Source of the DNA: Candidatus Saccharimonadales bacterium
GTDB lineage: Bacteria; Patescibacteriota; Saccharimonadia; Saccharimonadales; UBA10212
DNA: 64,000 nucleotides
NCBI GenBank assembly: GCA_035480715.1
Contig: DATIHL010000007.1
Coordinates: forward strand, 5,828-69,827
Reading direction: 5' to 3'
Part shown: positions 1 through 64,000 of the stretch, piece by piece
Layout: each line of letters begins with the position of its first letter
Position numbering within the stretch: the first letter of the stretch is position 1
Made by a program: the position numbers and the translations under genes
The notes under the pieces: generated by a model
Told to the model about the DNA's origin: nothing
Seen by the model: only the letters and a program-made list of their open reading frames with translations
The model's database searches: none

Positions 1-192
1 TGTGCCAATAATAAGCAGCAGATACCAGCTGGCACCTCTATCGTGGTCTATATATTCAGAGGCTGTCCAGGAAAAAGAAGTGTCTTTTGGTGGTTTAGCT
101 GCCGAGTTGTTTGAAGATGATTGAGGAGCTGGGGCTTCAGCCACAGCCGCGCTGCCAGAAGGCTTATAGAAATCTTCGGCATTCGGTTCCAT
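1..192 (-). CDS. hypothetical membrane protein, N-terminal fragment (gene runs off the left edge)
   Basis: Not in the supplied track because the edge truncates it. The reverse strand has ATG at 192-190 and stays open to base 1: MEPNAEDFYKPSGSAAVAEAPAPQSSSNNSAAKPPKDTSFSWTASEYIDHDRGASWYLLLIIGT, ending as it enters a hydrophobic helix. No family recognised. Confidence 0.4.
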   Translation of the reverse strand, partial: MEPNAEDFYKPSGSAAVAEAPAPQSSSNNSAAKPPKDTSFSWTASEYIDHDRGASWYLLLIIGT

Positions 193-237
193 AAGCGTTA
201 TTGTAGTTGATTTGCAGCCAGAAAACTATGTTGGGCG

Positions 238-330
238 TGGCGGAGAGGGAGGGATTTGAACCCTCGCGGGGGCTTTCGCCCCCCTAACGATTTAGCAAAC
301 CGTCCCCTTCAGCCACTTGGGTACCTCTCC
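238..330 (-). tRNA. tRNA-Ser (anticodon GCU), class II with long variable arm, CCA encoded
   Basis: The reverse complement folds by hand. Acceptor is GGAGAGG/CCTCTCC with discriminator G and CCA. Anticodon stem is ACGGT/ATCGT with loop TTGCTAA, giving anticodon GCT. The variable arm is long (GGGGGCGAAAGCCCCC) and the T arm is GAGGG-TTCAAAT-CCCTC. Confidence 0.9.
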
Positions 331-343
331 GTATTAACTTGGC

Positions 344-430
344 TGGCGGAAGGGGTGGGATTCGAACCCACGAAGCTTTCGCTTACCTGTTTTCAAGACA
401 GGCGCACTAGACCAACTATGCGACCCTTCC
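344..430 (-). tRNA. tRNA-Ser (anticodon UGA), class II, CCA encoded
   Basis: In the reverse complement the acceptor is GGAAGGG/CCCTTCC followed by G and CCA. Anticodon stem is CCTGT/ACAGG with loop CTTGAAA, giving anticodon TGA. Variable arm is AAGCGAAAGCTT and the T arm is GTGGG-TTCGAAT-CCCAC. It lies 13 nt from the first tRNA-Ser. Confidence 0.9.
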
Positions 431-481
431 GTATCTATTTTAGCTGGGTAAGTATAACAATAAAACCCCTTGTAAACCAAT

Positions 482-1174
482 CTACAGCCGCTTGGCAAAC
501 ACAACGGCGTCGACCCGAGCAGCTCCGGCTGCACGTAAGGCTTTAGTAGCCGCCCGTATGGTGGCGCCGGTCGTTACAACATCGTCAATCAATAAAATAT
601 TTTTTCCGGATAAAAGATTTGGGTAACGTACCAGATATTTTCCTTCGGGCTGAGTCAGTCGCACAGACCGCGCAGCGCCTAGTTGCCTGGTCTGGCCCAA
701 GCGTATCAAAGCATTCATATATTTTAGATTGAGTCTTCGAGCAATTTGGCGGGTCAGCAGAGCAGAGTGGTCAAAACTTCTTCGGCGAACCCTGCTGGTA
801 GCCGTGGGGACCGATACAACCAAGTAATTGAGCGATTGTAAAGTTTCAGAATAATTAAAATCTAAGAGTGTCGCTACCATAATATTCGCTAGAGAATCGG
901 CAGCAGCACGCTGATGGCCGAATTTATAAACTTTAACCAGCTCGCGAGCCGCATTTTCGTAGTTAGTACTGACCCAAACATAGCGCGGGGCACCAGGTCG
1001 GCAACGCTCGCAAGTACGCCCACCTGGGCTCACTACTCCACACCCGAAACAACGCTCGCCGTAAGGTACGATTTCTGTGTTTGAACAAGCGACACAAAGA
1101 GTAGATCCTTCTATCTCACAAATTACACAAGCGGGTGGCGCGATCAAACCAATAACGGAATCTAGTAAGCTCAT
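482..1174 (-). CDS. comF: ComF-family phosphoribosyltransferase (ComFC-like competence protein)
   Basis: The N-terminus has CxxC...CxxC zinc-finger cysteines (PPACVICE..CVAC..CFGC..CERC). The C-terminus has the PRTase motif ILLIDDVVTTGATI. The track ORF extends to 1240, but the start at MSLLDSVIGLIAPPAC (ATG 1174) fits the family better. Confidence 0.8.
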   Translation of the reverse strand: MSLLDSVIGLIAPPACVICEIEGSTLCVACSNTEIVPYGERCFGCGVVSPGGRTCERCRPGAPRYVWVSTNYENAARELVKVYKFGHQRAAADSLANIMVATLLDFNYSETLQSLNYLVVSVPTATSRVRRRSFDHSALLTRQIARRLNLKYMNALIRLGQTRQLGAARSVRLTQPEGKYLVRYPNLLSGKNILLIDDVVTTGATIRAATKALRAAGAARVDAVVFAKRL

Positions 1175-1304
1175 ACCGCTTATGTTGTGTAAAATATGTT
1201 GTAAATCGTAGGAATGGCGTTGCGCGCACTCATAGAGCAAGTTATACTAGTTTTAAAATAAAGAAGCAAACATAAGAATTACTCTTAAATTGGAGGATAT
1301 AAAG

Positions 1305-1775
1305 ATGGCTCGAGGCAGCCAACAACAGGATGACTTGTTAATGGGCGATGATATTACAGCCGCTTTTTTGAGTGAAGACGAGGTGCCGGCACCTGACGAT
1401 ACGGCCGTTGCCGATCAAGCCCAAGTGGAAGAAGAGTGGGAAGATGAGCCAGCCGGCCAGCTAGCAGTTGACGTTTATGAGACTAAAGAAAAATTGGTAG
1501 TCAAGGGCCGCGTGGCAGGAGTTAATAAGAGCGACCTAGACGTCAGTATTTCTGATAACACATTGACAGTACGAGGCACTTTAAGTGCCGGCAATGAAGA
1601 CAATGTGGAAAACTACTTTCTCCAGGAATGTTATTGGGGCGAATTTAGCCGCAGCATCGTGCTGCCGGTTCCGGTAAAAGAAGAAGAAATTGAAGCCGTG
1701 CTAAAAGACGGCGTCCTTACAATCAGCTTCGCCAAAGTAAAGCAGGATACAGTCAAGAAGATCGAAGTTCTATAG
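1305..1775 (+). CDS. Hsp20/alpha-crystallin family small heat-shock protein
   Basis: The alpha-crystallin domain reads LAVDVYETKEKLVVKGRVAGVNKSDLDVSISDNTLTVRG...FSRSIVLPVPV..EIEAVLKDGVLTISFAKV. ATG 1305 follows GGAGG at 1292-1296. The track's TTG at 1290 is less likely. Confidence 0.9.
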   Translation: MARGSQQQDDLLMGDDITAAFLSEDEVPAPDDTAVADQAQVEEEWEDEPAGQLAVDVYETKEKLVVKGRVAGVNKSDLDVSISDNTLTVRGTLSAGNEDNVENYFLQECYWGEFSRSIVLPVPVKEEEIEAVLKDGVLTISFAKVKQDTVKKIEVL

Positions 1776-1799
1776 TTAGATAATCTTAAATAGAAATAT

Positions 1800-1823
1800 A
1801 AAACACCTCAAATGAGGTGTTTT
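1800..1823. terminator. bidirectional intrinsic terminator hairpin between hsp20 (+) and the first pilin-like gene (-)
   Basis: AAAACACCTC-AAAT-GAGGTGTTTT is a perfect inverted repeat flanked by T-runs on both strands. It sits between two convergent stop codons (1775 and 1828). Confidence 0.7.
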
Positions 1824-1827
1824 ATAT

Positions 1828-2247
1828 TTAGCTTGTAACTTGTTTTAGGACGAACCTAACCAAGACTTGGGCTAGAGCTACGATGATTAAGCCTATAACT
1901 GCATAGAGGATAGTATTTTTGGCACTTGTTACACCTGTATCGCTACCGCCGCTGGTGATATAGCGCAGGCCGCCCACAATAATCATAATTACAGCTACTA
2001 CGCCCACTATCAGCGATAGAAGGTTAATTACCGTATGGATAAGATTATTGATCTTGGCCGTAGCATCACTCGTACCGCTACAATCGCCAGTAGGATTATC
2101 AGTAAAGTGCAATTCAGCACCGGCGCATAATCCACTGTTAATCTGCTGCTGGCCGGTTTGAGCATAGGCTGGTATAGACTGACCCAAGAATAGTAAGCCG
2201 GACAAGCAACCAATACTTAGGTACAGCCTCATAAGAAATCTTGTCAT
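1828..2247 (-). CDS. T4SS pilin-like protein (VirB2/TrbC-type), paralogue 1
   Basis: 139 aa. It has a signal-like N-terminus ending ..SIPAYA, then a two-Cys variable loop (CAGAELHFTDNPTGDC). The conserved two-helix module follows: INLLSLIVGVVAVIMIIVGGLRYITSGG..AKNTILYAVIGLIIVALAQVLVRFVL. Confidence 0.65.
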   Translation of the reverse strand: MTRFLMRLYLSIGCLSGLLFLGQSIPAYAQTGQQQINSGLCAGAELHFTDNPTGDCSGTSDATAKINNLIHTVINLLSLIVGVVAVIMIIVGGLRYITSGGSDTGVTSAKNTILYAVIGLIIVALAQVLVRFVLKQVTS

Positions 2248-2290
2248 GGTTATTTTTAGAGTACAGTTAAATTAACTGAAAAAGCAAGTT

Positions 2291-2740
2291 CTAGGTAGCT
2301 TGCGTAGTCTTTTGTAGTACAAACCTGACGATGACTTGGGCTAGGGCTACGATAATCAAGCCGATTAAGGCATAGAGTATGGTATTTTTGGCAGCAGTAA
2401 CTTTCTCGCTGGAACCGCCACTAGTGATGTAGCGGAAGCCGCCAACGACGATCATGATTACGGCAATCACACCGACAATTACTGATAAAATATTGATTAT
2501 TTTGGTAATTATATTATTGAAATTACTAGTAGTATCTTCGACGGTACAGGTTGTAGAGCCGGTACTGCCTAGGTTTGAAGGAATGGTTTGCGAGAAGTCG
2601 CCGTTGGCTGTAGTACAAACTTGCCCGGTAATTGGGCTATTGGCAGTTTGGGCGTTAACCGCAACGGGCACAGCTAGTGGTACCGCTACCACCAATGCAG
2701 CGCTGAGAGACATTAACGTGTTTTTAATTTTTTGTAACAT
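2291..2740 (-). CDS. T4SS pilin-like protein, paralogue 2
   Basis: 149 aa. Signal-like N-terminus (..VAVNA) and a two-Cys loop (CTTANGDFSQTIPSNLGSTGSTTC). The C-terminal module is INILSVIVGVIAVIMIVVGGFRYITSGG..AKNTILYALIGLIIVALAQVIVRFVL. Confidence 0.65.
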   Translation of the reverse strand: MLQKIKNTLMSLSAALVVAVPLAVPVAVNAQTANSPITGQVCTTANGDFSQTIPSNLGSTGSTTCTVEDTTSNFNNIITKIINILSVIVGVIAVIMIVVGGFRYITSGGSSEKVTAAKNTILYALIGLIIVALAQVIVRFVLQKTTQAT

Positions 2741-2813
2741 TTTGGTTAGTTCCTTTATTTGGTTTATCTAATTACCTATAAGTATATATGCACTTTTATG
2801 TTAGTCAAGATGC

Positions 2814-3245
2814 TTATACTTTAGTGGTTTTGGCTAGCACGAACCGGACGATGACTTGGGCTAGAGCTACGATGATTAAGCCAATAATCGCGTATAGTAG
2901 CGTGCTTTTAGCTGATGATATTTTATCGGAAGAACCACCGCTGGTAATATACCGAAAACCAGCAATCACTATCATGATTACGGCAATAACAGCGACGATT
3001 ACAGAGATAAGATTAATAATCTCGGTAATAATAGTATTGAACGTTTTAGTTTCAGCAGTCCCGGTGGGACATGCTGCCGCGGTCCCTTCAAGATGAAGGT
3101 TTTGCGCTCCAGAGCAAACTCCTTGTTGAACCGCGTCAGCTGCCAAAGCCGACACGGGGAGTAAAAGATTGAAACTTAACAAAAACGCTAATGCTAGCAT
3201 GGAAGCTTTTATTTTATTAATCATTTTGATCCTATCTATACTCAT
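2814..3245 (-). CDS. T4SS pilin-like protein, paralogue 3
   Basis: 143 aa (an alternative ATG at 3224 is possible). Signal-like N-terminus and two-Cys loop (CSGAQNLHLEGTAAAC). It carries the same C-terminal module. A 29-bp stretch at 2854-2882 is identical to 1865-1893 in paralogue 1. Confidence 0.65.
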   Translation of the reverse strand: MSIDRIKMINKIKASMLALAFLLSFNLLLPVSALAADAVQQGVCSGAQNLHLEGTAAACPTGTAETKTFNTIITEIINLISVIVAVIAVIMIVIAGFRYITSGGSSDKISSAKSTLLYAIIGLIIVALAQVIVRFVLAKTTKV

Positions 3246-3247
3246 AA

Positions 3248-3637
3248 TTATTGTATTACTTTGCCAAGCACAAACTTAACAATCGTCTCTGCTAGGGCTA
3301 CTATAACCAGCCCTATAAGGGCATAGATAATGGTCTTTTTAGCGCTAGCCACGGCTTGGTCATTGCCACCGCTGGTAATATAGCGAAATGCTCCAATCAC
3401 TAACATAATCACAGCTACTATTCCAACTACTGTAGACAAAATGTTGATTATAGCATCTAAGGTTTTATCTAGACTGCCGGTTGGAGCTGCAGCTGTACAA
3501 CCCTGACCAGCTGCGGCATTAATGCCGCACTGTATATCGCTTTTTGTAGCTGTGGCAGCTAAAACAAGGTTGCTCGAGGCAAAGATTGAAATGGCAGAGA
3601 TTGCTGTGAATAGTAATATACTTTTTATTTTATTCAT
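3248..3637 (-). CDS. T4SS pilin-like protein, paralogue 4
   Basis: 129 aa. Signal-like N-terminus (..NLVLA) and two-Cys loop (CGINAAAGQGC). The module is INILSTVVGIVAVIMLVIGAFRYITSGG..AKKTIIYALIGLVIVALAE. Confidence 0.65.
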   Translation of the reverse strand: MNKIKSILLFTAISAISIFASSNLVLAATATKSDIQCGINAAAGQGCTAAAPTGSLDKTLDAIINILSTVVGIVAVIMLVIGAFRYITSGGNDQAVASAKKTIIYALIGLVIVALAETIVKFVLGKVIQ

Positions 3638-3644
3638 CGTTTTA

Positions 3645-4061
3645 TCATTGAATCACTTTATCAACTACAAATCTAGTGATAGTCCAAGCCAGAGCTACTA
3701 CTACAATCCCAATAAGTGCATATATAATTTGACGCCGGGCACCAGCTGCCTGTTCAGCGTTACCGGCGGCTGTAGCATACCTGAGCCCACCAATAATTAT
3801 CATGATAACTGCTATAACGCCCGTAACAACGGCAATAACATTAGCAGCTACACTAATGACGCCGTTAGGCCCAGCGATCGGATCTGTAGTGCCTTGTTGC
3901 TTAGCTTGAGTACAGACATTACTATTAGCTCCGTTACATGCCTGGCCAAATAAACATGCCTGGCCTTTACAGGCTTGCGCCTTAGCAACTGACGCGACGG
4001 AAACCATTGACGTGACTAAAATAAGTGCTAAAACCATTATCTTCAAGATTTTTATCATCAT
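3645..4061 (-). CDS. T4SS pilin-like protein, paralogue 5
   Basis: 138 aa. Signal-like N-terminus and a four-Cys region (ACKGQACLFGQACNGANSNVC). The module is diverged: VTGVIAVIMIIIGGLRYATAAG..ARRQIIYALIGIVVVALAW. Confidence 0.6.
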   Translation of the reverse strand: MMIKILKIMVLALILVTSMVSVASVAKAQACKGQACLFGQACNGANSNVCTQAKQQGTTDPIAGPNGVISVAANVIAVVTGVIAVIMIIIGGLRYATAAGNAEQAAGARRQIIYALIGIVVVALAWTITRFVVDKVIQ

Positions 4062-4339
4062 AGTCGTACTACTACAAAATTAACTATGGCTGCAGCCGAA
4101 GCTGCAATGATCAGGCCAATAAGCGCATAGATGAGCATGTTTTTGGCCTCGGCTATTTTATTAGGCTCACCCTGAGCAAATACGTAACGCAGTCCAGCAA
4201 TTACTATCATTAGAAACGCCAATGCGCCAACGATAATAAATATAATATTTAAAATTTTAGTAATGTCGTCTTGTGTGGCGTCATTATGATGGGGAAGGTT
4301 ATTCGCGTTAAGAAGTCCTTGTGCGATGTAATTAATCAT
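4058..4339 (-). CDS. T4SS pilin-like protein, short paralogue 6 (no signal peptide or Cys loop)
   Basis: 93 aa. It has only a short polar N-terminus followed by the two-helix module IVGALAFLMIVIAGLRYVFAQGE..AKNMLIYALIGLIIAASA. It overlaps paralogue 5 by 4 nt. Confidence 0.55.
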   Translation of the reverse strand: MINYIAQGLLNANNLPHHNDATQDDITKILNIIFIIVGALAFLMIVIAGLRYVFAQGEPNKIAEAKNMLIYALIGLIIAASAAAIVNFVVVRL

Positions 4340-4348
4340 TATGGTTAT

Positions 4349-4732
4349 TTATGTTAGTGTATTGGCGAGAAATGCCACCAGGCCAGTGGCAATCAAGGCT
4401 ATCGCTAGACCTATTAAGGAATTATACAAGCGTTTACGTGCAGCAGCAGCCTTTTCTGGTTCGCCGGTAGCAGTAATATACATTATCCCTGCGATTATTA
4501 TCGATATAACTGCTACAAAACCAGCGAGTCGAACTAGCATGTCCAAGACCGCTAAACCGATCAACCAGAAGTCATTGATGTTAAAGCCGCTAACAGTAGG
4601 TGTGCAATCTGGCCCTAAATTCAAATATTTGTACCAGGTCGGCAGGAAAAAAAAGAACCTAGTTTTATTACCGCAATCCACCGCAAAAACAAATGGTAAA
4701 TATTTTATAAGCGCTATTGCGGGTAAAATCAT
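4349..4732 (-). CDS. T4SS pilin-like protein, divergent paralogue 7
   Basis: 127 aa. The N-terminal part is different, with two Cys (VDCGNKTRFFFFLPTWYKYLNLGPDC). A two-helix module follows: VAVISIIIAGIMYITATGE..ARKRLYNSLIGLAIALIATG. Confidence 0.55.
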   Translation of the reverse strand: MILPAIALIKYLPFVFAVDCGNKTRFFFFLPTWYKYLNLGPDCTPTVSGFNINDFWLIGLAVLDMLVRLAGFVAVISIIIAGIMYITATGEPEKAAAARKRLYNSLIGLAIALIATGLVAFLANTLT

Positions 4733-4735
4733 TAC

Positions 4736-5014
4736 TTAAAATACCCCTTGTCCCGGTATAAGCCACTTTATAAATGCATACACGAAAATGAATGCAAAAA
4801 GTGCAATTAAGGCATTTGTGATTCGTTGTTTTGCAGATTGTATACCATTTGGATTGTCGCCAGATGCGGCGTATTGGATACCGCCTAGTATTATTGCACC
4901 GACAACCACAACTCCTACTCCAATGGCCAGAAAATCTACGAATTTTTGAATGTCGTTCCAAATAAACTGACTATCATCGGCAAAATTATGGCTCACAATT
5001 TTTAATATTTGCAT
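4736..5014 (-). CDS. T4SS pilin-like protein, short paralogue 8
   Basis: 92 aa and first in the minus-strand operon. The module is IGVGVVVVGAIILGGIQYAASGD..AKQRITNALIALFAFIFVYA. It has no signal peptide. Confidence 0.5.
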   Translation of the reverse strand: MQILKIVSHNFADDSQFIWNDIQKFVDFLAIGVGVVVVGAIILGGIQYAASGDNPNGIQSAKQRITNALIALFAFIFVYAFIKWLIPGQGVF

Positions 5015-5090
5015 TTTTATACGTTAACTTGATTAAAACTATACCATAACTTGACATAGTGCATTCAAGTTTTTCAATGCCAGTTACAGA

Positions 5091-5119
5091 TTGTCGATTT
5101 ATAATGCTTATGATATAGT
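5091..5119 (+). promoter_or_regulatory. candidate sigma70-type promoter for the VirB6-like gene
   Basis: TTGTCG (5091-5096), a 17-nt spacer and TATAGT (5114-5119), about 30 nt upstream of ATG 5151 in the divergent intergenic region. This is a pattern match only. Confidence 0.3.
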
Positions 5120-5150
5120 GCTGGTAAATATATAGATGTAGAACAAACAG

Positions 5151-7979
5151 ATGAGCATCAGACAAAAATTTGGAATTGGGCTAGTGTTACTTTTAACGCT
5201 TACTGCAGTGAGTATTTTTCTGCCCAAAAAAGCTTCTGCTGCTACATTGTCAGATGCGTCCTTTAAATCCCCGACAGCAACATACAATGTGACTGCTACC
5301 TATAAAGCTAGTGATGGCTCGTCCTACTACCCAAGCGATCTTCTGTTATTCATATCAGGCGTAACTCCTCTAACTGGTCAGTTGTTTTTTAATGATAGCA
5401 ATACCTCAGATGGAACTTACCAGTTAAAGTTTAATGGCAACACTTATGTTTGCCCGGGAGCTACGATTGATGTAAACAAAGGTTCTCTACAAGCGATACC
5501 AAATAATGGTGGTACGCAATGGACTGGTGTATTGAACCTTAAGTATGTAACAGATTCTATGGCAAATTGTAGCAATGGATCGTCTATTACATTAGCTCCC
5601 ACAACTATTACGCTTGTGGATAAAAGCACCTCGCTATGTAGCGATAGTAGTGCACCGGATGCAAATGGCAAATGCTCCGATGGCAGTGTAGCGCTACCTA
5701 TCGCAAATATACTTAATGGCACTACCCCTTCATGTAGTAACGGCTTTCAAAACCCGCCAGCGTGTGATACTTGTTTAAACGGAACGACGATCACCCCTTG
5801 TACGAGTGACTCACAAACTTCTCCTCCACCGCTAGCTGCCAGCGCCACAGCTACCACTTGCGAGGACGCTTTCAGCTGGTTGTTTGAATGGATAGTTTGC
5901 CCGGCACTGAGAATGACTAGCAACGCAGCAGGAGCGCTGAATGATTTCATTGAAGGACAACTATGCGTGAACTCCGGTGCTAGTACTACAGGAGGGGCAA
6001 CATGTACTAATACAGCTAGTATTTACGGTAGCAATAACCCTGATTCATCACAGGTACACCAGGCATGGGATTCTTTTAGAAAGATTGCCACTGCACTGCT
6101 AGTCATTCTGATGCTGGTGATGGTGATTGCACAGGCTTTTGGCGGCGGACCGTTTGAAGCTTACACCGTCAGGAAAATGCTTCCCAAGATAGTAGCTGCT
6201 GTCATTTTGCTGCAGTTTTCTTTCGTCCTCACTAAATTTGCAATTGATATTTCCAACGACCTAGGGAAGGGTATCCAGGCATTGCTTTACGCGCCATTTG
6301 GCGGCCCTGGCGCTATGGGATTGGATAAACTAGTGGGGCATACTTTAGCTAATCAAAATCAGGGTCTTAACGACTCTGCATTGTTTTTTACTGCATTGGC
6401 GCTTGGTACAGGACTAGCAATAGGTGCTATAAGTTTGCCTCTAATCGCTCTGTTGGCACTTTATGTGTTGCTGGCGCTGTTTACAGCCTTTGTTGTGCTG
6501 GTATTGCGAAAGCTTTTTATTATTCTTCTAATAGTACTTGCCCCAATAGCTTTCGTTCTGTGGATTCTACCAGGCACCGAAAAATACTGGAAAATGTGGA
6601 AGGATAACTTTACCAAACTGCTAATGATGTTCCCGATTATTATGGCACTAATTGCCGCCGGAAGAATTTTTGCCCTTATAACATCCACTTCTCAAACAAC
6701 CGCTCTAATGCCGCATTTGGCAGTCGCGCATCTTGGTCCGCTCCCTGTTCCCTACTTTAGTAAAGTGACCACTTTTATTGACTTGGTTATTGTGCTTTTG
6801 GCGTTTTTTGGCCCATACTACCTGCTGCCTAAAGCATTTACGTGGGGAGGAGCGCTTATGGAGATGAGCGGTAAAGGAGTTAAAGCCGGTCTTGATAAAG
6901 TCGCAAGCCCAGGAAAAGAATATCTTAACTGGCGCCAGGGTATAACACCTTGGAAACAGGCCCGCGCTGCCCGCAGAGCAGAAATAGAGAGGCGATCGAA
7001 AACTGGTTTTTATGAAGGTTTAGCCTCTGGTGGAATCCGTGGTGGTATTAGACGCGCAAGACTCGGTGGCGTCCCAAGGCCTACCAGAGGCGGTATAGAG
7101 AATGAAAGATCACTTCGTGGCAGAATAGTACAGCAAGCCGAAGCCGAAATCGAAAAAAACCGAAGAGAAGAAATTCAACGTGCTACCCTACAATTAATGC
7201 AGCGGGATTTAGCACAATATCATCCCGATGATCATGACCGAATAAGGAGAGCTATTATCAGCGGCGAGACACTCAATGACGTCCACTTAGCACATGAAGA
7301 TACAGTAGATCCGGTAACCGGTGCTGCCATAGCTGGCACGCATGAGTTCAATGGGGCAGAATATGCAGGCACACATGACCATGGATTGCGGGCAGCGCTT
7401 GATAGAGGCGTAGTTCATGGACACTGGAGAGATATAGAATCGTATGTTAGGCGAACTATGGCTAGTGGAGATCAGGAACGAATAGCTGAGCTGCAAGATT
7501 TCTTGCAACAAAATTCGGCAGCTATTGGCGATCAAATGACACATCTTCTTAAAGGTATGAATATTGCCGCTACCAGTAAGCCAGAAAGCATTGTCAAAAT
7601 GAGACAAGAAGAGATAGAAAGCGTATTAGGCACACTCAGTAGTAGAGTAGCCGGCGGAGGCCCAGGGGCTGCTGAAGCTGCGGGCCAGCTAAGTGTCTTT
7701 TTACAGAACTATGCTACTACGGCTGCTGATGGCCGACTGCGCACACAGCTTGATCAAGGTGGAGCCAGAGCAGTAAAGGCTTTTGTAGCTAACGATCCCG
7801 GTATGCTGGATGTGATAAATAACGATCCTGCCCACGGCGGTCTGGATGCTCGCGCAAGGCTAGGGTTGGATACTGTAGACGGAACAGTAGCGCTTGGATT
7901 AGCCGCAGCCGACCCTACTACCGGTACCTCTATGAGAGATCTGCATGCTCGTATTTCTGATACCGGCGTTATTAGATAG
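5151..7979 (+). CDS. VirB6/TrbL/PrgH-like polytopic T4SS membrane protein with a Cys-rich exodomain and a long cytoplasmic tail
   Basis: 942 aa. The signal peptide ends ..KKASA and 12 Cys lie in the first ~290 aa. A block of about 7-8 TM helices spans roughly aa 310-570. An Arg/Glu-rich soluble tail of ~370 aa follows. Its position next to the pilins and upstream of the PrgI/VirB4 genes matches Gram-positive T4SS synteny. No sequence-specific motif was recognised. Confidence 0.55.
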   Translation: MSIRQKFGIGLVLLLTLTAVSIFLPKKASAATLSDASFKSPTATYNVTATYKASDGSSYYPSDLLLFISGVTPLTGQLFFNDSNTSDGTYQLKFNGNTYVCPGATIDVNKGSLQAIPNNGGTQWTGVLNLKYVTDSMANCSNGSSITLAPTTITLVDKSTSLCSDSSAPDANGKCSDGSVALPIANILNGTTPSCSNGFQNPPACDTCLNGTTITPCTSDSQTSPPPLAASATATTCEDAFSWLFEWIVCPALRMTSNAAGALNDFIEGQLCVNSGASTTGGATCTNTASIYGSNNPDSSQVHQAWDSFRKIATALLVILMLVMVIAQAFGGGPFEAYTVRKMLPKIVAAVILLQFSFVLTKFAIDISNDLGKGIQALLYAPFGGPGAMGLDKLVGHTLANQNQGLNDSALFFTALALGTGLAIGAISLPLIALLALYVLLALFTAFVVLVLRKLFIILLIVLAPIAFVLWILPGTEKYWKMWKDNFTKLLMMFPIIMALIAAGRIFALITSTSQTTALMPHLAVAHLGPLPVPYFSKVTTFIDLVIVLLAFFGPYYLLPKAFTWGGALMEMSGKGVKAGLDKVASPGKEYLNWRQGITPWKQARAARRAEIERRSKTGFYEGLASGGIRGGIRRARLGGVPRPTRGGIENERSLRGRIVQQAEAEIEKNRREEIQRATLQLMQRDLAQYHPDDHDRIRRAIISGETLNDVHLAHEDTVDPVTGAAIAGTHEFNGAEYAGTHDHGLRAALDRGVVHGHWRDIESYVRRTMASGDQERIAELQDFLQQNSAAIGDQMTHLLKGMNIAATSKPESIVKMRQEEIESVLGTLSSRVAGGGPGAAEAAGQLSVFLQNYATTAADGRLRTQLDQGGARAVKAFVANDPGMLDVINNDPAHGGLDARARLGLDTVDGTVALGLAAADPTTGTSMRDLHARISDTGVIR

Positions 7980-8018
7980 ACATTTTTCATGCTTTAAAGT
8001 ACTAGAACTAGATCCTAC

Positions 8019-8047
8019 TTGATATATTATGCGTAATATGTTAAAAT
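8019..8047 (+). promoter_or_regulatory. candidate promoter for the GC-rich 4-TM ORF
   Basis: TTGATA (8019-8024), a 17-nt spacer and TAAAAT (8042-8047). The RBS GGGAGGA at 8093-8099 precedes ATG 8108. Confidence 0.35.
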
Positions 8048-8107
8048 ATAGAAAGTCGAAGTTGTTATTTCGGCTTGTTCTTCTTCAACTTTTGGGAGGA
8101 TACAAAG

Positions 8108-8611
8108 ATGTTCTGGGCAGTAATCTTCGGATTTGGCGCCTGGGCCGTAATCGGATACCTAATCCCGTCGGCCTCCGACCATCTCACAGCAGCCAGGAAG
8201 ACGGATGAGAAGCTACGGCAGACGCTGGATGCCCTCGCTATGGCGACAGCAGCAGACAGGCCCAACTTGCTGCGGATAGCTGAGCGGCACAGGCAAACGC
8301 GCAACGACCACTACTGGAGAGCAGCGCCTTGGCTGGTTGGCAGCCTGGGCCTGTATGTCTGGGGTATCTGGGCTCTGAGCCTGGGTTTCTCTGGAAGTCA
8401 GACAGCCGTTCTCGTGTTCGGGACAATGTTCCTGGGCGCGGCCTTTGCGTTGATCAGGCAACGAAGGCGTAACTGGCGGCGGTTTGCAGGTTGGCGGACG
8501 ATCCCCGACCCCCTCGTCCGTCGGCGCACTTTCGTAGCCTCAAGACTCAATGCTGTTGGGCTGGTAATTTGTCTACTGGCCGGCAGTCTGATCCTGGGCT
8601 TCGGCCTGTAG
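8108..8611 (+). CDS. hypothetical 4-TM membrane protein encoded on a GC-rich insert
   Basis: 167 aa from ATG 8108 (the track ORF begins at 8075). There are four hydrophobic helices: FWAVIFGFGAWAVIGYLIP, PWLVGSLGLYVWGIWALSLGF, AVLVFGTMFLGAAFALI and AVGLVICLLAGSLILGFGL. The loops are positive-inside (RQRRRNWRRF). Third codon positions are strongly G/C-biased, unlike neighbouring genes. Confidence 0.55.
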   Translation: MFWAVIFGFGAWAVIGYLIPSASDHLTAARKTDEKLRQTLDALAMATAADRPNLLRIAERHRQTRNDHYWRAAPWLVGSLGLYVWGIWALSLGFSGSQTAVLVFGTMFLGAAFALIRQRRRNWRRFAGWRTIPDPLVRRRTFVASRLNAVGLVICLLAGSLILGFGL

Positions 8612-8757
8612 GCCACCACGCGAGAGGAAGGTGATAGCAGTTGGACAAGCTGCTTTACCGGTTCGGGCTTGGACTGTTCAAGGTCCTCGCTCGGGCTGCC
8701 CGCACATTGGTCAATTGGCTGTTTCATCGCCCATGAGACCAGCACATCCTCCCTAGA

Positions 8758-8791
8758 CCCAGCCGTAGTTGCACATTGAACTACGGCTGGG
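8758..8791. repeat. 13-bp perfect inverted repeat (stem-loop) in the GC-rich non-coding tail
   Basis: CCCAGCCGTAGTT-GCACATTG-AACTACGGCTGGG. The loop octamer GCACATTG also occurs at 8702-8709. Confidence 0.6.
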
Positions 8792-8827
8792 CAGGCCTAG
8801 TGGAACGATCAAGTTCAAGGGGCTAAA

Positions 8828-8881
8828 CGGCAGGAGTTTTGAGTGATCCATTCACTCACCACTTCCTGCCGCTTTTCATTT
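8828..8881 (+). terminator. compound hairpin plus T-run; candidate intrinsic terminator closing the GC-rich insert
   Basis: The outer stem is CGGCAGGA (8828-8835) paired with TCCTGCCG (8864-8871). The inner stem is GAGTGA/TCACTC. CTTTTCATTT follows the structure. Confidence 0.45.
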
Positions 8882-8894
8882 ATAAACGCTTATG

Positions 8895-8921
8895 TTGCTA
8901 TGAGCCATAAATTGGTATACT
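8895..8921 (+). promoter_or_regulatory. candidate extended -10 promoter for the PrgI-like/VirB4 operon
   Basis: TTGCTA (8895-8900), a 15-nt spacer and TGgTATACT (8913-8921). The spacer is short, so confidence is low. Confidence 0.3.
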
Positions 8922-9030
8922 AAAAATAGCTGAAAGCTCAGAGCTGAGGGCCGAGAGCTCTAGAGAATGAGAACAAATAAATACATTAATGTAGCTAAGG
9001 ATTACAAGCTAACAGCTTAAGGCTAATTTT

Positions 9031-10041
9031 ATGGCTGTTTATAAAGTTATTCAGGACATAGAGGCCGAAGACAGGCTACTTGGGCCTTTGACGCTTAAGG
9101 GGTTTATATATGCATTGACGGCGGGGGCCCTTGGTTTTATTAATTTTAAACTGTTAATGTCTCCTGAGCTTGGCGCGATTCGTTGGCTATTGGTACTCCT
9201 TTTTGGGCTACCAATGCTTTTATTTATGGTATTAGCTTCACCATTGGGACGTGAGCAACCCACAGAAGTCTGGCTATTATCGCGCGTGCGTTTTTTGGTA
9301 AAGCCAAGAAAGAAAATCTGGGACCAAAGCGGACTTAGCGATCTGGTAACAATTACTGTCCCACCGAAAGTTGACCGGCACCTTACAAAAGACTTGAGCC
9401 AGGGTGAAGTACAGGGTCGACTGGAATCACTAGCAATGGCGATGGATACCGGCGGCTGGGCCGTAAAGAATATAAATGTCAATTTAAATACTCAGCCCAC
9501 TTATCTGGAGAATGGTGCCGCAGACTCTGACCGCTTAGTTGGCGCTTCGAGCCTAACACAGAATGTGCCGGTGATTGATATTCACCCGGCCGACGATATT
9601 ATGGACGAACAAAACAATCCAACAGCACAGAAATTTGAGGGTTTAATGCAACAGAAAGATGCCAAGCGCAAAAAAGAAATGGCCGAAAAAATTAATAATG
9701 CCAGGAATGATAGCCAGCCCAGCCAACTTCAGCCTAAAGAATCATCTGCTCAAAAGGTGGATAGTGCCCAAACTGTCACTAAGGAGCCAGCGCAGGCGGC
9801 CAGACAATTCCATTTTAAACAGCCCCAGACAAATGATACCCCTCAGAAGTCCCAGCTCCCACCCGCGTCAAATCAATCAGCCCTACAAAAATCAGAGGTG
9901 ACAGTCGAAAGTAGAGCTGATAAACTGGAGCTAGCCCAAAGTGGTAATGATTTAAGTGTGGCGTCAATTGCACATTTAGCTAATCGGCAGCCTAGGATAC
10001 AACAGGTTAGCCCAAACGAGGTAGTAATTTCCTTGCACTAG
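9031..10041 (+). CDS. PrgI-family (VirB3-like) T4SS membrane protein with a long Q/P/S-rich C-terminal extension
   Basis: The N-terminus MAVYKVIQDIEAEDRLLGPLTLKGFIYALTAGALGF.. followed by a second TM helix matches the PrgI-family opening pattern. About 200 further residues are low-complexity (QPSQLQPKESSAQK..). Confidence 0.6.
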   Translation: MAVYKVIQDIEAEDRLLGPLTLKGFIYALTAGALGFINFKLLMSPELGAIRWLLVLLFGLPMLLFMVLASPLGREQPTEVWLLSRVRFLVKPRKKIWDQSGLSDLVTITVPPKVDRHLTKDLSQGEVQGRLESLAMAMDTGGWAVKNINVNLNTQPTYLENGAADSDRLVGASSLTQNVPVIDIHPADDIMDEQNNPTAQKFEGLMQQKDAKRKKEMAEKINNARNDSQPSQLQPKESSAQKVDSAQTVTKEPAQAARQFHFKQPQTNDTPQKSQLPPASNQSALQKSEVTVESRADKLELAQSGNDLSVASIAHLANRQPRIQQVSPNEVVISLH

Positions 10042-10088
10042 AAGATCCAACACTAACAAAAAGCCAAAAGGGTGGAAATATTTAGTTT

Positions 10089-10874
10089 ATGAATCCAACT
10101 CAACCGCAAGCAACCACAGCACCGGCTAAGGCTGCGCCATCAAATCCTAATAGTACGCAAAACACATTGCAAATTGCCGAAATCCGCGATGGTGTAGTAA
10201 TTATGAACGATGGCACATTCCGTGCCGTAATAATGTGTAAAGCCATTAATTTTGATCTGATGAGCCCGCAGGAGCGGGAAGCCGTAGAGTATAGCTACCA
10301 GGGATTTCTTAATTCCTTAACCTTTCCTATCCAAATATTTATGCGCAGCGAGAAGGTTGATTTGCGGCCTTACCTTGAAAAACTTGATAAGATTCGCTCT
10401 CAGCAAGACAACATGTTGTTGGCGCTTTTGATGGAAGACTACATTAACTTCTTGGCAGCAATCTCTCAACAAGCGAACATTATGGATAAGCAATTTTATC
10501 TGGCTATAAGCTACCCAGACCCCAACCAGGACGTCCGCAATACCATAAAACAGGGCACGGGGTTTTTCAGCGGCGTAGTGAATCTATTCAGTAGGGATCA
10601 AGCACCCCATGTAGTGATCAATGAAAGAACTCTGGAAGATGCTAAGACAGAACTGCGAAACCGTGTACAGGCGGTAATCGAGGGCCTTTTGCAATGCGGC
10701 GTGCAAAGCCTGCCTCTGGATACTCAAGAGCTAATTGAGCTTTACTACAACACCTACAACCCAGACACCGCCACTCGTCAGCATTTGGTAAACTTTGATG
10801 ATTTATCTGCGCAGGTTATTAATAAAGGCCACGGCGATGCACCCCAACCGCAGCTAGATTCGGAGATGGTTTAG
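10089..10874 (+). CDS. T4SS-associated protein resembling a free-standing VirB4 N-terminal domain
   Basis: 261 aa, ending 2 nt before the virB4 start. After a P/Q/T-rich leader the sequence is IAEIRDGVVIMNDGTFRAVIMCKAINFDLMSPQEREAVEYSYQGFLNSLTFPIQIFMRSEKVDLRPYLEKL. This follows the pattern of VirB4/TraC N-domains. No Walker motifs are present. Confidence 0.5.
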   Translation: MNPTQPQATTAPAKAAPSNPNSTQNTLQIAEIRDGVVIMNDGTFRAVIMCKAINFDLMSPQEREAVEYSYQGFLNSLTFPIQIFMRSEKVDLRPYLEKLDKIRSQQDNMLLALLMEDYINFLAAISQQANIMDKQFYLAISYPDPNQDVRNTIKQGTGFFSGVVNLFSRDQAPHVVINERTLEDAKTELRNRVQAVIEGLLQCGVQSLPLDTQELIELYYNTYNPDTATRQHLVNFDDLSAQVINKGHGDAPQPQLDSEMV

Positions 10875-10876
10875 AT

Positions 10877-12913
10877 ATGCTAGGATTTGGAAAGAAAAAA
10901 GCCGACCAGCAGCTGCATCCTCTAGAACAACAGGAAGCCCGTCAAACTAAAGAGGTGAAGGGCGACTATCAAAAGGGTATTACGGCACTGCGCGATTTTA
11001 TTGCCCCCAGTTCACTAGAGTTTAGCGGCAAATATTTTCAGCTTGGCACGCGCTATGCCCGCACTTATTATGTTTACGGTTATCCGCGGCAAGTTTACAC
11101 CGGTTGGTTATCTGGAATTATCAATCTAGACGAGATCATTGATCTTTCTATGATAATTCAACCTGTACGCACCGAAGTTATCCTTAATAATCTACGTAAA
11201 AAAGTGTCCCAGCTTGAAGCTGGCATCCAAATAGATACTGAAAAGGGCAGGGTGCGCGATCCGGGCAAACAAGCAGCTATCCAGGATGCCGAGGAAATGC
11301 GCGATAAACTACAGGTTGGCGAGGAGCGATTTTTCCGTTTTGGTTTTTACTTTACGGTTTACGCCAACTCGGTGGATGAGCTAGAAGTTATATGTAATAG
11401 GGTAGAATCATTGCTCGGTCAACAACTGGTGTATTCCAAGCCGGCAAGCGCCCAGCAGGAACAGGGACTAAATAGTACTATCCCGCAGTTTGTTGACCAG
11501 TTGCAGATTTACCGCAACATGAATACGGGTGCTATTTCTACTAGTTTCCCATTTACTTCGGCCGATCTTACGCAGGAAAACGGTATTTTGTATGGCATTA
11601 ACATGCATAATTCTGGATTGGTGCTTTTTGACCGCTTCACGCTTGAGAATGGCAATAGTGTCGTATTTGCCAAGTCCGGAGCTGGCAAAAGCTTTACCGT
11701 GAAGTTGGAAGCACTGCGTTCCATGATGTTCGGCACTGAAATTTTTATTATTGACCCCGAAAATGAATACCAGAAAATGTGTGAGGCCGTAGGTGGAGCT
11801 TATGTACGCTTAAGCCTCAATAGTGCAACCCGCATCAACCCATTTGATCTACCGCAAGTCGTAGATTCCGAGGAAGCCGATAACGCTCTTCGCTCCAACC
11901 TCATTACCCTCCACGGATTACTGCGTCTGATGATGGGCGGCGCGCAGGCCCAAATGATGCAAAGCGGCGGGGCAGCTATGGCGCCGGCGCTTAATCCAGC
12001 CGAAGAAGCCGACCTAGACACTGCTTTGATTGAAACTTATGCCAGAGCTGGCATAACAAGCGACCCCCTAACCCACGGTTCTACGCCGCCAACAATCAGC
12101 GATCTTTACGACACTCTGCTTCATATGGGCGGCACTGGTCCGCAGCTCGCTCAACGCTTACGTAAATACACCAGTGGTACTTTTGCTGGTATATTCAGCC
12201 AGCAGAGCAACGTCAATGTCAACAATCCGATGGTGGTGTTTAATATTCGCGATTTAGAGGATGAGTTGCGTCCGGTAGCTATGTATATTGTGCTTAATTT
12301 CATTTGGAACAAGACTAAGGCTGATAAGAAACGCCGAATTCTAATCGTCGACGAAGCCTGGCAGCTGATGCGCTATGAAGACAGCGCCAATTTTATGTTT
12401 TCACTCGCTAAGCGTGCTCGTAAATATAACCTTGGTCTTACGACCATCAGCCAAGACGTAGAAGATTTTATGGCTTCACGCATGGGGCGGGCTATTGTAG
12501 CCAACGCCAGCATGCAGTTTTTGCTTAAGCAGTCGCCGAGTGCCGTTGATGTGCTGGCTGATGTATTCAAGCTGACGTCTGAAGAGAAAAAACGCCTGAG
12601 CCAATTCCCGATTGGCCAAGGCCTATTCTTTGCCGGCCAAAATCATGTACATATCCAGGTTATCGCCAGCCCCACTGAAGAAAGTTTGATTACATCAAAC
12701 CCGGCCCCAGTTCAACAAAATCAAATGGCACAGTTGCAGGGTGTGGCAGATTCGCAAGGCCCCCCCACCTCGAGCATTGCTCTTCCGCCTCAACAACCCT
12801 TGTCTCCAGCCGTTCAAATGGAAGCACCGGTATCACTACCGACAGGCGTGCTAAATTCGCAGGATTTGAACCAGCCACCATCGCCAGAAACGCCACAACC
12901 ATCGGGAGTATAG
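10877..12913 (+). CDS. virB4: VirB4/TrbE/PrgJ-family T4SS ATPase
   Basis: 678 aa with Walker A FAKSGAGKSFTVK and Walker B RRILIVDEAWQLM. Family-typical N-domain strings are present (RTYYVYGYPRQVYTGWLSGI). The last ~70 aa form a P/Q-rich tail. Confidence 0.9.
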   Translation: MLGFGKKKADQQLHPLEQQEARQTKEVKGDYQKGITALRDFIAPSSLEFSGKYFQLGTRYARTYYVYGYPRQVYTGWLSGIINLDEIIDLSMIIQPVRTEVILNNLRKKVSQLEAGIQIDTEKGRVRDPGKQAAIQDAEEMRDKLQVGEERFFRFGFYFTVYANSVDELEVICNRVESLLGQQLVYSKPASAQQEQGLNSTIPQFVDQLQIYRNMNTGAISTSFPFTSADLTQENGILYGINMHNSGLVLFDRFTLENGNSVVFAKSGAGKSFTVKLEALRSMMFGTEIFIIDPENEYQKMCEAVGGAYVRLSLNSATRINPFDLPQVVDSEEADNALRSNLITLHGLLRLMMGGAQAQMMQSGGAAMAPALNPAEEADLDTALIETYARAGITSDPLTHGSTPPTISDLYDTLLHMGGTGPQLAQRLRKYTSGTFAGIFSQQSNVNVNNPMVVFNIRDLEDELRPVAMYIVLNFIWNKTKADKKRRILIVDEAWQLMRYEDSANFMFSLAKRARKYNLGLTTISQDVEDFMASRMGRAIVANASMQFLLKQSPSAVDVLADVFKLTSEEKKRLSQFPIGQGLFFAGQNHVHIQVIASPTEESLITSNPAPVQQNQMAQLQGVADSQGPPTSSIALPPQQPLSPAVQMEAPVSLPTGVLNSQDLNQPPSPETPQPSGV

Positions 12914-12929
12914 TTGGTAAATTACGCTA

Positions 12930-15386
12930 ATGGCTACAACTACCAGAACACCAGAAAGAAAACCAGAAGAGGATAATAACCCCGGGCAGGAGGACTTCGA
13001 CAAATTAATAGACAAGAACTTCAGCAGCGGAGATGAACGAATGATGGAGGAGCGCGCCAAAAAGGGCGCAGCTAGTCCAGAAGACTTAGCTGAAGACGAA
13101 AAAAAAGCCGGCGGGCCAGCAGAGGCCAAAGGCGCTACAGACGAATCTAAGCGCTTGCAGCCGACCCATGAAAATACTGTCGGTGACGGCTATAAGGGCT
13201 CAGGGCTTAAAAAAGAAATGCGCCTGAGTTTTGGCAGACTCAAAATTACAAAAAAACGCGGCATAGGCGCCGGAATCATTGCCGCCATTTTAGCTACCCT
13301 AATTGCTGTGTTCACTATTACATCCGGCCCGCTGCAGCTACTTCATTTGGCACAAATACTTAAAAAAAGCTGGCACCACCAGGAAAAAATATCGGTCCAC
13401 AGATCTAAAGGCTTATTCCGCTACTTTAGAGCAAATAACATTGGAGAGACTCGTGTAGGCTGGGTGGGTAGCAAAGTTATGACGCGACTAACGGGCCAGC
13501 TTAAAGATGTAGGCGTAACATTCGAAACCAACTCCAATGGCTCGCCAATTAAAGCCACGATAGATACCAGCAAGCACCCCGAATTTCAGGATTTACTCAA
13601 ATCCGAAAGGCGAGACCAAGTTATTAAAGTTTTTGAGGCCGATCCGAACTTGGTCGGTCAATTACGTGAAGGAAGATTTATAGATATAACTTTCGGCCCC
13701 AACACATTTAAAGGCATTGATTATGTTAGATTTTTCCTTAAGACATCGCTAGACCATCTACAGAGTGGCGCTATCGCAACCGCCCTTAGCTTTAGGGTTG
13801 CAACTAGATTCTACGACGTGCCAAGTCTGTTCCACCCACTTAAACGAGCCTTAGCCAAAATTAAGAATGGTGTAGTGGCTGAAACTCCTATAGAAACTAG
13901 GCAGCAGGAAGAAACGCGAAACCAGAATTTGGAAAGATCGGTTACCGAGAATCCAGAAGCCGTGAGCGCCAGGGATAAAGTTAAAGACGCGCTAGGAAGA
14001 GATGACATCCAGACAGCAGTAAGAACGCTTAACGCTGCATTGATTGGAGAAGCCGCTCTTTGTAGCATCTGGGATGCGACAGGCAAGATTGTTCAGTATA
14101 ACCGTTACTTTGTCGTCTTGCCCACGGTACTCCAGGCGGTGGACAAAATGGCCGCTGGCTCTCAAGCTCAATCTGGTGAGGATTTTTACCTAGGGCAGCT
14201 CGGTGCAATAGTTACAAGCTTTAAGGACGCAAATGGTAAAACTATTTGGAACTCCAAGCCTCTACAAGTGTTGGCAGGCAACCCGAATCCGGGCGGTCAA
14301 GATTTACCTAAAAAATACGGTGAAGCCTTCCATGGAAGTACGACCGCCGATAATATAAGGCAGAAGCTAAAGGAATTTGGCATAAGCGGAGGTACATTTG
14401 GAAGCTGCGGTCTATTCGGGCAAATCCTTAGCGGCCTAACTAATGCGTTTTTAATTGTAGCTGGATTCTTCACATTTGGAGGCACGTGGGCAACATATGC
14501 AGCAAAGACGGCTGCTACTGCAGCTGCATTTGCGGCCGTAATGATTATTGCTCAGCAACAATTTGAAGATCTTATAAATAATACCGATGTAGTTCCTAAG
14601 ATCCTGAGCGGCCCATTGGGCGGCAGTCTTTTGGCATTCGGCTCCCGCGAAGCAGCTAATATCAGTGCTCGCTCTTCGGGTGGTACTGCTATGCCAGGCA
14701 CAAGTACCACGACTTTATCCCTTAATGATCAGAGGCAGGACCAGCAACAATTCCAATCCGAACCTTTTGCTAAAAGAGTGTTTGATGTACATGACTACCG
14801 TTCTGTCATATCAAAGCTCATAGATAGGCCGAGCACCAGTCCGTCGGAAAACTTAAGCAGTGTTGCGAATTTCTTCGCACATCCGGCAAGACTTTTCTCT
14901 GGTCTATTTTCAGTAATGCAGCCGCATGTCCAAGCCGCCGGTACATATGACTGGGGATTCCCGCAATATGGTATAGAGGAGGGCTTAGCAACAGACCCAA
15001 ATTACCAAGATCCCTACGACAACGGGGATAAAGTTGCCGTTATGTTAGATAACGGTGGATGCGCTGATGATAGCAACAAACAAGATAACGGTTGTAGCTT
15101 GAGAGACAGAGCCATGAACTGTTTTGGTGTTGATATAAGTAAATATAGCACCGACGCCAGTAAGTATAGTTTAACAAGTTATGGAGATCCGGGACAGTGG
15201 AGTGCCGTCGCTGTTAAAGATGTCGACCCATACAGCGACGGCTACAAGAACGCTAGATGCGATGACACCAGTACAGAATGGCAAAGAATAAAGTTGTTTG
15301 TTTTTGATTCGCGCTTAATGGATTCTATGGCCTGTTACGATAACGACGCCCAATCATGTACAAATGTGGCTTCTTCTAACGGATAG
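12930..15386 (+). CDS. large orphan membrane protein of the T4SS locus
   Basis: 818 aa. The N-terminus of ~110 aa is acidic/basic and looks disordered. A TM helix (GAGIIAAILATLIAVFTI) is followed by a later hydrophobic pair (LTNAFLIVAGFFTFGGTWATYAAKTAATAAAFAAVMIIA). The last ~110 aa contain 6 Cys. No family recognised. Confidence 0.65.
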   Translation: MATTTRTPERKPEEDNNPGQEDFDKLIDKNFSSGDERMMEERAKKGAASPEDLAEDEKKAGGPAEAKGATDESKRLQPTHENTVGDGYKGSGLKKEMRLSFGRLKITKKRGIGAGIIAAILATLIAVFTITSGPLQLLHLAQILKKSWHHQEKISVHRSKGLFRYFRANNIGETRVGWVGSKVMTRLTGQLKDVGVTFETNSNGSPIKATIDTSKHPEFQDLLKSERRDQVIKVFEADPNLVGQLREGRFIDITFGPNTFKGIDYVRFFLKTSLDHLQSGAIATALSFRVATRFYDVPSLFHPLKRALAKIKNGVVAETPIETRQQEETRNQNLERSVTENPEAVSARDKVKDALGRDDIQTAVRTLNAALIGEAALCSIWDATGKIVQYNRYFVVLPTVLQAVDKMAAGSQAQSGEDFYLGQLGAIVTSFKDANGKTIWNSKPLQVLAGNPNPGGQDLPKKYGEAFHGSTTADNIRQKLKEFGISGGTFGSCGLFGQILSGLTNAFLIVAGFFTFGGTWATYAAKTAATAAAFAAVMIIAQQQFEDLINNTDVVPKILSGPLGGSLLAFGSREAANISARSSGGTAMPGTSTTTLSLNDQRQDQQQFQSEPFAKRVFDVHDYRSVISKLIDRPSTSPSENLSSVANFFAHPARLFSGLFSVMQPHVQAAGTYDWGFPQYGIEEGLATDPNYQDPYDNGDKVAVMLDNGGCADDSNKQDNGCSLRDRAMNCFGVDISKYSTDASKYSLTSYGDPGQWSAVAVKDVDPYSDGYKNARCDDTSTEWQRIKLFVFDSRLMDSMACYDNDAQSCTNVASSNG

Positions 15387-15411
15387 TCGTGAAATGATGG
15401 GCATTAATCGA

Positions 15412-16644
15412 ATGAAAAATAACAAAGTAAAAAAAGCAAGAGTGATGCTCAATCTTGCATTGAGCATCACTTTAAGTTGCATACTTCTATTAGTAGAGAT
15501 GCCCTTTAAGGCCGGAGCAATATCGACCGATCAAAGAAGAGTTTACAACTCTGGTACTTATTATTATGATTCCAGCAGCACTTCAACTACTGGAATTGGT
15601 GGCTGCCAAACCCCGGGTACGCAGCTACCTGGAAATACAATCGGGGAACAGGTTTTTAACTTTTTTGTTACCACCGGTGGCTTTTCGAATGAATCTGCTG
15701 CAGCGATAACTGGCAATCTACAGGTTGAGTCGGCCGATTTTACTGTAATTGATGGCTGGGGTGGCGGAGGCGGAAACTACTACGGTATTGCTCAGTGGTC
15801 CAGGGATGATAGATATGTTAAGCTCGTCCAATTTGCCGGTAGCACTCAAAATGCCGCTCAATTACCTTATCAATTAAACTTTATAATGTACGAGCTGAAG
15901 AATGGCTACAGCTCAACTTTGACGTATTTACAAAGCCCCAATTATTCAGTGTCAGAAAAAGCCATTTACTGGGGCAGAAACTATGAGGTGGCTGTCAATG
16001 CAGACGGTAGCCTACAAGCCGAGGCCCAGCGGGTAGCTGACGCACAAATTTGGTATCAGAGAGCTACGGGCAATCCCGCTCCACCAGACACTTCTCCAAC
16101 CGGCAACTGTACGGGCAATGGTTCCGGATCCGGAAATGGAGGTGGTGGAGGCGGAGGTGGAACGGTTGACGGTTGTACTAATCCGTTCCCCGGTGGGTGG
16201 GCGCCCAGCCGTTTGGACATGGGCTACGACGGGACATTTAGTGGCCAAGTTGCTGCGCCATGCGCGGGTACAATCACTTATGCCTCCGATAGTTTCTCGA
16301 ACTGGGGGGGTTGGATTGAGATAAAGCTCGATCAAAAACCCTCCACCTTAGCAACCTCAACTATTTATTTTGCTGAGGGTATTTCGCCAATAGTCCGCTC
16401 TGGGCATGTTAATGCTGGCGACCCGATTGGCAACGCCGTTCCAAATAGAAATTGGAACGGTATCGTCGGCAATATTGAGTGGGGCGTAGCTCAAGATGGA
16501 TCCGTCGGCACCCCAACCAACACCTATGTCTATGGACAATGCGGCTCAGCAGGAGCCGCCGCGTCAGTTTTTGCCTTTGTCCAGTGGGCAGAATCACTCG
16601 GGGTCGCAGCGCCCACATCGACTGATAACGCAGGTTGTCCATGA
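15412..16644 (+). CDS. secreted cell-wall hydrolase: phage-tail-lysozyme-like domain plus degenerate LytM/M23-like domain (VirB1/PrgK analogue)
   Basis: The start is taken at MKNNKVKKARV.. (ATG 15412). A signal anchor is followed by FSNESAAAITGNLQVESADF..YGIAQWSRDDRY..QLNFIMYELKNGY, a phage-tail-tip-lysozyme-type pattern. A Gly-rich linker (GNGSGSGNGGGGGGGG) separates it from an M23-shaped segment: DMGYDG..APCAGTITY..GGWIEIKLD..GHVNAGDPIG. Confidence 0.7.
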   Translation: MKNNKVKKARVMLNLALSITLSCILLLVEMPFKAGAISTDQRRVYNSGTYYYDSSSTSTTGIGGCQTPGTQLPGNTIGEQVFNFFVTTGGFSNESAAAITGNLQVESADFTVIDGWGGGGGNYYGIAQWSRDDRYVKLVQFAGSTQNAAQLPYQLNFIMYELKNGYSSTLTYLQSPNYSVSEKAIYWGRNYEVAVNADGSLQAEAQRVADAQIWYQRATGNPAPPDTSPTGNCTGNGSGSGNGGGGGGGGTVDGCTNPFPGGWAPSRLDMGYDGTFSGQVAAPCAGTITYASDSFSNWGGWIEIKLDQKPSTLATSTIYFAEGISPIVRSGHVNAGDPIGNAVPNRNWNGIVGNIEWGVAQDGSVGTPTNTYVYGQCGSAGAAASVFAFVQWAESLGVAAPTSTDNAGCP

Positions 16645-16686
16645 ACAATGATTGCTGCTTTTATAAAATTGCGGGAGAATTAAATA

Positions 16687-18063
16687 GTGAATGCCCAGCC
16701 AAACATTAAAAGAATCCTTTTACTAGCGACCGTTGTGCTGGTGTCGATATTTTTACTTTGGTGGCTCTGGCAATACTTACATACCGGCACTATCACTATT
16801 ACTACCAACGATAAAAACAATCTGATCGAAATAAGACAAGATAAGGCATCCAAGGATATCAAACAAGCTAAGGGTAGCCTTAAGCTCAGCTTACACACCG
16901 GAAAATATTATGTAGTTGTAAGTAATAGAGCTTCCTCTACCACGCAATACACTTTGGCTAAAGCCCGTCAGGCCAGTAGTTACAAAATTGATGTAGAAAA
17001 CCTCATAGAACCTGAGCCAGTTCTTCCTTATGGTGCTTACAATATTTTAGCCGGCCCTCAGATATATTACGTAAGCATGAAGGATAATTTATTATATAAA
17101 ATCGATCGAGGCGGACAACCTGCAACATCAAGTAAAGTTGATTTTACTAAGATAAAGTGGCAAAACGAAAACTATGGCGCAGGTATTAATGACGCCGGAG
17201 ATAAACTGTATAGAATAAGCAATAGTGGCGTTACCGCTGTTGGTTTGCCGTTTGAATCAAATCTTATAGTGTTTGATTTGTCCAAAAATGGGGTTCTAGT
17301 AACCTCCGATGGGAAGTCTGTATACATAAGTTCTGGCGGAGCATTTAATAAGATCTACTCTTCAAGCGAAAAGATAACCGATATAGCAATCGGCGACAGC
17401 TACATTCTACTAGCTACGCTAAAGGCTCCTGCTAAGAATAATGACAAACAATCTTTCAAAATTATCAATCTTCAAGGTAAGGTGCAGTCGGCTTCCGATA
17501 TATCTGCTCATGATTATGCCTGGTCTCCAAACGGTAAATACCTAGCTATTACTAGCAATTCATCAACTACCATTTATGATACTAGTTTTAAGGTTGTAAG
17601 CCACCTGCCAGATGCTAGCGTAGTTGCGTTAACTTGGCTTAATGATAATGCTCTACTATACGGGCTAGGCTCAAACTTATTTAGCTACAATCTACAAACT
17701 ACTCAGAGTTCTCAGCTAGCAGCGTTGCACGGCGCAAGTATATCTGGTATCTACCCTGGCCAAGATGGATCTCAAGTTTACTTATTAGAACAAACCACAG
17801 GCTCTAAAGCTCACTCGTTTATGACAACTCGTCTTAATCTTAATAAAAGTGTGCCACAGTACATATATCTATACGGGCTACTCCTACCAGTCCAAATATA
17901 TAATTGTAAAGTCAGCTATGTTAACTTTAGCCAGCCTCTAGTTTCAGTATTGCCTTCTTCAAGTTCTGCGAGTGATAGTTGTATTCAATCTGCAAAAACT
18001 TACTTAGCTAAAGACGGGCTTGATGTTAATAAATTCAGTTTTTATCCTGAGCCCTCGAGTTAA
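16687..18063 (+). CDS. membrane-anchored hypothetical protein, possible beta-propeller (TolB-like repeats)
   Basis: 458 aa from a GTG start. It has an N-terminal TM helix (ILLLATVVLVSIFLLWWLW). The body is beta-rich and repetitive, with an AWSPNGKYLAITS motif typical of TolB/DPP-IV-type propeller blades. Confidence 0.5.
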   Translation: MNAQPNIKRILLLATVVLVSIFLLWWLWQYLHTGTITITTNDKNNLIEIRQDKASKDIKQAKGSLKLSLHTGKYYVVVSNRASSTTQYTLAKARQASSYKIDVENLIEPEPVLPYGAYNILAGPQIYYVSMKDNLLYKIDRGGQPATSSKVDFTKIKWQNENYGAGINDAGDKLYRISNSGVTAVGLPFESNLIVFDLSKNGVLVTSDGKSVYISSGGAFNKIYSSSEKITDIAIGDSYILLATLKAPAKNNDKQSFKIINLQGKVQSASDISAHDYAWSPNGKYLAITSNSSTTIYDTSFKVVSHLPDASVVALTWLNDNALLYGLGSNLFSYNLQTTQSSQLAALHGASISGIYPGQDGSQVYLLEQTTGSKAHSFMTTRLNLNKSVPQYIYLYGLLLPVQIYNCKVSYVNFSQPLVSVLPSSSSASDSCIQSAKTYLAKDGLDVNKFSFYPEPSS

Positions 18064-18165
18064 ACCAATAGTCGGCATAAATCTTTAAGTCCCCTCGAAA
18101 ATTACTTGACTTTACCTATATTTTGTGATTTACTATTAATGTTATAAAAGGGCGGTCGAGTCAAC

Positions 18166-18738
18166 ATGGGCGTGAACCAATCCGAAAGAACCAATAATTT
18201 TATATCCAGGCTGATACCTGAAAGCCGGCCTGTTAGATATGGTATTGTCCTTGGCCTATCATCGGCTGCATTAGCGGGCTGTGGCGGAAAGGCAAGACTT
18301 GGCAACGAGCAACGAACCCCAGCGGGCCAAGAAGCTTCTCAGCCGGCTCCTCAACAAACTCTGCCCAAACCTAACGAAGTAGCCGCCGCTCCACAGCCGC
18401 AGCAAGAACAGACACCAGAGAATATTGATTATTCCTCCCCAACGAACGTGGCTATGGCATTTGTCGAAGCGGCGGTAGAGGCAGATGGAGAGACCTTCTG
18501 TCAGCTATCCTGGGATAGCGGATGTGACCCCGGTGTTGTTTCAGGCCACGGCAAACGACCTTCATATTTAATACCAACGGGGGTTCAATCATCTGCAGAG
18601 AAAGGCCTCGGAGTTGCAGAAGTTGACTTAATAACAAAAGACCGGGGATTGTGGTGTGTACAGCTAAACAATAATAAAGGTCGCTGGTTAGTTGATTTTT
18701 ATAGTACAGCCCCCCCGGGCGCCCAATGTAACCAATAA
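18166..18738 (+). CDS. putative lipoprotein
   Basis: 190 aa. It has a lipobox-like LAGCGG after a hydrophobic segment, then a P/Q-rich linker and a small Cys-containing C-terminal domain. Confidence 0.6.
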   Translation: MGVNQSERTNNFISRLIPESRPVRYGIVLGLSSAALAGCGGKARLGNEQRTPAGQEASQPAPQQTLPKPNEVAAAPQPQQEQTPENIDYSSPTNVAMAFVEAAVEADGETFCQLSWDSGCDPGVVSGHGKRPSYLIPTGVQSSAEKGLGVAEVDLITKDRGLWCVQLNNNKGRWLVDFYSTAPPGAQCNQ

Positions 18739-18746
18739 ACACTCGG

Positions 18747-19799
18747 TTAAAGCGAGATCAAGTTGTGGTTTTGCGAGAAGTATTCAACTACAGCGTCGGC
18801 GTCGGTGGTTGTAATGATTGTCTGGTAGTTTTTGAGGTGTTCCACTAGATGGCGGCGGCGGGCGCCGTCGAGTTCGGAAAATACATCATCGAGCAGGAAG
18901 ACCGGTTTGGCACCTCTGACTTTCTCGATTAATCCAAGTTCGAAGATTTTTAAAGCGATGAGAAGGCTGCGCGTTTCACCGCGCGAGGCGGCTAGAGCTG
19001 CCTGTTTTTTATTAAGCTTTAGTACAAAGTCTTCGCGGTGCGGCCCAAAACCGGTAAAGCCGCGATTGAAGTCCGCTGAGTTACTAGATTCTAGCTTGGA
19101 TAGTAGCTTAGTCGAATAATTGTCGACGCCGAAAGGTGTGTCGTATATAAGTTCGACTTTGGTTCTTTTGCTAGCAATTTGGCTGTAGTTTTTGCTAATT
19201 GATTTATTTATACCGTCAATCAGTTCTTGGCGTGCATTGGCGATTTGGGCTCCCAGCTCGCTTAAGCGGATATTCCAGGCAAAAAGCTGCTTTTTAGCCT
19301 GCCCGGGCGACTGTTTTAGCAGAGCATTACGCTGGGATAGCGCTCGGCGGTAGCTAGCTGACAAACTTTTGAAACCGATTTGGGTGCGCTCCAAAATGTC
19401 ATCAAAATACTGCCGCCTAAACTCCGGCCCGCGTGTTATTAGCTGCAGGTGGTTGGGTTCAAAAAGCACAGTTGGCTCAGTTTTTTCCAGATTTAAGCGT
19501 TTAAACGCTTTGTCTTCGATATAGAAGGTTTTGAGAGCTTTATCATCTTCTTTGATTAATTTGATGGTTCTGGCCTGCGAGCCAAAAAAGCCATCAAGCC
19601 GTGCCCACAGCTCCGTGAACTGAATTAAGTCACTATCTTTAGCGCGGAAGGACTTGCCCGACGCTAAAACCAAGATGGCCTCGAGCAGATTGGTTTTGCC
19701 GCTGGCATTTGGCCCTATGACAATATTGACACCACCATCAAATTCAAAGCTAGCATCCGAATATGAGCGAAAGTGCTGCAAGCGGATAGAATCAATCAT
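18747..19799 (-). CDS. recF: DNA replication and repair protein RecF
   Basis: 350 aa with Walker A GPNASGKTNLLEAI, Walker B/D-loop FLLDDVFSELD and the FRR..F family pattern. It lies downstream of dnaN. Confidence 0.93.
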   Translation of the reverse strand: MIDSIRLQHFRSYSDASFEFDGGVNIVIGPNASGKTNLLEAILVLASGKSFRAKDSDLIQFTELWARLDGFFGSQARTIKLIKEDDKALKTFYIEDKAFKRLNLEKTEPTVLFEPNHLQLITRGPEFRRQYFDDILERTQIGFKSLSASYRRALSQRNALLKQSPGQAKKQLFAWNIRLSELGAQIANARQELIDGINKSISKNYSQIASKRTKVELIYDTPFGVDNYSTKLLSKLESSNSADFNRGFTGFGPHREDFVLKLNKKQAALAASRGETRSLLIALKIFELGLIEKVRGAKPVFLLDDVFSELDGARRRHLVEHLKNYQTIITTTDADAVVEYFSQNHNLISL

Positions 19800-19817
19800 A
19801 AGACTAGGGTTGGGGGT

Positions 19818-20903
19818 CTAGCTGCGTAGTGGCATGATCAGGTGAAGGTATTTAGGGTCGTCGCTGCTGCGTAGAATGCACGGTTCCAGCTTGCCATTGA
19901 AGCAAAACTCTACCTGCTCGCCGCCAAAGGCGTTTAGCGCATCAATTAGATAGCGCGAGTTAAGTGTAACTTCGCCGCTACCTTTGATGTCGGCGTCGGC
20001 TGCCGCTGTATTTTCGCCGAGCTGTGAAGCTATAGCGTTGATACTGACCTTTTTATCTTCGACCTTGATGGTTATACTGCCCGCTGATTCGCGCGCAAAT
20101 AGCGCCGAGACCTTGGTGATATTTAAAAAGTCTGCTCGCGATAGCTTGGCTACAGTGGCAAATTTGGTAGGAATCAGTTTGCGGTAATCGGGATAATTGC
20201 CTTCGATCAACCGCGCTACCAAACTAACATCGCCCACTTGGAAAAGTACTTGCTGATCATCGTGGGTCACCACAACCTCTTTATCGGTATCAGAAATTAT
20301 ACGCAGCAGGTCTTGGGCGGCACTGCCCGGTACTAAAAAGTTAACGCTAGCCTTGTTTTTGCCGAGTTTATGCTCCGCCAGGCGATAGCTATCGGTAGCC
20401 ACCACCACAACCTCGCCGCCAGAGGAGTGGAAATAAACCCCCGTGAGTACCGGCCTGGCATCGTCGCTACTGGCCGCAAAAACGATTTGTGATAGCGCCT
20501 TTTTGAAATCAGCAGCTGTAACTTTCCAGGTACTCCCGGCAGAAATAGCCGGCATGACAGGAAAGTCATCGGCCACGATACCGTTAATTGAAGACTGGTA
20601 TTGGTCGGTGGTGATGTGCAGTTTGTTGTCTGTTAGCTCAAGCTTAAGTATGCCCTCGGGTAAGCTGCTGACAAAATCTTGCATTAGGCGGGCGGGAACG
20701 GTAATAGAGCCAGTTTTTTCGATTTTAGAGCCTATACGGTGAGTTATGGCTATATCCAAATTGGTAGCTGAAATACTAAGACGATTATCGGCTGTCTGAA
20801 GCAGAACATTGGCTAGTATAGGGAGGGTGTTGCGTGTATTGGCCACGCGGGCGACTGTACTTAGAGCTTTGGCAAGATTTTCCTGTGTGACTTGGAGCTT
20901 CAT
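19818..20903 (-). CDS. dnaN: DNA polymerase III beta sliding clamp
   Basis: 361 aa. The opening MKLQVTQENLAKALSTVARVANTRNTLPILANVLL and the three-domain length are typical. It is positioned directly after dnaA. Confidence 0.95.
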   Translation of the reverse strand: MKLQVTQENLAKALSTVARVANTRNTLPILANVLLQTADNRLSISATNLDIAITHRIGSKIEKTGSITVPARLMQDFVSSLPEGILKLELTDNKLHITTDQYQSSINGIVADDFPVMPAISAGSTWKVTAADFKKALSQIVFAASSDDARPVLTGVYFHSSGGEVVVVATDSYRLAEHKLGKNKASVNFLVPGSAAQDLLRIISDTDKEVVVTHDDQQVLFQVGDVSLVARLIEGNYPDYRKLIPTKFATVAKLSRADFLNITKVSALFARESAGSITIKVEDKKVSINAIASQLGENTAAADADIKGSGEVTLNSRYLIDALNAFGGEQVEFCFNGKLEPCILRSSDDPKYLHLIMPLRS

Positions 20904-21175
20904 ATAATAATTCCTTAAATTAATTTATAGCTTCATTAGTTGGTGTTGTGGAACATGTGCTTAAACCAAAACCCAACAGACTAAAGTTGGCTATTTTGGG
21001 CTGTTTAAAAACTTGGCTAAAGTACACACGAGGTGTGTGAAAACTGGGTACAAAGATTGCTTGACTTGTTAAGTATTTAGCGCGCGTTGTGGGTTGTGGG
21101 TAAAACCCAACAAGCTTTACGCAGCTTCTGCATAAGCTTTTCACACCTTCTCCACAACATAAAACAATATATCTA
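20904..21175. promoter_or_regulatory. dnaA-dnaN spacer with DnaA-box-like motifs (candidate oriC half)
   Basis: TGTGGGTAA (21095-21103) and TTCTCCACA (21148-21156) each differ by one base from TTATCCACA/TGTGGATAA. TGTGGAACA (20947-20955) has two mismatches. The flanks are AT-rich. Confidence 0.5.
21057..21083. repeat. member of the TACTTAAC/GTTAAGTA palindrome family (degenerate left arm)
   Basis: The sequence is TGCTTGAC-TT-GTTAAGTATTTAGCGC. The 16-mer GTTAAGTATTTAGCGC (21068-21083) is identical to 24918-24933. Confidence 0.5.
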
Positions 21176-22564
21176 CTAAGCATACAAGCGCTCCTTTAGC
21201 TCGGTAACGTATTGTTTGATCGGACCATCATAGCTTATTTCTTTTTCTATTTTGTCGATGGAGTGAATAGCGGTGGTGTGGTCTTTGCGACCCAACTCGT
21301 GTGCGATTTTAGGAAAACTTAGATGGAGCTCGGACCGGAGCATATACATGGCGATCTGACGCGGTACCACAATGTCTTTATCGCGCTTAGGACCCAAAAT
21401 ATCCTCCATTGAAATATGAAAATGCTTGGCCGTACGTTCAATAATATGCCGTGCGCTTAGGTGTTTAGGACGGTTTTTGCTGCCTTCGAACATGGCGGTA
21501 ACAATCTGGATGTCGGGGTCTACGCCGCGCATCTCGCAATAAGCCAAAACCTGATTAAGAGCGCCTTCAAGTTCACGAATATTGCTTTGCACGCGGGTTG
21601 CCAAGAACTCGATGACCGTTTGCGGTAAGCTGATTTCCTGCGAGCTGGCTTTACTCTGCAAGATGGCGCAGCGGGTCTCGAAATCGGGAGTCTGCATATC
21701 GATAGTCATCCCCCAAGCAAAACGCGAACGTAGGCGGTCTTCCAGTGTGGGGATATCCTTGGGCGGTTTATCCGAGCTCATAATAAGCTGCTTGTTGGCT
21801 TGGTAAAGCGCATTGAAAGTGTGAAAAAATTCTTCCTGGACTCTTTCCTTGCCGGCCAAAAACTGCACATCGTCGACTATCAGTACGTCGGCGCTGCGGT
21901 AATAAGAGGCAAAGTCGTGGGTGTTTTTCTTGATACGCAAACTATCAACAAACTCTTGGACGAATTGCTCCGTAGACGCGTAGATAACTCTGGCTTGCGG
22001 CCTGGCAACCAATATAGTATTACCGACAGCTTGAATAAGATGGGTCTTGCCAATACCCACGCCGCCATAGATAAAAAGAGGATTATACTTTGTGCCCGGC
22101 TTTTGCGTTATGGCTTGGCAGGCGGCATAAGCCAGTTCATTGCTGCCGCCGACGACAAAATTTTCAAAAGTATAACGTTCGTTCAGGCCTTGCCGGTAAG
22201 CGTGAGTGACATTAGCAATCGTTGTTTTTCTAGGAATCACTTGAGTAGCGGTGGCTGCTGACGCGCTGCCAGGATTTTTTAGTACATCAACTTCCTCGCG
22301 GTGTCCATTGGGTAGAATGCCAGTATGGATCTTGTATTCAACTCGTATCGGCTTGGCGCCATTCTTGGCCAGCACAGCGACAATTAATTCGTTAAACTTA
22401 CGCTCTAGCTGGTTCTTAATAAAAATATTGGGCACACCAACAACCAGAACATCATCCTTGTACCTAATAAGCTGGGTATTTTTAAACCAGGTCACGAAAT
22501 TGCCTCTGGAAACCGAGAGTTCGATTTCTCCCAACACGGCCTGCCAGAGCGTGTCCTGCTGCAT
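21176..22564 (-). CDS. dnaA: chromosomal replication initiator DnaA
   Basis: 462 aa with AAA+ Walker A GGVGIGKTHL and Walker B LIVDDVQFL. The domain IV DNA-binding helix reads ..KIAHELGRKDHTTAIHSIDKI. Confidence 0.97.
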   Translation of the reverse strand: MQQDTLWQAVLGEIELSVSRGNFVTWFKNTQLIRYKDDVLVVGVPNIFIKNQLERKFNELIVAVLAKNGAKPIRVEYKIHTGILPNGHREEVDVLKNPGSASAATATQVIPRKTTIANVTHAYRQGLNERYTFENFVVGGSNELAYAACQAITQKPGTKYNPLFIYGGVGIGKTHLIQAVGNTILVARPQARVIYASTEQFVQEFVDSLRIKKNTHDFASYYRSADVLIVDDVQFLAGKERVQEEFFHTFNALYQANKQLIMSSDKPPKDIPTLEDRLRSRFAWGMTIDMQTPDFETRCAILQSKASSQEISLPQTVIEFLATRVQSNIRELEGALNQVLAYCEMRGVDPDIQIVTAMFEGSKNRPKHLSARHIIERTAKHFHISMEDILGPKRDKDIVVPRQIAMYMLRSELHLSFPKIAHELGRKDHTTAIHSIDKIEKEISYDGPIKQYVTELKERLYA

Positions 22565-22805
22565 AATTTATCTATACCCCTTTAAAGCTTATCTTTTAGT
22601 CGATTTAATCTCTACTATAGTTAATCCCGACGGGTTTTTCCACAGCTTTGGCTAAAAACACTACAGTCCAAATCGCAAACCCGGCCTAAGGTAGAAAGTT
22701 ATACACACCAAGTGGCTACACCTGGTAATTGTGTGGAAAAAAACAGCTCAACCGTGGAAAACTGCTTCAGATTTGTGGTTTTGTGTAGTGAATTTGACTA
22801 GACGT
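22565..22805. promoter_or_regulatory. region upstream of dnaA with DnaA-box-like motifs (candidate oriC half / dnaA promoter)
   Basis: Three one-mismatch boxes are present: TTTTCCACA (22636-22644), TTATACACA (22699-22707) and TGTGGAAAA (22732-22740). CGTGGAAAA (22753-22761) has two mismatches. Confidence 0.5.
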
Positions 22806-23180
22806 TCAGGCTTTGGACTCGGACTTCACGCGGTGGGCCAATACACCGGCAGTGCCCAGTTGTTTTTTGAGCAGTTGGGCCAATGCGGCGGGCGACACTT
22901 CAGTCAATTCGGCGTTGAAAACACTCAGTACAATATCGTACGGACCGGCTATATCGTCTTCTATATTTCGTACGGCTTCGTATAGACGACGTCTGATGCG
23001 GTTGCGCGCTACGGCCGATTTATGGACCTTGCGGCTGACCACTACGGCCACGCGGTAGGTATGACGACGATTATTCAGCGCTGTTTTGACTGAAAAAAAT
23101 GGCCCGCGGACTGTCGTGCCGTGCTTGTAAACAAAACTCAGACTATTAAGTCCATGAAAACGATGGGTGCGAGAAATCAT
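22806..23180 (-). CDS. rnpA: ribonuclease P protein component
   Basis: 124 aa and basic. It carries the RNR-type motif (KSAVARNRIRRRL). It lies immediately downstream of rpmH. Confidence 0.9.
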   Translation of the reverse strand: MISRTHRFHGLNSLSFVYKHGTTVRGPFFSVKTALNNRRHTYRVAVVVSRKVHKSAVARNRIRRRLYEAVRNIEDDIAGPYDIVLSVFNAELTEVSPAALAQLLKKQLGTAGVLAHRVKSESKA

Positions 23181-23184
23181 ACAA

Positions 23185-23322
23185 CTAGTGAGACAGGCGT
23201 GATCTGCCTTTGGCTCGGCGGCGGGCTAATACTTTACGGCCGGCTCGGCTGGCCATGCGTTTCATAAAACCGTGTTCGCGGCTGCGCTGGCGCTTTTTAG
23301 GCTGATAAGTTCGTTTAGGCAT
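23185..23322 (-). CDS. rpmH: 50S ribosomal protein L34
   Basis: Absent from the track because it is under 60 aa. The hand translation is [45 protein letters not shown], the canonical L34 sequence pattern. Confidence 0.93.
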
Positions 23323-23392
23323 TAGCTAAGTATAGCAATTATCTGTTTACTGTTCACCGTCTACCATATATTAGCCGTTTACCATTTACATT

Positions 23393-23451
23393 GAAAACAG
23401 AAAACGAACCACCGAAAACGCATAGAAAACGGGAAACCGTAAAACGAAAAC
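23393..23451. repeat. phased GAAAAC repeats in the rpmH/yidC divergent intergenic region
   Basis: GAAAAC occurs at 23393, 23400, 23414, 23425 and 23446, with variants GAAACC and TAAAAC between them. Several GTTTAC motifs lie at 23345-23390. Confidence 0.5.
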
Positions 23452-23502
23452 GGACCACCGGCTGTGGTATAGTAAACAGAAGTAACTAGCCGAGTCTGCC
23501 GC

Positions 23503-24405
23503 ATGTTTACAACTATTATCGTTCAACCGATTTTTAATTTACTAGTACTGATTTATGCTCTAATTCCGGGGCATAATTTTGGCTTGGCAGTCATTCTTTT
23601 TACCATACTCGTACGTCTTTTAATGTGGCCGCTGGTCAAAAAACAATTGCACCATGCCAAGGCTATCCGCACGCTCCAGCCCGAAATTAAAAGGATCAAA
23701 AAAGAGGCTGCCGGCGATAAACGCAAGGAACAGATGCTGACTATGGAGCTTTATAAAGAGCGCGAGATCAACCCGCTGTCTAGCTTGGGGATTTTGGTGG
23801 TGCAGTTTATTATTTTGATCGGCCTCTATAGTGGGCTGAACAAAATAATTAAGGACCCCAATCAAATCATCAGCTTCTCTTACCCCATCCTCCATCATCT
23901 GGGCTGGCTGCAAACCCTATCACACGATATTCACCGCTTTGACGATTCGCTCTTTGGCTTCATTAATTTAACTCGCACAGCCGTCAATCCACTGTATTGG
24001 CCGGCGATGGTATTGGTTTTGGGTAGCGCAGCTGCTCAGTTTGTGCAGGGTCGGCAGCTGCTGCCCAAGAGCCAGGATTCGCGCACCCTACGCCAAATTT
24101 TAAGAGAATCGGGGCAGGGCAAATCTGCCGACCAGCAAGAAGTTAATGCCGCAGTCGGTCGTTCAACAATGTACATATTACCGCTGTTTGTCTTTTTGGT
24201 ATCTGTACGTTTTGCCGCCGCCTTGCCACTTTATTGGCTTACCGGTAGCGTGGTGGCTATCTTGCAGCAGAGCCGCATTTTGAAAGAAGACGTGCAAGAA
24301 GCTGAGGCTTCGGTTAAAGTCACAACTCGAACTCTAGACGATGAGCCTAAGCAAAAAGTTAAAAAAGCCTCCAAAAATAAGAAAAGTAGGAGGAAAAGAC
24401 GGTGA
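23503..24405 (+). CDS. yidC: YidC/Oxa1-family membrane protein insertase
   Basis: 300 aa in the short Gram-positive-type form. Family strings are present (ILFTILVRLLMWPLVKKQ, LPLYWLTGS) and the C-terminal tail is Lys/Arg-rich. Confidence 0.9.
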   Translation: MFTTIIVQPIFNLLVLIYALIPGHNFGLAVILFTILVRLLMWPLVKKQLHHAKAIRTLQPEIKRIKKEAAGDKRKEQMLTMELYKEREINPLSSLGILVVQFIILIGLYSGLNKIIKDPNQIISFSYPILHHLGWLQTLSHDIHRFDDSLFGFINLTRTAVNPLYWPAMVLVLGSAAAQFVQGRQLLPKSQDSRTLRQILRESGQGKSADQQEVNAAVGRSTMYILPLFVFLVSVRFAAALPLYWLTGSVVAILQQSRILKEDVQEAEASVKVTTRTLDDEPKQKVKKASKNKKSRRKRR

Positions 24406-24914
24406 ACGAAGACATTGAGGAAGCAATACTATATGCCAAAAAGTACCTAGAGGATCTACTATCGTTTTTTGGCCTTAACACCGATGTTTATGCCACGACC
24501 GAAGACCACGAAGTCATTGAGCTTAATGTTCCCTCCACTCACCTTAACGGCTTTTTGATTGGTCAGCATGGCGATACCATGCGGGCGTTGCAGTATCTAA
24601 TTAGTACGGCTCTAAAAAATCAAAACTATGCTCATACGCGGGTTAATGTAGATGTCGCTGATTATAAAAAAGCCCGGGCTGAGCGGCTAGTCTCAAGGGC
24701 AGAGGAGTGGTTTAGGGAGGTTCGCGAGGGCGGCAAGGCTAAGGAGCTGTTACCAATGAATGCTGCCGAGAGACGGGTGATACATAAGGCTGCATCGGAT
24801 TATGGCCTAGAGACCGAATCAGTGGGGGAGGGCAGGGAACGTCACATTGTGCTTAAACCGGCTGCAGCAGCTGCCGAAAAAGTCCCCGTCGAAACTGAGG
24901 AGCAAAATACTTAA
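24402..24914 (+). CDS. jag: Jag/KhpB-like RNA-binding protein (KH plus R3H domains)
   Basis: 170 aa. The R3H segment is LPMNAAERRVIHKAASDYGLETESVGEGRERHIVLKP. It overlaps yidC by 4 nt, as in the canonical yidC-jag pair. Confidence 0.88.
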   Translation: MNEDIEEAILYAKKYLEDLLSFFGLNTDVYATTEDHEVIELNVPSTHLNGFLIGQHGDTMRALQYLISTALKNQNYAHTRVNVDVADYKKARAERLVSRAEEWFREVREGGKAKELLPMNAAERRVIHKAASDYGLETESVGEGRERHIVLKPAAAAAEKVPVETEEQNT

Positions 24915-24928
24915 CATGTTAAGTATTT
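24905..24928. repeat. perfect 24-bp palindrome of the TACTTAAC/GTTAAGTA family
   Basis: AAATACTTAACATGTTAAGTATTT is its own reverse complement. It spans the stop codons of the convergent genes jag (24912-24914) and the GT4 gene (24919-24921). Confidence 0.85.
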
Positions 24929-26013
24929 AGCGCTTTACGGTAAACATCCAATGTCTGCTCGGCCAGGCGTTGCCATGAATATTTAGAAGCCTGGACTCTA
25001 CTGGCTCTAATCAATTCTGAGCGCAGCTTGGCATTCTCCAGAAGACCTTTAATTTTATTGGCTATATCCAGAACGTCTAAAGGCTTAAAATAATGGGCTG
25101 CATCACCGTAGATTTCCGGTAGGCACGTGGCGTTTGAACTTAAAACCGGAGCGCCGTGCACCATAGCTTCCAAGCCTGGCAGGCCGAAACCCTCGCTCAA
25201 AGATGGGAAAGCATAAGCAGCGCAGCGCTCATACAGCCATTTAAGCTGGGCGTCCGAGACAAATCCAACCAAACTTAGTCCCTGTATGTGTTCTTTCTCG
25301 GCCCAAGCTTCCAGTCGCTCATAAAGCACATCTTTTTTACCAGCTAAAACCAGTCTAAGTTCAGGATGCTTTTGGCGTGCTATAGAATAAGCCTCTACCA
25401 GCCGCTGCAGGTTTTTGTGCGGCTGCGGCCGTCCAACGTATAGCAAAAATTTTTGGCCGGTCAATCCTGTTACCGCGATTGGTAGATCGACTATTTTATC
25501 GGCTGCTTCATAAGTTACAGTAATTTTACTCGGCTTTATTTTTGCATATTGTGCGACATCGTTTTTTACGTACTTACTTGGCGTTATGACGTGGATCGAT
25601 TTATGAGCTACTATCCTAATAACCAATTTGTAAACTGCCTGCTTTAGGCCAAAAACCAGCTGGTTTTTGGCGGGATTACGGAAACGGGCCGTAGTTAGAT
25701 CGTGTATGGTGGTAACGGCTTTGCCGTGGTACAAAACCGGCTGCTGCGTGTGAGCAAAGTGCACCAAGTCGGCATTGAGAACCCGAAGCTGTTTTAAAAG
25801 CCCGATTTGTTCAGCAAATGTAAATTCTTTGAAATTAGACTCGATGACTTCAAAATCCGGCGCGATGGCCTTCATGAAATCGAGCCTATGCGGTTTTGTT
25901 AGGATTATAAAATCCAAATCTGGCTTGAGCTTCTGCAGGTTCTCTACCAGCTTATCGACATAACGCCCAGTACTGGTCCCCGACTCTCTGGCATCAATTA
26001 CAATCAGCGGCAT
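24919..26013 (-). CDS. glycosyltransferase family 4 (GT-B, retaining)
   Basis: 364 aa with the C-terminal EX7E-type motif FPSLSEGFGLPGLEAMVHGAPVLSS. Confidence 0.85.
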   Translation of the reverse strand: MPLIVIDARESGTSTGRYVDKLVENLQKLKPDLDFIILTKPHRLDFMKAIAPDFEVIESNFKEFTFAEQIGLLKQLRVLNADLVHFAHTQQPVLYHGKAVTTIHDLTTARFRNPAKNQLVFGLKQAVYKLVIRIVAHKSIHVITPSKYVKNDVAQYAKIKPSKITVTYEAADKIVDLPIAVTGLTGQKFLLYVGRPQPHKNLQRLVEAYSIARQKHPELRLVLAGKKDVLYERLEAWAEKEHIQGLSLVGFVSDAQLKWLYERCAAYAFPSLSEGFGLPGLEAMVHGAPVLSSNATCLPEIYGDAAHYFKPLDVLDIANKIKGLLENAKLRSELIRASRVQASKYSWQRLAEQTLDVYRKALNT

Positions 26014-26044
26014 TATCTTTACTATATCGCATTAGGCTTTAGAA

Positions 26045-27427
26045 TTATCTCGCCAAGCCATCAGAACTGTTTTTTAGCGTTTTTTGTCGGGGGTACAATC
26101 CGGCTAAAGCTATCCCAATAACCACCCACAGCCTGGCCAGCAGTATTGAATGGAAGAAATTACCCTGGATTAGCATGGCAATTGCGGCTAGAGCAAATGG
26201 GGCTGCTGGATGTTTCCAATGTAGTTTGGATAAGCGTATGATTGCCGTCACGAGCGCAATAACTAAAGGCGCAAATAATATTAAGCCAACCAGGCCAAGG
26301 TCAACCAACAAACCAAGTAGGTCGTTATTAAAAGGCTGAAGCTGGGTGTCCGGTACGCCTTTGTTATATTGGTCGAGATTTAACTTCACGCGGCTATTAT
26401 AAGCCCCCACTCCCTGCAGCGGGCGTTGTTTGATATAAGTTATGGCCTTTGGCCAAGTGTTATAGCGCGTCTGGGCCGACTGGTCAGCAACGTCAATTGC
26501 ATGTCCGCCAAAAATCGCTACATTACCTTTTACTCCCGAATCGGCACCGTTGATCGCGTGCTTATGGATAAATCTTGAGGCTATCCCGCTGGCAATCACA
26601 AATGCAATTGCGATTAAAACTACCCCCCCGGCGACTTTTGCAAAGTACGGCAATGCACTGCGCATCAGCTCCCTTTTACCCAGCCCAAAAACAAACAATA
26701 TGGCAGTAACCAATAATGCAAGCAAAGCGCTCCTAGCCAAGGACAGAATAAACAGTGAGCTTGTGGCGGCGAATAGAGTAATTAGGAACTTATTTTTCCG
26801 CGCAGATTTATCAAATACAAAATCGTGGATCATCAGCCAGATTGGGATCAGCAAAAAGTTAGCGAAATAAAGCGGTTCTATAGATACCGAATGGACTCTC
26901 GGGAATATATAGGTTGAGTTGGAAGTACAGCAGCCGCGTAGATCCGTGATTTTAGTTGAGGCGCCAAAAATATCAAATACGAACTGGAAAAAACCAAAGG
27001 CTATAACTAGGGCGGTGACTATGTAGATGGTTTTTTTTATAATCTTCCATAATGAATGGTTCTCGTGCAGTAGAATAAAAAAACAAATTGCTTTCAACAC
27101 CACCACTAACAGTAGCTTAGTCGCGCCAACAGCCAGCTTCCTGTCTATCGCATAGTGAATGCTTTGGGCATAGGCTAGGGTCGGCAGCAATATCAGAGCC
27201 GAAATGGCAGTTACCTTTTTAAAATCTGCCCAGCGCTTATCATAAATAATTTTTATGTACCGTCTGGCTGCTGCAATTAGCAGCAAGGCAAAAGAGATTG
27301 CGCCTAGCTTCAGTGGTATATAGTGTAAATAGGGAAATCGATCTATTGGCATAATACAAAGGCTTAGAATTACGCCCGTTAACTCGATGTATTTAAATGC
27401 CTGTCTTAAGCCCTCATTTTTCAGCAC
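26045..27427 (-). CDS. O-antigen ligase/polymerase-like (Wzy_C-type) polytopic membrane protein
   Basis: 460 aa with about 11-12 TM helices and one larger extracytoplasmic loop. It sits in a glycan locus. The call rests on topology and context. Confidence 0.6.
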   Translation of the reverse strand: MLKNEGLRQAFKYIELTGVILSLCIMPIDRFPYLHYIPLKLGAISFALLLIAAARRYIKIIYDKRWADFKKVTAISALILLPTLAYAQSIHYAIDRKLAVGATKLLLVVVLKAICFFILLHENHSLWKIIKKTIYIVTALVIAFGFFQFVFDIFGASTKITDLRGCCTSNSTYIFPRVHSVSIEPLYFANFLLIPIWLMIHDFVFDKSARKNKFLITLFAATSSLFILSLARSALLALLVTAILFVFGLGKRELMRSALPYFAKVAGGVVLIAIAFVIASGIASRFIHKHAINGADSGVKGNVAIFGGHAIDVADQSAQTRYNTWPKAITYIKQRPLQGVGAYNSRVKLNLDQYNKGVPDTQLQPFNNDLLGLLVDLGLVGLILFAPLVIALVTAIIRLSKLHWKHPAAPFALAAIAMLIQGNFFHSILLARLWVVIGIALAGLYPRQKTLKNSSDGLAR

Positions 27428-27511
27428 AGTCCTATCTTATCATGGTCCCACTGCCAAGCTGCCGGCCCCAATAACCTTAGTACGGTATAATATAACCTTG
27501 GTTAGTAATTT

Positions 27512-28543
27512 ATGGCGAGCCGAAAAAGAGCACTCATTACTGGTATAACTGGGCAGGACGGTAGCTATTTGGCTGAGCTACTGCTGGATAAAAACTATGA
27601 AGTTTATGGGGTTATCCGCCGGGCCAGCACATTTAATACGCATCGGATTGACCATATTTACCAAGACCCACATGAGCGCGGCGCCCGCCTGCACTTGGTG
27701 TACGGCGACTTATCGGATGCCGGCTTTGTTTATGGTGCCCTGTCATCAATCCAGCCCGATGAAATCTATAACTTAGCGGCCCAAAGTCATGTGCGTGTAT
27801 CGGTGGACATACCGGAATACACCGGTGACATAGATGCCCTCGGTGCTGTTCGAATTTTGGAAGCTATGCATCGCCTAGGTCTTAAAAACTCTCGCTTTTA
27901 CCAAGCCTCCTCGAGTGAAATGTTCGGCAAAGTGCAGGAGACTCCACAAAAAGAAACCACACCGTTTTATCCACGCTCACAATACGCCGTCGCTAAGGTC
28001 TATGGACACTGGATAACTGTTAATTATCGCGAGAGTTACGGCATGTTTGCCTGCTCCGGCATTCTATTCAATCACGAAAGCCCGCGCCGGGGCGAAACTT
28101 TTGTCACGCGCAAGATCACGCGCGCGGTGGCGTACATCAAAGCTGGCTTGCAGGACAAATTGTATCTGGGCAATTTGGATGCCAAGCGCGATTGGGGCTA
28201 TGCTAAAGAGTACGTTGAGGCAATGTGGTTGATGCTGCAACAAGATAAGCCGGACGATTATATCGTCGCCACTGGCGAAACTCATGCAGTACGTGAATTT
28301 TTGGAAGAAGCCTTTAGATACGCCGGTCTGGACTATAAAAAGTATGTCGAATTTGACAAAAGGTATACCAGGCCAGCAGAAGTCGACCTTCTGATAGGGG
28401 ACGCATCTAAAGCCAAAAAAAAGCTAGGCTGGCAACCCAAGACCAAATTTAAAGAGTTGGTTAAAATTATGGTCGATGCCGATATGGAAGACTTGGACAA
28501 AAGGCTCAAAGGTAAAGTCCAGGCAACCCGCGAAGTTATCTAG
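27512..28543 (+). CDS. gmd: GDP-mannose 4,6-dehydratase
   Basis: 343 aa. [40 protein letters not shown] and ..SSSEMFG..YAVAKVY are hallmark Gmd strings. Confidence 0.95.
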
Positions 28544-29690
28544 AATTACTTAACGAGTCAAGTAGCTTTATCAATTTTTGGGCCGAAGCTTCCCAAGTAT
28601 ATTTCTTGGACTGGGAGAGTCCTGCCCTACTAAGATTGCTAGCTAATGTAGTGTCTGATAAAACTTGGTTGATGGCCGCCGTCAATGCTCGTGTATCCTC
28701 GGGCCTTATCTTAATGGCTGCATCACCGACAACTTCTGGCAACGAGCTGGAGTTGCTGGTAATAACCGGTACTCCGCACGCCATTGCCTCTAGTGGTGGT
28801 ACGCCAAAGCCCTCATAAAAAGAGGGCCAGATAAATACACTGGCGCCACTTAGCAGTGGAGCGAGTTCTTCATTCTCGATATAGCCAAGTAGTAATATCT
28901 TGTTGCCGGCTTTCTGCAGTTGTCCGATTTTACGGTAAATTCCTTCATCATTCCATCCTTTGCCACCACTTAAAACTAGTGCGTACCTAGTCTTCAACCC
29001 AGTATCTAGCTGCGCGTAGGCGTCTAAAATACCTTCAATATTTTTCCGAGGCTCGATAGTGCCGTGAAAATGAATATAGTTTTCCGGCAGGCTATATTTT
29101 TGACGGACTTTCCCTATGTCTATAGCTGGACGAGGGTAAAACCGCTCATGGTCAACGCCATTAGGGATGACTGTTATTCTGTCTGGAGGCAGCTTATAAA
29201 ATTCAGCTATCTCCTTTTTAGAATTTTCCGAAACCGTAATTATATGCGCCGCTCTTTTAATTGAACGCCTCAATAGCTTTGGGGTATATTTTAAATTTTT
29301 AGCCTGGGTAAACTGCGGGAATTTTATAAAGGATATGTCGTGCACTACAATTATTGATTTGGTGTTTTTGCGCAGTGGAAAAGCAATAAAATTAAAGAAC
29401 AAAAAAGCATCGTATTTTCTTAGTGCCACGAGGTCATAAGGAATAAACCAGTTTAAGCGTTTGAACACTTGGTAATAAATGATTGGCGGGAACCACTTAA
29501 CCAGTCTATAACTAAGACGGCTACTAGGCTTTAGGGGAGGTTTAAATTTTTTGAACACTAACCAATGGCGGACAATTTCAAAATTGATGTCGGAATCTTT
29601 TTTTGTCGCTGCTTCGATTAATCGCTTTGCATAGTAACCCACACCACTACTGCGCTTAAAAAATAAGCTGCCCTCTATGCCGACTTTCAT
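28536..29690 (-). CDS. glycosyltransferase family 4
   Basis: The motif [25 protein letters not shown] is present. The start is taken at MKVGIEG (ATG 29690), which overlaps the upstream stop as ATGA and is preceded by AGGAACAAAA. Confidence 0.85.
28547..28564. repeat. degenerate member of the TACTTAAC/GTTAAGTA palindrome family
   Basis: TACTTAAC-GA-GTCAAGTA has one arm mismatch. It lies in and just after the convergent overlap of gmd with the GT4 gene. Confidence 0.4.
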
Positions 29691-30769
29691 TTTTGTTCCT
29701 TCAGGCAATCATTATATATTTGCGCCGTTTTTTCTATCATAGTTTTAAGGCCGAAGCTAGCCTTCACGTGCTTACGCGCAGCGGCCTGAATATCTTGGTA
29801 CATTTTAGGGTTAGATACTATTTTATTAATTTGTTCTAAGAAATTGTTTTGGCTAGAATTACCAACCAAAATTCCCACAGAAGGATTATTAATAATTTCA
29901 GGTAACCCTCCGACATTCGTAGCTATAACCGGTACTCCGCACGCCATTGCCTCTAGGGCTACTAGTGGTATGCCTTCTGAAGTAGAAGTTAAGCAAAGCA
30001 AGCTGGCTTCGGTATAGACTAGATTAATTTTATCTGGCGGGCAGAACCCGTAAAGCTCTAAATTATCGATTCTGCGAGCCTTAATATATAAGCGGATGCT
30101 TGGTAAGAAACTGCCATCACCAACTATACGGAATTTATAATCTAGGCCTTGAGCCTTAGCAGCTTCAGCAATTTTTACAAATAACAACGGGTTTTTATCA
30201 GCCTCTTCTACGCGGCCAATCCAGGTTATATATTCCCCAGGTTCTGAGTTGGGCTCATAGCTTTCAACATCGATTCCATTATGGACAACAGCGCACTTAT
30301 CCTCATCTACGCCGCGCTTTAGTAAGTCCTTTTTAGTCTGTTCGCTAACGCAGATAACTTTTGATATTTTTGCAAAATTTTGGCGCACGGCTGCGTTGAA
30401 CTCCTCTGGGATTAAGAATCTTGTCAGCAAAGTAAGAGTTACATTGGGATGATTGATCGCCTCTATTAAAGCGCCATCAAAATCTTGCAGGCTTATCAGA
30501 TCATAGTTTTTAGCCTGAAATATAAATTTAAAGTACAGGCGGTAATAGATTTTGCGCAGCCGGTAATTACGCGGCAATCTCGCAAGTAATTTCGGAAACA
30601 GTATAAACCTATGTTTACTAATTACGCCCGCCAGTATACTAAGCGATCGTTTTTTAGCCAGCACAACCAAATCGAATTTAGCCTGCAACCCTGGCAATAA
30701 GCTGCTTAAGTAAACTTCTCCACCACCGATTGAACGGGCCTGGGTAATAAATAATATTTTAGGTTTCAT
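29687..30769 (-). CDS. glycosyltransferase family 4
   Basis: The motif [31 protein letters not shown] is present. The start is taken at MKPKILFIT (ATG 30769), preceded by AGGAACAAAAA. Confidence 0.85.
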   Translation of the reverse strand: MKPKILFITQARSIGGGEVYLSSLLPGLQAKFDLVVLAKKRSLSILAGVISKHRFILFPKLLARLPRNYRLRKIYYRLYFKFIFQAKNYDLISLQDFDGALIEAINHPNVTLTLLTRFLIPEEFNAAVRQNFAKISKVICVSEQTKKDLLKRGVDEDKCAVVHNGIDVESYEPNSEPGEYITWIGRVEEADKNPLLFVKIAEAAKAQGLDYKFRIVGDGSFLPSIRLYIKARRIDNLELYGFCPPDKINLVYTEASLLCLTSTSEGIPLVALEAMACGVPVIATNVGGLPEIINNPSVGILVGNSSQNNFLEQINKIVSNPKMYQDIQAAARKHVKASFGLKTMIEKTAQIYNDCLKEQK

Positions 30770-32600
30770 TTTTTGTTCCTGTTGCAAGAATGATGGCGAT
30801 AGTCATGAAGAGGGAAGAAAATAGCCGTAGGTGTTTAACAGAAGTCTTTAAAAGCATAACAGCTATTTGTTTGCGTTCTGAATCGGACTGAATTGCCCGT
30901 CGGACATTCAAAGGGGTTCTAATTATTCGAATGGGCTTGGAAGCAAGTTCTCTCTGCAATTTGGTTGATTGGAAGTTTTGCATGTCTAAATTAGCCGACG
31001 ATATACTCTCGTCGTGTACGCGAAATTCGTAGAGCTGCTTTTCGATATTAGCCACTGGCCCGCGCTGGGCTAGCCGTCCCCATAAGTCAAAATCTTCAAC
31101 CGGATAATACGCCTGGCGATAATCACCAGCTTCGTCGATGGCACGTTTGCGAATCATTACAGAACCATGTGCGAATGGGCTATAGGTAAATAAGCTCATC
31201 CGAATTTCAGCATCGCTGGTAGGATAGTTCCTTTGGCCAATTTTCTTATCTTTGCTATTGATTTCTGCTACATTCGTGCCTACCAAAACTAATTCATGGG
31301 TTCTATTGAGTAACACTAACTGTTCCTCAAAGCGATTAGGCAAAGAAATATCATCTGCGTCCTGGCGGGCAATAAACTCACCGCGTGCCAGGCCAATTCC
31401 GATATTAAGCGAAGCCACCAAGCCTTTGTTTTTTTGCTTGATCTTAACAACTCGGGAGTCATTATATGAGTCAATTATTTTTTGCGTTTTATCCGTTGAA
31501 CCATCATTAATGATAATAATTTCAAAGTCTTTAAAGGTTTGATTTAGGACACTGTCCATGGCTTTTGCCAGGTATTTTTCTCCGTTATAAACGCTCATAA
31601 CAACTGATACCAGTGGTGGTTTTGGCAGGTTAAAGTCATTGGCTACTATGGCGTCTAATTCACGCGACCGATAACTGGGCGAAACTCGCCGGCGAATTAC
31701 TCGCAGCCATTCATTACCCAGCAAGATCCGCATATAAACAAACCAAACGTGATAATTTAGCGTAAAAAAAGTAAGTGGGTTATACAAAAAAGATCGCAAA
31801 AACATCCGCCGAGCTGCTGGCCGATCGCCGCCATTAAAGTACAAGAAGCAGGCTTCCTTTAGGCAAGTTTTACCAAGGCGCGCCCGGTCAAGTGCCCCAA
31901 GCTTAAATTCCCGGACCATTGATGGCAGCATGTATTCTAATCCCTTGGCCATTTTGATGTAGTTGCGCTGCATACCCGTATCAAGCACTCGAAGGCTGGC
32001 TAGAAACTCGGGTACATAGTCTATTTCATAGTTCTTGGCAATCCTCAGCCACATTTCCCAGTCCTCGCCGATCAAAAAATCTTCGTGGAAAACACCGATT
32101 GAACCAAAAACCTCGCGCTTGACCATTACCATACTGCCACTACCGGAAATCCGGTTGTTATGTAATAAGTAGCGGAATAAATTTCCACGCTTTTGGAAGG
32201 TCACCTCGCTGATGACATTATTGTTATCGTCAATTAATTTGCACAAACCATATACCATGCCAACTCTGGGGTTCTTATCAAAAACAGCCAGCTGTTTCTC
32301 CAGCTTATCCGGATGCCAAATATCATCTGAGTCTAAAAACGTAATAAACGGTGAGTTGGAAACCTTAATGCCATGATTACGAGCAGTAGCCTGGCCGCCG
32401 TTTTGTTTGTGAACATAATGTACACGCTTATCTTTTAGGCTTTGGACATATTTTTTTGTAGCGCTCCTATCGGTTGAACCGTCATCAATTACATACAGCA
32501 CTAGATCGCTGTGAGTTTGGGCTAATACGCTCTCAATAGCATCATTTAAATATGGTAGCCCATTATAGGTAGGGATAATTACATCAACAGTTGACCTCAT
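30759..32600 (-). CDS. tandem double GT2 glycosyltransferase
   Basis: 613 aa with two GT-A openings: VDVIIPTYNG..VIDDGSTD and VSVVMSVYNG..IIINDGSTD. Each has a downstream DxD region (FLDSDD; RQDADD). Confidence 0.85.
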   Translation of the reverse strand: MRSTVDVIIPTYNGLPYLNDAIESVLAQTHSDLVLYVIDDGSTDRSATKKYVQSLKDKRVHYVHKQNGGQATARNHGIKVSNSPFITFLDSDDIWHPDKLEKQLAVFDKNPRVGMVYGLCKLIDDNNNVISEVTFQKRGNLFRYLLHNNRISGSGSMVMVKREVFGSIGVFHEDFLIGEDWEMWLRIAKNYEIDYVPEFLASLRVLDTGMQRNYIKMAKGLEYMLPSMVREFKLGALDRARLGKTCLKEACFLYFNGGDRPAARRMFLRSFLYNPLTFFTLNYHVWFVYMRILLGNEWLRVIRRRVSPSYRSRELDAIVANDFNLPKPPLVSVVMSVYNGEKYLAKAMDSVLNQTFKDFEIIIINDGSTDKTQKIIDSYNDSRVVKIKQKNKGLVASLNIGIGLARGEFIARQDADDISLPNRFEEQLVLLNRTHELVLVGTNVAEINSKDKKIGQRNYPTSDAEIRMSLFTYSPFAHGSVMIRKRAIDEAGDYRQAYYPVEDFDLWGRLAQRGPVANIEKQLYEFRVHDESISSANLDMQNFQSTKLQRELASKPIRIIRTPLNVRRAIQSDSERKQIAVMLLKTSVKHLRLFSSLFMTIAIILATGTKNET

Positions 32601-33565
32601 AAGAAATCAAATCTCCAGCGGTGGACCCAGGGCTTATAGATTGCGAGTAACAAGTATTTATAATTACGTTTCAGAGCTGGCTGGCAGATGATAGCCAGTG
32701 CCATAAAGTATAAAGATAATAATGGTTTATCTTTCAAGCGGGCTAAATAAGCAAAATCACGGTACATGGTTGACTTGCGTTGCCAATAATTTTTGCCACT
32801 TGGATGAATACCAAAAATCTTATACTCATGCCTATGCGACAAGAAATAGTCGAAAGCCTTATCACGGACTTTAAAAGTTAAATCAACTTGAGTGTCTAGG
32901 GCTGAATGGCTAACGCTATCGGGCAATTTGCGCCATTTATAAAGTGGTTCCTCTATGTTTGCCACTTCACTTATGCGGCTGAGTCTAACCCAGAGTTCAT
33001 AATCTTCAACATGGCCGACTTTGGAATCATAGCCTTTGATCCCACCGACCTTATCAAACGCACTGCGTCGCAGCATAACTGAGCCGTGACCATATTGATT
33101 ACACAAAACCAAGCACATTTTTAGATCATCAGGATGAGTAAAAACGTTTGTAACTGTGCCAGTTGATTTACCGGCTTCGTCAATATGCATATAGTTACTA
33201 CCAACTAGGCCTATACTTGGATGAGATTCTAGATATTCAACTTCTTTTTGCAGTCTGGTTAACTCAGAAATATCATCAGCATCCTGGCGGGCAATAAATT
33301 CTCCTTTAGCGACCTTTAGGCCTTCATTTAGAGAATAAGTTAAACCCTTGTTAGCACGGCTGATCAATTTTATGCGCGGGTCTTTATAGTTTTTAATAAT
33401 TTTTTCGCTGCCGTCTTTAGAGCCGTCATTGATGATAACGAATTCAAAATCCTTATAGGTTTGATTTAGGATACTTTCGATCGACGGCAGCAGATAGTCT
33501 TCGGCGTTATAAACGCTCATAATTACACTGACCTTCGAAGTTCCAGCGCTCATAGTTTTATCCAT
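32597..33565 (-). CDS. glycosyltransferase family 2
   Basis: 322 aa with VSVIMSVYNAEDYL..VIINDGSKD..RQDADD. It is a close paralogue of the second domain of the preceding gene. Confidence 0.85.
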   Translation of the reverse strand: MDKTMSAGTSKVSVIMSVYNAEDYLLPSIESILNQTYKDFEFVIINDGSKDGSEKIIKNYKDPRIKLISRANKGLTYSLNEGLKVAKGEFIARQDADDISELTRLQKEVEYLESHPSIGLVGSNYMHIDEAGKSTGTVTNVFTHPDDLKMCLVLCNQYGHGSVMLRRSAFDKVGGIKGYDSKVGHVEDYELWVRLSRISEVANIEEPLYKWRKLPDSVSHSALDTQVDLTFKVRDKAFDYFLSHRHEYKIFGIHPSGKNYWQRKSTMYRDFAYLARLKDKPLLSLYFMALAIICQPALKRNYKYLLLAIYKPWVHRWRFDFL

Positions 33566-34425
33566 CCTTTCGGGACAATATGCTGGCTGTTCATTTTTGG
33601 ATCGTTAAACCAACGTTCGGGGGCAATTACTAGCTTGTCTCTGGATGGGTTGAGCCAGGCCCCCCACCAGCTGAAAGAACTATTGGCAATAATATGATGC
33701 CGGCATAAGCTCATCAGGCGCATGTCGTCAGCGCCCCTTTTATTATGGTCGACGTAAACAGTCGGTGCATTAATTTTTAAATTCTGCTTACACCACCTTG
33801 GATCATCAGAAAATACAAAAAACTCTGTACTTCTAACCTTAGTTTGGATATTTTTTATAGCTGCCTTGTAATAGTCAAGAGAAGCTAGGCCATGCATTTT
33901 ATTGATTTCTTCATTCGAAGCCATATCACCACGGCGCACATGCAATGAAACTGCATTAACCTTACTAATCTGCTGAGCGAGTTCCAAATTTTTACCGTTC
34001 AAATGATTCTTGAACGTAAAGTCCTTTCTGATTGATTGTTCTGCATCTTTGAAATAGTCTTCGCTTTGCCAGAAGCCCTCAAGATATGAATCATTGGAAG
34101 CCTGTAAAACTTCTGGATAAAAATCGGCTGTCTCGGACTCTCGATATAAATGAACATGGTGTACCAATTTTCTATAAAGCTGGCGTTTCCAAGTGTGGGG
34201 CGGGACATTGATTCGTGCCAAATCAGCGCGAGTCGCAAAAAGCGGCTTGAGCGAAAAACAGTCGAGCTCGTACCATCTAACAGCCGGTGCATCTGGGCTT
34301 TGGTGTTTGCTATACCAATTTAAATCCAATTTGAGTTTAGTATTGTGGTGCACGGCCAATCTTTTCCCAGCGGCATACTCAAACATTTGATTACCCAACC
34401 CTCCCCAAAGCCGGACAATTATCAT
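33550..34425 (-). CDS. alpha-1,2-fucosyltransferase (GT11)
   Basis: 291 aa with the GT11 motifs GGLGNQMFEYA, HVRRGD and SSFSWWGAWL. Confidence 0.85.
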   Translation of the reverse strand: MIIVRLWGGLGNQMFEYAAGKRLAVHHNTKLKLDLNWYSKHQSPDAPAVRWYELDCFSLKPLFATRADLARINVPPHTWKRQLYRKLVHHVHLYRESETADFYPEVLQASNDSYLEGFWQSEDYFKDAEQSIRKDFTFKNHLNGKNLELAQQISKVNAVSLHVRRGDMASNEEINKMHGLASLDYYKAAIKNIQTKVRSTEFFVFSDDPRWCKQNLKINAPTVYVDHNKRGADDMRLMSLCRHHIIANSSFSWWGAWLNPSRDKLVIAPERWFNDPKMNSQHIVPKGWIKL

Positions 34426-35426
34426 TTTTGTTCCTCCTGGTGTTTTAGCCGACCAGTTTGTAAGAACCTTAGACCAGACTTTAGCTGCACCAACAAACTT
34501 TCTAGAGGATTGTTTGCCTTTCGCAGGACAAAAGAATTAAAGCCCGGGAATATAGTTTGCGAACCAACTGGCACTAAGTTGGCACGACTAAATTGCCAGT
34601 ACCAGTCAGCGCGATTACGGCAATTTATGTGAGTAGCATCAACAAACCAGTCTTCGCTGGTAGATATAAGCAACCTACCGTCTTTTTTCATGATTCTTCC
34701 AAGCTCTCTGATAAATTTATTGGTTGAATCGGGTGAGATGTGTTCCAGGACCTCCATACAAATAACCATGTCAAAAGACCCGTTTTGGTATTCGTTATCA
34801 ATAAAATCACAAATCGTGATAGCCGGCAGTAAGTAAGGATTGATATTACGGTCAACCGCTAAAAAATAAGATATGTCGGTTCCAAAAACATTTTTAACTC
34901 CTTCACGATTGAGCGCTTCCATAATATAACCATTCAAGCAACCCACATCCAGAATAGTAGAGGATTTACTTTTGAAACCTTTGGGTCTATGCGCCAGAAT
35001 CTGCGTTGCCGCTAAATGGGCGTTGGCCACCCAATTCAAATCTCCCCAGCGGTCTATATAAGCCTTGCCATATTCCTTGGGGGTCACACCAGCGGATTTT
35101 TGATAAAGGGTTGAGCTTAGTTCTTTGAAGCCGTTTTGTTGTAGCCTTCTGGCCAATTCTTTTTCGGGTTGATCTAGCCAGACACAGCCCGCGTCGTGGG
35201 AGATTAAATACAGAGTTTTAGCCAGGCCTTTAGGATCCTGTTTAGTCCGGCCGACAACAATCAGGTCCGCTCGAAGAAATGGTTGTCGGACTAGCTGTTT
35301 GTCTTCAGGGTTTATTTTATTGATATTTTCAGCCGATAAACCAGCAGGTTTTTGAGCATTAACCAAAAAAACTAAGCGAAGTTTTTTAGGTAGCAATTGA
35401 GCTTTAGATAAATTGATTTTGGTCAC
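34422..35426 (-). CDS. class I SAM-dependent methyltransferase with an N-terminal extension of unknown function
   Basis: 334 aa. Motif I is ILDVGCLNGYI and the post-II/III region is MVICMEVLEHI..KKDGRLLIST. Confidence 0.75.
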   Translation of the reverse strand: MTKINLSKAQLLPKKLRLVFLVNAQKPAGLSAENINKINPEDKQLVRQPFLRADLIVVGRTKQDPKGLAKTLYLISHDAGCVWLDQPEKELARRLQQNGFKELSSTLYQKSAGVTPKEYGKAYIDRWGDLNWVANAHLAATQILAHRPKGFKSKSSTILDVGCLNGYIMEALNREGVKNVFGTDISYFLAVDRNINPYLLPAITICDFIDNEYQNGSFDMVICMEVLEHISPDSTNKFIRELGRIMKKDGRLLISTSEDWFVDATHINCRNRADWYWQFSRANLVPVGSQTIFPGFNSFVLRKANNPLESLLVQLKSGLRFLQTGRLKHQEEQK

Positions 35427-36358
35427 TTCTTCTCCGCCAATACGTGCAAGCCTTGTACCAGCAGTTCGTTAGATCCAATATCTTTAGAGGACAGTTTTTC
35501 TAACCTTCTAAGCAACCACTGCTTCACTAGCTCATCTAGGTATGATTGAGCTTTAGCCTTCGGCGCATACTTAGTCGCAATTTCGTCGAGTCGACGGAGC
35601 TCTTGGCCCAAATATTCAAAGTAATTGCCGTTGAAATCCAACTCGACAATTTCAAAGCCTAATTCTGGAAGCAACTTTTCATAAAAATAGCGGCTATAGC
35701 CATTATAAAAGTAGTAAGGAGCAAAATGGGTCAAGGAAGCAAAAGGCGTAGTTATAATGAGCTGGCCGCCGGGTTTAAGGATCCTATAAAATTCCTTTAA
35801 AGCGTCAATCGGCTTAGGGATATGTTCAAAAACCTCAACACACATTATGGCATCAAACGACTTTGACTTGACAGGGATATCAGTAATATCAGATACGATA
35901 TCCAGGCTTGAGTTATCCCAGCTGCCCATCTGCAAGCCTTTATCATCACCGGTACCGGTATACTGACCGAAATCCTGACTAACGTAATCTAAGTGCTTAC
36001 AGAAGCGTTTATACTGAAGCTCACCTGCTCCCGCATCAAGTATTCTGGAGCCTTTCGGGATTCTCTTTAGAGCCTCTTCTAACCACTCTTCGCGATAGCG
36101 CAGATTATGAGTACCGATACTTTTAGCAGGGTGTGTGTCTATCCAGTTTTCTGCCCATTCCTGCGGTTCAGGGTTTTGCTTCTCGGTTAGCCAAAGCCAT
36201 ACTTTTTCGCGGAGCCGATCCCCTAATGAGGTGGGATCGTACCATGGCTTAAGCGGCTTACCTAGTTCCTGCTTGAGAAAACGGGCTTCCCGAGCCTGCA
36301 TTAACCGCGCCTTTATAACCCTTCTGGTTTTCTTTAACGGTTCAGGTAGTTTTATCAT
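35423..36358 (-). CDS. class I SAM-dependent methyltransferase
   Basis: 311 aa with ILDAGAGELQY, DIVSDITDIPVK, IMCVEVFEHIP and ILKPGGQLIITTP. It is paralogous to the C-terminal domain of the 900-aa fusion protein. Confidence 0.8.
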   Translation of the reverse strand: MIKLPEPLKKTRRVIKARLMQAREARFLKQELGKPLKPWYDPTSLGDRLREKVWLWLTEKQNPEPQEWAENWIDTHPAKSIGTHNLRYREEWLEEALKRIPKGSRILDAGAGELQYKRFCKHLDYVSQDFGQYTGTGDDKGLQMGSWDNSSLDIVSDITDIPVKSKSFDAIMCVEVFEHIPKPIDALKEFYRILKPGGQLIITTPFASLTHFAPYYFYNGYSRYFYEKLLPELGFEIVELDFNGNYFEYLGQELRRLDEIATKYAPKAKAQSYLDELVKQWLLRRLEKLSSKDIGSNELLVQGLHVLAEKK

Positions 36359-39044
36359 AGTAAGTATCTTCCTTAACGGCAGTACAGAAGAAACAGACAG
36401 TAAAGTCTTCGATCACTCGACGCTCTTCAAAATGCCATAGCAGCAATGTCGGGATATTATATAGGAAGAACTGTAGAAAGCGCTTGATAGTTTTACCAAA
36501 CGGCTTATTCATAATAAATGGATGGGTCCGCCACAGCATTTCTGCGCAGTGTCCAAACAATCCCCCGTTGGGCTGTAAGTCTAAAATAGTAAGATCGTTT
36601 TCAGGCAAGAATTTTTCATACCAATAACGCGTAAGGCCACCATAAAAATGGTAAGGTTGCTGGTGATGGCCGCTACCCAAAGGAGCAGTAAATATCAGCC
36701 TGCCTCCGGGTTTTAAAATCCGCGCCAGTTCTTTGATAGCGGCCGGTGGGTCCGGTATATGTTCGAATACCTCGGAGCACAAAATAGCATCAAAGCTAGT
36801 GTTTTTAACCGGGATATCGGTTATGTCACTAACTATATCTATCTTGCCGTAAGCCATACCTGGGGTTTGAACTAGATCTTGGGCCACGTATTCGCAGTGG
36901 GCAAAACTGTCTTTATACGGGAGTTCGCCGGCTCCAACGTCCAGTACTTTTGTGCCCTTTGGCAATAATCGAGCTTGACGGTCTACCCAAGCCATCCGGT
37001 TTTGCCAAAGGCTGTCGGCAAGGCTATGGCAGTAAGCTGTGTCCATAGCTTTACGGGGGAGTTCGATAGCTTTTTTTAATGTTTTAAGCTTGTAGCCTAT
37101 TCTTTTAGTGTATGACGGCTTTGCATCAATGGCTACTTCGGGCCGGTACATATCAGGACGGTGTACCCAGGAATAGTTTTTCTCCCTGGTTGGTGTCCAG
37201 CGCTCATAAAATAATTTAGTGTTTCTATCCATCGTGTCTTGCCAGAATTTTTTACGCTCCTCGGTATCATAGGTGGCAACAGTTTGTGATTTATTCTCAG
37301 CATTCATTATCATGCAATAAACTTTGTAGCCGAATTTCTTCGCTCGAAGCCCGATATCCATATCATCCATATAAAACGGTGCGAATATTTCGTCCAGGTA
37401 GCCATGCTCATCTAGGAACGATTTGCGTAAGATGAGCGGCCCTCGCATACAAGCGTCAACCTCAAAAACTTTATGCCGCAACGTTGGATCGGTTTTTTCA
37501 TCTTGCCGCCAGTAAACTTCATTCTTGTCTTGGGCAATCTGGCCAGATCCTTTTAGCTTAGTGCCTAGCGGGTAATAATTTACTCCGGCCAATCCACCCA
37601 GAATAGCCGCAGTGGGATTCTTGTCGAGAAAAGTAACAGCTTCGTAGAAGGCAAAGGGGTCATATATATAAATATCATCCTGGATAATTATCCCGTACTT
37701 GCCGCTGGATTTTCTTAAGCCAATGTTATTAGTCTTAACCTCGAAGATATTCGGCGTAGCCTCAAAAGTTACAGAATAGTTATTGCGGCCTCTGTAAAAA
37801 CGGCGAGTTATTTTTTTGGTGTTATCTTTGCAGCCATCAAAGATGATATGCAACTCAGAATTACCATAGCTTTTCAGGGCTGTATCTAAGTATCCAAGCA
37901 GCTCCTCTATAGTCTTTTCTTTATTAAAGATCGGTAATACGACGCTTATCTTGGGATAAAGTTTGCCATGCATACAGCCTTCTAACAATTCTTGAAGCTG
38001 GGGCATGAAGTTTTGGTGGTATTCCTGGTAATACTCTCGAGTCTTTAATTTCAACCCGTCAAGGCTACCATTACTTAGCGCAAGGGATTTAGCGATGAGA
38101 CGTTTATTAACCACTGACCCAGTTGCCATCTCGACCAATCCCAATGGTGAATAGTCTATACCACTGTTTATGCTAAGTAGTGGGACCGCCCCGAATCGTA
38201 TAGCATCCAATACAGTTCCGGCTTGTCCCTCCTCAAGAGAGGGGTTGATGACAAAGTCGCTGCCGGACAATACCTTTTGATACTTTTCTCCTGATGAATC
38301 CAGCCAATTGTGATAGATTACCGAACCGCGAAATCTCTTGCCCAGACTCTCCAACTTCTTTTTGTAGTAATCATTCGACGGGGGACCGATTATGTTGAAC
38401 CTATACTCTGCATGCGTACGATCTAGCTCTTCAATTAATGCCAGTACGATATCAAAACCTTTCCTTAAGCCGATAGATGATGCTACATAAGTAAAAGTTC
38501 TGATACCTGAAGTCTTTTTTATCTTTCCGGGTTCACCCACCCCGTAGTTGAGCATCTTGATTTTTGAGGGGGGGATACCATGCTTGATGTAAGAACTATA
38601 AACAGCATTATTACCGACACAAAGTATGTAATCAGCCTTCTCCAGACTCTCTATTATGGGTTGCTCACTTTGCAGATCATCTTCTGCAAAGGCTTCTTTT
38701 GGAAGTCGCTCTAGGTCAGCAAAACGGCTGAGAAGTTCATTCCTTTCCGTAGGGTGCATATTGACAGCGAATAGGACTTTTTTACCTACGTTGTCGCAGG
38801 AACCGGCAATATTAGTAAAATTACTATTAATGCCGACAAACAGATCGAAAGACTTCCTGCCTAGAGAGTGGTTTTCCCAGGCATCAACATAGGTCACCTC
38901 GCCCATAAAGCTAAGGATTTCATACAGGCTTCGTGCTAGTATGTTAGCCGAGGAGTCCCAGTACTTGTGTTGCTCAGGTTTCTTTGTCGGATCAAAATGA
39001 AGCTTGCTGTACGAGAGCAGAATTTTCACGTTTCGAAACTCCAC
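36342..39044 (-). CDS. trifunctional fusion: GT4-like, GT2 and SAM-methyltransferase domains
   Basis: 900 aa. The N-terminal third is GT-B-like (..INPSLEEGQAGTVLDAIRFGAVPL). The middle is GT-A (ISVVLPIFNKE..IIFDGCKD..IIQDDIY). The C-terminus is a methyltransferase (VLDVGAGELPY, DIVSDITDIPVK, ILCSEVFEHIPDP, ILKPGGRLIFTAP). Confidence 0.8.
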   Translation of the reverse strand: MEFRNVKILLSYSKLHFDPTKKPEQHKYWDSSANILARSLYEILSFMGEVTYVDAWENHSLGRKSFDLFVGINSNFTNIAGSCDNVGKKVLFAVNMHPTERNELLSRFADLERLPKEAFAEDDLQSEQPIIESLEKADYILCVGNNAVYSSYIKHGIPPSKIKMLNYGVGEPGKIKKTSGIRTFTYVASSIGLRKGFDIVLALIEELDRTHAEYRFNIIGPPSNDYYKKKLESLGKRFRGSVIYHNWLDSSGEKYQKVLSGSDFVINPSLEEGQAGTVLDAIRFGAVPLLSINSGIDYSPLGLVEMATGSVVNKRLIAKSLALSNGSLDGLKLKTREYYQEYHQNFMPQLQELLEGCMHGKLYPKISVVLPIFNKEKTIEELLGYLDTALKSYGNSELHIIFDGCKDNTKKITRRFYRGRNNYSVTFEATPNIFEVKTNNIGLRKSSGKYGIIIQDDIYIYDPFAFYEAVTFLDKNPTAAILGGLAGVNYYPLGTKLKGSGQIAQDKNEVYWRQDEKTDPTLRHKVFEVDACMRGPLILRKSFLDEHGYLDEIFAPFYMDDMDIGLRAKKFGYKVYCMIMNAENKSQTVATYDTEERKKFWQDTMDRNTKLFYERWTPTREKNYSWVHRPDMYRPEVAIDAKPSYTKRIGYKLKTLKKAIELPRKAMDTAYCHSLADSLWQNRMAWVDRQARLLPKGTKVLDVGAGELPYKDSFAHCEYVAQDLVQTPGMAYGKIDIVSDITDIPVKNTSFDAILCSEVFEHIPDPPAAIKELARILKPGGRLIFTAPLGSGHHQQPYHFYGGLTRYWYEKFLPENDLTILDLQPNGGLFGHCAEMLWRTHPFIMNKPFGKTIKRFLQFFLYNIPTLLLWHFEERRVIEDFTVCFFCTAVKEDTYYDKTT

Positions 39045-40270
39045 TCAGACTCAATCATAATATGAGAGGGGAACGAATTCAGGGTTGTGCGCAGGGCAAA
39101 AGAGGGAGTGGGTGCCACCCAAAAAGCGCCCACATCCTGGTCGTTTACGCAGTGATCTTCGCCTATCCAAAAATTAGTTTCTAGCGTATAGAAATCCGGG
39201 GAAAGTTTTGGAACTAATAACTTAGCTTTAACGTGCCCGCTCTTAGCCATCGTGTGTTTGACGTCCTCTAGGTGGCTGTGCGTAAAGACAATCATACTGT
39301 TATCGCGTTTGTTACGGACAGCGAATCCCACGCATAGATCGTAGGGCTTCGCTTCCCTATTGGTATAGTCCAGAGTAACCTCAAGCGCATCACCGGAAAA
39401 TATTTCAGGTTGGGTTTCCATCTCCAGGCCATTTAACTGGAAATTGGTAAATTCCACCCCGGGGTAATCCTTAGGCTTAAAGACTATCTTGCCTTTATGG
39501 CGTATAGCCGTGCTGGCTTGGTACGCCGTAAGTGAATCGTTGATGTCTTCATAAAAAGTCCCGGCTCCTTTGTTAAGGAACAGGCCCTTGGTGCATAGGT
39601 CGCGGATAGCCCCCATGTTGTGGCTGACGAATAAGATGGTTCTGCCTTCACGCGCAATTTCTTCCATGCGGTCGAGGCATTTTTTTTGAAATGGAGCATC
39701 ACCAACCGCCAGGACCTCGTCAACAATCAATATCTCCGGGTCAAGCTGGGCAGCGACTGCAAAGGCTAAACGGACATACATGCCCGATGAGTAAAACTTC
39801 ACCGGTGTATCCAAAAACTGCTCGATTTCAGAAAATGCTACAATGTCATCGAACTTGTGCTTGATCTCCTTTTGGCTCATCCCCAAGATTGAGCCATTCA
39901 AAAAGATGTTTTCCCTACCGGTGAGCTCCGGATGAAATCCGGTTCCTACCTCTAATAAACTAGCCACACGCTTGCGCATTATAGCCCGGCCTTCGGTAGG
40001 GTCGACGATGCGCGTCAATATCTTAAGCAAAGTCGACTTACCCGAGCCATTGCGCCCGACTATACCTAATATATCCCCCTCGTTGAGGCTGAAGCTGATA
40101 TCACGAAGAGCCCAAAAATCCTCTTTTTTTTCGGTGCGGCCAAGCATAGCTCTAACCGGTCGCTTAAAAGTTCCCAGTATCTCGTCTTTCAGGGTTTGAT
40201 TCTTGCCCTGGTTATGGGCAATCTGATAGCGCTTGGAGATCCCATTGACTTCAATGACCGGCTGGCTCAT
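39026..40270 (-). CDS. wzt: polysaccharide ABC-transporter ATP-binding protein Wzt/TagH type with a C-terminal glycan-binding-like extension
   Basis: 414 aa with Walker A GRNGSGKSTLLK, signature YSSGMYVRLAFA and Walker B ILIVDEVL. About 165 extra beta-rich C-terminal residues follow, as in Wzt proteins that read a terminal modification. Confidence 0.88.
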   Translation of the reverse strand: MSQPVIEVNGISKRYQIAHNQGKNQTLKDEILGTFKRPVRAMLGRTEKKEDFWALRDISFSLNEGDILGIVGRNGSGKSTLLKILTRIVDPTEGRAIMRKRVASLLEVGTGFHPELTGRENIFLNGSILGMSQKEIKHKFDDIVAFSEIEQFLDTPVKFYSSGMYVRLAFAVAAQLDPEILIVDEVLAVGDAPFQKKCLDRMEEIAREGRTILFVSHNMGAIRDLCTKGLFLNKGAGTFYEDINDSLTAYQASTAIRHKGKIVFKPKDYPGVEFTNFQLNGLEMETQPEIFSGDALEVTLDYTNREAKPYDLCVGFAVRNKRDNSMIVFTHSHLEDVKHTMAKSGHVKAKLLVPKLSPDFYTLETNFWIGEDHCVNDQDVGAFWVAPTPSFALRTTLNSFPSHIMIESEWSFET

Positions 40271-41094
40271 ATAATATCCGCAAACTTTCTTTCAGCTCGC
40301 CCAAAGAAAAGGACTCCAAGAAACAATAATCCTAATGCGACCAAACTTGATATACCGATGCCTGCCCAATTGATAGCGCCATAATGTAATAAGCTGGCAC
40401 GCATGGTATTAATTACGCTAGCCATAGGATTTAGGCTTAGTAACCACTGGTACTTATGGGGGATCAGGCTAACGGGATAAATAATCGGCGTTAAAAATAA
40501 GCCAATCTGGATTACGAAAGGCACAGCTGCCCGAATGTCGCGATAGCGAACATTGAGAGCGGCGAATATACAACCCAAACCCAAGGCTGTTATGAGCGAT
40601 AGAAGCAGCATAGGTCCTAGTAGGAGCAAACCAGCTACTCCAGGTACGATATGATAATAAACCATCAGACCAGCGAACACCAAGCCAGCGAAGAAAAAGT
40701 CAACCAGCCCCAATAATGTTCCAGCTATCGGCAACATAATACGCGGGAAGTAAACTTTAGTCACAATGCCTTGATTAGAAAGCAGGCTATTACTGACCTG
40801 AGTAAGTGACCCCGAAAAATAACCCCAAAAAAGTAATCCGGCAAAAGAAAATATGGGGTAGGGGATGCCGGAGACTTTTATGCCGGCTACTTTGTTGAAA
40901 AAGAGAGTAAAGATGACCATGGTTACAAGCGGCTGGATAATAGCCCAGCTGGCGCCGATTAGCGTTTGTTTATAGCGGACCTTGATATCACGCCAGGTCA
41001 AAAAATAGAATAGTTCCCGCGCCCGCCAAATTTCGCGAAAGTGAACTCCGACAAACTTCTGTGGCTTAATGACAATCTCGTTAGAGCGTGCCAT
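40267..41094 (-). CDS. wzm: polysaccharide ABC-transporter permease (ABC-2 / Wzm type)
   Basis: 275 aa with 6 TM helices. The family opening LTWRDIKVRYKQTLIGASWAIIQP is present. It overlaps wzt by 4 nt. Confidence 0.88.
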   Translation of the reverse strand: MARSNEIVIKPQKFVGVHFREIWRARELFYFLTWRDIKVRYKQTLIGASWAIIQPLVTMVIFTLFFNKVAGIKVSGIPYPIFSFAGLLFWGYFSGSLTQVSNSLLSNQGIVTKVYFPRIMLPIAGTLLGLVDFFFAGLVFAGLMVYYHIVPGVAGLLLLGPMLLLSLITALGLGCIFAALNVRYRDIRAAVPFVIQIGLFLTPIIYPVSLIPHKYQWLLSLNPMASVINTMRASLLHYGAINWAGIGISSLVALGLLFLGVLFFGRAERKFADII

Positions 41095-42157
41095 GCTGTG
41101 CCTCCTTTTTGTACCATTCGATCGTCCTAGCTACGCCCGTCTTGAGCTCAATCGTGTGTTTCCAGCCGATAGCATTTAACTTACTAACATCCAACAATTT
41201 GTGCATTGTGCCGTCTGGCTTGCTGTGGTCAAATTCAATCCGGCCCTTAAAGCCAATCATGTCTTTAATCATCACTGCTAGGTTCTTGATGGTAATGTCG
41301 TTGCCTGTGCCGATGTTAATATGGGTATTGCGAATCTCATTACCTTTAACTAAATCTTTAAAAGTAACCTTATTCATTACAAAAACGCAGGCTTCGGCCA
41401 TATCATCAACATGTAAAAATTCACGGTAGGGCTTGCCAGTTCCCCAGACTTTAAGAATTACCGTGTCGCCTTTGGCCTCGATGCCATATTTTGATAACGA
41501 TCGCCTAATTTGCGCCTCTGAACTGTCGCTGACGGCTAAGTCTTTAGCAATGTTTTGGAAGTCTTTGGCCTCAAGCATCTTGCATAGAAGAGTTTTCCGG
41601 ATTAAAGCCGGCAAAACGTGGGATTTCTCTAAGTCAAAACTATCATTATAGCCGTATAAGTTAGTCGGCATTACAGACAGGTAGCTAGTGCCATACTGGA
41701 TATTGAAACTTTCTATAGTCTTAATACCGGCAATTTTAGCGATGGCATATGGTTCATTGGTATATTCCAGCGGCCCAGTCAGTAGGGCATCTTCACTAAT
41801 TGGCTGCGGCGCCTCTTTTGGATAAATGCAGCTGCTGCCTAAAAAAAGCAGTTTTTTAACACCGTTTTGGTAGCTTGCCCCAATAACGTTATTTTGGATT
41901 AATAAATTATCGTAAATAAAATCAGCGCGGTATATATTGTTAGCCATAATTCCGCCAACTTTAGCTGCTGCTAAGAATACGTATTCTGGTTTATATTCTT
42001 TGAAAAAGCTCTGTGTGGTCAACTGGTCCCTTAGGTTCAGTTCTTTAGAATTCTTGGTAATAAGGTTTGTATAGCCCTGTGTTTTAAGGAACCTATGAAT
42101 AGCACTGCCCACTAATCCTGTGTGCCCGGCTATATATATTCTGCTGCTTTTATCCAT
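41081..42157 (-). CDS. fcl: GDP-L-fucose synthase (GDP-4-keto-6-deoxymannose 3,5-epimerase/4-reductase), long form
   Basis: The start is taken at MDKSSRIYIAGHTGLVGSAI (ATG 42157). GSSCIYPK and REFLHVDDMA are present. A segment of ~35 aa is extra relative to the E. coli-type enzyme. Confidence 0.88.
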   Translation of the reverse strand: MDKSSRIYIAGHTGLVGSAIHRFLKTQGYTNLITKNSKELNLRDQLTTQSFFKEYKPEYVFLAAAKVGGIMANNIYRADFIYDNLLIQNNVIGASYQNGVKKLLFLGSSCIYPKEAPQPISEDALLTGPLEYTNEPYAIAKIAGIKTIESFNIQYGTSYLSVMPTNLYGYNDSFDLEKSHVLPALIRKTLLCKMLEAKDFQNIAKDLAVSDSSEAQIRRSLSKYGIEAKGDTVILKVWGTGKPYREFLHVDDMAEACVFVMNKVTFKDLVKGNEIRNTHINIGTGNDITIKNLAVMIKDMIGFKGRIEFDHSKPDGTMHKLLDVSKLNAIGWKHTIELKTGVARTIEWYKKEAQHGTL

Positions 42158-42257
42158 AAATACTCCCAGGCTCAACTTGAATTTTGGGTAATTCGAAGAA
42201 CATAAATACAAGAGTTAGTATAGCATACCCTAATCTGTTATTGGCTGTCTGTAGAAC

Positions 42258-42998
42258 CTAAAGCTGGCCTGTAGAGAATACTTTTTTGTACCAACTTGTT
42301 ACTAGATTGAATGTTTTGGGCTTTTCGACCCAGTCTTCTATGAACAAACTTTCTGGATTTTCTAATTCGTCTTGGGGGAGCCCCAGTTTAGAGACTAGGT
42401 CGTTTCTGACAAAAATCATATTTCCAGTGTGGCAGACTAATGCGTAGCTTTTTTGTTGGCCAAGCTTGAGCATAGAAGTAAAACTCGCACCTGACAGTTC
42501 ACCGCTAGCTGCCAATTCTTCATAAGTAATACCGTTGGGTTGAACATATTCTTGGCTTAGCGGGATGCCGCTGTTGATTTCGATTACAACAACTCTTGGC
42601 TGATAATTCTTGAAGGCCTGCCATATCCACCAGTCGTACGAATCCGTATCAATACTTAAAAGGTCAAATTCCTTTGGCAGGGGAGTTTTCTTTAGTAGAT
42701 TATCTAAACTATTTTTTCCGCTCGTGCCAACAAATGCCTTGATAGTGTTCAATTTGTTAGGAAAGTCTGTCGATGCTTGTTGGAGATCCTTATATCGATC
42801 ACTATCCCCCTCGATATCCACACCATGCCAGTCGTCTTCCAGTAGTGCATAGGTATTACTCATATGCTTGGCATCCCACGCACCGAACTCCACAAACCAC
42901 CCCTTTTTTATATTAAGGCGCTCAAATATTTCTGCTAAGATGCCATCTTCGCCATTTTGGCTGTAGCGGTTTTTGGCGTATTTATAGAGTGTTTTCAT
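42258..42998 (-). CDS. hypothetical protein, possibly an FkbM-like methyltransferase
   Basis: 246 aa. The N-terminal YSQNGEDGILAEIF....GWFVEFGAWDAKHMSNTYALLE resembles the FkbM-type opening. This is weak pattern evidence only. Confidence 0.4.
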   Translation of the reverse strand: MKTLYKYAKNRYSQNGEDGILAEIFERLNIKKGWFVEFGAWDAKHMSNTYALLEDDWHGVDIEGDSDRYKDLQQASTDFPNKLNTIKAFVGTSGKNSLDNLLKKTPLPKEFDLLSIDTDSYDWWIWQAFKNYQPRVVVIEINSGIPLSQEYVQPNGITYEELAASGELSGASFTSMLKLGQQKSYALVCHTGNMIFVRNDLVSKLGLPQDELENPESLFIEDWVEKPKTFNLVTSWYKKVFSTGQL

Positions 42999-43050
42999 TT
43001 CCCCAAGTACATACTAGGATATCAGCTTATGCTTTTGTTGCCAAATCTTG

Positions 43051-45063
43051 CTACTGAACTCTAATGTCGAACTCGAGCCATGGGTCAACCATCCAACTGA
43101 TACCGTCCATAGATAGGTTAAAGCGCTCGACGTAAAAGCCGGGTGTTGATGGCGCTTTGACGTTAAATACAAAAGTGCCATTACCGCCGGGCGCCACAGA
43201 AGCTTCTTGCAGGACTGCTGGTCGTGCGGGATTTGTCCAGCCGTTGTTAAAAACGCTTGATCGATTTGGCAGGTTCCAGGTGCCTAGTCTTACTGGGTTA
43301 CTGCTATTACTCCAAGTAGTATTGCCGGTGTTTTTGGCAACCAGCGTAAACTGGGCAGTTTGGCCGGTCGTCAAACTGAAACCTTGATCTGAAGACTGGG
43401 ATACCATCTGCCAAGTGAGCACTCGTTTAACGTTAATATCAAATTCCATGCCAGGGTCTTCAAACCACGAGACTCCTTCCATAGCTAGATTAAAGTGCTC
43501 CGTATAAAAACCTTCTTTCTGCGGCGCATTAACCGTGAAAACAAAGGTTCCGTTACTGCCTGGTGATACTGATGCCTCCTGAAGAAGGGCGGGGCGGATT
43601 GGTAGAATCCAACTTGAGTCATAAAAGGCGCTAGAACGATTAGTTGGCAGCCAGCTTGCTAGGCGCACGGGGTTTGCTCCGCTGTTGGACCAGCTTACAT
43701 TTCCGGTGTTTTTGGCAACCAGCGTAAACTGGGCAGTTTGGCCTGGAAGCAACAAAAAGCTGCTAGTGTTTGATGATTGCGAAACCATACTCCAACGGTA
43801 GTAGCTCGGGCTAATTACCAAATGTAATTGGTAGCCATTGCCATGGAACCAGGTAGCACCTTCGGCTACTAAATTAAAGGATTCATCATAAGAGCCGTCT
43901 CGGTTAGGCGGATTAATCTTAAAGCTAAAGTGGCCTAAATTGCCAGGCAGTACGCTGTTTTCGGTCATAGCAGCCGGTCTATGGTGATTGAGCCAACTTG
44001 AGTCGTAGAGTGCACTGTCATGGTCGGTTGGCAACCAAGTACCAATATCTACGGGGAAGTTAGTGCTCGACCAAGACTGGTTGCCGGTATTGCGCACGGT
44101 AATTGTAATAGTAGCCTGTTGATTACCTTGAACCTGCGAAGAGCCAGTCGATACGGAGATGTCTTCTAAGCCCCAATCATAATCGTAACCTTTGGTCGGG
44201 CCAAACCATGACTCAAACAGATTGACAAAGTTTTGGTTGCCAGCAAAGTGCGGCGTATACCAATAAAGCGCTGCTGTTGGGCCAGTGTCCATATGGGTAC
44301 TAGAACCGTCTATGGTCACATAGCCATCATAGTAGGTGGCGGTTGAATCGCTAGTACAACGTTTGTGGTAGCCTTGAGTCATTGGGCCACCGTAACAGGT
44401 CTGCGGATCGTCAGAATTGTCCCAACTACCTTTTATGATCGCCCAGCCGGTATTGCCTTCTGATCTTTGCTCACCAAATTTAAGCAACCAAGCCGCTCTT
44501 ATAACTTGTTGCGAGAAACCGGCTTTTGAAACATTATTCACACAGGTACCCGAGACAGAATTAACCGGTGTTCCATTGATTGCATAAAGTGCTGGGTTCA
44601 TATTGCTGTAGCTATATGTAGTACCGCCGTCGGGGCAGCCATAGCCGGTAGCTGCTGTATAGCGTAGAACACTGCATCCGGCATCACCGGCAACAAGGCT
44701 TTCCTCTTTTTGCAAAGTGACTATTAATACCCGTGGGTTTATTTCGTAAGCCTGAGCGGCGGCGTATATTACAGCGCCGGCTGAACCGTAGCCGCCGTAA
44801 GTATAGCCAGTTGAAGGGGAGTAGCCACTTGGAACAGCTGCCGTAAAGCCGTGGTTAGTACTTATGCAGCTGTTGGGAAAATTGGTATTTAGCCAGGAGT
44901 CTATCTGGCTGGCATTCATAGTATTGTAATTGTCCATTACGCCGTCATCCATTAGCCGGTTAGCGGTAAAGCTGGCTCCGGAATGATTAGGTATGATTAA
45001 AATCGCTGTAATCGCTGCAACTATCAAGAAGGGAATTAACAAAAGAAATCTTACGGTTCTCAT
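43051..45063 (-). CDS. secreted protein: N-terminal putative glycan-hydrolase-like domain plus three tandem ~126-aa Ig-like (NBR1-type) repeats
   Basis: 670 aa with a signal anchor. The N-domain contains YEINPRVLIVTLQKEESLV. Three repeats each carry ..(T/V)AKNTGN.(S/T)WS...NPVRL.(T/S)W......S.(F/L)Y(D/N)..W....RPA.L.E..V.PG..G.F.F....P...G.Y.E.FNL..(E/D)G..W(F/M).. Confidence 0.7.
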   Translation of the reverse strand: MRTVRFLLLIPFLIVAAITAILIIPNHSGASFTANRLMDDGVMDNYNTMNASQIDSWLNTNFPNSCISTNHGFTAAVPSGYSPSTGYTYGGYGSAGAVIYAAAQAYEINPRVLIVTLQKEESLVAGDAGCSVLRYTAATGYGCPDGGTTYSYSNMNPALYAINGTPVNSVSGTCVNNVSKAGFSQQVIRAAWLLKFGEQRSEGNTGWAIIKGSWDNSDDPQTCYGGPMTQGYHKRCTSDSTATYYDGYVTIDGSSTHMDTGPTAALYWYTPHFAGNQNFVNLFESWFGPTKGYDYDWGLEDISVSTGSSQVQGNQQATITITVRNTGNQSWSSTNFPVDIGTWLPTDHDSALYDSSWLNHHRPAAMTENSVLPGNLGHFSFKINPPNRDGSYDESFNLVAEGATWFHGNGYQLHLVISPSYYRWSMVSQSSNTSSFLLLPGQTAQFTLVAKNTGNVSWSNSGANPVRLASWLPTNRSSAFYDSSWILPIRPALLQEASVSPGSNGTFVFTVNAPQKEGFYTEHFNLAMEGVSWFEDPGMEFDINVKRVLTWQMVSQSSDQGFSLTTGQTAQFTLVAKNTGNTTWSNSSNPVRLGTWNLPNRSSVFNNGWTNPARPAVLQEASVAPGGNGTFVFNVKAPSTPGFYVERFNLSMDGISWMVDPWLEFDIRVQ
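43325..43743. repeat. intragenic tandem repeat (378-bp period) with identical 41-bp cores
   Basis: CCGGTGTTTTTGGCAACCAGCGTAAACTGGGCAGTTTGGCC occurs at 43325-43365 and again at 43703-43743. It encodes GQTAQFTLVAKNTGN on the minus strand. Confidence 0.9.
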
Positions 45064-45614
45064 TGAATCTCCAAAGGCTGACTATCCTGCGAGGTTTTAG
45101 TCTGCCCATTAAGACTGGCTACAGCTATGACGGTCCATGTACCTGAGCTAAAATCAGAAGCAGTCCAATCCCAAAGCACCGTGCCATTAGAATCAGCAAC
45201 CCTAGCTGCCAGTTTTTTTGTTTCGCCATCTTTAGTGAATTCTATATAACATGTTGCTCCGGGTGTAGTATTACATACTGAATTTTCATCGAGAGGAGAA
45301 CCTTTTTGGCCAGGGGTATGATTACTGACAAAGTTACCCGAAGGTGTCAGTAAATTCGAGCTTTGGCTTGAACTCGAATCTTTAGACGGCGCGGTATTGG
45401 TTGTGTCGGAATTGCCGGTCGAGCTGTTGGAGCTCTGGTTATCAGATCCTTTTTCTTGGGTTTTGGCGGCTGAACTGGTACTCGGGATTATAACGTTGGT
45501 TTTTTTGTTGCCTTTAGCGGCATAACCTATGGCTATAACTATTGCTAATACAACTAATACCGCCAGTACAACTAGCCGTTTATCTAAGTGCAATCTTTTT
45601 AGTTTTCGAGCCAT
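45060..45614 (-). CDS. membrane-anchored hypothetical protein with an S/T-rich linker and a small beta-rich C-terminal domain
   Basis: 184 aa with an N-terminal TM helix (LVVLAVLVVLAIVIAIGYAA). The linker is low-complexity and Ser/Thr/Asn-rich. It overlaps the downstream gene by 4 nt. Confidence 0.6.
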   Translation of the reverse strand: MARKLKRLHLDKRLVVLAVLVVLAIVIAIGYAAKGNKKTNVIIPSTSSAAKTQEKGSDNQSSNSSTGNSDTTNTAPSKDSSSSQSSNLLTPSGNFVSNHTPGQKGSPLDENSVCNTTPGATCYIEFTKDGETKKLAARVADSNGTVLWDWTASDFSSGTWTVIAVASLNGQTKTSQDSQPLEIQ

Positions 45615-45711
45615 GTGTTTATTTTATGGTGCGGCGGAGCACTCTTAATATTCGTACGTAAACTCTAACACCTTATAACCTCAAGCGCAATAGGGCTTGA
45701 CAGTTTTACAA

Positions 45712-46242
45712 CTAGCTACGGCCAAAGTCATCTTGCAGGCGGACAATATCATTTTCATCTGATGGGTTTTGCGGATCGGTATGTTGCCAGATTTCGGCTA
45801 CAATGCCCCATTCGTTGTTGCCACTAGCACGGTGTCGGATTCCTTGCGGGAAGGTGACTAAATCATCACCGCTAATGATTTGTGGAGAGGGTTCATCATC
45901 GGCCCGGTTTTCAATTACGGCTACTGAGCCGGCGATACAGCGCCATATCTCGGATCGACGATTATGGTATTGCCATGAAAGTTTTTTGCCGGATTCGATT
46001 GCCAAAATTTTGGGCTGAAGCGATAGGGAAGTATCTATGCCTTCCAGCTCTGCGCGGCCGTAAAAATGCTCAATGAATTTTTCTGTCTGCTCCTCGTCAA
46101 CATAAAAGAAAAATCCCCATGGCCGCAAAATATCCAACTTAATAATCTTGAATGTATGTGTGCTTAAGTAATCTGCCACTGTTTGGAAGACCTCGGTTTT
46201 ACTCTGGTTCTCAATTTTTAGCTCAGGCATCATGCATATCAT
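45712..46242 (-). CDS. cupin-domain protein, type II phosphomannose-isomerase-like
   Basis: 176 aa. RPWGFFFYV..., LSWQYHNRRSEIWRCIAGSVAVI and GIRHR fit the cupin PMI pattern. It lies next to galU/manC/manB. Confidence 0.6.
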   Translation of the reverse strand: MICMMPELKIENQSKTEVFQTVADYLSTHTFKIIKLDILRPWGFFFYVDEEQTEKFIEHFYGRAELEGIDTSLSLQPKILAIESGKKLSWQYHNRRSEIWRCIAGSVAVIENRADDEPSPQIISGDDLVTFPQGIRHRASGNNEWGIVAEIWQHTDPQNPSDENDIVRLQDDFGRS

Positions 46243-46280
46243 AACAGACTAAGATTAGGCGTTGGTGTTATCATGTTGCA

Positions 46281-47189
46281 GTGCCTAACAGAGTAAAAAT
46301 TAAGCCTGTTCGGAAAGCTGTTATTGCCGCGGCCGGATTTGGTACACGCTTATTGCCGCAAACCAAAGCTATGCCCAAAGAAATGCTGCCGCTGGTTGAT
46401 AAGCCGATAGTCCAATATATCGTAGAAGAGCTCGTAGAGGCTGGAATTGAAGATATAGTAATAGTTACGGGCTATCACAAGCGAGCTATAGAGGATCATT
46501 TCGACCAGATAAATGCTGACTTGCTTGCTAACCTACAACAAGGAAGCAAGCAGGAATTAATTGATGAGATAAACAGCATTACCTTGATGGCTAATTTCGC
46601 GTTTGTTAGGCAACATAAAGGACCTTATGGCAGCGCTAGGCCAATATTGAATGTTGCGCACCTAATAGGACCAGAACCGTTTATCTACGCTTTTGCTGAT
46701 GATCTGATAGTTGTCGAGCCTAACAGATTCCAACAAATGATTGACCTCTATAACGAAACTGGTGGGTGCATTTTGCCATCGGTCAGAGTAGAGAAGGATG
46801 AAGACTTTGATAGGTATGGTATCATCGAAGGCGAAGAAATCAGGGAGGGCGTCGTAAGGGCTTCTAAGATTCTTGAGAAACCTGGTAAATCTAATACAAC
46901 CTCAAATCTAGCCAGCGCCGGTGGTTATTTGTTAACTCCCGATGCCTTCGAGTTTACAGAGAGAGCGGTTTCTCAGGTAAAAGATGGCGAAGAGTTTTAT
47001 TTAACTAGCTTTGTAGTAGAACCGATGATTGAAAACGGCTACCCATTTTATGCACTGGAGCTCAAAAACAGCACCTATTATGATACGGGCGATAAGCTAG
47101 AATATTTAAAAACGGTCGTCGATTTTGGTTTAATGCGTGATGATATTAAAGCCGATTTTGCCGAATTTCTGCGTGGTAGAATAACCTAA
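46281..47189 (+). CDS. galU: UTP--glucose-1-phosphate uridylyltransferase
   Basis: 302 aa from a GTG start. KAVIAAAGFGTRLLPQTKAMPKEMLPLVDKPIVQYIVEE is the GalU N-terminal signature. Confidence 0.85.
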   Translation: MPNRVKIKPVRKAVIAAAGFGTRLLPQTKAMPKEMLPLVDKPIVQYIVEELVEAGIEDIVIVTGYHKRAIEDHFDQINADLLANLQQGSKQELIDEINSITLMANFAFVRQHKGPYGSARPILNVAHLIGPEPFIYAFADDLIVVEPNRFQQMIDLYNETGGCILPSVRVEKDEDFDRYGIIEGEEIREGVVRASKILEKPGKSNTTSNLASAGGYLLTPDAFEFTERAVSQVKDGEEFYLTSFVVEPMIENGYPFYALELKNSTYYDTGDKLEYLKTVVDFGLMRDDIKADFAEFLRGRIT

Positions 47190-47190
47190 G

Positions 47191-48270
47191 ATGATAGTCG
47201 TGATTATCGCCGGCGGGTCGGGAACACGACTTTGGCCCTTATCTACGCATAACTTTCCGAAGCATCTTCTTAAGCTGACGAGTAATGACCGGAGTCTGCT
47301 GCAAAATACTTACGATCGTGTAAAACCTCTGACTGAAGATAAAAATATTTTTGTAGTTCCAGAGAAATCACACGCTAAGCACGTATATAAGCAACTGCCG
47401 GACTTGCCCAGGAAGAATGTGCTGGTGGAACCAGCACGGCGGGGTACGGCTTCGTGCTTTATTTTGGCTTTAAGCGAAATAAAGCGCCGCAGGCTTAATG
47501 ATCAGGCTATATTTTTTCTGTGGGCAGACCATCTGGTTAGTAACAAGCGGAGTTTCGCCAAAGCCGTAGAACAAGCTGCCAAGCTGGCTGAAGCAGAGAG
47601 AAGGCTGGTGTTTATGGGGATTAAACCAACTTATCCCTCGACTGGATTTGGCTATATTAAACGGGGTAAAAAGATTAAAAACGACCTTAAGGATGTCTAT
47701 GAGCTTGAGCAATTCGTCGAAAAGCCTAAGAGCGCCACAGCCAAGCTCTATTTGAAAAACAAAAATTACCTTTGGAATACCGGCTACCTTACTGGTACGT
47801 TAGAAACATTCGAACGCGAAATAAAAGAGCATGCTCCGCGTTTATGGAACGATTACCAGGAGTTATTTAACACATTGCTACCGATCAGCCGCCGCCGGAT
47901 TTATATGAATTTTGTGGCTCAACCTATAGATACCGCTCTAAGCGAGCATATCCCGGATGGCTTAGTGGTGCCGGGTGAGTTTGACTGGGCTGATGTCGGT
48001 TCCTTCCATGATTTACATGATGTTAGTAAGCAAGACGGGGGCGGCAACCATGTCAGCGGCGAACATGTTGAACTAGAAAACGTAACCGATAGCTATGTAC
48101 GCAACGAAGCCGATATCCCAGTCGCAGTCATCGGTCTTGATAATGTGGCAGTTATTGCAACCGATAACGGTATTCTAGTGACTAATAAAACCCACGCCCA
48201 AAAAGTTGGTGACATATCCAAGAAACTGCAAGCAGGTAAAAAAGATCTCAAATGGTTCGAAAAGTTATAG
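47191..48270 (+). CDS. mannose-1-phosphate guanylyltransferase (nucleotidyltransferase domain only)
   Basis: 359 aa with VIIAGGSGTRLWPLS and GFGYI. The cupin PMI domain is not fused here and is encoded separately at 45712-46242. Confidence 0.8.
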   Translation: MIVVIIAGGSGTRLWPLSTHNFPKHLLKLTSNDRSLLQNTYDRVKPLTEDKNIFVVPEKSHAKHVYKQLPDLPRKNVLVEPARRGTASCFILALSEIKRRRLNDQAIFFLWADHLVSNKRSFAKAVEQAAKLAEAERRLVFMGIKPTYPSTGFGYIKRGKKIKNDLKDVYELEQFVEKPKSATAKLYLKNKNYLWNTGYLTGTLETFEREIKEHAPRLWNDYQELFNTLLPISRRRIYMNFVAQPIDTALSEHIPDGLVVPGEFDWADVGSFHDLHDVSKQDGGGNHVSGEHVELENVTDSYVRNEADIPVAVIGLDNVAVIATDNGILVTNKTHAQKVGDISKKLQAGKKDLKWFEKL

Positions 48271-48273
48271 GCC

Positions 48274-48305
48274 TAATAAATACTTAACTTGTTAAGTATT
48301 TATTA
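48274..48305. repeat. best member of the TACTTAAC/GTTAAGTA palindrome family (15-bp arms, 2-nt spacer)
   Basis: TAATAAATACTTAAC-TT-GTTAAGTATTTATTA lies between convergent genes. It includes the stop codon of the minus-strand PMM/PGM gene (48292-48294). Confidence 0.85.
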
Positions 48306-49635
48306 AATGAGAAATCTCTTTCACTAACTCATCCAACACTTCTTGATTATGGGACTCGGCGTTTAAACGAAAGAGCGGCTCTGTGTTACTCGGCCGTACG
48401 CTGAAACGCCAATCCTTAGAGTCGATAGCCAGGCCATCGGTCTTATCGACCCGGCCCTCTTTGCCAAACTTGGCCTCAATCAATTTAATAGATTCGATGG
48501 GGCTGGCGACCTGAAAATTAATTTCACCGGACACTTTATACTTCGTCATCAAAGGCTCTGTCAATTCCTTAAGGCTTTTTCCACTTTTAGATATCATTTC
48601 CAAGATTTTTAAGAAAGGCACAATACCATTGTCGGCATAAAAACTATCCCGGAAGTAGTAATGCCCGCTTGATTCCCCAGCAAATGGGGCGTCTTCGTGG
48701 CGCATTCTGGCTTTGATGAAAGTATGGCCTGTCCGGTGCGTGACCGGTATGCCGCCAGCTTCTTTAATTACATCGTCGATTACCCATGAGGTTGTTATGT
48801 CGTGGACTATTTTAGAGCCCGGATATTTTTTTAAAAAATCCTTCGCCAGCAGGGCGACTGTATAGCAGCTCGGAATGAACTCCCCGTCACCAGTAAAGAA
48901 AAAACAGCGGTCCGCGTCAGCATCCCAGGCTACTCCTAGATCTGGCTTAACCTTTTTGATGTAGCTGATGCTTTCTTCACGGTTTTCGGGCAACAGGGGG
49001 TTGGGTGGACCTTTAGGGAATGAACCATCCTCTTTCCAGTTCAGGCGGTATAGTTTGAGGTTGAGTTTTTTTGCCAATATATCCAATCCGCGTCCCACCG
49101 CTCCGAAGTTGGCGTTGGCGAAAACTTGAAGAGGTTTGATCGAATCTATATCTATATATGAAAGCACATGATTAATGTAGTCATCCAATATCGCTAAGGT
49201 TGTTAGTTTACCAGTTTTGCCTGTCGGTAGCCTATTGTTTGACAATGCCCAATCCCGCATAGCCTCTAAATCAGCACTACTTATAGGACCGCCGCCTGTT
49301 TCTGCAAACTTAAAGCCATTGTATTCACTGGGGTTGTGCGAAGCAGTCACCGAAATTCCGCCATCAAGCCCATAATTACCAACAGTAAAATATAATTGAT
49401 CGGTCGTAATCGTCCCGATGTCTACGACGTTCACGCCATTATTGAGCAGTGCTGAAATAAGATGTTCTTTAAGCCTGTTTCCGGAAAGGCGGACGTCTTG
49501 GCCGACTGCAACTTTTTTGGGTTTTCGAATTGCGATGAAAGCTTCACCGATCCTGCCGGCAAATTCCTCATCTAGTTGTTCTGGATATATACCTCGCACA
49601 TCATAAGCTTTAAAAATTGTTTCAAGATTACCCAT
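48292..49635 (-). CDS. phosphomannomutase/phosphoglucomutase
   Basis: 447 aa with the active-site loop TASHNPSEYNGFK and the metal loop GVAWDADADR. Confidence 0.9.
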   Translation of the reverse strand: MGNLETIFKAYDVRGIYPEQLDEEFAGRIGEAFIAIRKPKKVAVGQDVRLSGNRLKEHLISALLNNGVNVVDIGTITTDQLYFTVGNYGLDGGISVTASHNPSEYNGFKFAETGGGPISSADLEAMRDWALSNNRLPTGKTGKLTTLAILDDYINHVLSYIDIDSIKPLQVFANANFGAVGRGLDILAKKLNLKLYRLNWKEDGSFPKGPPNPLLPENREESISYIKKVKPDLGVAWDADADRCFFFTGDGEFIPSCYTVALLAKDFLKKYPGSKIVHDITTSWVIDDVIKEAGGIPVTHRTGHTFIKARMRHEDAPFAGESSGHYYFRDSFYADNGIVPFLKILEMISKSGKSLKELTEPLMTKYKVSGEINFQVASPIESIKLIEAKFGKEGRVDKTDGLAIDSKDWRFSVRPSNTEPLFRLNAESHNQEVLDELVKEISHLINT

Positions 49636-50650
49636 TGGATTTCCTTTCTATGGTTTGTTGCCAGCGCCAAGCATCAGCCACGGCATCTTGAACACTCCTT
49701 TGCGTTTTCCAGCCCAACCCTTTGTTGGCTTTTTTGGGTGACGCAAAATAAGCTGCTGGGTCGCCCGGTCTGCGAGGACCGATTTTATAGGGAACTTTAA
49801 CACCATTAACCTTTTCAAATGTCTTTAATAGCTCCAAAACGCTTGTCGGTTTACCCGTTCCCAAATTGTATACACTGTAGTTTTCGGCTGAATCTTTCTT
49901 TTCAAGCTTTTGCAGCGCAGCCACGTGGGCTTTAGCCAGGTCGACTACGTGGATATAATCGCGCAAGCACGTACCGTCTGGCGTGGGGTAGTCAGTCCCA
50001 TAAACAGTTAGGGAAAAAACTTGCTCTGTAGAAGCCTGAAGAATGATAGGTAGCAGATTTTGCGGTTTACCCTTAGGCCGCTCGCCGATTTTAGCCGAAG
50101 GGTGAGCGCCAATCACATTGAAGTATCGCAGAGCCACGCCTCTTAAAGTCGGGTTAGAAGCACATAAGTCACGAAGAACTATTTCATCCATATATTTGCT
50201 CCAGCCGTACGGGGAAGTGGGTGCGCACGTGGTATCTTCGGTGACTATATCAGTAGGCGGATTACCGTAAACAGCGGCGCTAGAAGAAAAAACAAAGTTA
50301 TTTATTTTTTGCTTTAGTAAATTACTTAACAAGTCAAGCATTCCAGACAAATTATTATTATAATACTTAAGTGGTTGCTCAACTGATTCTCCCACTGCCT
50401 TAAAAGCTGCAAAATGAATCACGCCGTCGATCTTTTCTTTAATCAGAATTTTTTGAATTCCTTTGTCTTGAAAATCGGTCTCATAACACGCTATTTGCTT
50501 GCCGGTAATTTTCTTAAGTCCACTCAAGACCGACTTATCCGAGTTACTAAAGTTGTCGACAATAACCGGACGATACCCAGCGCTCACAAGTTCCACTACG
50601 GTATGTGAGCCTATAAATCCAGCGCCCCCAGTTACCAAGATATTCTTCAC
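49628..50650 (-). CDS. galE: UDP-glucose 4-epimerase
   Basis: 340 aa with ILVTGGAGFIGSH and the YGWSK (YxxxK) catalytic motif. The length and C-terminus are GalE-like. Confidence 0.9.
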   Translation of the reverse strand: MKNILVTGGAGFIGSHTVVELVSAGYRPVIVDNFSNSDKSVLSGLKKITGKQIACYETDFQDKGIQKILIKEKIDGVIHFAAFKAVGESVEQPLKYYNNNLSGMLDLLSNLLKQKINNFVFSSSAAVYGNPPTDIVTEDTTCAPTSPYGWSKYMDEIVLRDLCASNPTLRGVALRYFNVIGAHPSAKIGERPKGKPQNLLPIILQASTEQVFSLTVYGTDYPTPDGTCLRDYIHVVDLAKAHVAALQKLEKKDSAENYSVYNLGTGKPTSVLELLKTFEKVNGVKVPYKIGPRRPGDPAAYFASPKKANKGLGWKTQRSVQDAVADAWRWQQTIERKSNG

Positions 50651-50656
50651 TAAATA

Positions 50657-52486
50657 TTATTCTACAGTAACGGATTTAGCTAGGTTCCGGGGGCGATCAA
50701 CGTTTTTACCGAGTTTCATAGCGGCATAATAAGCAAATAGCTGCAGAACGATAGCCGTCAGCAGCGGCTGGGTTTGCTCAAGCGATTTTGGTATGTAAAT
50801 AACATCATCCACCAATTTCTTAATGTCCTTATTACCTTCTGTAGCAATGGCGATAATCGGGCCACCGCGGGCTTTTATTTCTTGGATGTTGGAATAAGTC
50901 TTCTCCAGCACTGGGCCGTCAGTAGCAATCGCCATGGTGGCAAAATTCTTATCAATCATGGCTAGCGGGCCGTGCTTCATCTCGCCCGCGGCGTAGCCCT
51001 CGGCGTGGATATATGAAATTTCTTTGAGCTTGAGTGCGCCCTCGAGTGCACAGGGAAATTCATAACGTCTGCCAATGTATAAAAAGTCGCGCTGATTAGA
51101 ATATTTTTCTGCCAGTTTTTTAATTTGGTCTGACTGGGCTAACACCTCCTCAGCTTTCTTGGGCAGCTTGTCTAACTCATTGAGCAATGGTTTAAAAAGT
51201 TTGGTTGATCCATTGCTTAAATGAAGCGCAATAAGTGCCAGCACGGTGACTTGGGCTATAAAAGCTTTGGTAGATGCTACAGCTTGTTCAGGCCCGGCGT
51301 GACAATAAACACCGGCATCCGTCAGCCGAGCGATAGTGGAGCCCACCGCATTAACGACACCCAAGCGTAGCATGCCGTAATCTTCAACTTTTTTAAGGGC
51401 GGCGATTGTATCAGCGGTTTCGCCGGATTGTGAGATAGCCAGCACAGCTGTGCTGCGCGAAAATGGCTCATCACGGTATTTAAATTCCGATGCCAGTTGG
51501 ACTTCTACCGGTATGCCAGCGAGTTCTTCGATCAGGTATTCGCCAACTAAGCCAGCATAAAATGATGTGCCGCAGGCTACGATCACAATTCTATCGATGA
51601 ACTTGAGTTGCTCGGTCACATTCTCTAGGCCGCCGAGCTTTACTGTAGCGCTGGCAGGCTTGACTCTACCGAGCGTTGCCGAGCGGATAGTTTGCGGCGC
51701 CTCGTAAATTTCTTTAAGCATAAAGTTGGAGAAGTCGCCAAGCTGGACCTGCTCAAAGTCAAAATCAAGCGTTTCGGCAGAACGCTTTACATCAACTGAT
51801 TTTTTAAAGTTTTTTATCCTATAGTTTTTTCTGGTGACTACGACCATTTCGTAATCGTCTAAATAAACTACATCTTTAGTGTGCTCCATAACAGCCGTGG
51901 GGTCCGATGCTAAGATAAATTCATCCTTGCCTACGCCTAGAATTAGTGGACTTGAAAGCCGCGCGGCAAAAATCGTATCCGGCTCGTGAGTAGTAATTAC
52001 GGTGATTGCGAAAGCTCCGCGCAGCTCGTGCAAAGTTTGCTCGAAAGCTGCCTCAAAATTTTTGGACTTTTTGTAGTGATAATCAATCAGCTGCGGGATT
52101 ACCTCTGTGTCAGTTTGCGAAATAAATTTATAACCAAGACTCTCTAACTTTGATCGGATTTGAACGTAGTTTTCGATAATGCCGTTATGGACCACAAAAA
52201 TGGTTTTATCTTGATTGTAATGCGGGTGGGCATTGATGATCGTCGGCGCGCCGTGGGTGGCCCAGCGTGTATGGCCTATGGCGATATCTGGCTTAGTTTT
52301 AACTTTACTGCTGACGCTTTTTTCTAAGGCTTCAACACGACCAACTTGTTTAACCAGCTCGCCTCGATCCTTATCCAGATAGGCGACACCTGCAGAATCG
52401 TAACCGCGGTATTCTAAGGCTTTAAGGCCGTCTACGACCGGCCCCAGAGCACTTTTTGTACCTAAATAGCCAACAATGCCGCACAT
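50657..52486 (-). CDS. glmS: glutamine--fructose-6-phosphate aminotransferase
   Basis: 609 aa. It has the MCGIVGY N-terminal nucleophile, two SIS domains and the C-terminal ..NLAKSVTVE. Confidence 0.97.
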   Translation of the reverse strand: MCGIVGYLGTKSALGPVVDGLKALEYRGYDSAGVAYLDKDRGELVKQVGRVEALEKSVSSKVKTKPDIAIGHTRWATHGAPTIINAHPHYNQDKTIFVVHNGIIENYVQIRSKLESLGYKFISQTDTEVIPQLIDYHYKKSKNFEAAFEQTLHELRGAFAITVITTHEPDTIFAARLSSPLILGVGKDEFILASDPTAVMEHTKDVVYLDDYEMVVVTRKNYRIKNFKKSVDVKRSAETLDFDFEQVQLGDFSNFMLKEIYEAPQTIRSATLGRVKPASATVKLGGLENVTEQLKFIDRIVIVACGTSFYAGLVGEYLIEELAGIPVEVQLASEFKYRDEPFSRSTAVLAISQSGETADTIAALKKVEDYGMLRLGVVNAVGSTIARLTDAGVYCHAGPEQAVASTKAFIAQVTVLALIALHLSNGSTKLFKPLLNELDKLPKKAEEVLAQSDQIKKLAEKYSNQRDFLYIGRRYEFPCALEGALKLKEISYIHAEGYAAGEMKHGPLAMIDKNFATMAIATDGPVLEKTYSNIQEIKARGGPIIAIATEGNKDIKKLVDDVIYIPKSLEQTQPLLTAIVLQLFAYYAAMKLGKNVDRPRNLAKSVTVE

Positions 52487-52514
52487 TTGTATTATTATTT
52501 CATATTTTTACTGA

Positions 52515-53618
52515 TTACGCAATTTTTCTGATAAAACCTTCTATGTTTTTACGAAAGTGCGTAGCAGAAAATTTAGCAGCTTCAGCAGCGATTGTCGAGT
52601 GGTTAAAGGTTTTTTTATCTATTTCTTCCATTGCTTTAGCCAAACTTTCGGCGGTTAGTTCATTAAAGAAAAGGCCAACATCATTATTTATATAGTCGAG
52701 TGCACCACCATCTTTGTAAGCTACAACCGGCGTGCCGGCAGCCATAGCTTCAACAGCTACGATGCCAAAATCATCAACACCTGGAAAAATAAAAGCTTTG
52801 GCTGCGCCAAAGCGTTCCGGTATCTCGACGTCAGATACTCTACTTAAGAAAGTAACACTTCGTCCTGCCTGCCTTTTTAATTTTCGCTGCTGCGGTCCTT
52901 GCCCGATAACAATCAACTGAACATTGAGCTGAGTTGCTGCTTTGACAGCCAGATCAGTGCGTTTATACGGCGTTTGGCGACCGGCTGTCACAAAGTCGTG
53001 ACGCTGATCGTCTGGCTGGCTAAAGTCTTTAAACCGCTCGATATCAACCGGCGGATGAATCACTACCGAATCTCGATCATAGTATTTCTTTATCTGGGAC
53101 TGGGTGTAAGTGGAATTGGCTATTAAATAGTCTGGTCTTTGAGCGGCTCTATAATCCCGTTTTCTCATTGGTCCGACGAGCAGCTTTAAACTGATCCGAG
53201 CAATTGAATCAAGCCGGCCAAAACCCGGATTTTCTAAGTAATCTTCGTAGCGGCTCCAATAATAGTGCGTTGGCGCATGAATATAGGAAATGTGCTTAGC
53301 GCCCTCACGAACTTTAACGAATTTGGCCTCGGCGCCACTAGCCGAAATCACTAAATCATACTCATCCAGATCCAAACGACTAAAGGCAAAAGCCCTCAAT
53401 AGCGGTAAGAATTTTTTCAAACTCTTAGGCAGTCTTTGTAGCCAGGTAGTTCTGATGTCGGCATCTGAGAACCATTTATCGCCATACCATAAATTGGGAT
53501 TTGGATCGTACTGCGAAGTATAAATTGGTGCTTCGGGGAATATGTGGTGGAGTTCTAAAACTACGCGTTCAGCACCGCCTGTACCAAGCAACCAATCGCA
53601 AACAATCACTACCTTCAT
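52515..53618 (-). CDS. glycosyltransferase family 4
   Basis: 367 aa with the motif FPGVDDFGIVAVEAMAAGTPVVAYKDGG. Confidence 0.85.
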   Translation of the reverse strand: MKVVIVCDWLLGTGGAERVVLELHHIFPEAPIYTSQYDPNPNLWYGDKWFSDADIRTTWLQRLPKSLKKFLPLLRAFAFSRLDLDEYDLVISASGAEAKFVKVREGAKHISYIHAPTHYYWSRYEDYLENPGFGRLDSIARISLKLLVGPMRKRDYRAAQRPDYLIANSTYTQSQIKKYYDRDSVVIHPPVDIERFKDFSQPDDQRHDFVTAGRQTPYKRTDLAVKAATQLNVQLIVIGQGPQQRKLKRQAGRSVTFLSRVSDVEIPERFGAAKAFIFPGVDDFGIVAVEAMAAGTPVVAYKDGGALDYINNDVGLFFNELTAESLAKAMEEIDKKTFNHSTIAAEAAKFSATHFRKNIEGFIRKIA

Positions 53619-53621
53619 TTT

Positions 53622-55067
53622 CTATTTTGCTCCAATACGACCAAGTACCACGCGAATGGTTTTAATAAGAATGATTAAATCCAGCCACAAACTCCAATTT
53701 TGCACGTAATAAAGATCAATTTTCCGTCGCTCTTCAAAACTGATATTTCGCCGCCCAGAAACCTGTGCCAAACCCGTAAGGCCTGACTTTACTGCTAGGA
53801 TTAAATCCTTCTTATCATGTTTTTCTAATTCGGGTGCATAGAGGGCTCGGGGGCCTACTAGACTAATATCACCTTTGACTACGTTAAAAAGCTGCGGCAG
53901 CTCATCCAGGCTTGAACCGCGCAAAAGACGCCCCATACGAGTGATTCGAGGATCATTAGGGAGTTGGTCGCCGCCTTTGCGGTATTCATTAATTAATTCT
54001 AGCCGCCCCATCTTGGTAAAAGCTTCTTCCGGACTCATTCCAGTATAGTGCCGATTCATGCTACGGAATTTCATGATTCTGATTTTGGTACCAAAGCGTG
54101 TCAACCTAATTTCTTTGTAAAGGATCGGTGCTTTAATGTCGGAAAGCTTTTCGGCAACAGCAATTATCAGCATAAAAGGTAGGGCAATTATTAATAAACT
54201 TCCACCTAGTATTAAATCGGTGAATCGTTTGACCACACGCCCCCAGCCAATAAGGGCAGTTTGATGCACGGCAATCACGGGGATTTGGGAACGGAATAAC
54301 TCTACCTCTATGTTGCCAACAAACATCTCGCTATTGCCCGGAATGAAACGGTAAGAAATGTGATGCGTTTGGGCAAATTCCAGAATTTCGTTATTTTTAT
54401 CCTGATTAGCATAAAGCTCGGTCTGCACGATGCTATGAATGTCATCGGCTCGGAGCTTAGCTACCGCTTCATCAAAGGTGTCAAAAACAGGCAAATGTGG
54501 GGATCGCTCTGGCGCATGAGATTTATTACCAACAACACCTACGATGCGGTAGCCCGAGATATGGTGGTCGGCTAAATTTTCAACCAATTCGCGGGCAATT
54601 TTTGTATTGCCGACTATCAAGATATTGGTTATCCCGACGTCGTACTTAAAAAGATAAGCTCTGCTTTCGCGTGCCAGATTCCTAAAAACTGCCAGAAATA
54701 TAAATGCCAAACTAAAGCCGTAAACCGGTACGAGTCTGGCGGGGAATACAATTTTGTTAAAGGCATAGCCATAAGCGATCACAAACAACAGTCCGACGAA
54801 AGAACCGATGAATAACCGCCCAAGCTCCGGAAAGCGCTTCTCTTGGATCGAACTGCTATAAAGTCCGAGCAACGCAAAAAACAAAATCCAAAATGGTAAA
54901 AGCAGGGCAAAGATCCTTAAGTATTCAGATCCAGCAATCGGATGAGCCACAGGGATATTAGTTAAATGCCCGCGGATAAGATAGGCGAATACAAAAGCTG
55001 CCACCAATGCCAGAAAGTCGCCCACTACCAAAACAAAACTGTAAATTAGCGAGGCGTTACTTTTCAT
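53622..55067 (-). CDS. polyprenyl-phosphate sugar phosphotransferase (WbaP/bacterial sugar transferase family), initiating enzyme
   Basis: 481 aa with N-terminal TM helices and a central NAD-binding-like region. The C-terminal catalytic strings are [35 protein letters not shown]. Confidence 0.9.
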
Positions 55068-55088
55068 CTATACTAGATTGTAGCATTT

Positions 55089-56438
55089 ATGAAGCCCTCT
55101 ACCACTGTTAACAAACTGGCGCTTCGACTGTCGCTACTCGTTGGTCTGATACTAGTGCTTCTGCCTTTCCACGCTTTTTTGACTGTTTGGCTGGATAGCT
55201 TAGTCGACCACTACACCATCTTGCGTTTATGGAAAGAATTCTTTCTGGCCGTCATCGTAGCCGGAGTTCTTTATATACTGGCTATTGATAAACCATTGCG
55301 GAAAGGGTTATTGTCGTTCTGGCCTGCCAGATTGATCGGCGTTTATACATTGGTACTGTTAATTTGGGGCGTTATAGCTCTGGCCAAACATGATGATACC
55401 GGCAAGGCTATGTGGTACGGGCTATTGGTCGATCTCAGGTTTTTGGTATTTTTCCTGGTTGTCTGGGTATTGGCGACAAAAACTTCTTGGCTGAAGGATA
55501 AATGGCAAAAATTTTTATTTGTACCGGCGATTTTTGTTGCTGCTTTTGCAATTTTGCAATATTTAGTTCTGCCTTATGATTTTTTAAAGGATTTTGGATA
55601 TGGCCCAGACACCATATTTCCCTATGAAACAATCAACCATAACATAAACCATTTGAGGGTTATGTCTACTCTACGTGGCGCCAATCCGCTTGGTGCTTAT
55701 TTGCTTTTGCCCATTTCGGCCTTAGCGGCCATGTATTTTAAGAAAGTTGGCAAAAAAACCGACAAACTGATGTTTGGTTTTGGTCTGTTGCTGGCTTTGG
55801 TTTTCAGCTTTTCGCGTAGCGCTTGGATAGGTGCCGGATTAAGTATTTTAATTATCGTTTGGTATTCGCTTAAGTCTGACAAAGCCAGAAAAATCATGCT
55901 TTTGATAATCGCGGGATTGATTATTGTCGCTAGCCTAATCGCTGTCGCTCTGCGTAATAATATTACCTTCGAGAATACTTTTTTACATACTGAGCACGCC
56001 TCAAAAGTACGTGTCAGTTCTAATGAGGCGCATGGCACGGCTTTTAAAAATGCGGCTAGAGATATTATCCATCAGCCGTGGGGTGAAGGTGTTGGTACGG
56101 CTGGCCCGGAGTCTATATACAATAACCACCCGGCGCGCATTGCCGAGAATTATTTCCTGCAAGTTGGTCAAGAGGCAGGCGTGCTTGGAATGGCCTTGTT
56201 TATCTCCATATGCGCGGCCGTTGGCAAACTACTTTGGGGTCGTAGGTCAGATCCATTGTCTTTATGGCTGTTTGCCAGCCTAGTCGGCATTACTTTTATA
56301 AACCTGCTTTCGCATGCCTGGACCGACGATACGCTAGCCTACATATGGTGGGGTTTGGCTGGAATTGCTTTAGCGCCTGCTATACTGACAGATATAAAAC
56401 ATAAGCAACATGAAAAAGCTCAACAAACGGCGCCGTAA
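55089..56438 (+). CDS. O-antigen ligase/polymerase-like polytopic membrane protein (second copy)
   Basis: 449 aa with about 11 TM helices and one large loop (..HTEHASKVRVSSNEAHGTAF..GEGVGTAGPES..). Confidence 0.6.
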   Translation: MKPSTTVNKLALRLSLLVGLILVLLPFHAFLTVWLDSLVDHYTILRLWKEFFLAVIVAGVLYILAIDKPLRKGLLSFWPARLIGVYTLVLLIWGVIALAKHDDTGKAMWYGLLVDLRFLVFFLVVWVLATKTSWLKDKWQKFLFVPAIFVAAFAILQYLVLPYDFLKDFGYGPDTIFPYETINHNINHLRVMSTLRGANPLGAYLLLPISALAAMYFKKVGKKTDKLMFGFGLLLALVFSFSRSAWIGAGLSILIIVWYSLKSDKARKIMLLIIAGLIIVASLIAVALRNNITFENTFLHTEHASKVRVSSNEAHGTAFKNAARDIIHQPWGEGVGTAGPESIYNNHPARIAENYFLQVGQEAGVLGMALFISICAAVGKLLWGRRSDPLSLWLFASLVGITFINLLSHAWTDDTLAYIWWGLAGIALAPAILTDIKHKQHEKAQQTAP

Positions 56439-56880
56439 GCTTCTAATCCAGTTTATAGAGTACATGATCAGTGGAGGGGCGTATTTTTGGAGCGGGTATG
56501 CGCTGTTTGCGTATCTTTGGTCGGGGCTGCATTGGAGCCTTTGGTGGGCTAAATTATCAGCCAATATTTTTGGCTGGACGATAAATTTTATCTTGCAGCG
56601 CTACTGGGTTTTTCGTAATCCGCACCTGAAGGGCAAGCTAGGCAGAGTCTCTACGCGCTTTATGATCATTACTTTGGTTGATTTTGTAATGGATTACTTT
56701 ATCATCTACGGTCTAAGGCACTATATCGGCTTGACGCCATACATCGGCCAGTTTGTTTCATCAGGCTTCTTTACGATTTGGAACTATCTTTGGTATCGTT
56801 TTTGGGTGTTTCCAGAAAGACTGCCAGCGCCTCACCACCCGGCCCGCAAACACGTCCGCCCTCATCATATGAAAGTTTAG
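56410..56880 (+). CDS. GtrA-family membrane protein
   Basis: 156 aa with 4 TM helices and the GtrA-like strings FIEYMISGG and NFILQRYWVF. It overlaps the upstream gene by 29 nt. Confidence 0.8.
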   Translation: MKKLNKRRRKLLIQFIEYMISGGAYFWSGYALFAYLWSGLHWSLWWAKLSANIFGWTINFILQRYWVFRNPHLKGKLGRVSTRFMIITLVDFVMDYFIIYGLRHYIGLTPYIGQFVSSGFFTIWNYLWYRFWVFPERLPAPHHPARKHVRPHHMKV

Positions 56881-56899
56881 CTATACTAAAGTAAGAATT

Positions 56900-57379
56900 A
56901 TGGACGAAAAAAACACTGTCCGTCCCACAAAAAAGCAGCGTGAATTGCTAACTTTTATTGAAGAGTTTATCGCCGCCAAGGGCTACAGCCCAAGCTACCG
57001 CGAAATTATGAAGGGGCTAGAATACAACTCTGTCGCCACAGTGGCGCTGCATGTAAATAATCTGATAAAACGAGGTCATCTGCAAAAGCGTGACCATTCT
57101 GCCCGGTCATTGGAAGTGGTTAAGCCTGTTGGGGTGGATGAATCCAAAGTTGTGCCAAAGCAGCTCAAAGCCTCCGAAGAAAAGTGGCTGGTAGAGAAAA
57201 TCGAGCTGTTTTTTAAAGAAGTAGAGGCCGCACCCAAAATTATCGAGCACGAACTCGACCAGCTCTATGTTTTGATTGGCGCCCTCAAAGTCTTAGGCGT
57301 AGAGGGCGCGGCCAATGCTTTTATAGCCCGCTTAACCGAACTTAAGAAAAAACAATCGCAGAACGAATACGTTACCTAA
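56900..57379 (+). CDS. LexA N-terminal DNA-binding-domain protein lacking the S24 peptidase domain
   Basis: 159 aa. KKQRELLTFIEEFIAAKGYSPSYREIMKGLEYNSVATVALHVNNLIKRGHLQK matches the LexA winged-helix pattern. The C-terminal ~80 aa are helical and carry no Ser/Lys dyad motifs. Confidence 0.7.
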   Translation: MDEKNTVRPTKKQRELLTFIEEFIAAKGYSPSYREIMKGLEYNSVATVALHVNNLIKRGHLQKRDHSARSLEVVKPVGVDESKVVPKQLKASEEKWLVEKIELFFKEVEAAPKIIEHELDQLYVLIGALKVLGVEGAANAFIARLTELKKKQSQNEYVT

Positions 57380-57543
57380 TAGCCTGAGCTTGTACCAGAG
57401 GTTCCGCTTTTATGGATAAAGGCGAAGTAAATTATAGCGTAGACCACTACAGCTACGATCACGTATATGACAACCCATTGCCGCATCGGTCTTTTGCCAT
57501 AGCTTTTGGTCGGCTTAGAATCTTCCGGATTTGGTTCGTCCAT
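57376..57543 (-). CDS. small single-TM protein (55 aa)
   Basis: Not in the track. The hand translation is MDEPNPEDSKPTKSYGKRPMRQWVVIYVIVAVVVYAIIYFAFIHKSGTSGTSSGY. It lies directly downstream of the 71-aa gene and its stop overlaps the LexA-like stop by 4 nt (convergent). Confidence 0.45.
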   Translation of the reverse strand: MDEPNPEDSKPTKSYGKRPMRQWVVIYVIVAVVVYAIIYFAFIHKSGTSGTSSGY

Positions 57544-57545
57544 TG

Positions 57546-57761
57546 CTACTTAACGATTAACCAGATGACAATGATGATGACAACAACGACTGCGCCCCAC
57601 ATTAGCCATTTTTTCATTTGGTCGTTACCACCTGCAGATGAAGCCGGTTTTGGTGGAGATATCGGTGCTGCACCTGGAGTTTCTGGTGCTGGCGGAGGAG
57701 CTGGAGCTTCCGGAGCTGGTGCCGCTGGCGGTGTTTGTGTTGGTGGTGTCTGTGGATCCAT
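57546..57761 (-). CDS. small Pro/Ala-rich protein with a C-terminal TM helix (71 aa)
   Basis: The P/A-rich N-terminus is MDPQTPPTQTPPAAPAPEAPAPPPAPE. It is followed by KKWLMWGAVVVVIIIVIWLIVK. Confidence 0.5.
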   Translation of the reverse strand: MDPQTPPTQTPPAAPAPEAPAPPPAPETPGAAPISPPKPASSAGGNDQMKKWLMWGAVVVVIIIVIWLIVK

Positions 57762-57808
57762 AAATTCCCTCGAGTTAATTTATATGCTTATTCTAACACG
57801 GCTTAGGT

Positions 57809-58660
57809 TTAAGCAAAGTGAATTATCATGATCAAGCCGACGACTAAACAGTATATGGCGAAGGGCATTAAGGTATTGGTCTTAAAATAGCGGGTCAAGA
57901 ACTTAACCGAGAAATAGGCTGCAAACCCGGCCGCAATACTACCAACTAGTACCTGGCCGCGTATGCCGGCGCCGTTTGGGCCCAGTAGATCCGGCAATTT
58001 ATAAACGCCAGCGCCCAAAATGATAGGTGTAGCCAGAAGGAATGAAAAATGAGCGGCATCTTCATGGCTAAGGCCTCGTACCAAGCCCGCCACCATAGTG
58101 ATACCGGAGCGGCTGATACCGGCGAGCAGCGCAAAAACTTGGGCAGTTCCGATTATGCCAGCCTCTTTATACTCAAAATTGGATAATGACCGCTTAGCTT
58201 GCTTTTTAAGGGCAGCTTTGCGGTATTGCTCGCCAGCAAGCAGGATCAAGCCGTTGATAGTCAGGAAAATAGCCGCTGCCAAAGGCTTAGCAAAAACAGT
58301 TCTAAACTTATGCTCAAAAATCAGACCCATGAGACCGGCTGGAATCGTCGCCACAATTATCAGCCACGTTAACCTCTCGTTTGGTGTTTCAGCCCGGCGT
58401 TTTTTTAGCGTGGCAAAAAAACTTTTAATAATTTTGGCCCAAGTTTTACGGTAAAAGATGATTAAGGCTATAGCGGTTGCACAGTGTAGACCAACTAAAA
58501 ATGCCAGATATTTGGACTCGCTGGCCGATTCGCTGGTGACGATATTATTCCAACCAACCAATTTCGGCAGAATTACGGAGTGACCCAAACTGGAAATAGG
58601 AAAAAGCTCAGTAACTCCTTGTACTAGGCCAAGAATAATAGCTTGAAAAAAGCTAATCAC
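57809..58660 (-). CDS. uppP: undecaprenyl-diphosphate phosphatase
   Basis: 283 aa with the UppP/BacA signatures TELFPISSLGHS and GISRSG. Confidence 0.93.
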   Translation of the reverse strand: MISFFQAIILGLVQGVTELFPISSLGHSVILPKLVGWNNIVTSESASESKYLAFLVGLHCATAIALIIFYRKTWAKIIKSFFATLKKRRAETPNERLTWLIIVATIPAGLMGLIFEHKFRTVFAKPLAAAIFLTINGLILLAGEQYRKAALKKQAKRSLSNFEYKEAGIIGTAQVFALLAGISRSGITMVAGLVRGLSHEDAAHFSFLLATPIILGAGVYKLPDLLGPNGAGIRGQVLVGSIAAGFAAYFSVKFLTRYFKTNTLMPFAIYCLVVGLIMIIHFA

Positions 58661-58681
58661 TAAACAAGTATAGCAGTTGGA

Positions 58682-59086
58682 CTAGCGCCAAGCGGCGAGC
58701 AATCCACCATTGATGAGCAGTACTACTAAGAAGTAACCGGTATTAATCTTCCAAAGCGCCCAAGAGCGTCCTTCAAAGACAATATTGACGGCTGCTACCA
58801 CTGCTACGAAGGCTACCCACAACCAAAAACCTGTAACTAGACCCTTCCAAAAAGTGGTTGAACCGGCATAAACCACAAAATGCGCCAAGATCCAGGATTG
58901 AATAAGCGCACCAACCGCAGCTACACCATAGCCTGTGCCGCCGCCGCTCATATCCTCTAGCTTGCGACCTGTTAGCTTTGCCCACTCTTTACCGAACAGA
59001 CCTTTGGAGTACCAGATTGACCCCACACCCATATTAATGACGGCCGCTACAATGACGGCTGTCCATTTAATGTCCACGCTCGGCAT
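58682..59086 (-). CDS. DUF1761-family membrane protein
   Basis: 134 aa with 4 TM helices. The opening ..AVIVAAVINMGVGSIWYSKGLFGKEWAKLTG matches the DUF1761 pattern. Confidence 0.65.
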   Translation of the reverse strand: MPSVDIKWTAVIVAAVINMGVGSIWYSKGLFGKEWAKLTGRKLEDMSGGGTGYGVAAVGALIQSWILAHFVVYAGSTTFWKGLVTGFWLWVAFVAVVAAVNIVFEGRSWALWKINTGYFLVVLLINGGLLAAWR

Positions 59087-59214
59087 GATAAAACTCTCCC
59101 CTAGTTAATACTTTATATCTAACCTCGCTGAGACTGAAATTACAATAGTAGGGGTCTGGCTGTGCATAAAATTCTTGGAGGTATATAATCAAAAACAGCT
59201 AAAAGCTTTCTCTT

Positions 59215-60648
59215 ATGAGCTCTACAAAGAATACAGTTTTAAAAACTGCCACTAAAAAACCTAAGGCGCCGGTTTTTGATGTCCGCGAGCACATTGTCGG
59301 CATAGATACCAAGGTGCCGGTTTTAAATGGCAAGCTTTTACCATACGTAAATTTTGATAATGCCGCCAGCACTCCAAGTCTGCGTGAAGTTCTGCAAACA
59401 ATTAACGATTTTATGCCTTGGTATAGTTCAGTGCACCGAGGCACGGGTTTTAAAAGTCTGGTTTCAACCGAGACTTATGAACAATCACGCCGAGTCGTGG
59501 CTGATTTTTTCGGTGCCAACTCGCGCGAGCACATTGTGATATTCGGCAAAAACTCCACCGAAGCGCTTAATAAACTATCTTATCGGCTGGATTTAAAAAA
59601 AGACGATATAGTGCTTGTCTCGCTGCTGGAGCATCACAGTAACGACCTGCCGTGGCGTCGGCAAGCTCAGATCCGACGCATTAAAATAGATAGTTTTGGC
59701 AGGTTAGACGAAAATCACTTGGACCAATTGTTAAAAGACTACAAGGGTAGGGTAAAGCTGGTGGCAGTCACGGGCGGCTCCAACGTTACTGGCCATGTAC
59801 CCAATATCCACCGGCTGGCCAAGAAAGCTCACGCTCATGGAGCCCAGATATTGGTTGATTGCGCGCAGCTTGCACCCCACCGCAGGATTGACATTAAAGA
59901 ACTAAAAGACCCTACTCATCTGGATTACATTGTAATTTCGGCCCACAAAATGTACGCGCCCTTTGGCACTGGAGCGCTTATTGGCAGGAGGGATACATTC
60001 GAGACCGGCGCACCAGAGCTATGCGGCGGCGGCACAATCGATCTAGTAACTACCAACAAGGTTGAGTGGACAAGCCTGCCCGACCGCGACGAAGCCGGCT
60101 CGCCGAATGTGGTCGGAGCGATGGCATTAGCAGCTTCACTGCGCTTTTTAGATAAAATCGGCATGCAGGCTGTAGCTGCACATGAAGCTGATCTAACCAC
60201 TTATGCTCTGGAGAAACTGGCCCAGATAGACAAGCTCGAAATTTTTGGCGAGATAGACCCGAGTAATGCCGCCAGTCGATTGGGAGTCATACCATTTACA
60301 GTTAAAGGCCTTAAACACTCGAAGGTTTCGGCTATTTTGGGTACCGAATGGGGAATTGGTGTCCGGTCAGGCTGTTTTTGTGCTCATCCATATGTGACGC
60401 GCCTACTCAACCTAAACAGGCAAGATGTAAACAAGTTCGGCTACGAAGTCCTGCACGGCGATAAGAGGTTCATGCCCGGGTTGGTACGTATCAGCTTTGG
60501 TATGTATAACACCAAAGCTGAAGTGGATTATTTAGTTAATGCACTATCAGCCATTGCTTCGAGCAACTATCAGGGCAAATATACCCAAGACATCAAAACC
60601 GGCGAATACCAAGTCGCTGGCTGGCATCCCAAAATAAGCTTCTTCTAG
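59215..60648 (+). CDS. aminotransferase class V (cysteine-desulfurase-like, PLP-dependent)
   Basis: 477 aa. The PLP-lysine context is SAHKMYAPFGTGALIG. HHSN and ..VTGGSNVTG.. are class V-typical. Confidence 0.8.
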   Translation: MSSTKNTVLKTATKKPKAPVFDVREHIVGIDTKVPVLNGKLLPYVNFDNAASTPSLREVLQTINDFMPWYSSVHRGTGFKSLVSTETYEQSRRVVADFFGANSREHIVIFGKNSTEALNKLSYRLDLKKDDIVLVSLLEHHSNDLPWRRQAQIRRIKIDSFGRLDENHLDQLLKDYKGRVKLVAVTGGSNVTGHVPNIHRLAKKAHAHGAQILVDCAQLAPHRRIDIKELKDPTHLDYIVISAHKMYAPFGTGALIGRRDTFETGAPELCGGGTIDLVTTNKVEWTSLPDRDEAGSPNVVGAMALAASLRFLDKIGMQAVAAHEADLTTYALEKLAQIDKLEIFGEIDPSNAASRLGVIPFTVKGLKHSKVSAILGTEWGIGVRSGCFCAHPYVTRLLNLNRQDVNKFGYEVLHGDKRFMPGLVRISFGMYNTKAEVDYLVNALSAIASSNYQGKYTQDIKTGEYQVAGWHPKISFF

Positions 60649-60899
60649 CTTAAACCTAAAGCCGCATCAATGCGGGGCTTGTCAAAGCCTAGAATATGTT
60701 CTTCTTTACCGTCTTCGTGGGTGATGTGCGTACAGGGGACACCCATGTTGCCGCAGGTATCAACGAACTCCTGAATCTTATCCGGCTGCCTATCAAGTAG
60801 GATTTCTTCGAACTCAATACCCTTGCTTTTAAGGTAATTTTTCTCCATATAACAATATGGGCAAGTTGTCGTCGAATATACCGTAATTTTTTTAGCCAT
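60645..60899 (-). CDS. glutaredoxin/NrdH-like small redoxin
   Basis: 84 aa with ITVYSTTTCPYCYMEKNYLKSKGIEFEEI, which contains the CPYC active site. Confidence 0.85.
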   Translation of the reverse strand: MAKKITVYSTTTCPYCYMEKNYLKSKGIEFEEILLDRQPDKIQEFVDTCGNMGVPCTHITHEDGKEEHILGFDKPRIDAALGLS

Positions 60900-60911
60900 A
60901 AACTGATTATA

Positions 60912-61175
60912 TCAGTCTTCGGCGGCGTACATCTCTTCCACGGGGCCAGTATGATGTTGAAGCATCTCTACATTGTCGGTACGGCTCAAAAGATCATCTT
61001 TATCCTCAAAAACCTGATCATCCGGGAAGGCATGGTAAAAATCCAGTACGGTTTTAGGTGCTCGCTTTTGTAGAGCTAAATCAGTCAGTTGTTTAACGGT
61101 AATAGGGTAGGAGGGTACCTTAGTAATCAACGAATGCAGATCAGTCAATGTTGGCTGGTCTTCAAGTAAAATCAT
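60912..61175 (-). CDS. DUF2795-like small protein
   Basis: 87 aa. YPITVKQLTDLALQKRAPKTVLDFYHAFPDDQVFEDKDDL fits the DUF2795 pattern. Confidence 0.55.
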   Translation of the reverse strand: MILLEDQPTLTDLHSLITKVPSYPITVKQLTDLALQKRAPKTVLDFYHAFPDDQVFEDKDDLLSRTDNVEMLQHHTGPVEEMYAAED

Positions 61176-61250
61176 AGGCTACCTCCTCTATATAACCACT
61201 ATCCATTATCGTACAGAGGTAGTAGTTAGGCTGTGACTTTATTCACAGTT

Positions 61251-61934
61251 TTAGCCGAGTTGGTAGCCAGGGAAGTAATCGGTTTTGACACGTTCGGGAT
61301 TAACTTCTAAGCCTTCCAGCATGTGCTGATAGGTTTCCACCATGGGCCTCGGCCCTGAAATATAGAAGATAGCTTTTTCATCTGGCAGGTATTTTTCAAC
61401 ATCTTTAGCAGCAATTCTTTGATCACCTACAAATTTAATCACCTTAAACTCCGGGTGCTCGGCTTCAAATTCGGCGAATAAATCGCCAAAGACAAAATTC
61501 TGGTCGCGGTTGGCATATAGCAAATCAATATTTAGCGGCTTTTCATCGTGGTCGAGCTGCAATATTTGTGAATGATAGGGAGTAATTCCGATTCCACCGG
61601 CAATCATAATGTGGCGGCTGGCATCTGGCTCCAGCAGAAAATCGCCGCGCGGCTCACCAGCCTCAATTGCTGTGCCTTCCTTGAGTTGCAGTAGAGCCCT
61701 TTTGAATGTGCTACTACGTTTAGTATCAAACCGGGTCGTTAGCTGAATATGTTTCTCAAAAGGAGCGGCCGAGATAGTAAACCAACGTTCTACACCTCTA
61801 TCATCCACCTCCGGATGAGGCAATTCATAGTGGAGGTATTGCCCGGGCTGCCATGTTACTTTTTTGTCCGGTTCAAAAATAAACGAATAGACATTCTCGA
61901 TCTCTTTTTTCTTACCGACAAACCTCAGTTTCAT
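61251..61934 (-). CDS. ferredoxin-NADP reductase-like FAD/NAD(P)-binding oxidoreductase
   Basis: 227 aa with the FAD-binding R.FTIS motif (RWFTISAAP) and the NAD(P)-binding GGIGITP. Confidence 0.75.
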   Translation of the reverse strand: MKLRFVGKKKEIENVYSFIFEPDKKVTWQPGQYLHYELPHPEVDDRGVERWFTISAAPFEKHIQLTTRFDTKRSSTFKRALLQLKEGTAIEAGEPRGDFLLEPDASRHIMIAGGIGITPYHSQILQLDHDEKPLNIDLLYANRDQNFVFGDLFAEFEAEHPEFKVIKFVGDQRIAAKDVEKYLPDEKAIFYISGPRPMVETYQHMLEGLEVNPERVKTDYFPGYQLG

Positions 61935-61952
61935 AAAACAATCTTACCACTG

Positions 61953-61982
61953 TGTGAATACTTAACTTGTTAAGCATTCACA
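61953..61982. repeat. member of the TACTTAAC/GTTAAGTA palindrome family (14-bp arms, one mismatch)
   Basis: TGTGAATACTTAAC-TT-GTTAAGCATTCACA covers the stop codon of the yjbQ-like gene (61970-61972). Confidence 0.8.
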
Positions 61983-62353
61983 ACAGCTAGGTTAATTTGG
62001 CGGGTGCGTGGGCCGTCGAGTTCGACCAGAATTATGCGTTGCCAGGTACCTAGCTGCAGTTTTCCCTGTTCGAACGGCACATTAACATCCGGACCAATTA
62101 TTGAAGACAATAAATGAGATGGCGCGTGCTCTGGATTGTGTGGGTGGCGCCATTTTATATTGGGCGTTATAGCTTTGAGCATGTCTAGAAAATCTAAATC
62201 AGTACCAGGATCGAGGTCAGCTGTAGTGATAGCACACGTAGTATGCATCACAAAGATATTAACCAACCCCGAACCGTCTGGCAGATTCTTCTTAACCTCG
62301 TCAGTAATATCTATAATCTGGCGGTTTTGTTGGGTAGTTACATCAATGACCAT
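61970..62353 (-). CDS. yjbQ: YjbQ/UPF0047-family protein (secondary thiamine-phosphate synthase-like)
   Basis: 127 aa with HTTCAITT..D......D, PHNPEHAPSHLLSSIIG and LGTWQRIILVELDGPR, which are family-typical strings. Confidence 0.8.
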   Translation of the reverse strand: MVIDVTTQQNRQIIDITDEVKKNLPDGSGLVNIFVMHTTCAITTADLDPGTDLDFLDMLKAITPNIKWRHPHNPEHAPSHLLSSIIGPDVNVPFEQGKLQLGTWQRIILVELDGPRTRQINLAVVNA

Positions 62354-62380
62354 AATCTTATAATATAGATAGGTAGATTC

Positions 62381-63007
62381 ATGGCTGTAAAATTTTTTGG
62401 TAGGAAAAATCTAAAATTCTGGCTAGCTGGAATTGCCGGACTGGTGTTAGGTGTGCTAATAATTTTGGCAATTCGCTTTTTTACATACAACGCCAACCAC
62501 GTTCATTATCATGCCAATTTTGCCGTTTATATTGACGGGCAGAGAGAGCAGTTTAAAGGGGCTAGCTATTACGAAGAAGAAACCGCCTGCAAAGCCGGTG
62601 ATAACATTGCGCCGGCTGATCGCGCGCATATGCACGATAACATTAATGATGTTGTGCACGTTCATGACCGTGCAGTTACATGGGAGCAATTCTTTAATAA
62701 TCTAGGCTGGAGTGTTGGTGGTGACTTTATAGAAACCCGAGATACTCTGTATCAAAACAATGATAGAAGCATCCTGCATATAACCCTAAATGGCCAGGAT
62801 CTGACCGGGATTAGTTCTATCGCTAACAAGGTCATTGGCGACAGAGACAAATTATTACTCGATTATGGGCCCACAGACTCACAGATTAAGCAGGAATATA
62901 ATGCAATCCCCAGCACAGCTATCCAACACGACCAAGAAAACGACCCGGCCAGCTGCAGCGGTCCAACCAGTACGACATTCTCAGATCGATTACATCATCT
63001 TTTCTAA
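62381..63007 (+). CDS. membrane-anchored hypothetical protein with His-rich motifs
   Basis: 208 aa with an N-terminal TM helix (FWLAGIAGLVLGVLIILAI). The His clusters HVHYHANFAVYIDG and HMHDNINDVVHVHD suggest metal binding. Confidence 0.6.
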   Translation: MAVKFFGRKNLKFWLAGIAGLVLGVLIILAIRFFTYNANHVHYHANFAVYIDGQREQFKGASYYEEETACKAGDNIAPADRAHMHDNINDVVHVHDRAVTWEQFFNNLGWSVGGDFIETRDTLYQNNDRSILHITLNGQDLTGISSIANKVIGDRDKLLLDYGPTDSQIKQEYNAIPSTAIQHDQENDPASCSGPTSTTFSDRLHHLF

Positions 63008-64000
63008 AATAAACTAGCCTGTTCATTTTGATTAAGCTGTTCCCGGTCTTCAGGGCTAAATACGTGTACGGTACCGTATTCGCCGTCGTAGCCGGGTTCG
63101 ATGTGGAGTTTGCCGGCTCGTACGTGCCTGACACCCTCGGCAATTGTCGGGTTGGTGGCTGATTCTATATCTTCTATGGATGTATCTAGCAGGATTGTTA
63201 ATTCATTGTCGAAGGCTTGAAGCAGAACTTCATAACTTGCGGCAACTTTTTTAGTGCCGACTTTGACTTCCAAGGCTTCGGCGATGATTTCTTCCAGTGG
63301 TACCAGCGACCAAAATTGGGGTGCGCCTTCGGGCTTAAAATTCTCGGGTCGATCGGCCAGTTTTTCAACTCGGGAGAGCACTCCAACTGTTACGGGCCGG
63401 CCGCACACTGTACATATGCCTTTGTGCGCTTTGGTTTCTTGCGGACTCCAACGAATTTTATGAGCGCTGTGACCATCAAAATGATACTTGCCTTCTTCCG
63501 GGAAAAACTCAATAGTCCCAAGTAGTTTAGTTTGTAAAGTTGGTTGCTTAGCCACTCTATTTGGGCTTCCATTTTTTAGAGCTTGCACCATACCGTCATA
63601 ACTCATTTCACCTTTAAACTTTGTAGCCTCGCGGCCGATTTTAGCTGCCGAATGAGCATCTGAGCTAGAAATCAAGGCTACATTATCAAGCGCGCCCCAG
63701 CGCCAATTCATTGCCGGATCAGACGATAAGCCGGTTTCTATCGCTACAATTTTTGGCGTTAGCTCTTCAAAGCATTCTTCCAATGAATCAAAGCCAGACA
63801 TTGAGCCCAAGATACCAAACCAAGGAGTCCAGGCGTGGGCCGGTATCACCATAGCGTCCGGATGTGCTGCATATGCCAGTTCTGTTATTTGCTTTACACT
63901 TAGGCCGACAATCGGCCGTCCATCGCTGGAAAGCTTTGCTCCGCGCGCTTCTAAGCTGCGGTTAAAATTGGCCGCTGCTTCGAGCGAAGGCAGCATGACA
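63004..64000 (-). CDS. endonuclease Q-like (PHP-associated) protein, C-terminal ~330 aa; gene continues past the right edge
   Basis: The reading frame is open to base 64000, and the track's Met at 63996 is internal. VIPAHAWTPWFGILGS, LSSDPAMNW and SSSDAHS are present, as is the zinc-finger CTVCGRPVTVGVLSRV typical of the EndoQ/TIGR00375 family. Confidence 0.65.
   Translation of the reverse strand, partial: VMLPSLEAAANFNRSLEARGAKLSSDGRPIVGLSVKQITELAYAAHPDAMVIPAHAWTPWFGILGSMSGFDSLEECFEELTPKIVAIETGLSSDPAMNWRWGALDNVALISSSDAHSAAKIGREATKFKGEMSYDGMVQALKNGSPNRVAKQPTLQTKLLGTIEFFPEEGKYHFDGHSAHKIRWSPQETKAHKGICTVCGRPVTVGVLSRVEKLADRPENFKPEGAPQFWSLVPLEEIIAEALEVKVGTKKVAASYEVLLQAFDNELTILLDTSIEDIESATNPTIAEGVRHVRAGKLHIEPGYDGEYGTVHVFSPEDREQLNQNEQASLF

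Follow-up and report, generated by a model that had tools for sequence, protein, structure and literature searches.

A palindrome dispersed through Saccharibacteria genomes, at gene ends and within reading frames, is a putative operator of a MarR-type regulator

Regulators of the MarR family act as dimers on palindromes or pseudopalindromes of about 20 bp, which they contact in successive major grooves (PMC2650471). The autoregulatory operators of this family, marO of MarR and the corresponding sites of MepR, OhrR and HucR, are the described elements most similar to the palindrome analysed here, which recurs across the Saccharibacteria: the candidate binding protein is again a dimeric winged-helix protein, an 18-bp palindrome again lies over the -35 box and spacer of that protein's own promoter, and an MFS transporter is encoded downstream of the Saccharibacteria marR gene in 10 of 25 loci. 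The operator of HucR, moreover, has an 8-2-8 layout and may resemble the Saccharibacteria palindrome. The two part company in number, placement and constancy, in that an ordinary, local MarR repressor is served by one or a few operators, whereas tens of copies of the Saccharibacteria palindrome, perfect in many cases, occupy stop codons, convergent gene junctions and in-frame positions within housekeeping genes, and the sequence is invariant across the phylum.

Also comparable are the chromosomal sites of SlmA (SBS), Noc (NBS), MatP (matS) and ParB (parS), which are likewise palindromic, 12-18 bp long and repeated tens of times, in and between genes regardless of gene function, and which are bound by dimers of transcription-factor-like families. 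SlmA is a TetR-family protein, whereas the candidate binder in the Saccharibacteria is of the MarR type. The parS consensus (TGTTNCACGTGAAACA) is unrelated in sequence to the palindrome and had no match, at up to three mismatches, in the window (the whole stretch of 64,000 nucleotides that was analysed). Two further classes of repeated DNA invite comparison. The DNA uptake signals of Neisseria (DUS) and the Pasteurellaceae (USS), as well as the HIP1 motif, are lineage-specific, iterated sequences that favour one coding frame, impose a peptide on the proteins that carry them and form stems at gene ends, all of which holds for the Saccharibacteria motif; the latter is, however, much longer (16 specified bases), far rarer, obligately dimeric and fixed in its spacing. 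Cyanobacterial HIP1 itself was rejected, as the window contains 0 copies of GCGATCGC. REP/BIME elements and bidirectional terminators, finally, are palindromes of gene 3' ends that are enriched between convergent genes and in some cases form stable hairpins with A/T flanks, as the present motif also does, but the Saccharibacteria stem is AT-rich, its core does not vary within the phylum, half of its copies lie in frame inside genes, and three of the six copies in the window fail to fold on the transcribed strand.

The palindrome was delimited by a mismatch scan of the window with the core pattern TACTTAAC-NN-GTTAAGTA, an 8-2-8 layout. Six sites were found at up to three mismatches, where 0.37 would be expected, a number that was reached in none of 100 dinucleotide shuffles of the window (0/100). 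The family is cleanly bounded, because relaxing the threshold from two to three mismatches adds no window site, and only one of the window's nine GTTAAGTA half-sites stands outside a full palindrome. All five copies listed in a preliminary description of this DNA are present at the positions given there, the sixth (50323-50340, within galE) having been missed; the spacer of 2-3 nt given in that description requires correction, since it is always 2 nt and never 3. The six copies are as follows.

24905-24928 (core 24908-24925): perfect 24-bp palindrome, AAATACTTAAC-AT-GTTAAGTATTT, between the convergent genes for a jag/KhpB-like protein (+) and a GT4 glycosyltransferase (-).
48274-48305 (core 48281-48298): copy with an exact core, 15-bp arms and a 2-nt centre, between the convergent genes for mannose-1-phosphate guanylyltransferase (+) and phosphomannomutase (-).
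61953-61982 (core 61959-61976): copy with one core mismatch, GTTAAGCA, and 14-bp arms (TGTGAATACTTAAC / GTTAAGCATTCACA), between tandem genes (-).
28547-28564: copy with one mismatch, TACTTAAC-GA-GTCAAGTA, 4 nt past the gmd stop codon and within the last codons of a convergent GT4 gene.
21058-21075: copy with two core mismatches, TGCTTGAC-TT-GTTAAGTA, 155 nt before dnaN, in the non-coding spacer that separates this gene from dnaA.
50323-50340: copy with two mismatches, TGCTTGAC-TT-GTTAAGTA on the coding strand, inside galE (49628-50650, minus), where it encodes MLDLLSN in the sole open frame.

A seventh copy lies on the same contig about 5.8 kb past the end of the window (locus L216, 2583-2600). 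At the perfect palindrome of 24905-24928, the two flanking genes each take their stop codon from the TAA of one arm (24912-24914 and 24919-24921), and in the copy at 48274-48305, the TAA of the right arm (48292-48294) ends the phosphomannomutase gene, the guanylyltransferase stop codon lying at 48268-48270. The copy at 61953-61982 includes the stop codon of yjbQ (61970-61972) and is situated 25 nt upstream of a flavin-reductase-like gene. The arm-internal TAA is, in other words, the real stop codon of jag (+), GT4 (-), phosphomannomutase (-) and yjbQ (-), and three of the window copies lie between convergent genes, just as the preliminary description had read them. The second GT4 gene (28536-29708, minus) reads through the copy at 28547-28564 in the sole open frame of the motif, its product ending ...LLDSLSNSR*. 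The copy upstream of dnaN has the same TTGAC variant that is found at the marR promoters described below and has in common with positions 24918-24933 a 16-mer, GTTAAGTATTTAGCGC, that had been noticed before. The dnaA-dnaN spacer is treated as non-coding because the small open reading frame called there is only 20-38% identical between relatives whose DnaA proteins are 79-87% identical; a small gene between dnaA and dnaN was rejected on the same grounds. The earlier suggestion of a common core with copy-specific flanks likewise holds, as only the core is common to the copies.

The extended consensus, aAATACTTAAC-WW-GTTAAGTATTt, is a palindrome of 22-24 bp with an A-rich flank on one side and a T-rich flank on the other. 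The centres of its half-sites are 10 bp apart, which corresponds to one helical turn, and the two-fold symmetry fits a homodimer. Only the 8-2-8 spacing occurs, and lone half-sites are not enriched (36 versus 27.5 expected in 703 kb). On either strand, moreover, the motif leaves a single reading frame free of TAA, so that it survives only where this is tolerated, at stop codons or in the sole open frame.

The window, assigned to contig CAZIXD010000004.1 of the metagenome-assembled genome GCA_964543325.1, encodes a DnaA that bears the name Candidatus Saccharimonadales. When one genome per prokaryotic species was scanned for the exact pattern TACTTAACNNGTTAAGTA, at least 119 stretches were found, and about 88 of those listed are metagenome-assembled genomes of Saccharibacteria, Saccharimonadales or Saccharimonadia, belonging to many species; the conservation in related genomes that had been proposed as a check is thereby seen. 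Viral contigs gave only 10 exact matches and are not enriched. Retention of the motif across a group of phylum rank argues for sequence-specific recognition over a generic hairpin. Within a single contig of 776 kb, exact sites lie at approximately 333, 423, 505 and 591 kb and are thus dispersed, and the density of full sites ranges from about 1 per 10 kb in the window to less than 1 per 50 kb elsewhere.

Among the loci found by means of the motif, one DNA-binding neighbour recurs, a MarR_2 protein of about 140 amino acids encoded downstream of ksgA, and in five species the palindrome is located 36-45 nt upstream of the start of this gene. An independent test of the association was made by aligning the MarR proteins of these five species and searching metagenome contigs by protein similarity only, whereby 80 of 490 confirmed loci were kept, 74 of them with at least 100 nt of upstream DNA. 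In 62 of these 74, a palindrome with up to three mismatches precedes the beginning of the tblastn match by 38-106 nt, while the flanks of the same loci contain 0 sites (up to two mismatches) in 153 kb. Even among the loci counted as negative, the majority retain a degenerate CTTGAC-NN-GTTAAG, and the usual form at marR is the slightly relaxed TACTTGAC-NN-GTTAAGTA. Across 56 distinct marR promoters, TTGAC is found in the left arm in 46 and a TAnnnT hexamer 16-18 nt downstream in 47, both being present in 45, a spacing from which it follows that the palindrome lies over both the -35 box and the spacer of a promoter of the sigma-70 type; the sequence around the palindrome is not conserved at these promoters. 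This placement has the appearance of a textbook layout for autorepression and identifies the palindrome as a putative operator, in agreement with the earlier idea that the element might be the operator of a dimeric regulator, for which the loci picked by protein similarity alone now speak.

The gene order around the site is rpfB-like, ksgA, palindrome and promoter, marR and then, in the 10 of 25 long loci already mentioned, the MFS transporter. The candidate regulator matches Pfam MarR_2 (PF12802), for which the cutoff is 27 bits, with scores of 42.6 and 30.9, and its best matches in a profile search of the PDB are 3nrv and MepR. Conservation within the protein is highest in the recognition helix, Q[TS][EQ][AP][SN][VI]SRQ, and this conserved helix matches the invariance of the operator. 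A tblastn search of the window for the marR gene was negative. LexA was considered as the binding protein and rejected, as the one gene with a LexA DNA-binding domain (56900-57379) has no upstream site. Full-text searches of the literature found no description of the motif or of a Saccharibacteria MarR regulon.

The placement of the dispersed sites was classified for 106 copies (up to two mismatches) from Saccharibacteria loci and the window, of which 56 are inside genes, 16 between convergent, 22 between tandem and 4 between divergent genes, with 8 at locus edges. Of the 42 intergenic sites, 31 are no more than 20 nt away from a stop codon and 15 include one; where the stop is supplied by the motif, the protein acquires the C-terminus Asn-Thr. 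Convergent junctions account for 38% of the intergenic sites, compared with only 18% of the junctions and 12% of the spacer length (p=0.0017), and the divergent, promoter-bearing spacers are depleted in sites. The bias to gene ends that had been postulated from the window thus extends to the wider sample. Intergenic copies hug the upstream stop codon and keep no fixed distance to the downstream start codon. The genes that follow 5'-located sites share no relationship and do not add up to a coherent regulon.

The intragenic copies obey a stricter rule. Nearly all are read in the sole frame that the motif leaves open (xTA CTT AAC NNG TTA AGT Axx), the two exceptions being mismatch variants in doubtful ORF calls, and they encode the peptide [I/L]LNxLS[I/N] in proteins that are mutually unrelated (RecX, FolD, ValRS, TsaB, RNase HII, GatB, IscS, ApbE, GlyA, a histidine kinase and others). 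Residues are swapped in this way without any change in protein length, as in the DHWILNKLSI of ValRS. Orthologues in the sampled loci that lack the site carry a different peptide at the same place (7 of 7 other TsaB, 3 of 3 FolD and 2 of 2 RecX proteins), and PilB presents the converse, keeping the peptide ILNESSK on account of the protein with codons that drift freely, at 5-10 mismatches to the motif. These two observations together indicate that the constraint acts on the DNA sequence. The RecX orthologues with the site keep all 16 bases at a median protein identity of 50%, a figure subject to ascertainment bias, as the loci were picked by the motif. The orthologue peptides, the PilB codons and the three window copies that do not fold all point to selection on DNA rather than on protein or RNA, and the sites are lineage-specific, indifferent to the identity of the gene and derived by substitution, not insertion.

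That the family is real, phylum-wide, biased to gene ends, confined to one frame inside genes and of fixed geometry at the marR promoter is a matter of observation. The explanation that we consider probable is that the palindrome constitutes the operator family of a dimeric MarR-type winged-helix regulator, of which the dispersed copies are further predicted sites. The motif would be recognised by a homodimeric, sequence-specific protein, most likely the MarR-family regulator of about 140 amino acids that is conserved throughout the Saccharibacteria. A dimer bound at the marR operator would block RNA polymerase, because the site covers the -35 box and spacer, and would thereby bring about autorepression. 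We infer the MarR protein itself to be the binder; the binder could alternatively be a different protein that merely regulates marR. The copies in the window would be further high-affinity sites for the same candidate protein, and the dispersed copies may form, with bound protein, roadblocks or insulators at the boundaries of genes, a role that fits because the copies hug stop codons, are enriched at promoter-free convergent junctions and are, in about a fifth of cases, extended into hairpins. Those with arms of 12-19 bp (in the window, 24905, 48274 and 61953) may double as bidirectional RNA hairpin terminators or 3'-end stabilisers. However, known MarR biology does not account for sites that number in the tens, lie at convergent gene ends or inside housekeeping genes and in many cases match better than the operator of the regulator itself. 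The lack of a coherent regulon also counts against this explanation, and the copy-specific extensions of the stem, superfluous for a DNA-binding dimer, suggest either that the RNA or DNA has a further function as a hairpin or that mutation is biased.

The hugging of stop codons, the convergent enrichment and the hairpin extension also fit a role at the level of the chromosome, in which the position of a site matters and not the neighbouring gene, as with the SlmA, Noc, MatP and ParB sites. A dimer, possibly of the same MarR-type protein, would then tag the chromosome at tens of places and serve nucleoid occlusion, segregation, condensin loading or origin control. Such a function appears unlikely, although several observations are in keeping with it: the sites are lineage-specific and indifferent to the gene, orthologues having either a perfect site or nothing; their placement is that of least harm, with convergent junctions enriched and divergent ones depleted; and canonical parS is absent from the window. 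Also in its favour is the recurrence of sites near the origin in several species, at the 3' end of jag (the window and loci L120, L219, L220 and L223), in the dnaA-dnaN spacer (the window and L219, the L219 copy being 153 nt upstream of dnaN) and in the rnpA/rpmH-dnaA spacer (L050, L220 and L221). The origin-proximal density, 5 sites in 128 kb, exceeds that in the flanks of the marR loci (0 in 153 kb; p=0.02), but the enrichment is not significant when measured against the secondary sites of the motif-found loci (p=0.2). The exact sites of the 776-kb contig, moreover, are dispersed along its length, and a chromosomal role alone would leave the copy in the marR promoter and the hairpin extensions unexplained.

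The hairpins themselves suggest a third possibility, already raised in the preliminary description as a lineage-specific terminator, namely that the copies work without any protein, purely as intrinsic RNA hairpins of a type peculiar to this lineage, which would terminate transcription in both directions or stabilise 3' ends. At least six extra contiguous, copy-specific pairs extend the stem in 21% of the intergenic copies, compared with 1.4% when partners are shuffled, and in the window, the copies with cores at 24908, 48281 and 61959 fold stably, at -10 to -19 kcal/mol (z -3.4 to -5.2). The individual hairpins have energies of -13.6 / -9.7 kcal/mol (z -4.6 / -3.4) for 24905-24928, -11.2 / -11.9 kcal/mol (z -3.8 / -5.2) for 48274-48305 and -19.1 kcal/mol (z -4.8) for 61953-61982 on the transcribed (-) strand, where the mismatch becomes a G-U pair. 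The proximity of 31 of the 42 intergenic sites to a stop codon, the convergent enrichment and the A-rich and T-rich flanks would be expected of such elements, a scan of the window finds canonical GC-rich terminators no more often than expected (14 versus 13.8), and another convergent junction of the window has an unrelated 36-bp palindrome (1794-1829). The gene-end bias and the good folding of three window copies are the part of the terminator proposal that finds support. Against the remainder, no fold forms on the transcribed strand at 21058, 28547 or 50323 (z above -0.4), the copy at 28547-28564 giving no significant minus-strand hairpin (-3.8 kcal/mol, z -0.4) and that at 50323-50340 no significant hairpin. 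With one G-C pair only, the 7-bp stem of the core is nearly all A-U, and its T residues are within the stem rather than in a trailing U-tract, so that the palindrome lacks both the G+C-rich stem-loop and the proper U-tract after the stem that define an intrinsic terminator. In a Rfam search of the window, only two tRNAs reached the gathering threshold and no match fell at the sites. Furthermore, a role as a hairpin needs no single, fixed 16-base sequence throughout a phylum, 56 of the 106 sites lie in frame inside genes, where nothing is paired past the AAA/TTT of the consensus, and the marR copy is built into a promoter. A purely intrinsic function is therefore rather improbable.

Biased uptake and recombination, by which a DNA uptake signal akin to the DUS of Neisseria or the USS of the Pasteurellaceae could have accumulated, is a very improbable source of the sites. 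The Saccharibacteria are naturally competent, the motif is specific to this one phylum, and it has the dual signature of DUS and USS, with stems at gene ends and frame-restricted copies that impose a peptide. DUS and USS, however, occur about once per kb, whereas the present sites reach about 1 per 10 kb in the window and fall below 1 per 50 kb outside it; enrichment is confined to the dimeric 8-2-8 unit and does not extend to single half-sites; and the fixed position over the -35 box of marR would have no explanation. It is scarcely credible that the copies, palindromic, numerous and often at gene 3' ends between convergent genes as they are, represent the REP-like element of the preliminary description, or a MITE-like miniature mobile element copied by a transposase, given that only a core of 18-22 bp is common to them and the flanks are copy-specific, that the intragenic copies replace residues without inserting any and leave protein length unchanged, that the same core is kept across the whole phylum, in species whose proteins are only about 50% identical, that viral contigs are not enriched and that no transposase was seen adjoining the sites.

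To return to the MarR-type regulator and its predicted operator family, a MarR operator is in itself a known kind of element, and it is the phylum-wide dispersal, to stop codons and into reading frames, that is unusual, the identity of the palindrome as an operator being deduced from its sequence and placement. We would put forward, tentatively, the possibility that the MarR protein of the Saccharibacteria has been co-opted from the local repressor of an efflux operon into the reader of a genome-wide DNA mark, whose sites serve as ligand-responsive roadblock terminators or insulators or else organise the nucleoid or origin. If so, selection for the mark would have been strong enough to overwrite the amino acids that housekeeping proteins would otherwise have and to make convergent genes end on stop codons provided by its sites, and the mark would operate in a minimal genome that has few regulators and in which canonical terminators are not enriched.

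Gene regulation and chromosome organisation are almost unstudied in the Saccharibacteria and other CPR bacteria, and the present analysis provides a concrete cis-element together with a candidate regulator for it, a pairing that is open to test and conserved throughout the phylum. The palindrome is a clear example of a DNA motif that dictates protein sequence, in the form of the ILNxLS[I/N] peptide and the Asn-Thr C-termini, and it can be used as a simple signature of Saccharibacteria contigs in metagenomes. It may also exemplify a protein-dependent marking of gene boundaries in compact genomes.

Beyond its position in front of marR, the gene for a MarR-family regulator that is a candidate binder of the dispersed 8-2-8 palindrome, the family also recurs within the neighbouring ksgA gene, where some lineages carry additional in-frame copies. 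These are found at position 1856 of locus L145, at 1889 of L170, and in L152 and L181 (about -1100 from marR), as well as at -210 to -330 in many loci. One such extra copy, an exact site (a full 16-base match), lies around codon 80, and a second, a near-site, coincides with the conserved ...LINSLS... peptide close to the C-terminus; as a consequence, the marR neighbourhood often contains two or three sites. In many loci a separate conserved motif follows the ksgA stop codon by a few bases and precedes the marR operator by 8-12 nt, and a scan of the marR loci placed it ahead of approximately 15 of the 86 palindrome sites, with no partner arm seen in that scan.

Occurrences of the motif:
Window 42677-42687, reverse strand: (A)CTCCCCTGCCC motif
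L128, L146, L150, L151, L162, L168, L171, L172, L179, L198 and others: (A)CTCCCCTGCCC motif

A seventh copy of the family is situated on the same contig, approximately 5.8 kb past the end of the window and 36 nt upstream of a gene whose 409-aa product has a zinc-ribbon at its C-terminus.

L216 2583-2600: seventh family copy, TACTTGACTAGTTAAGTA

In another species (L029), the homologue of this gene has a copy 40 nt upstream, and because both genes are preceded by the palindrome, they may represent a second conserved 5' target of the family. Four exact sites (L028, L036, L047 and L090) derive from a MAG labelled Candidatus Babeliales (SMAG_U15678), and one of the four falls at the ValRS codon position that also carries a site in Saccharibacteria (ILNKLSN); a wrong label, or contamination by Saccharibacteria contigs, may affect this bin.

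Other features of the window include:
1794-1829: perfect 36-bp palindrome, AAATATAAAACACCTCA-AA-TGAGGTGTTTTATATTT, with 17-bp arms
56900-57379: gene for a 159-aa protein with a LexA DNA-binding domain
241-430, minus strand: two tRNA genes, at the start of the window

The 36-bp palindrome, which has no relation to the dispersed family, sits exactly at the junction where the hsp20 gene (1290-1775, plus strand) converges with an ORF on the minus strand (1828-2247), and has the appearance of an ordinary bidirectional terminator hairpin. The LexA-domain protein gave no Pfam peptidase S24 hit, and the family palindrome is absent upstream of its gene. The octamer GCCAAAAA/TTTTTGGC is over-represented across the window (22 observed versus approximately 2.3 expected), probably owing to codon and peptide usage; all 22 copies are intragenic, the majority of them read in sense frame 0 (Ala-Lys-Lys/Asn) or in antisense frame 1, and two form a perfect 24-bp palindrome, GCCAAAAACCAGCTGGTTTTTGGC, in the GT4 gene (25648-25671).

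In the origin region, three matches to the DnaA box (TTWTNCACA) are packed into 105 bp (22636-22740) in the rnpA-dnaA spacer, directly upstream of dnaA, and this cluster probably represents oriC or the promoter of dnaA; no strict DnaA box occurs in the window's dnaA-dnaN spacer. Adjoining dnaN-recF is a conserved gene block (10877-18063 in the window, 13.8-21.4 kb in L219-L224), shared by the window genome and each of the six sampled relatives, which encodes large proteins without Pfam hits, a cell-wall hydrolase of the Phage_lysozyme2/SLT/VanY type and a VirB4/TraG-like P-loop ATPase (PF19044, DUF87), and which is reminiscent of a type-IV-secretion or conjugation-like module that has become fixed close to the origin.
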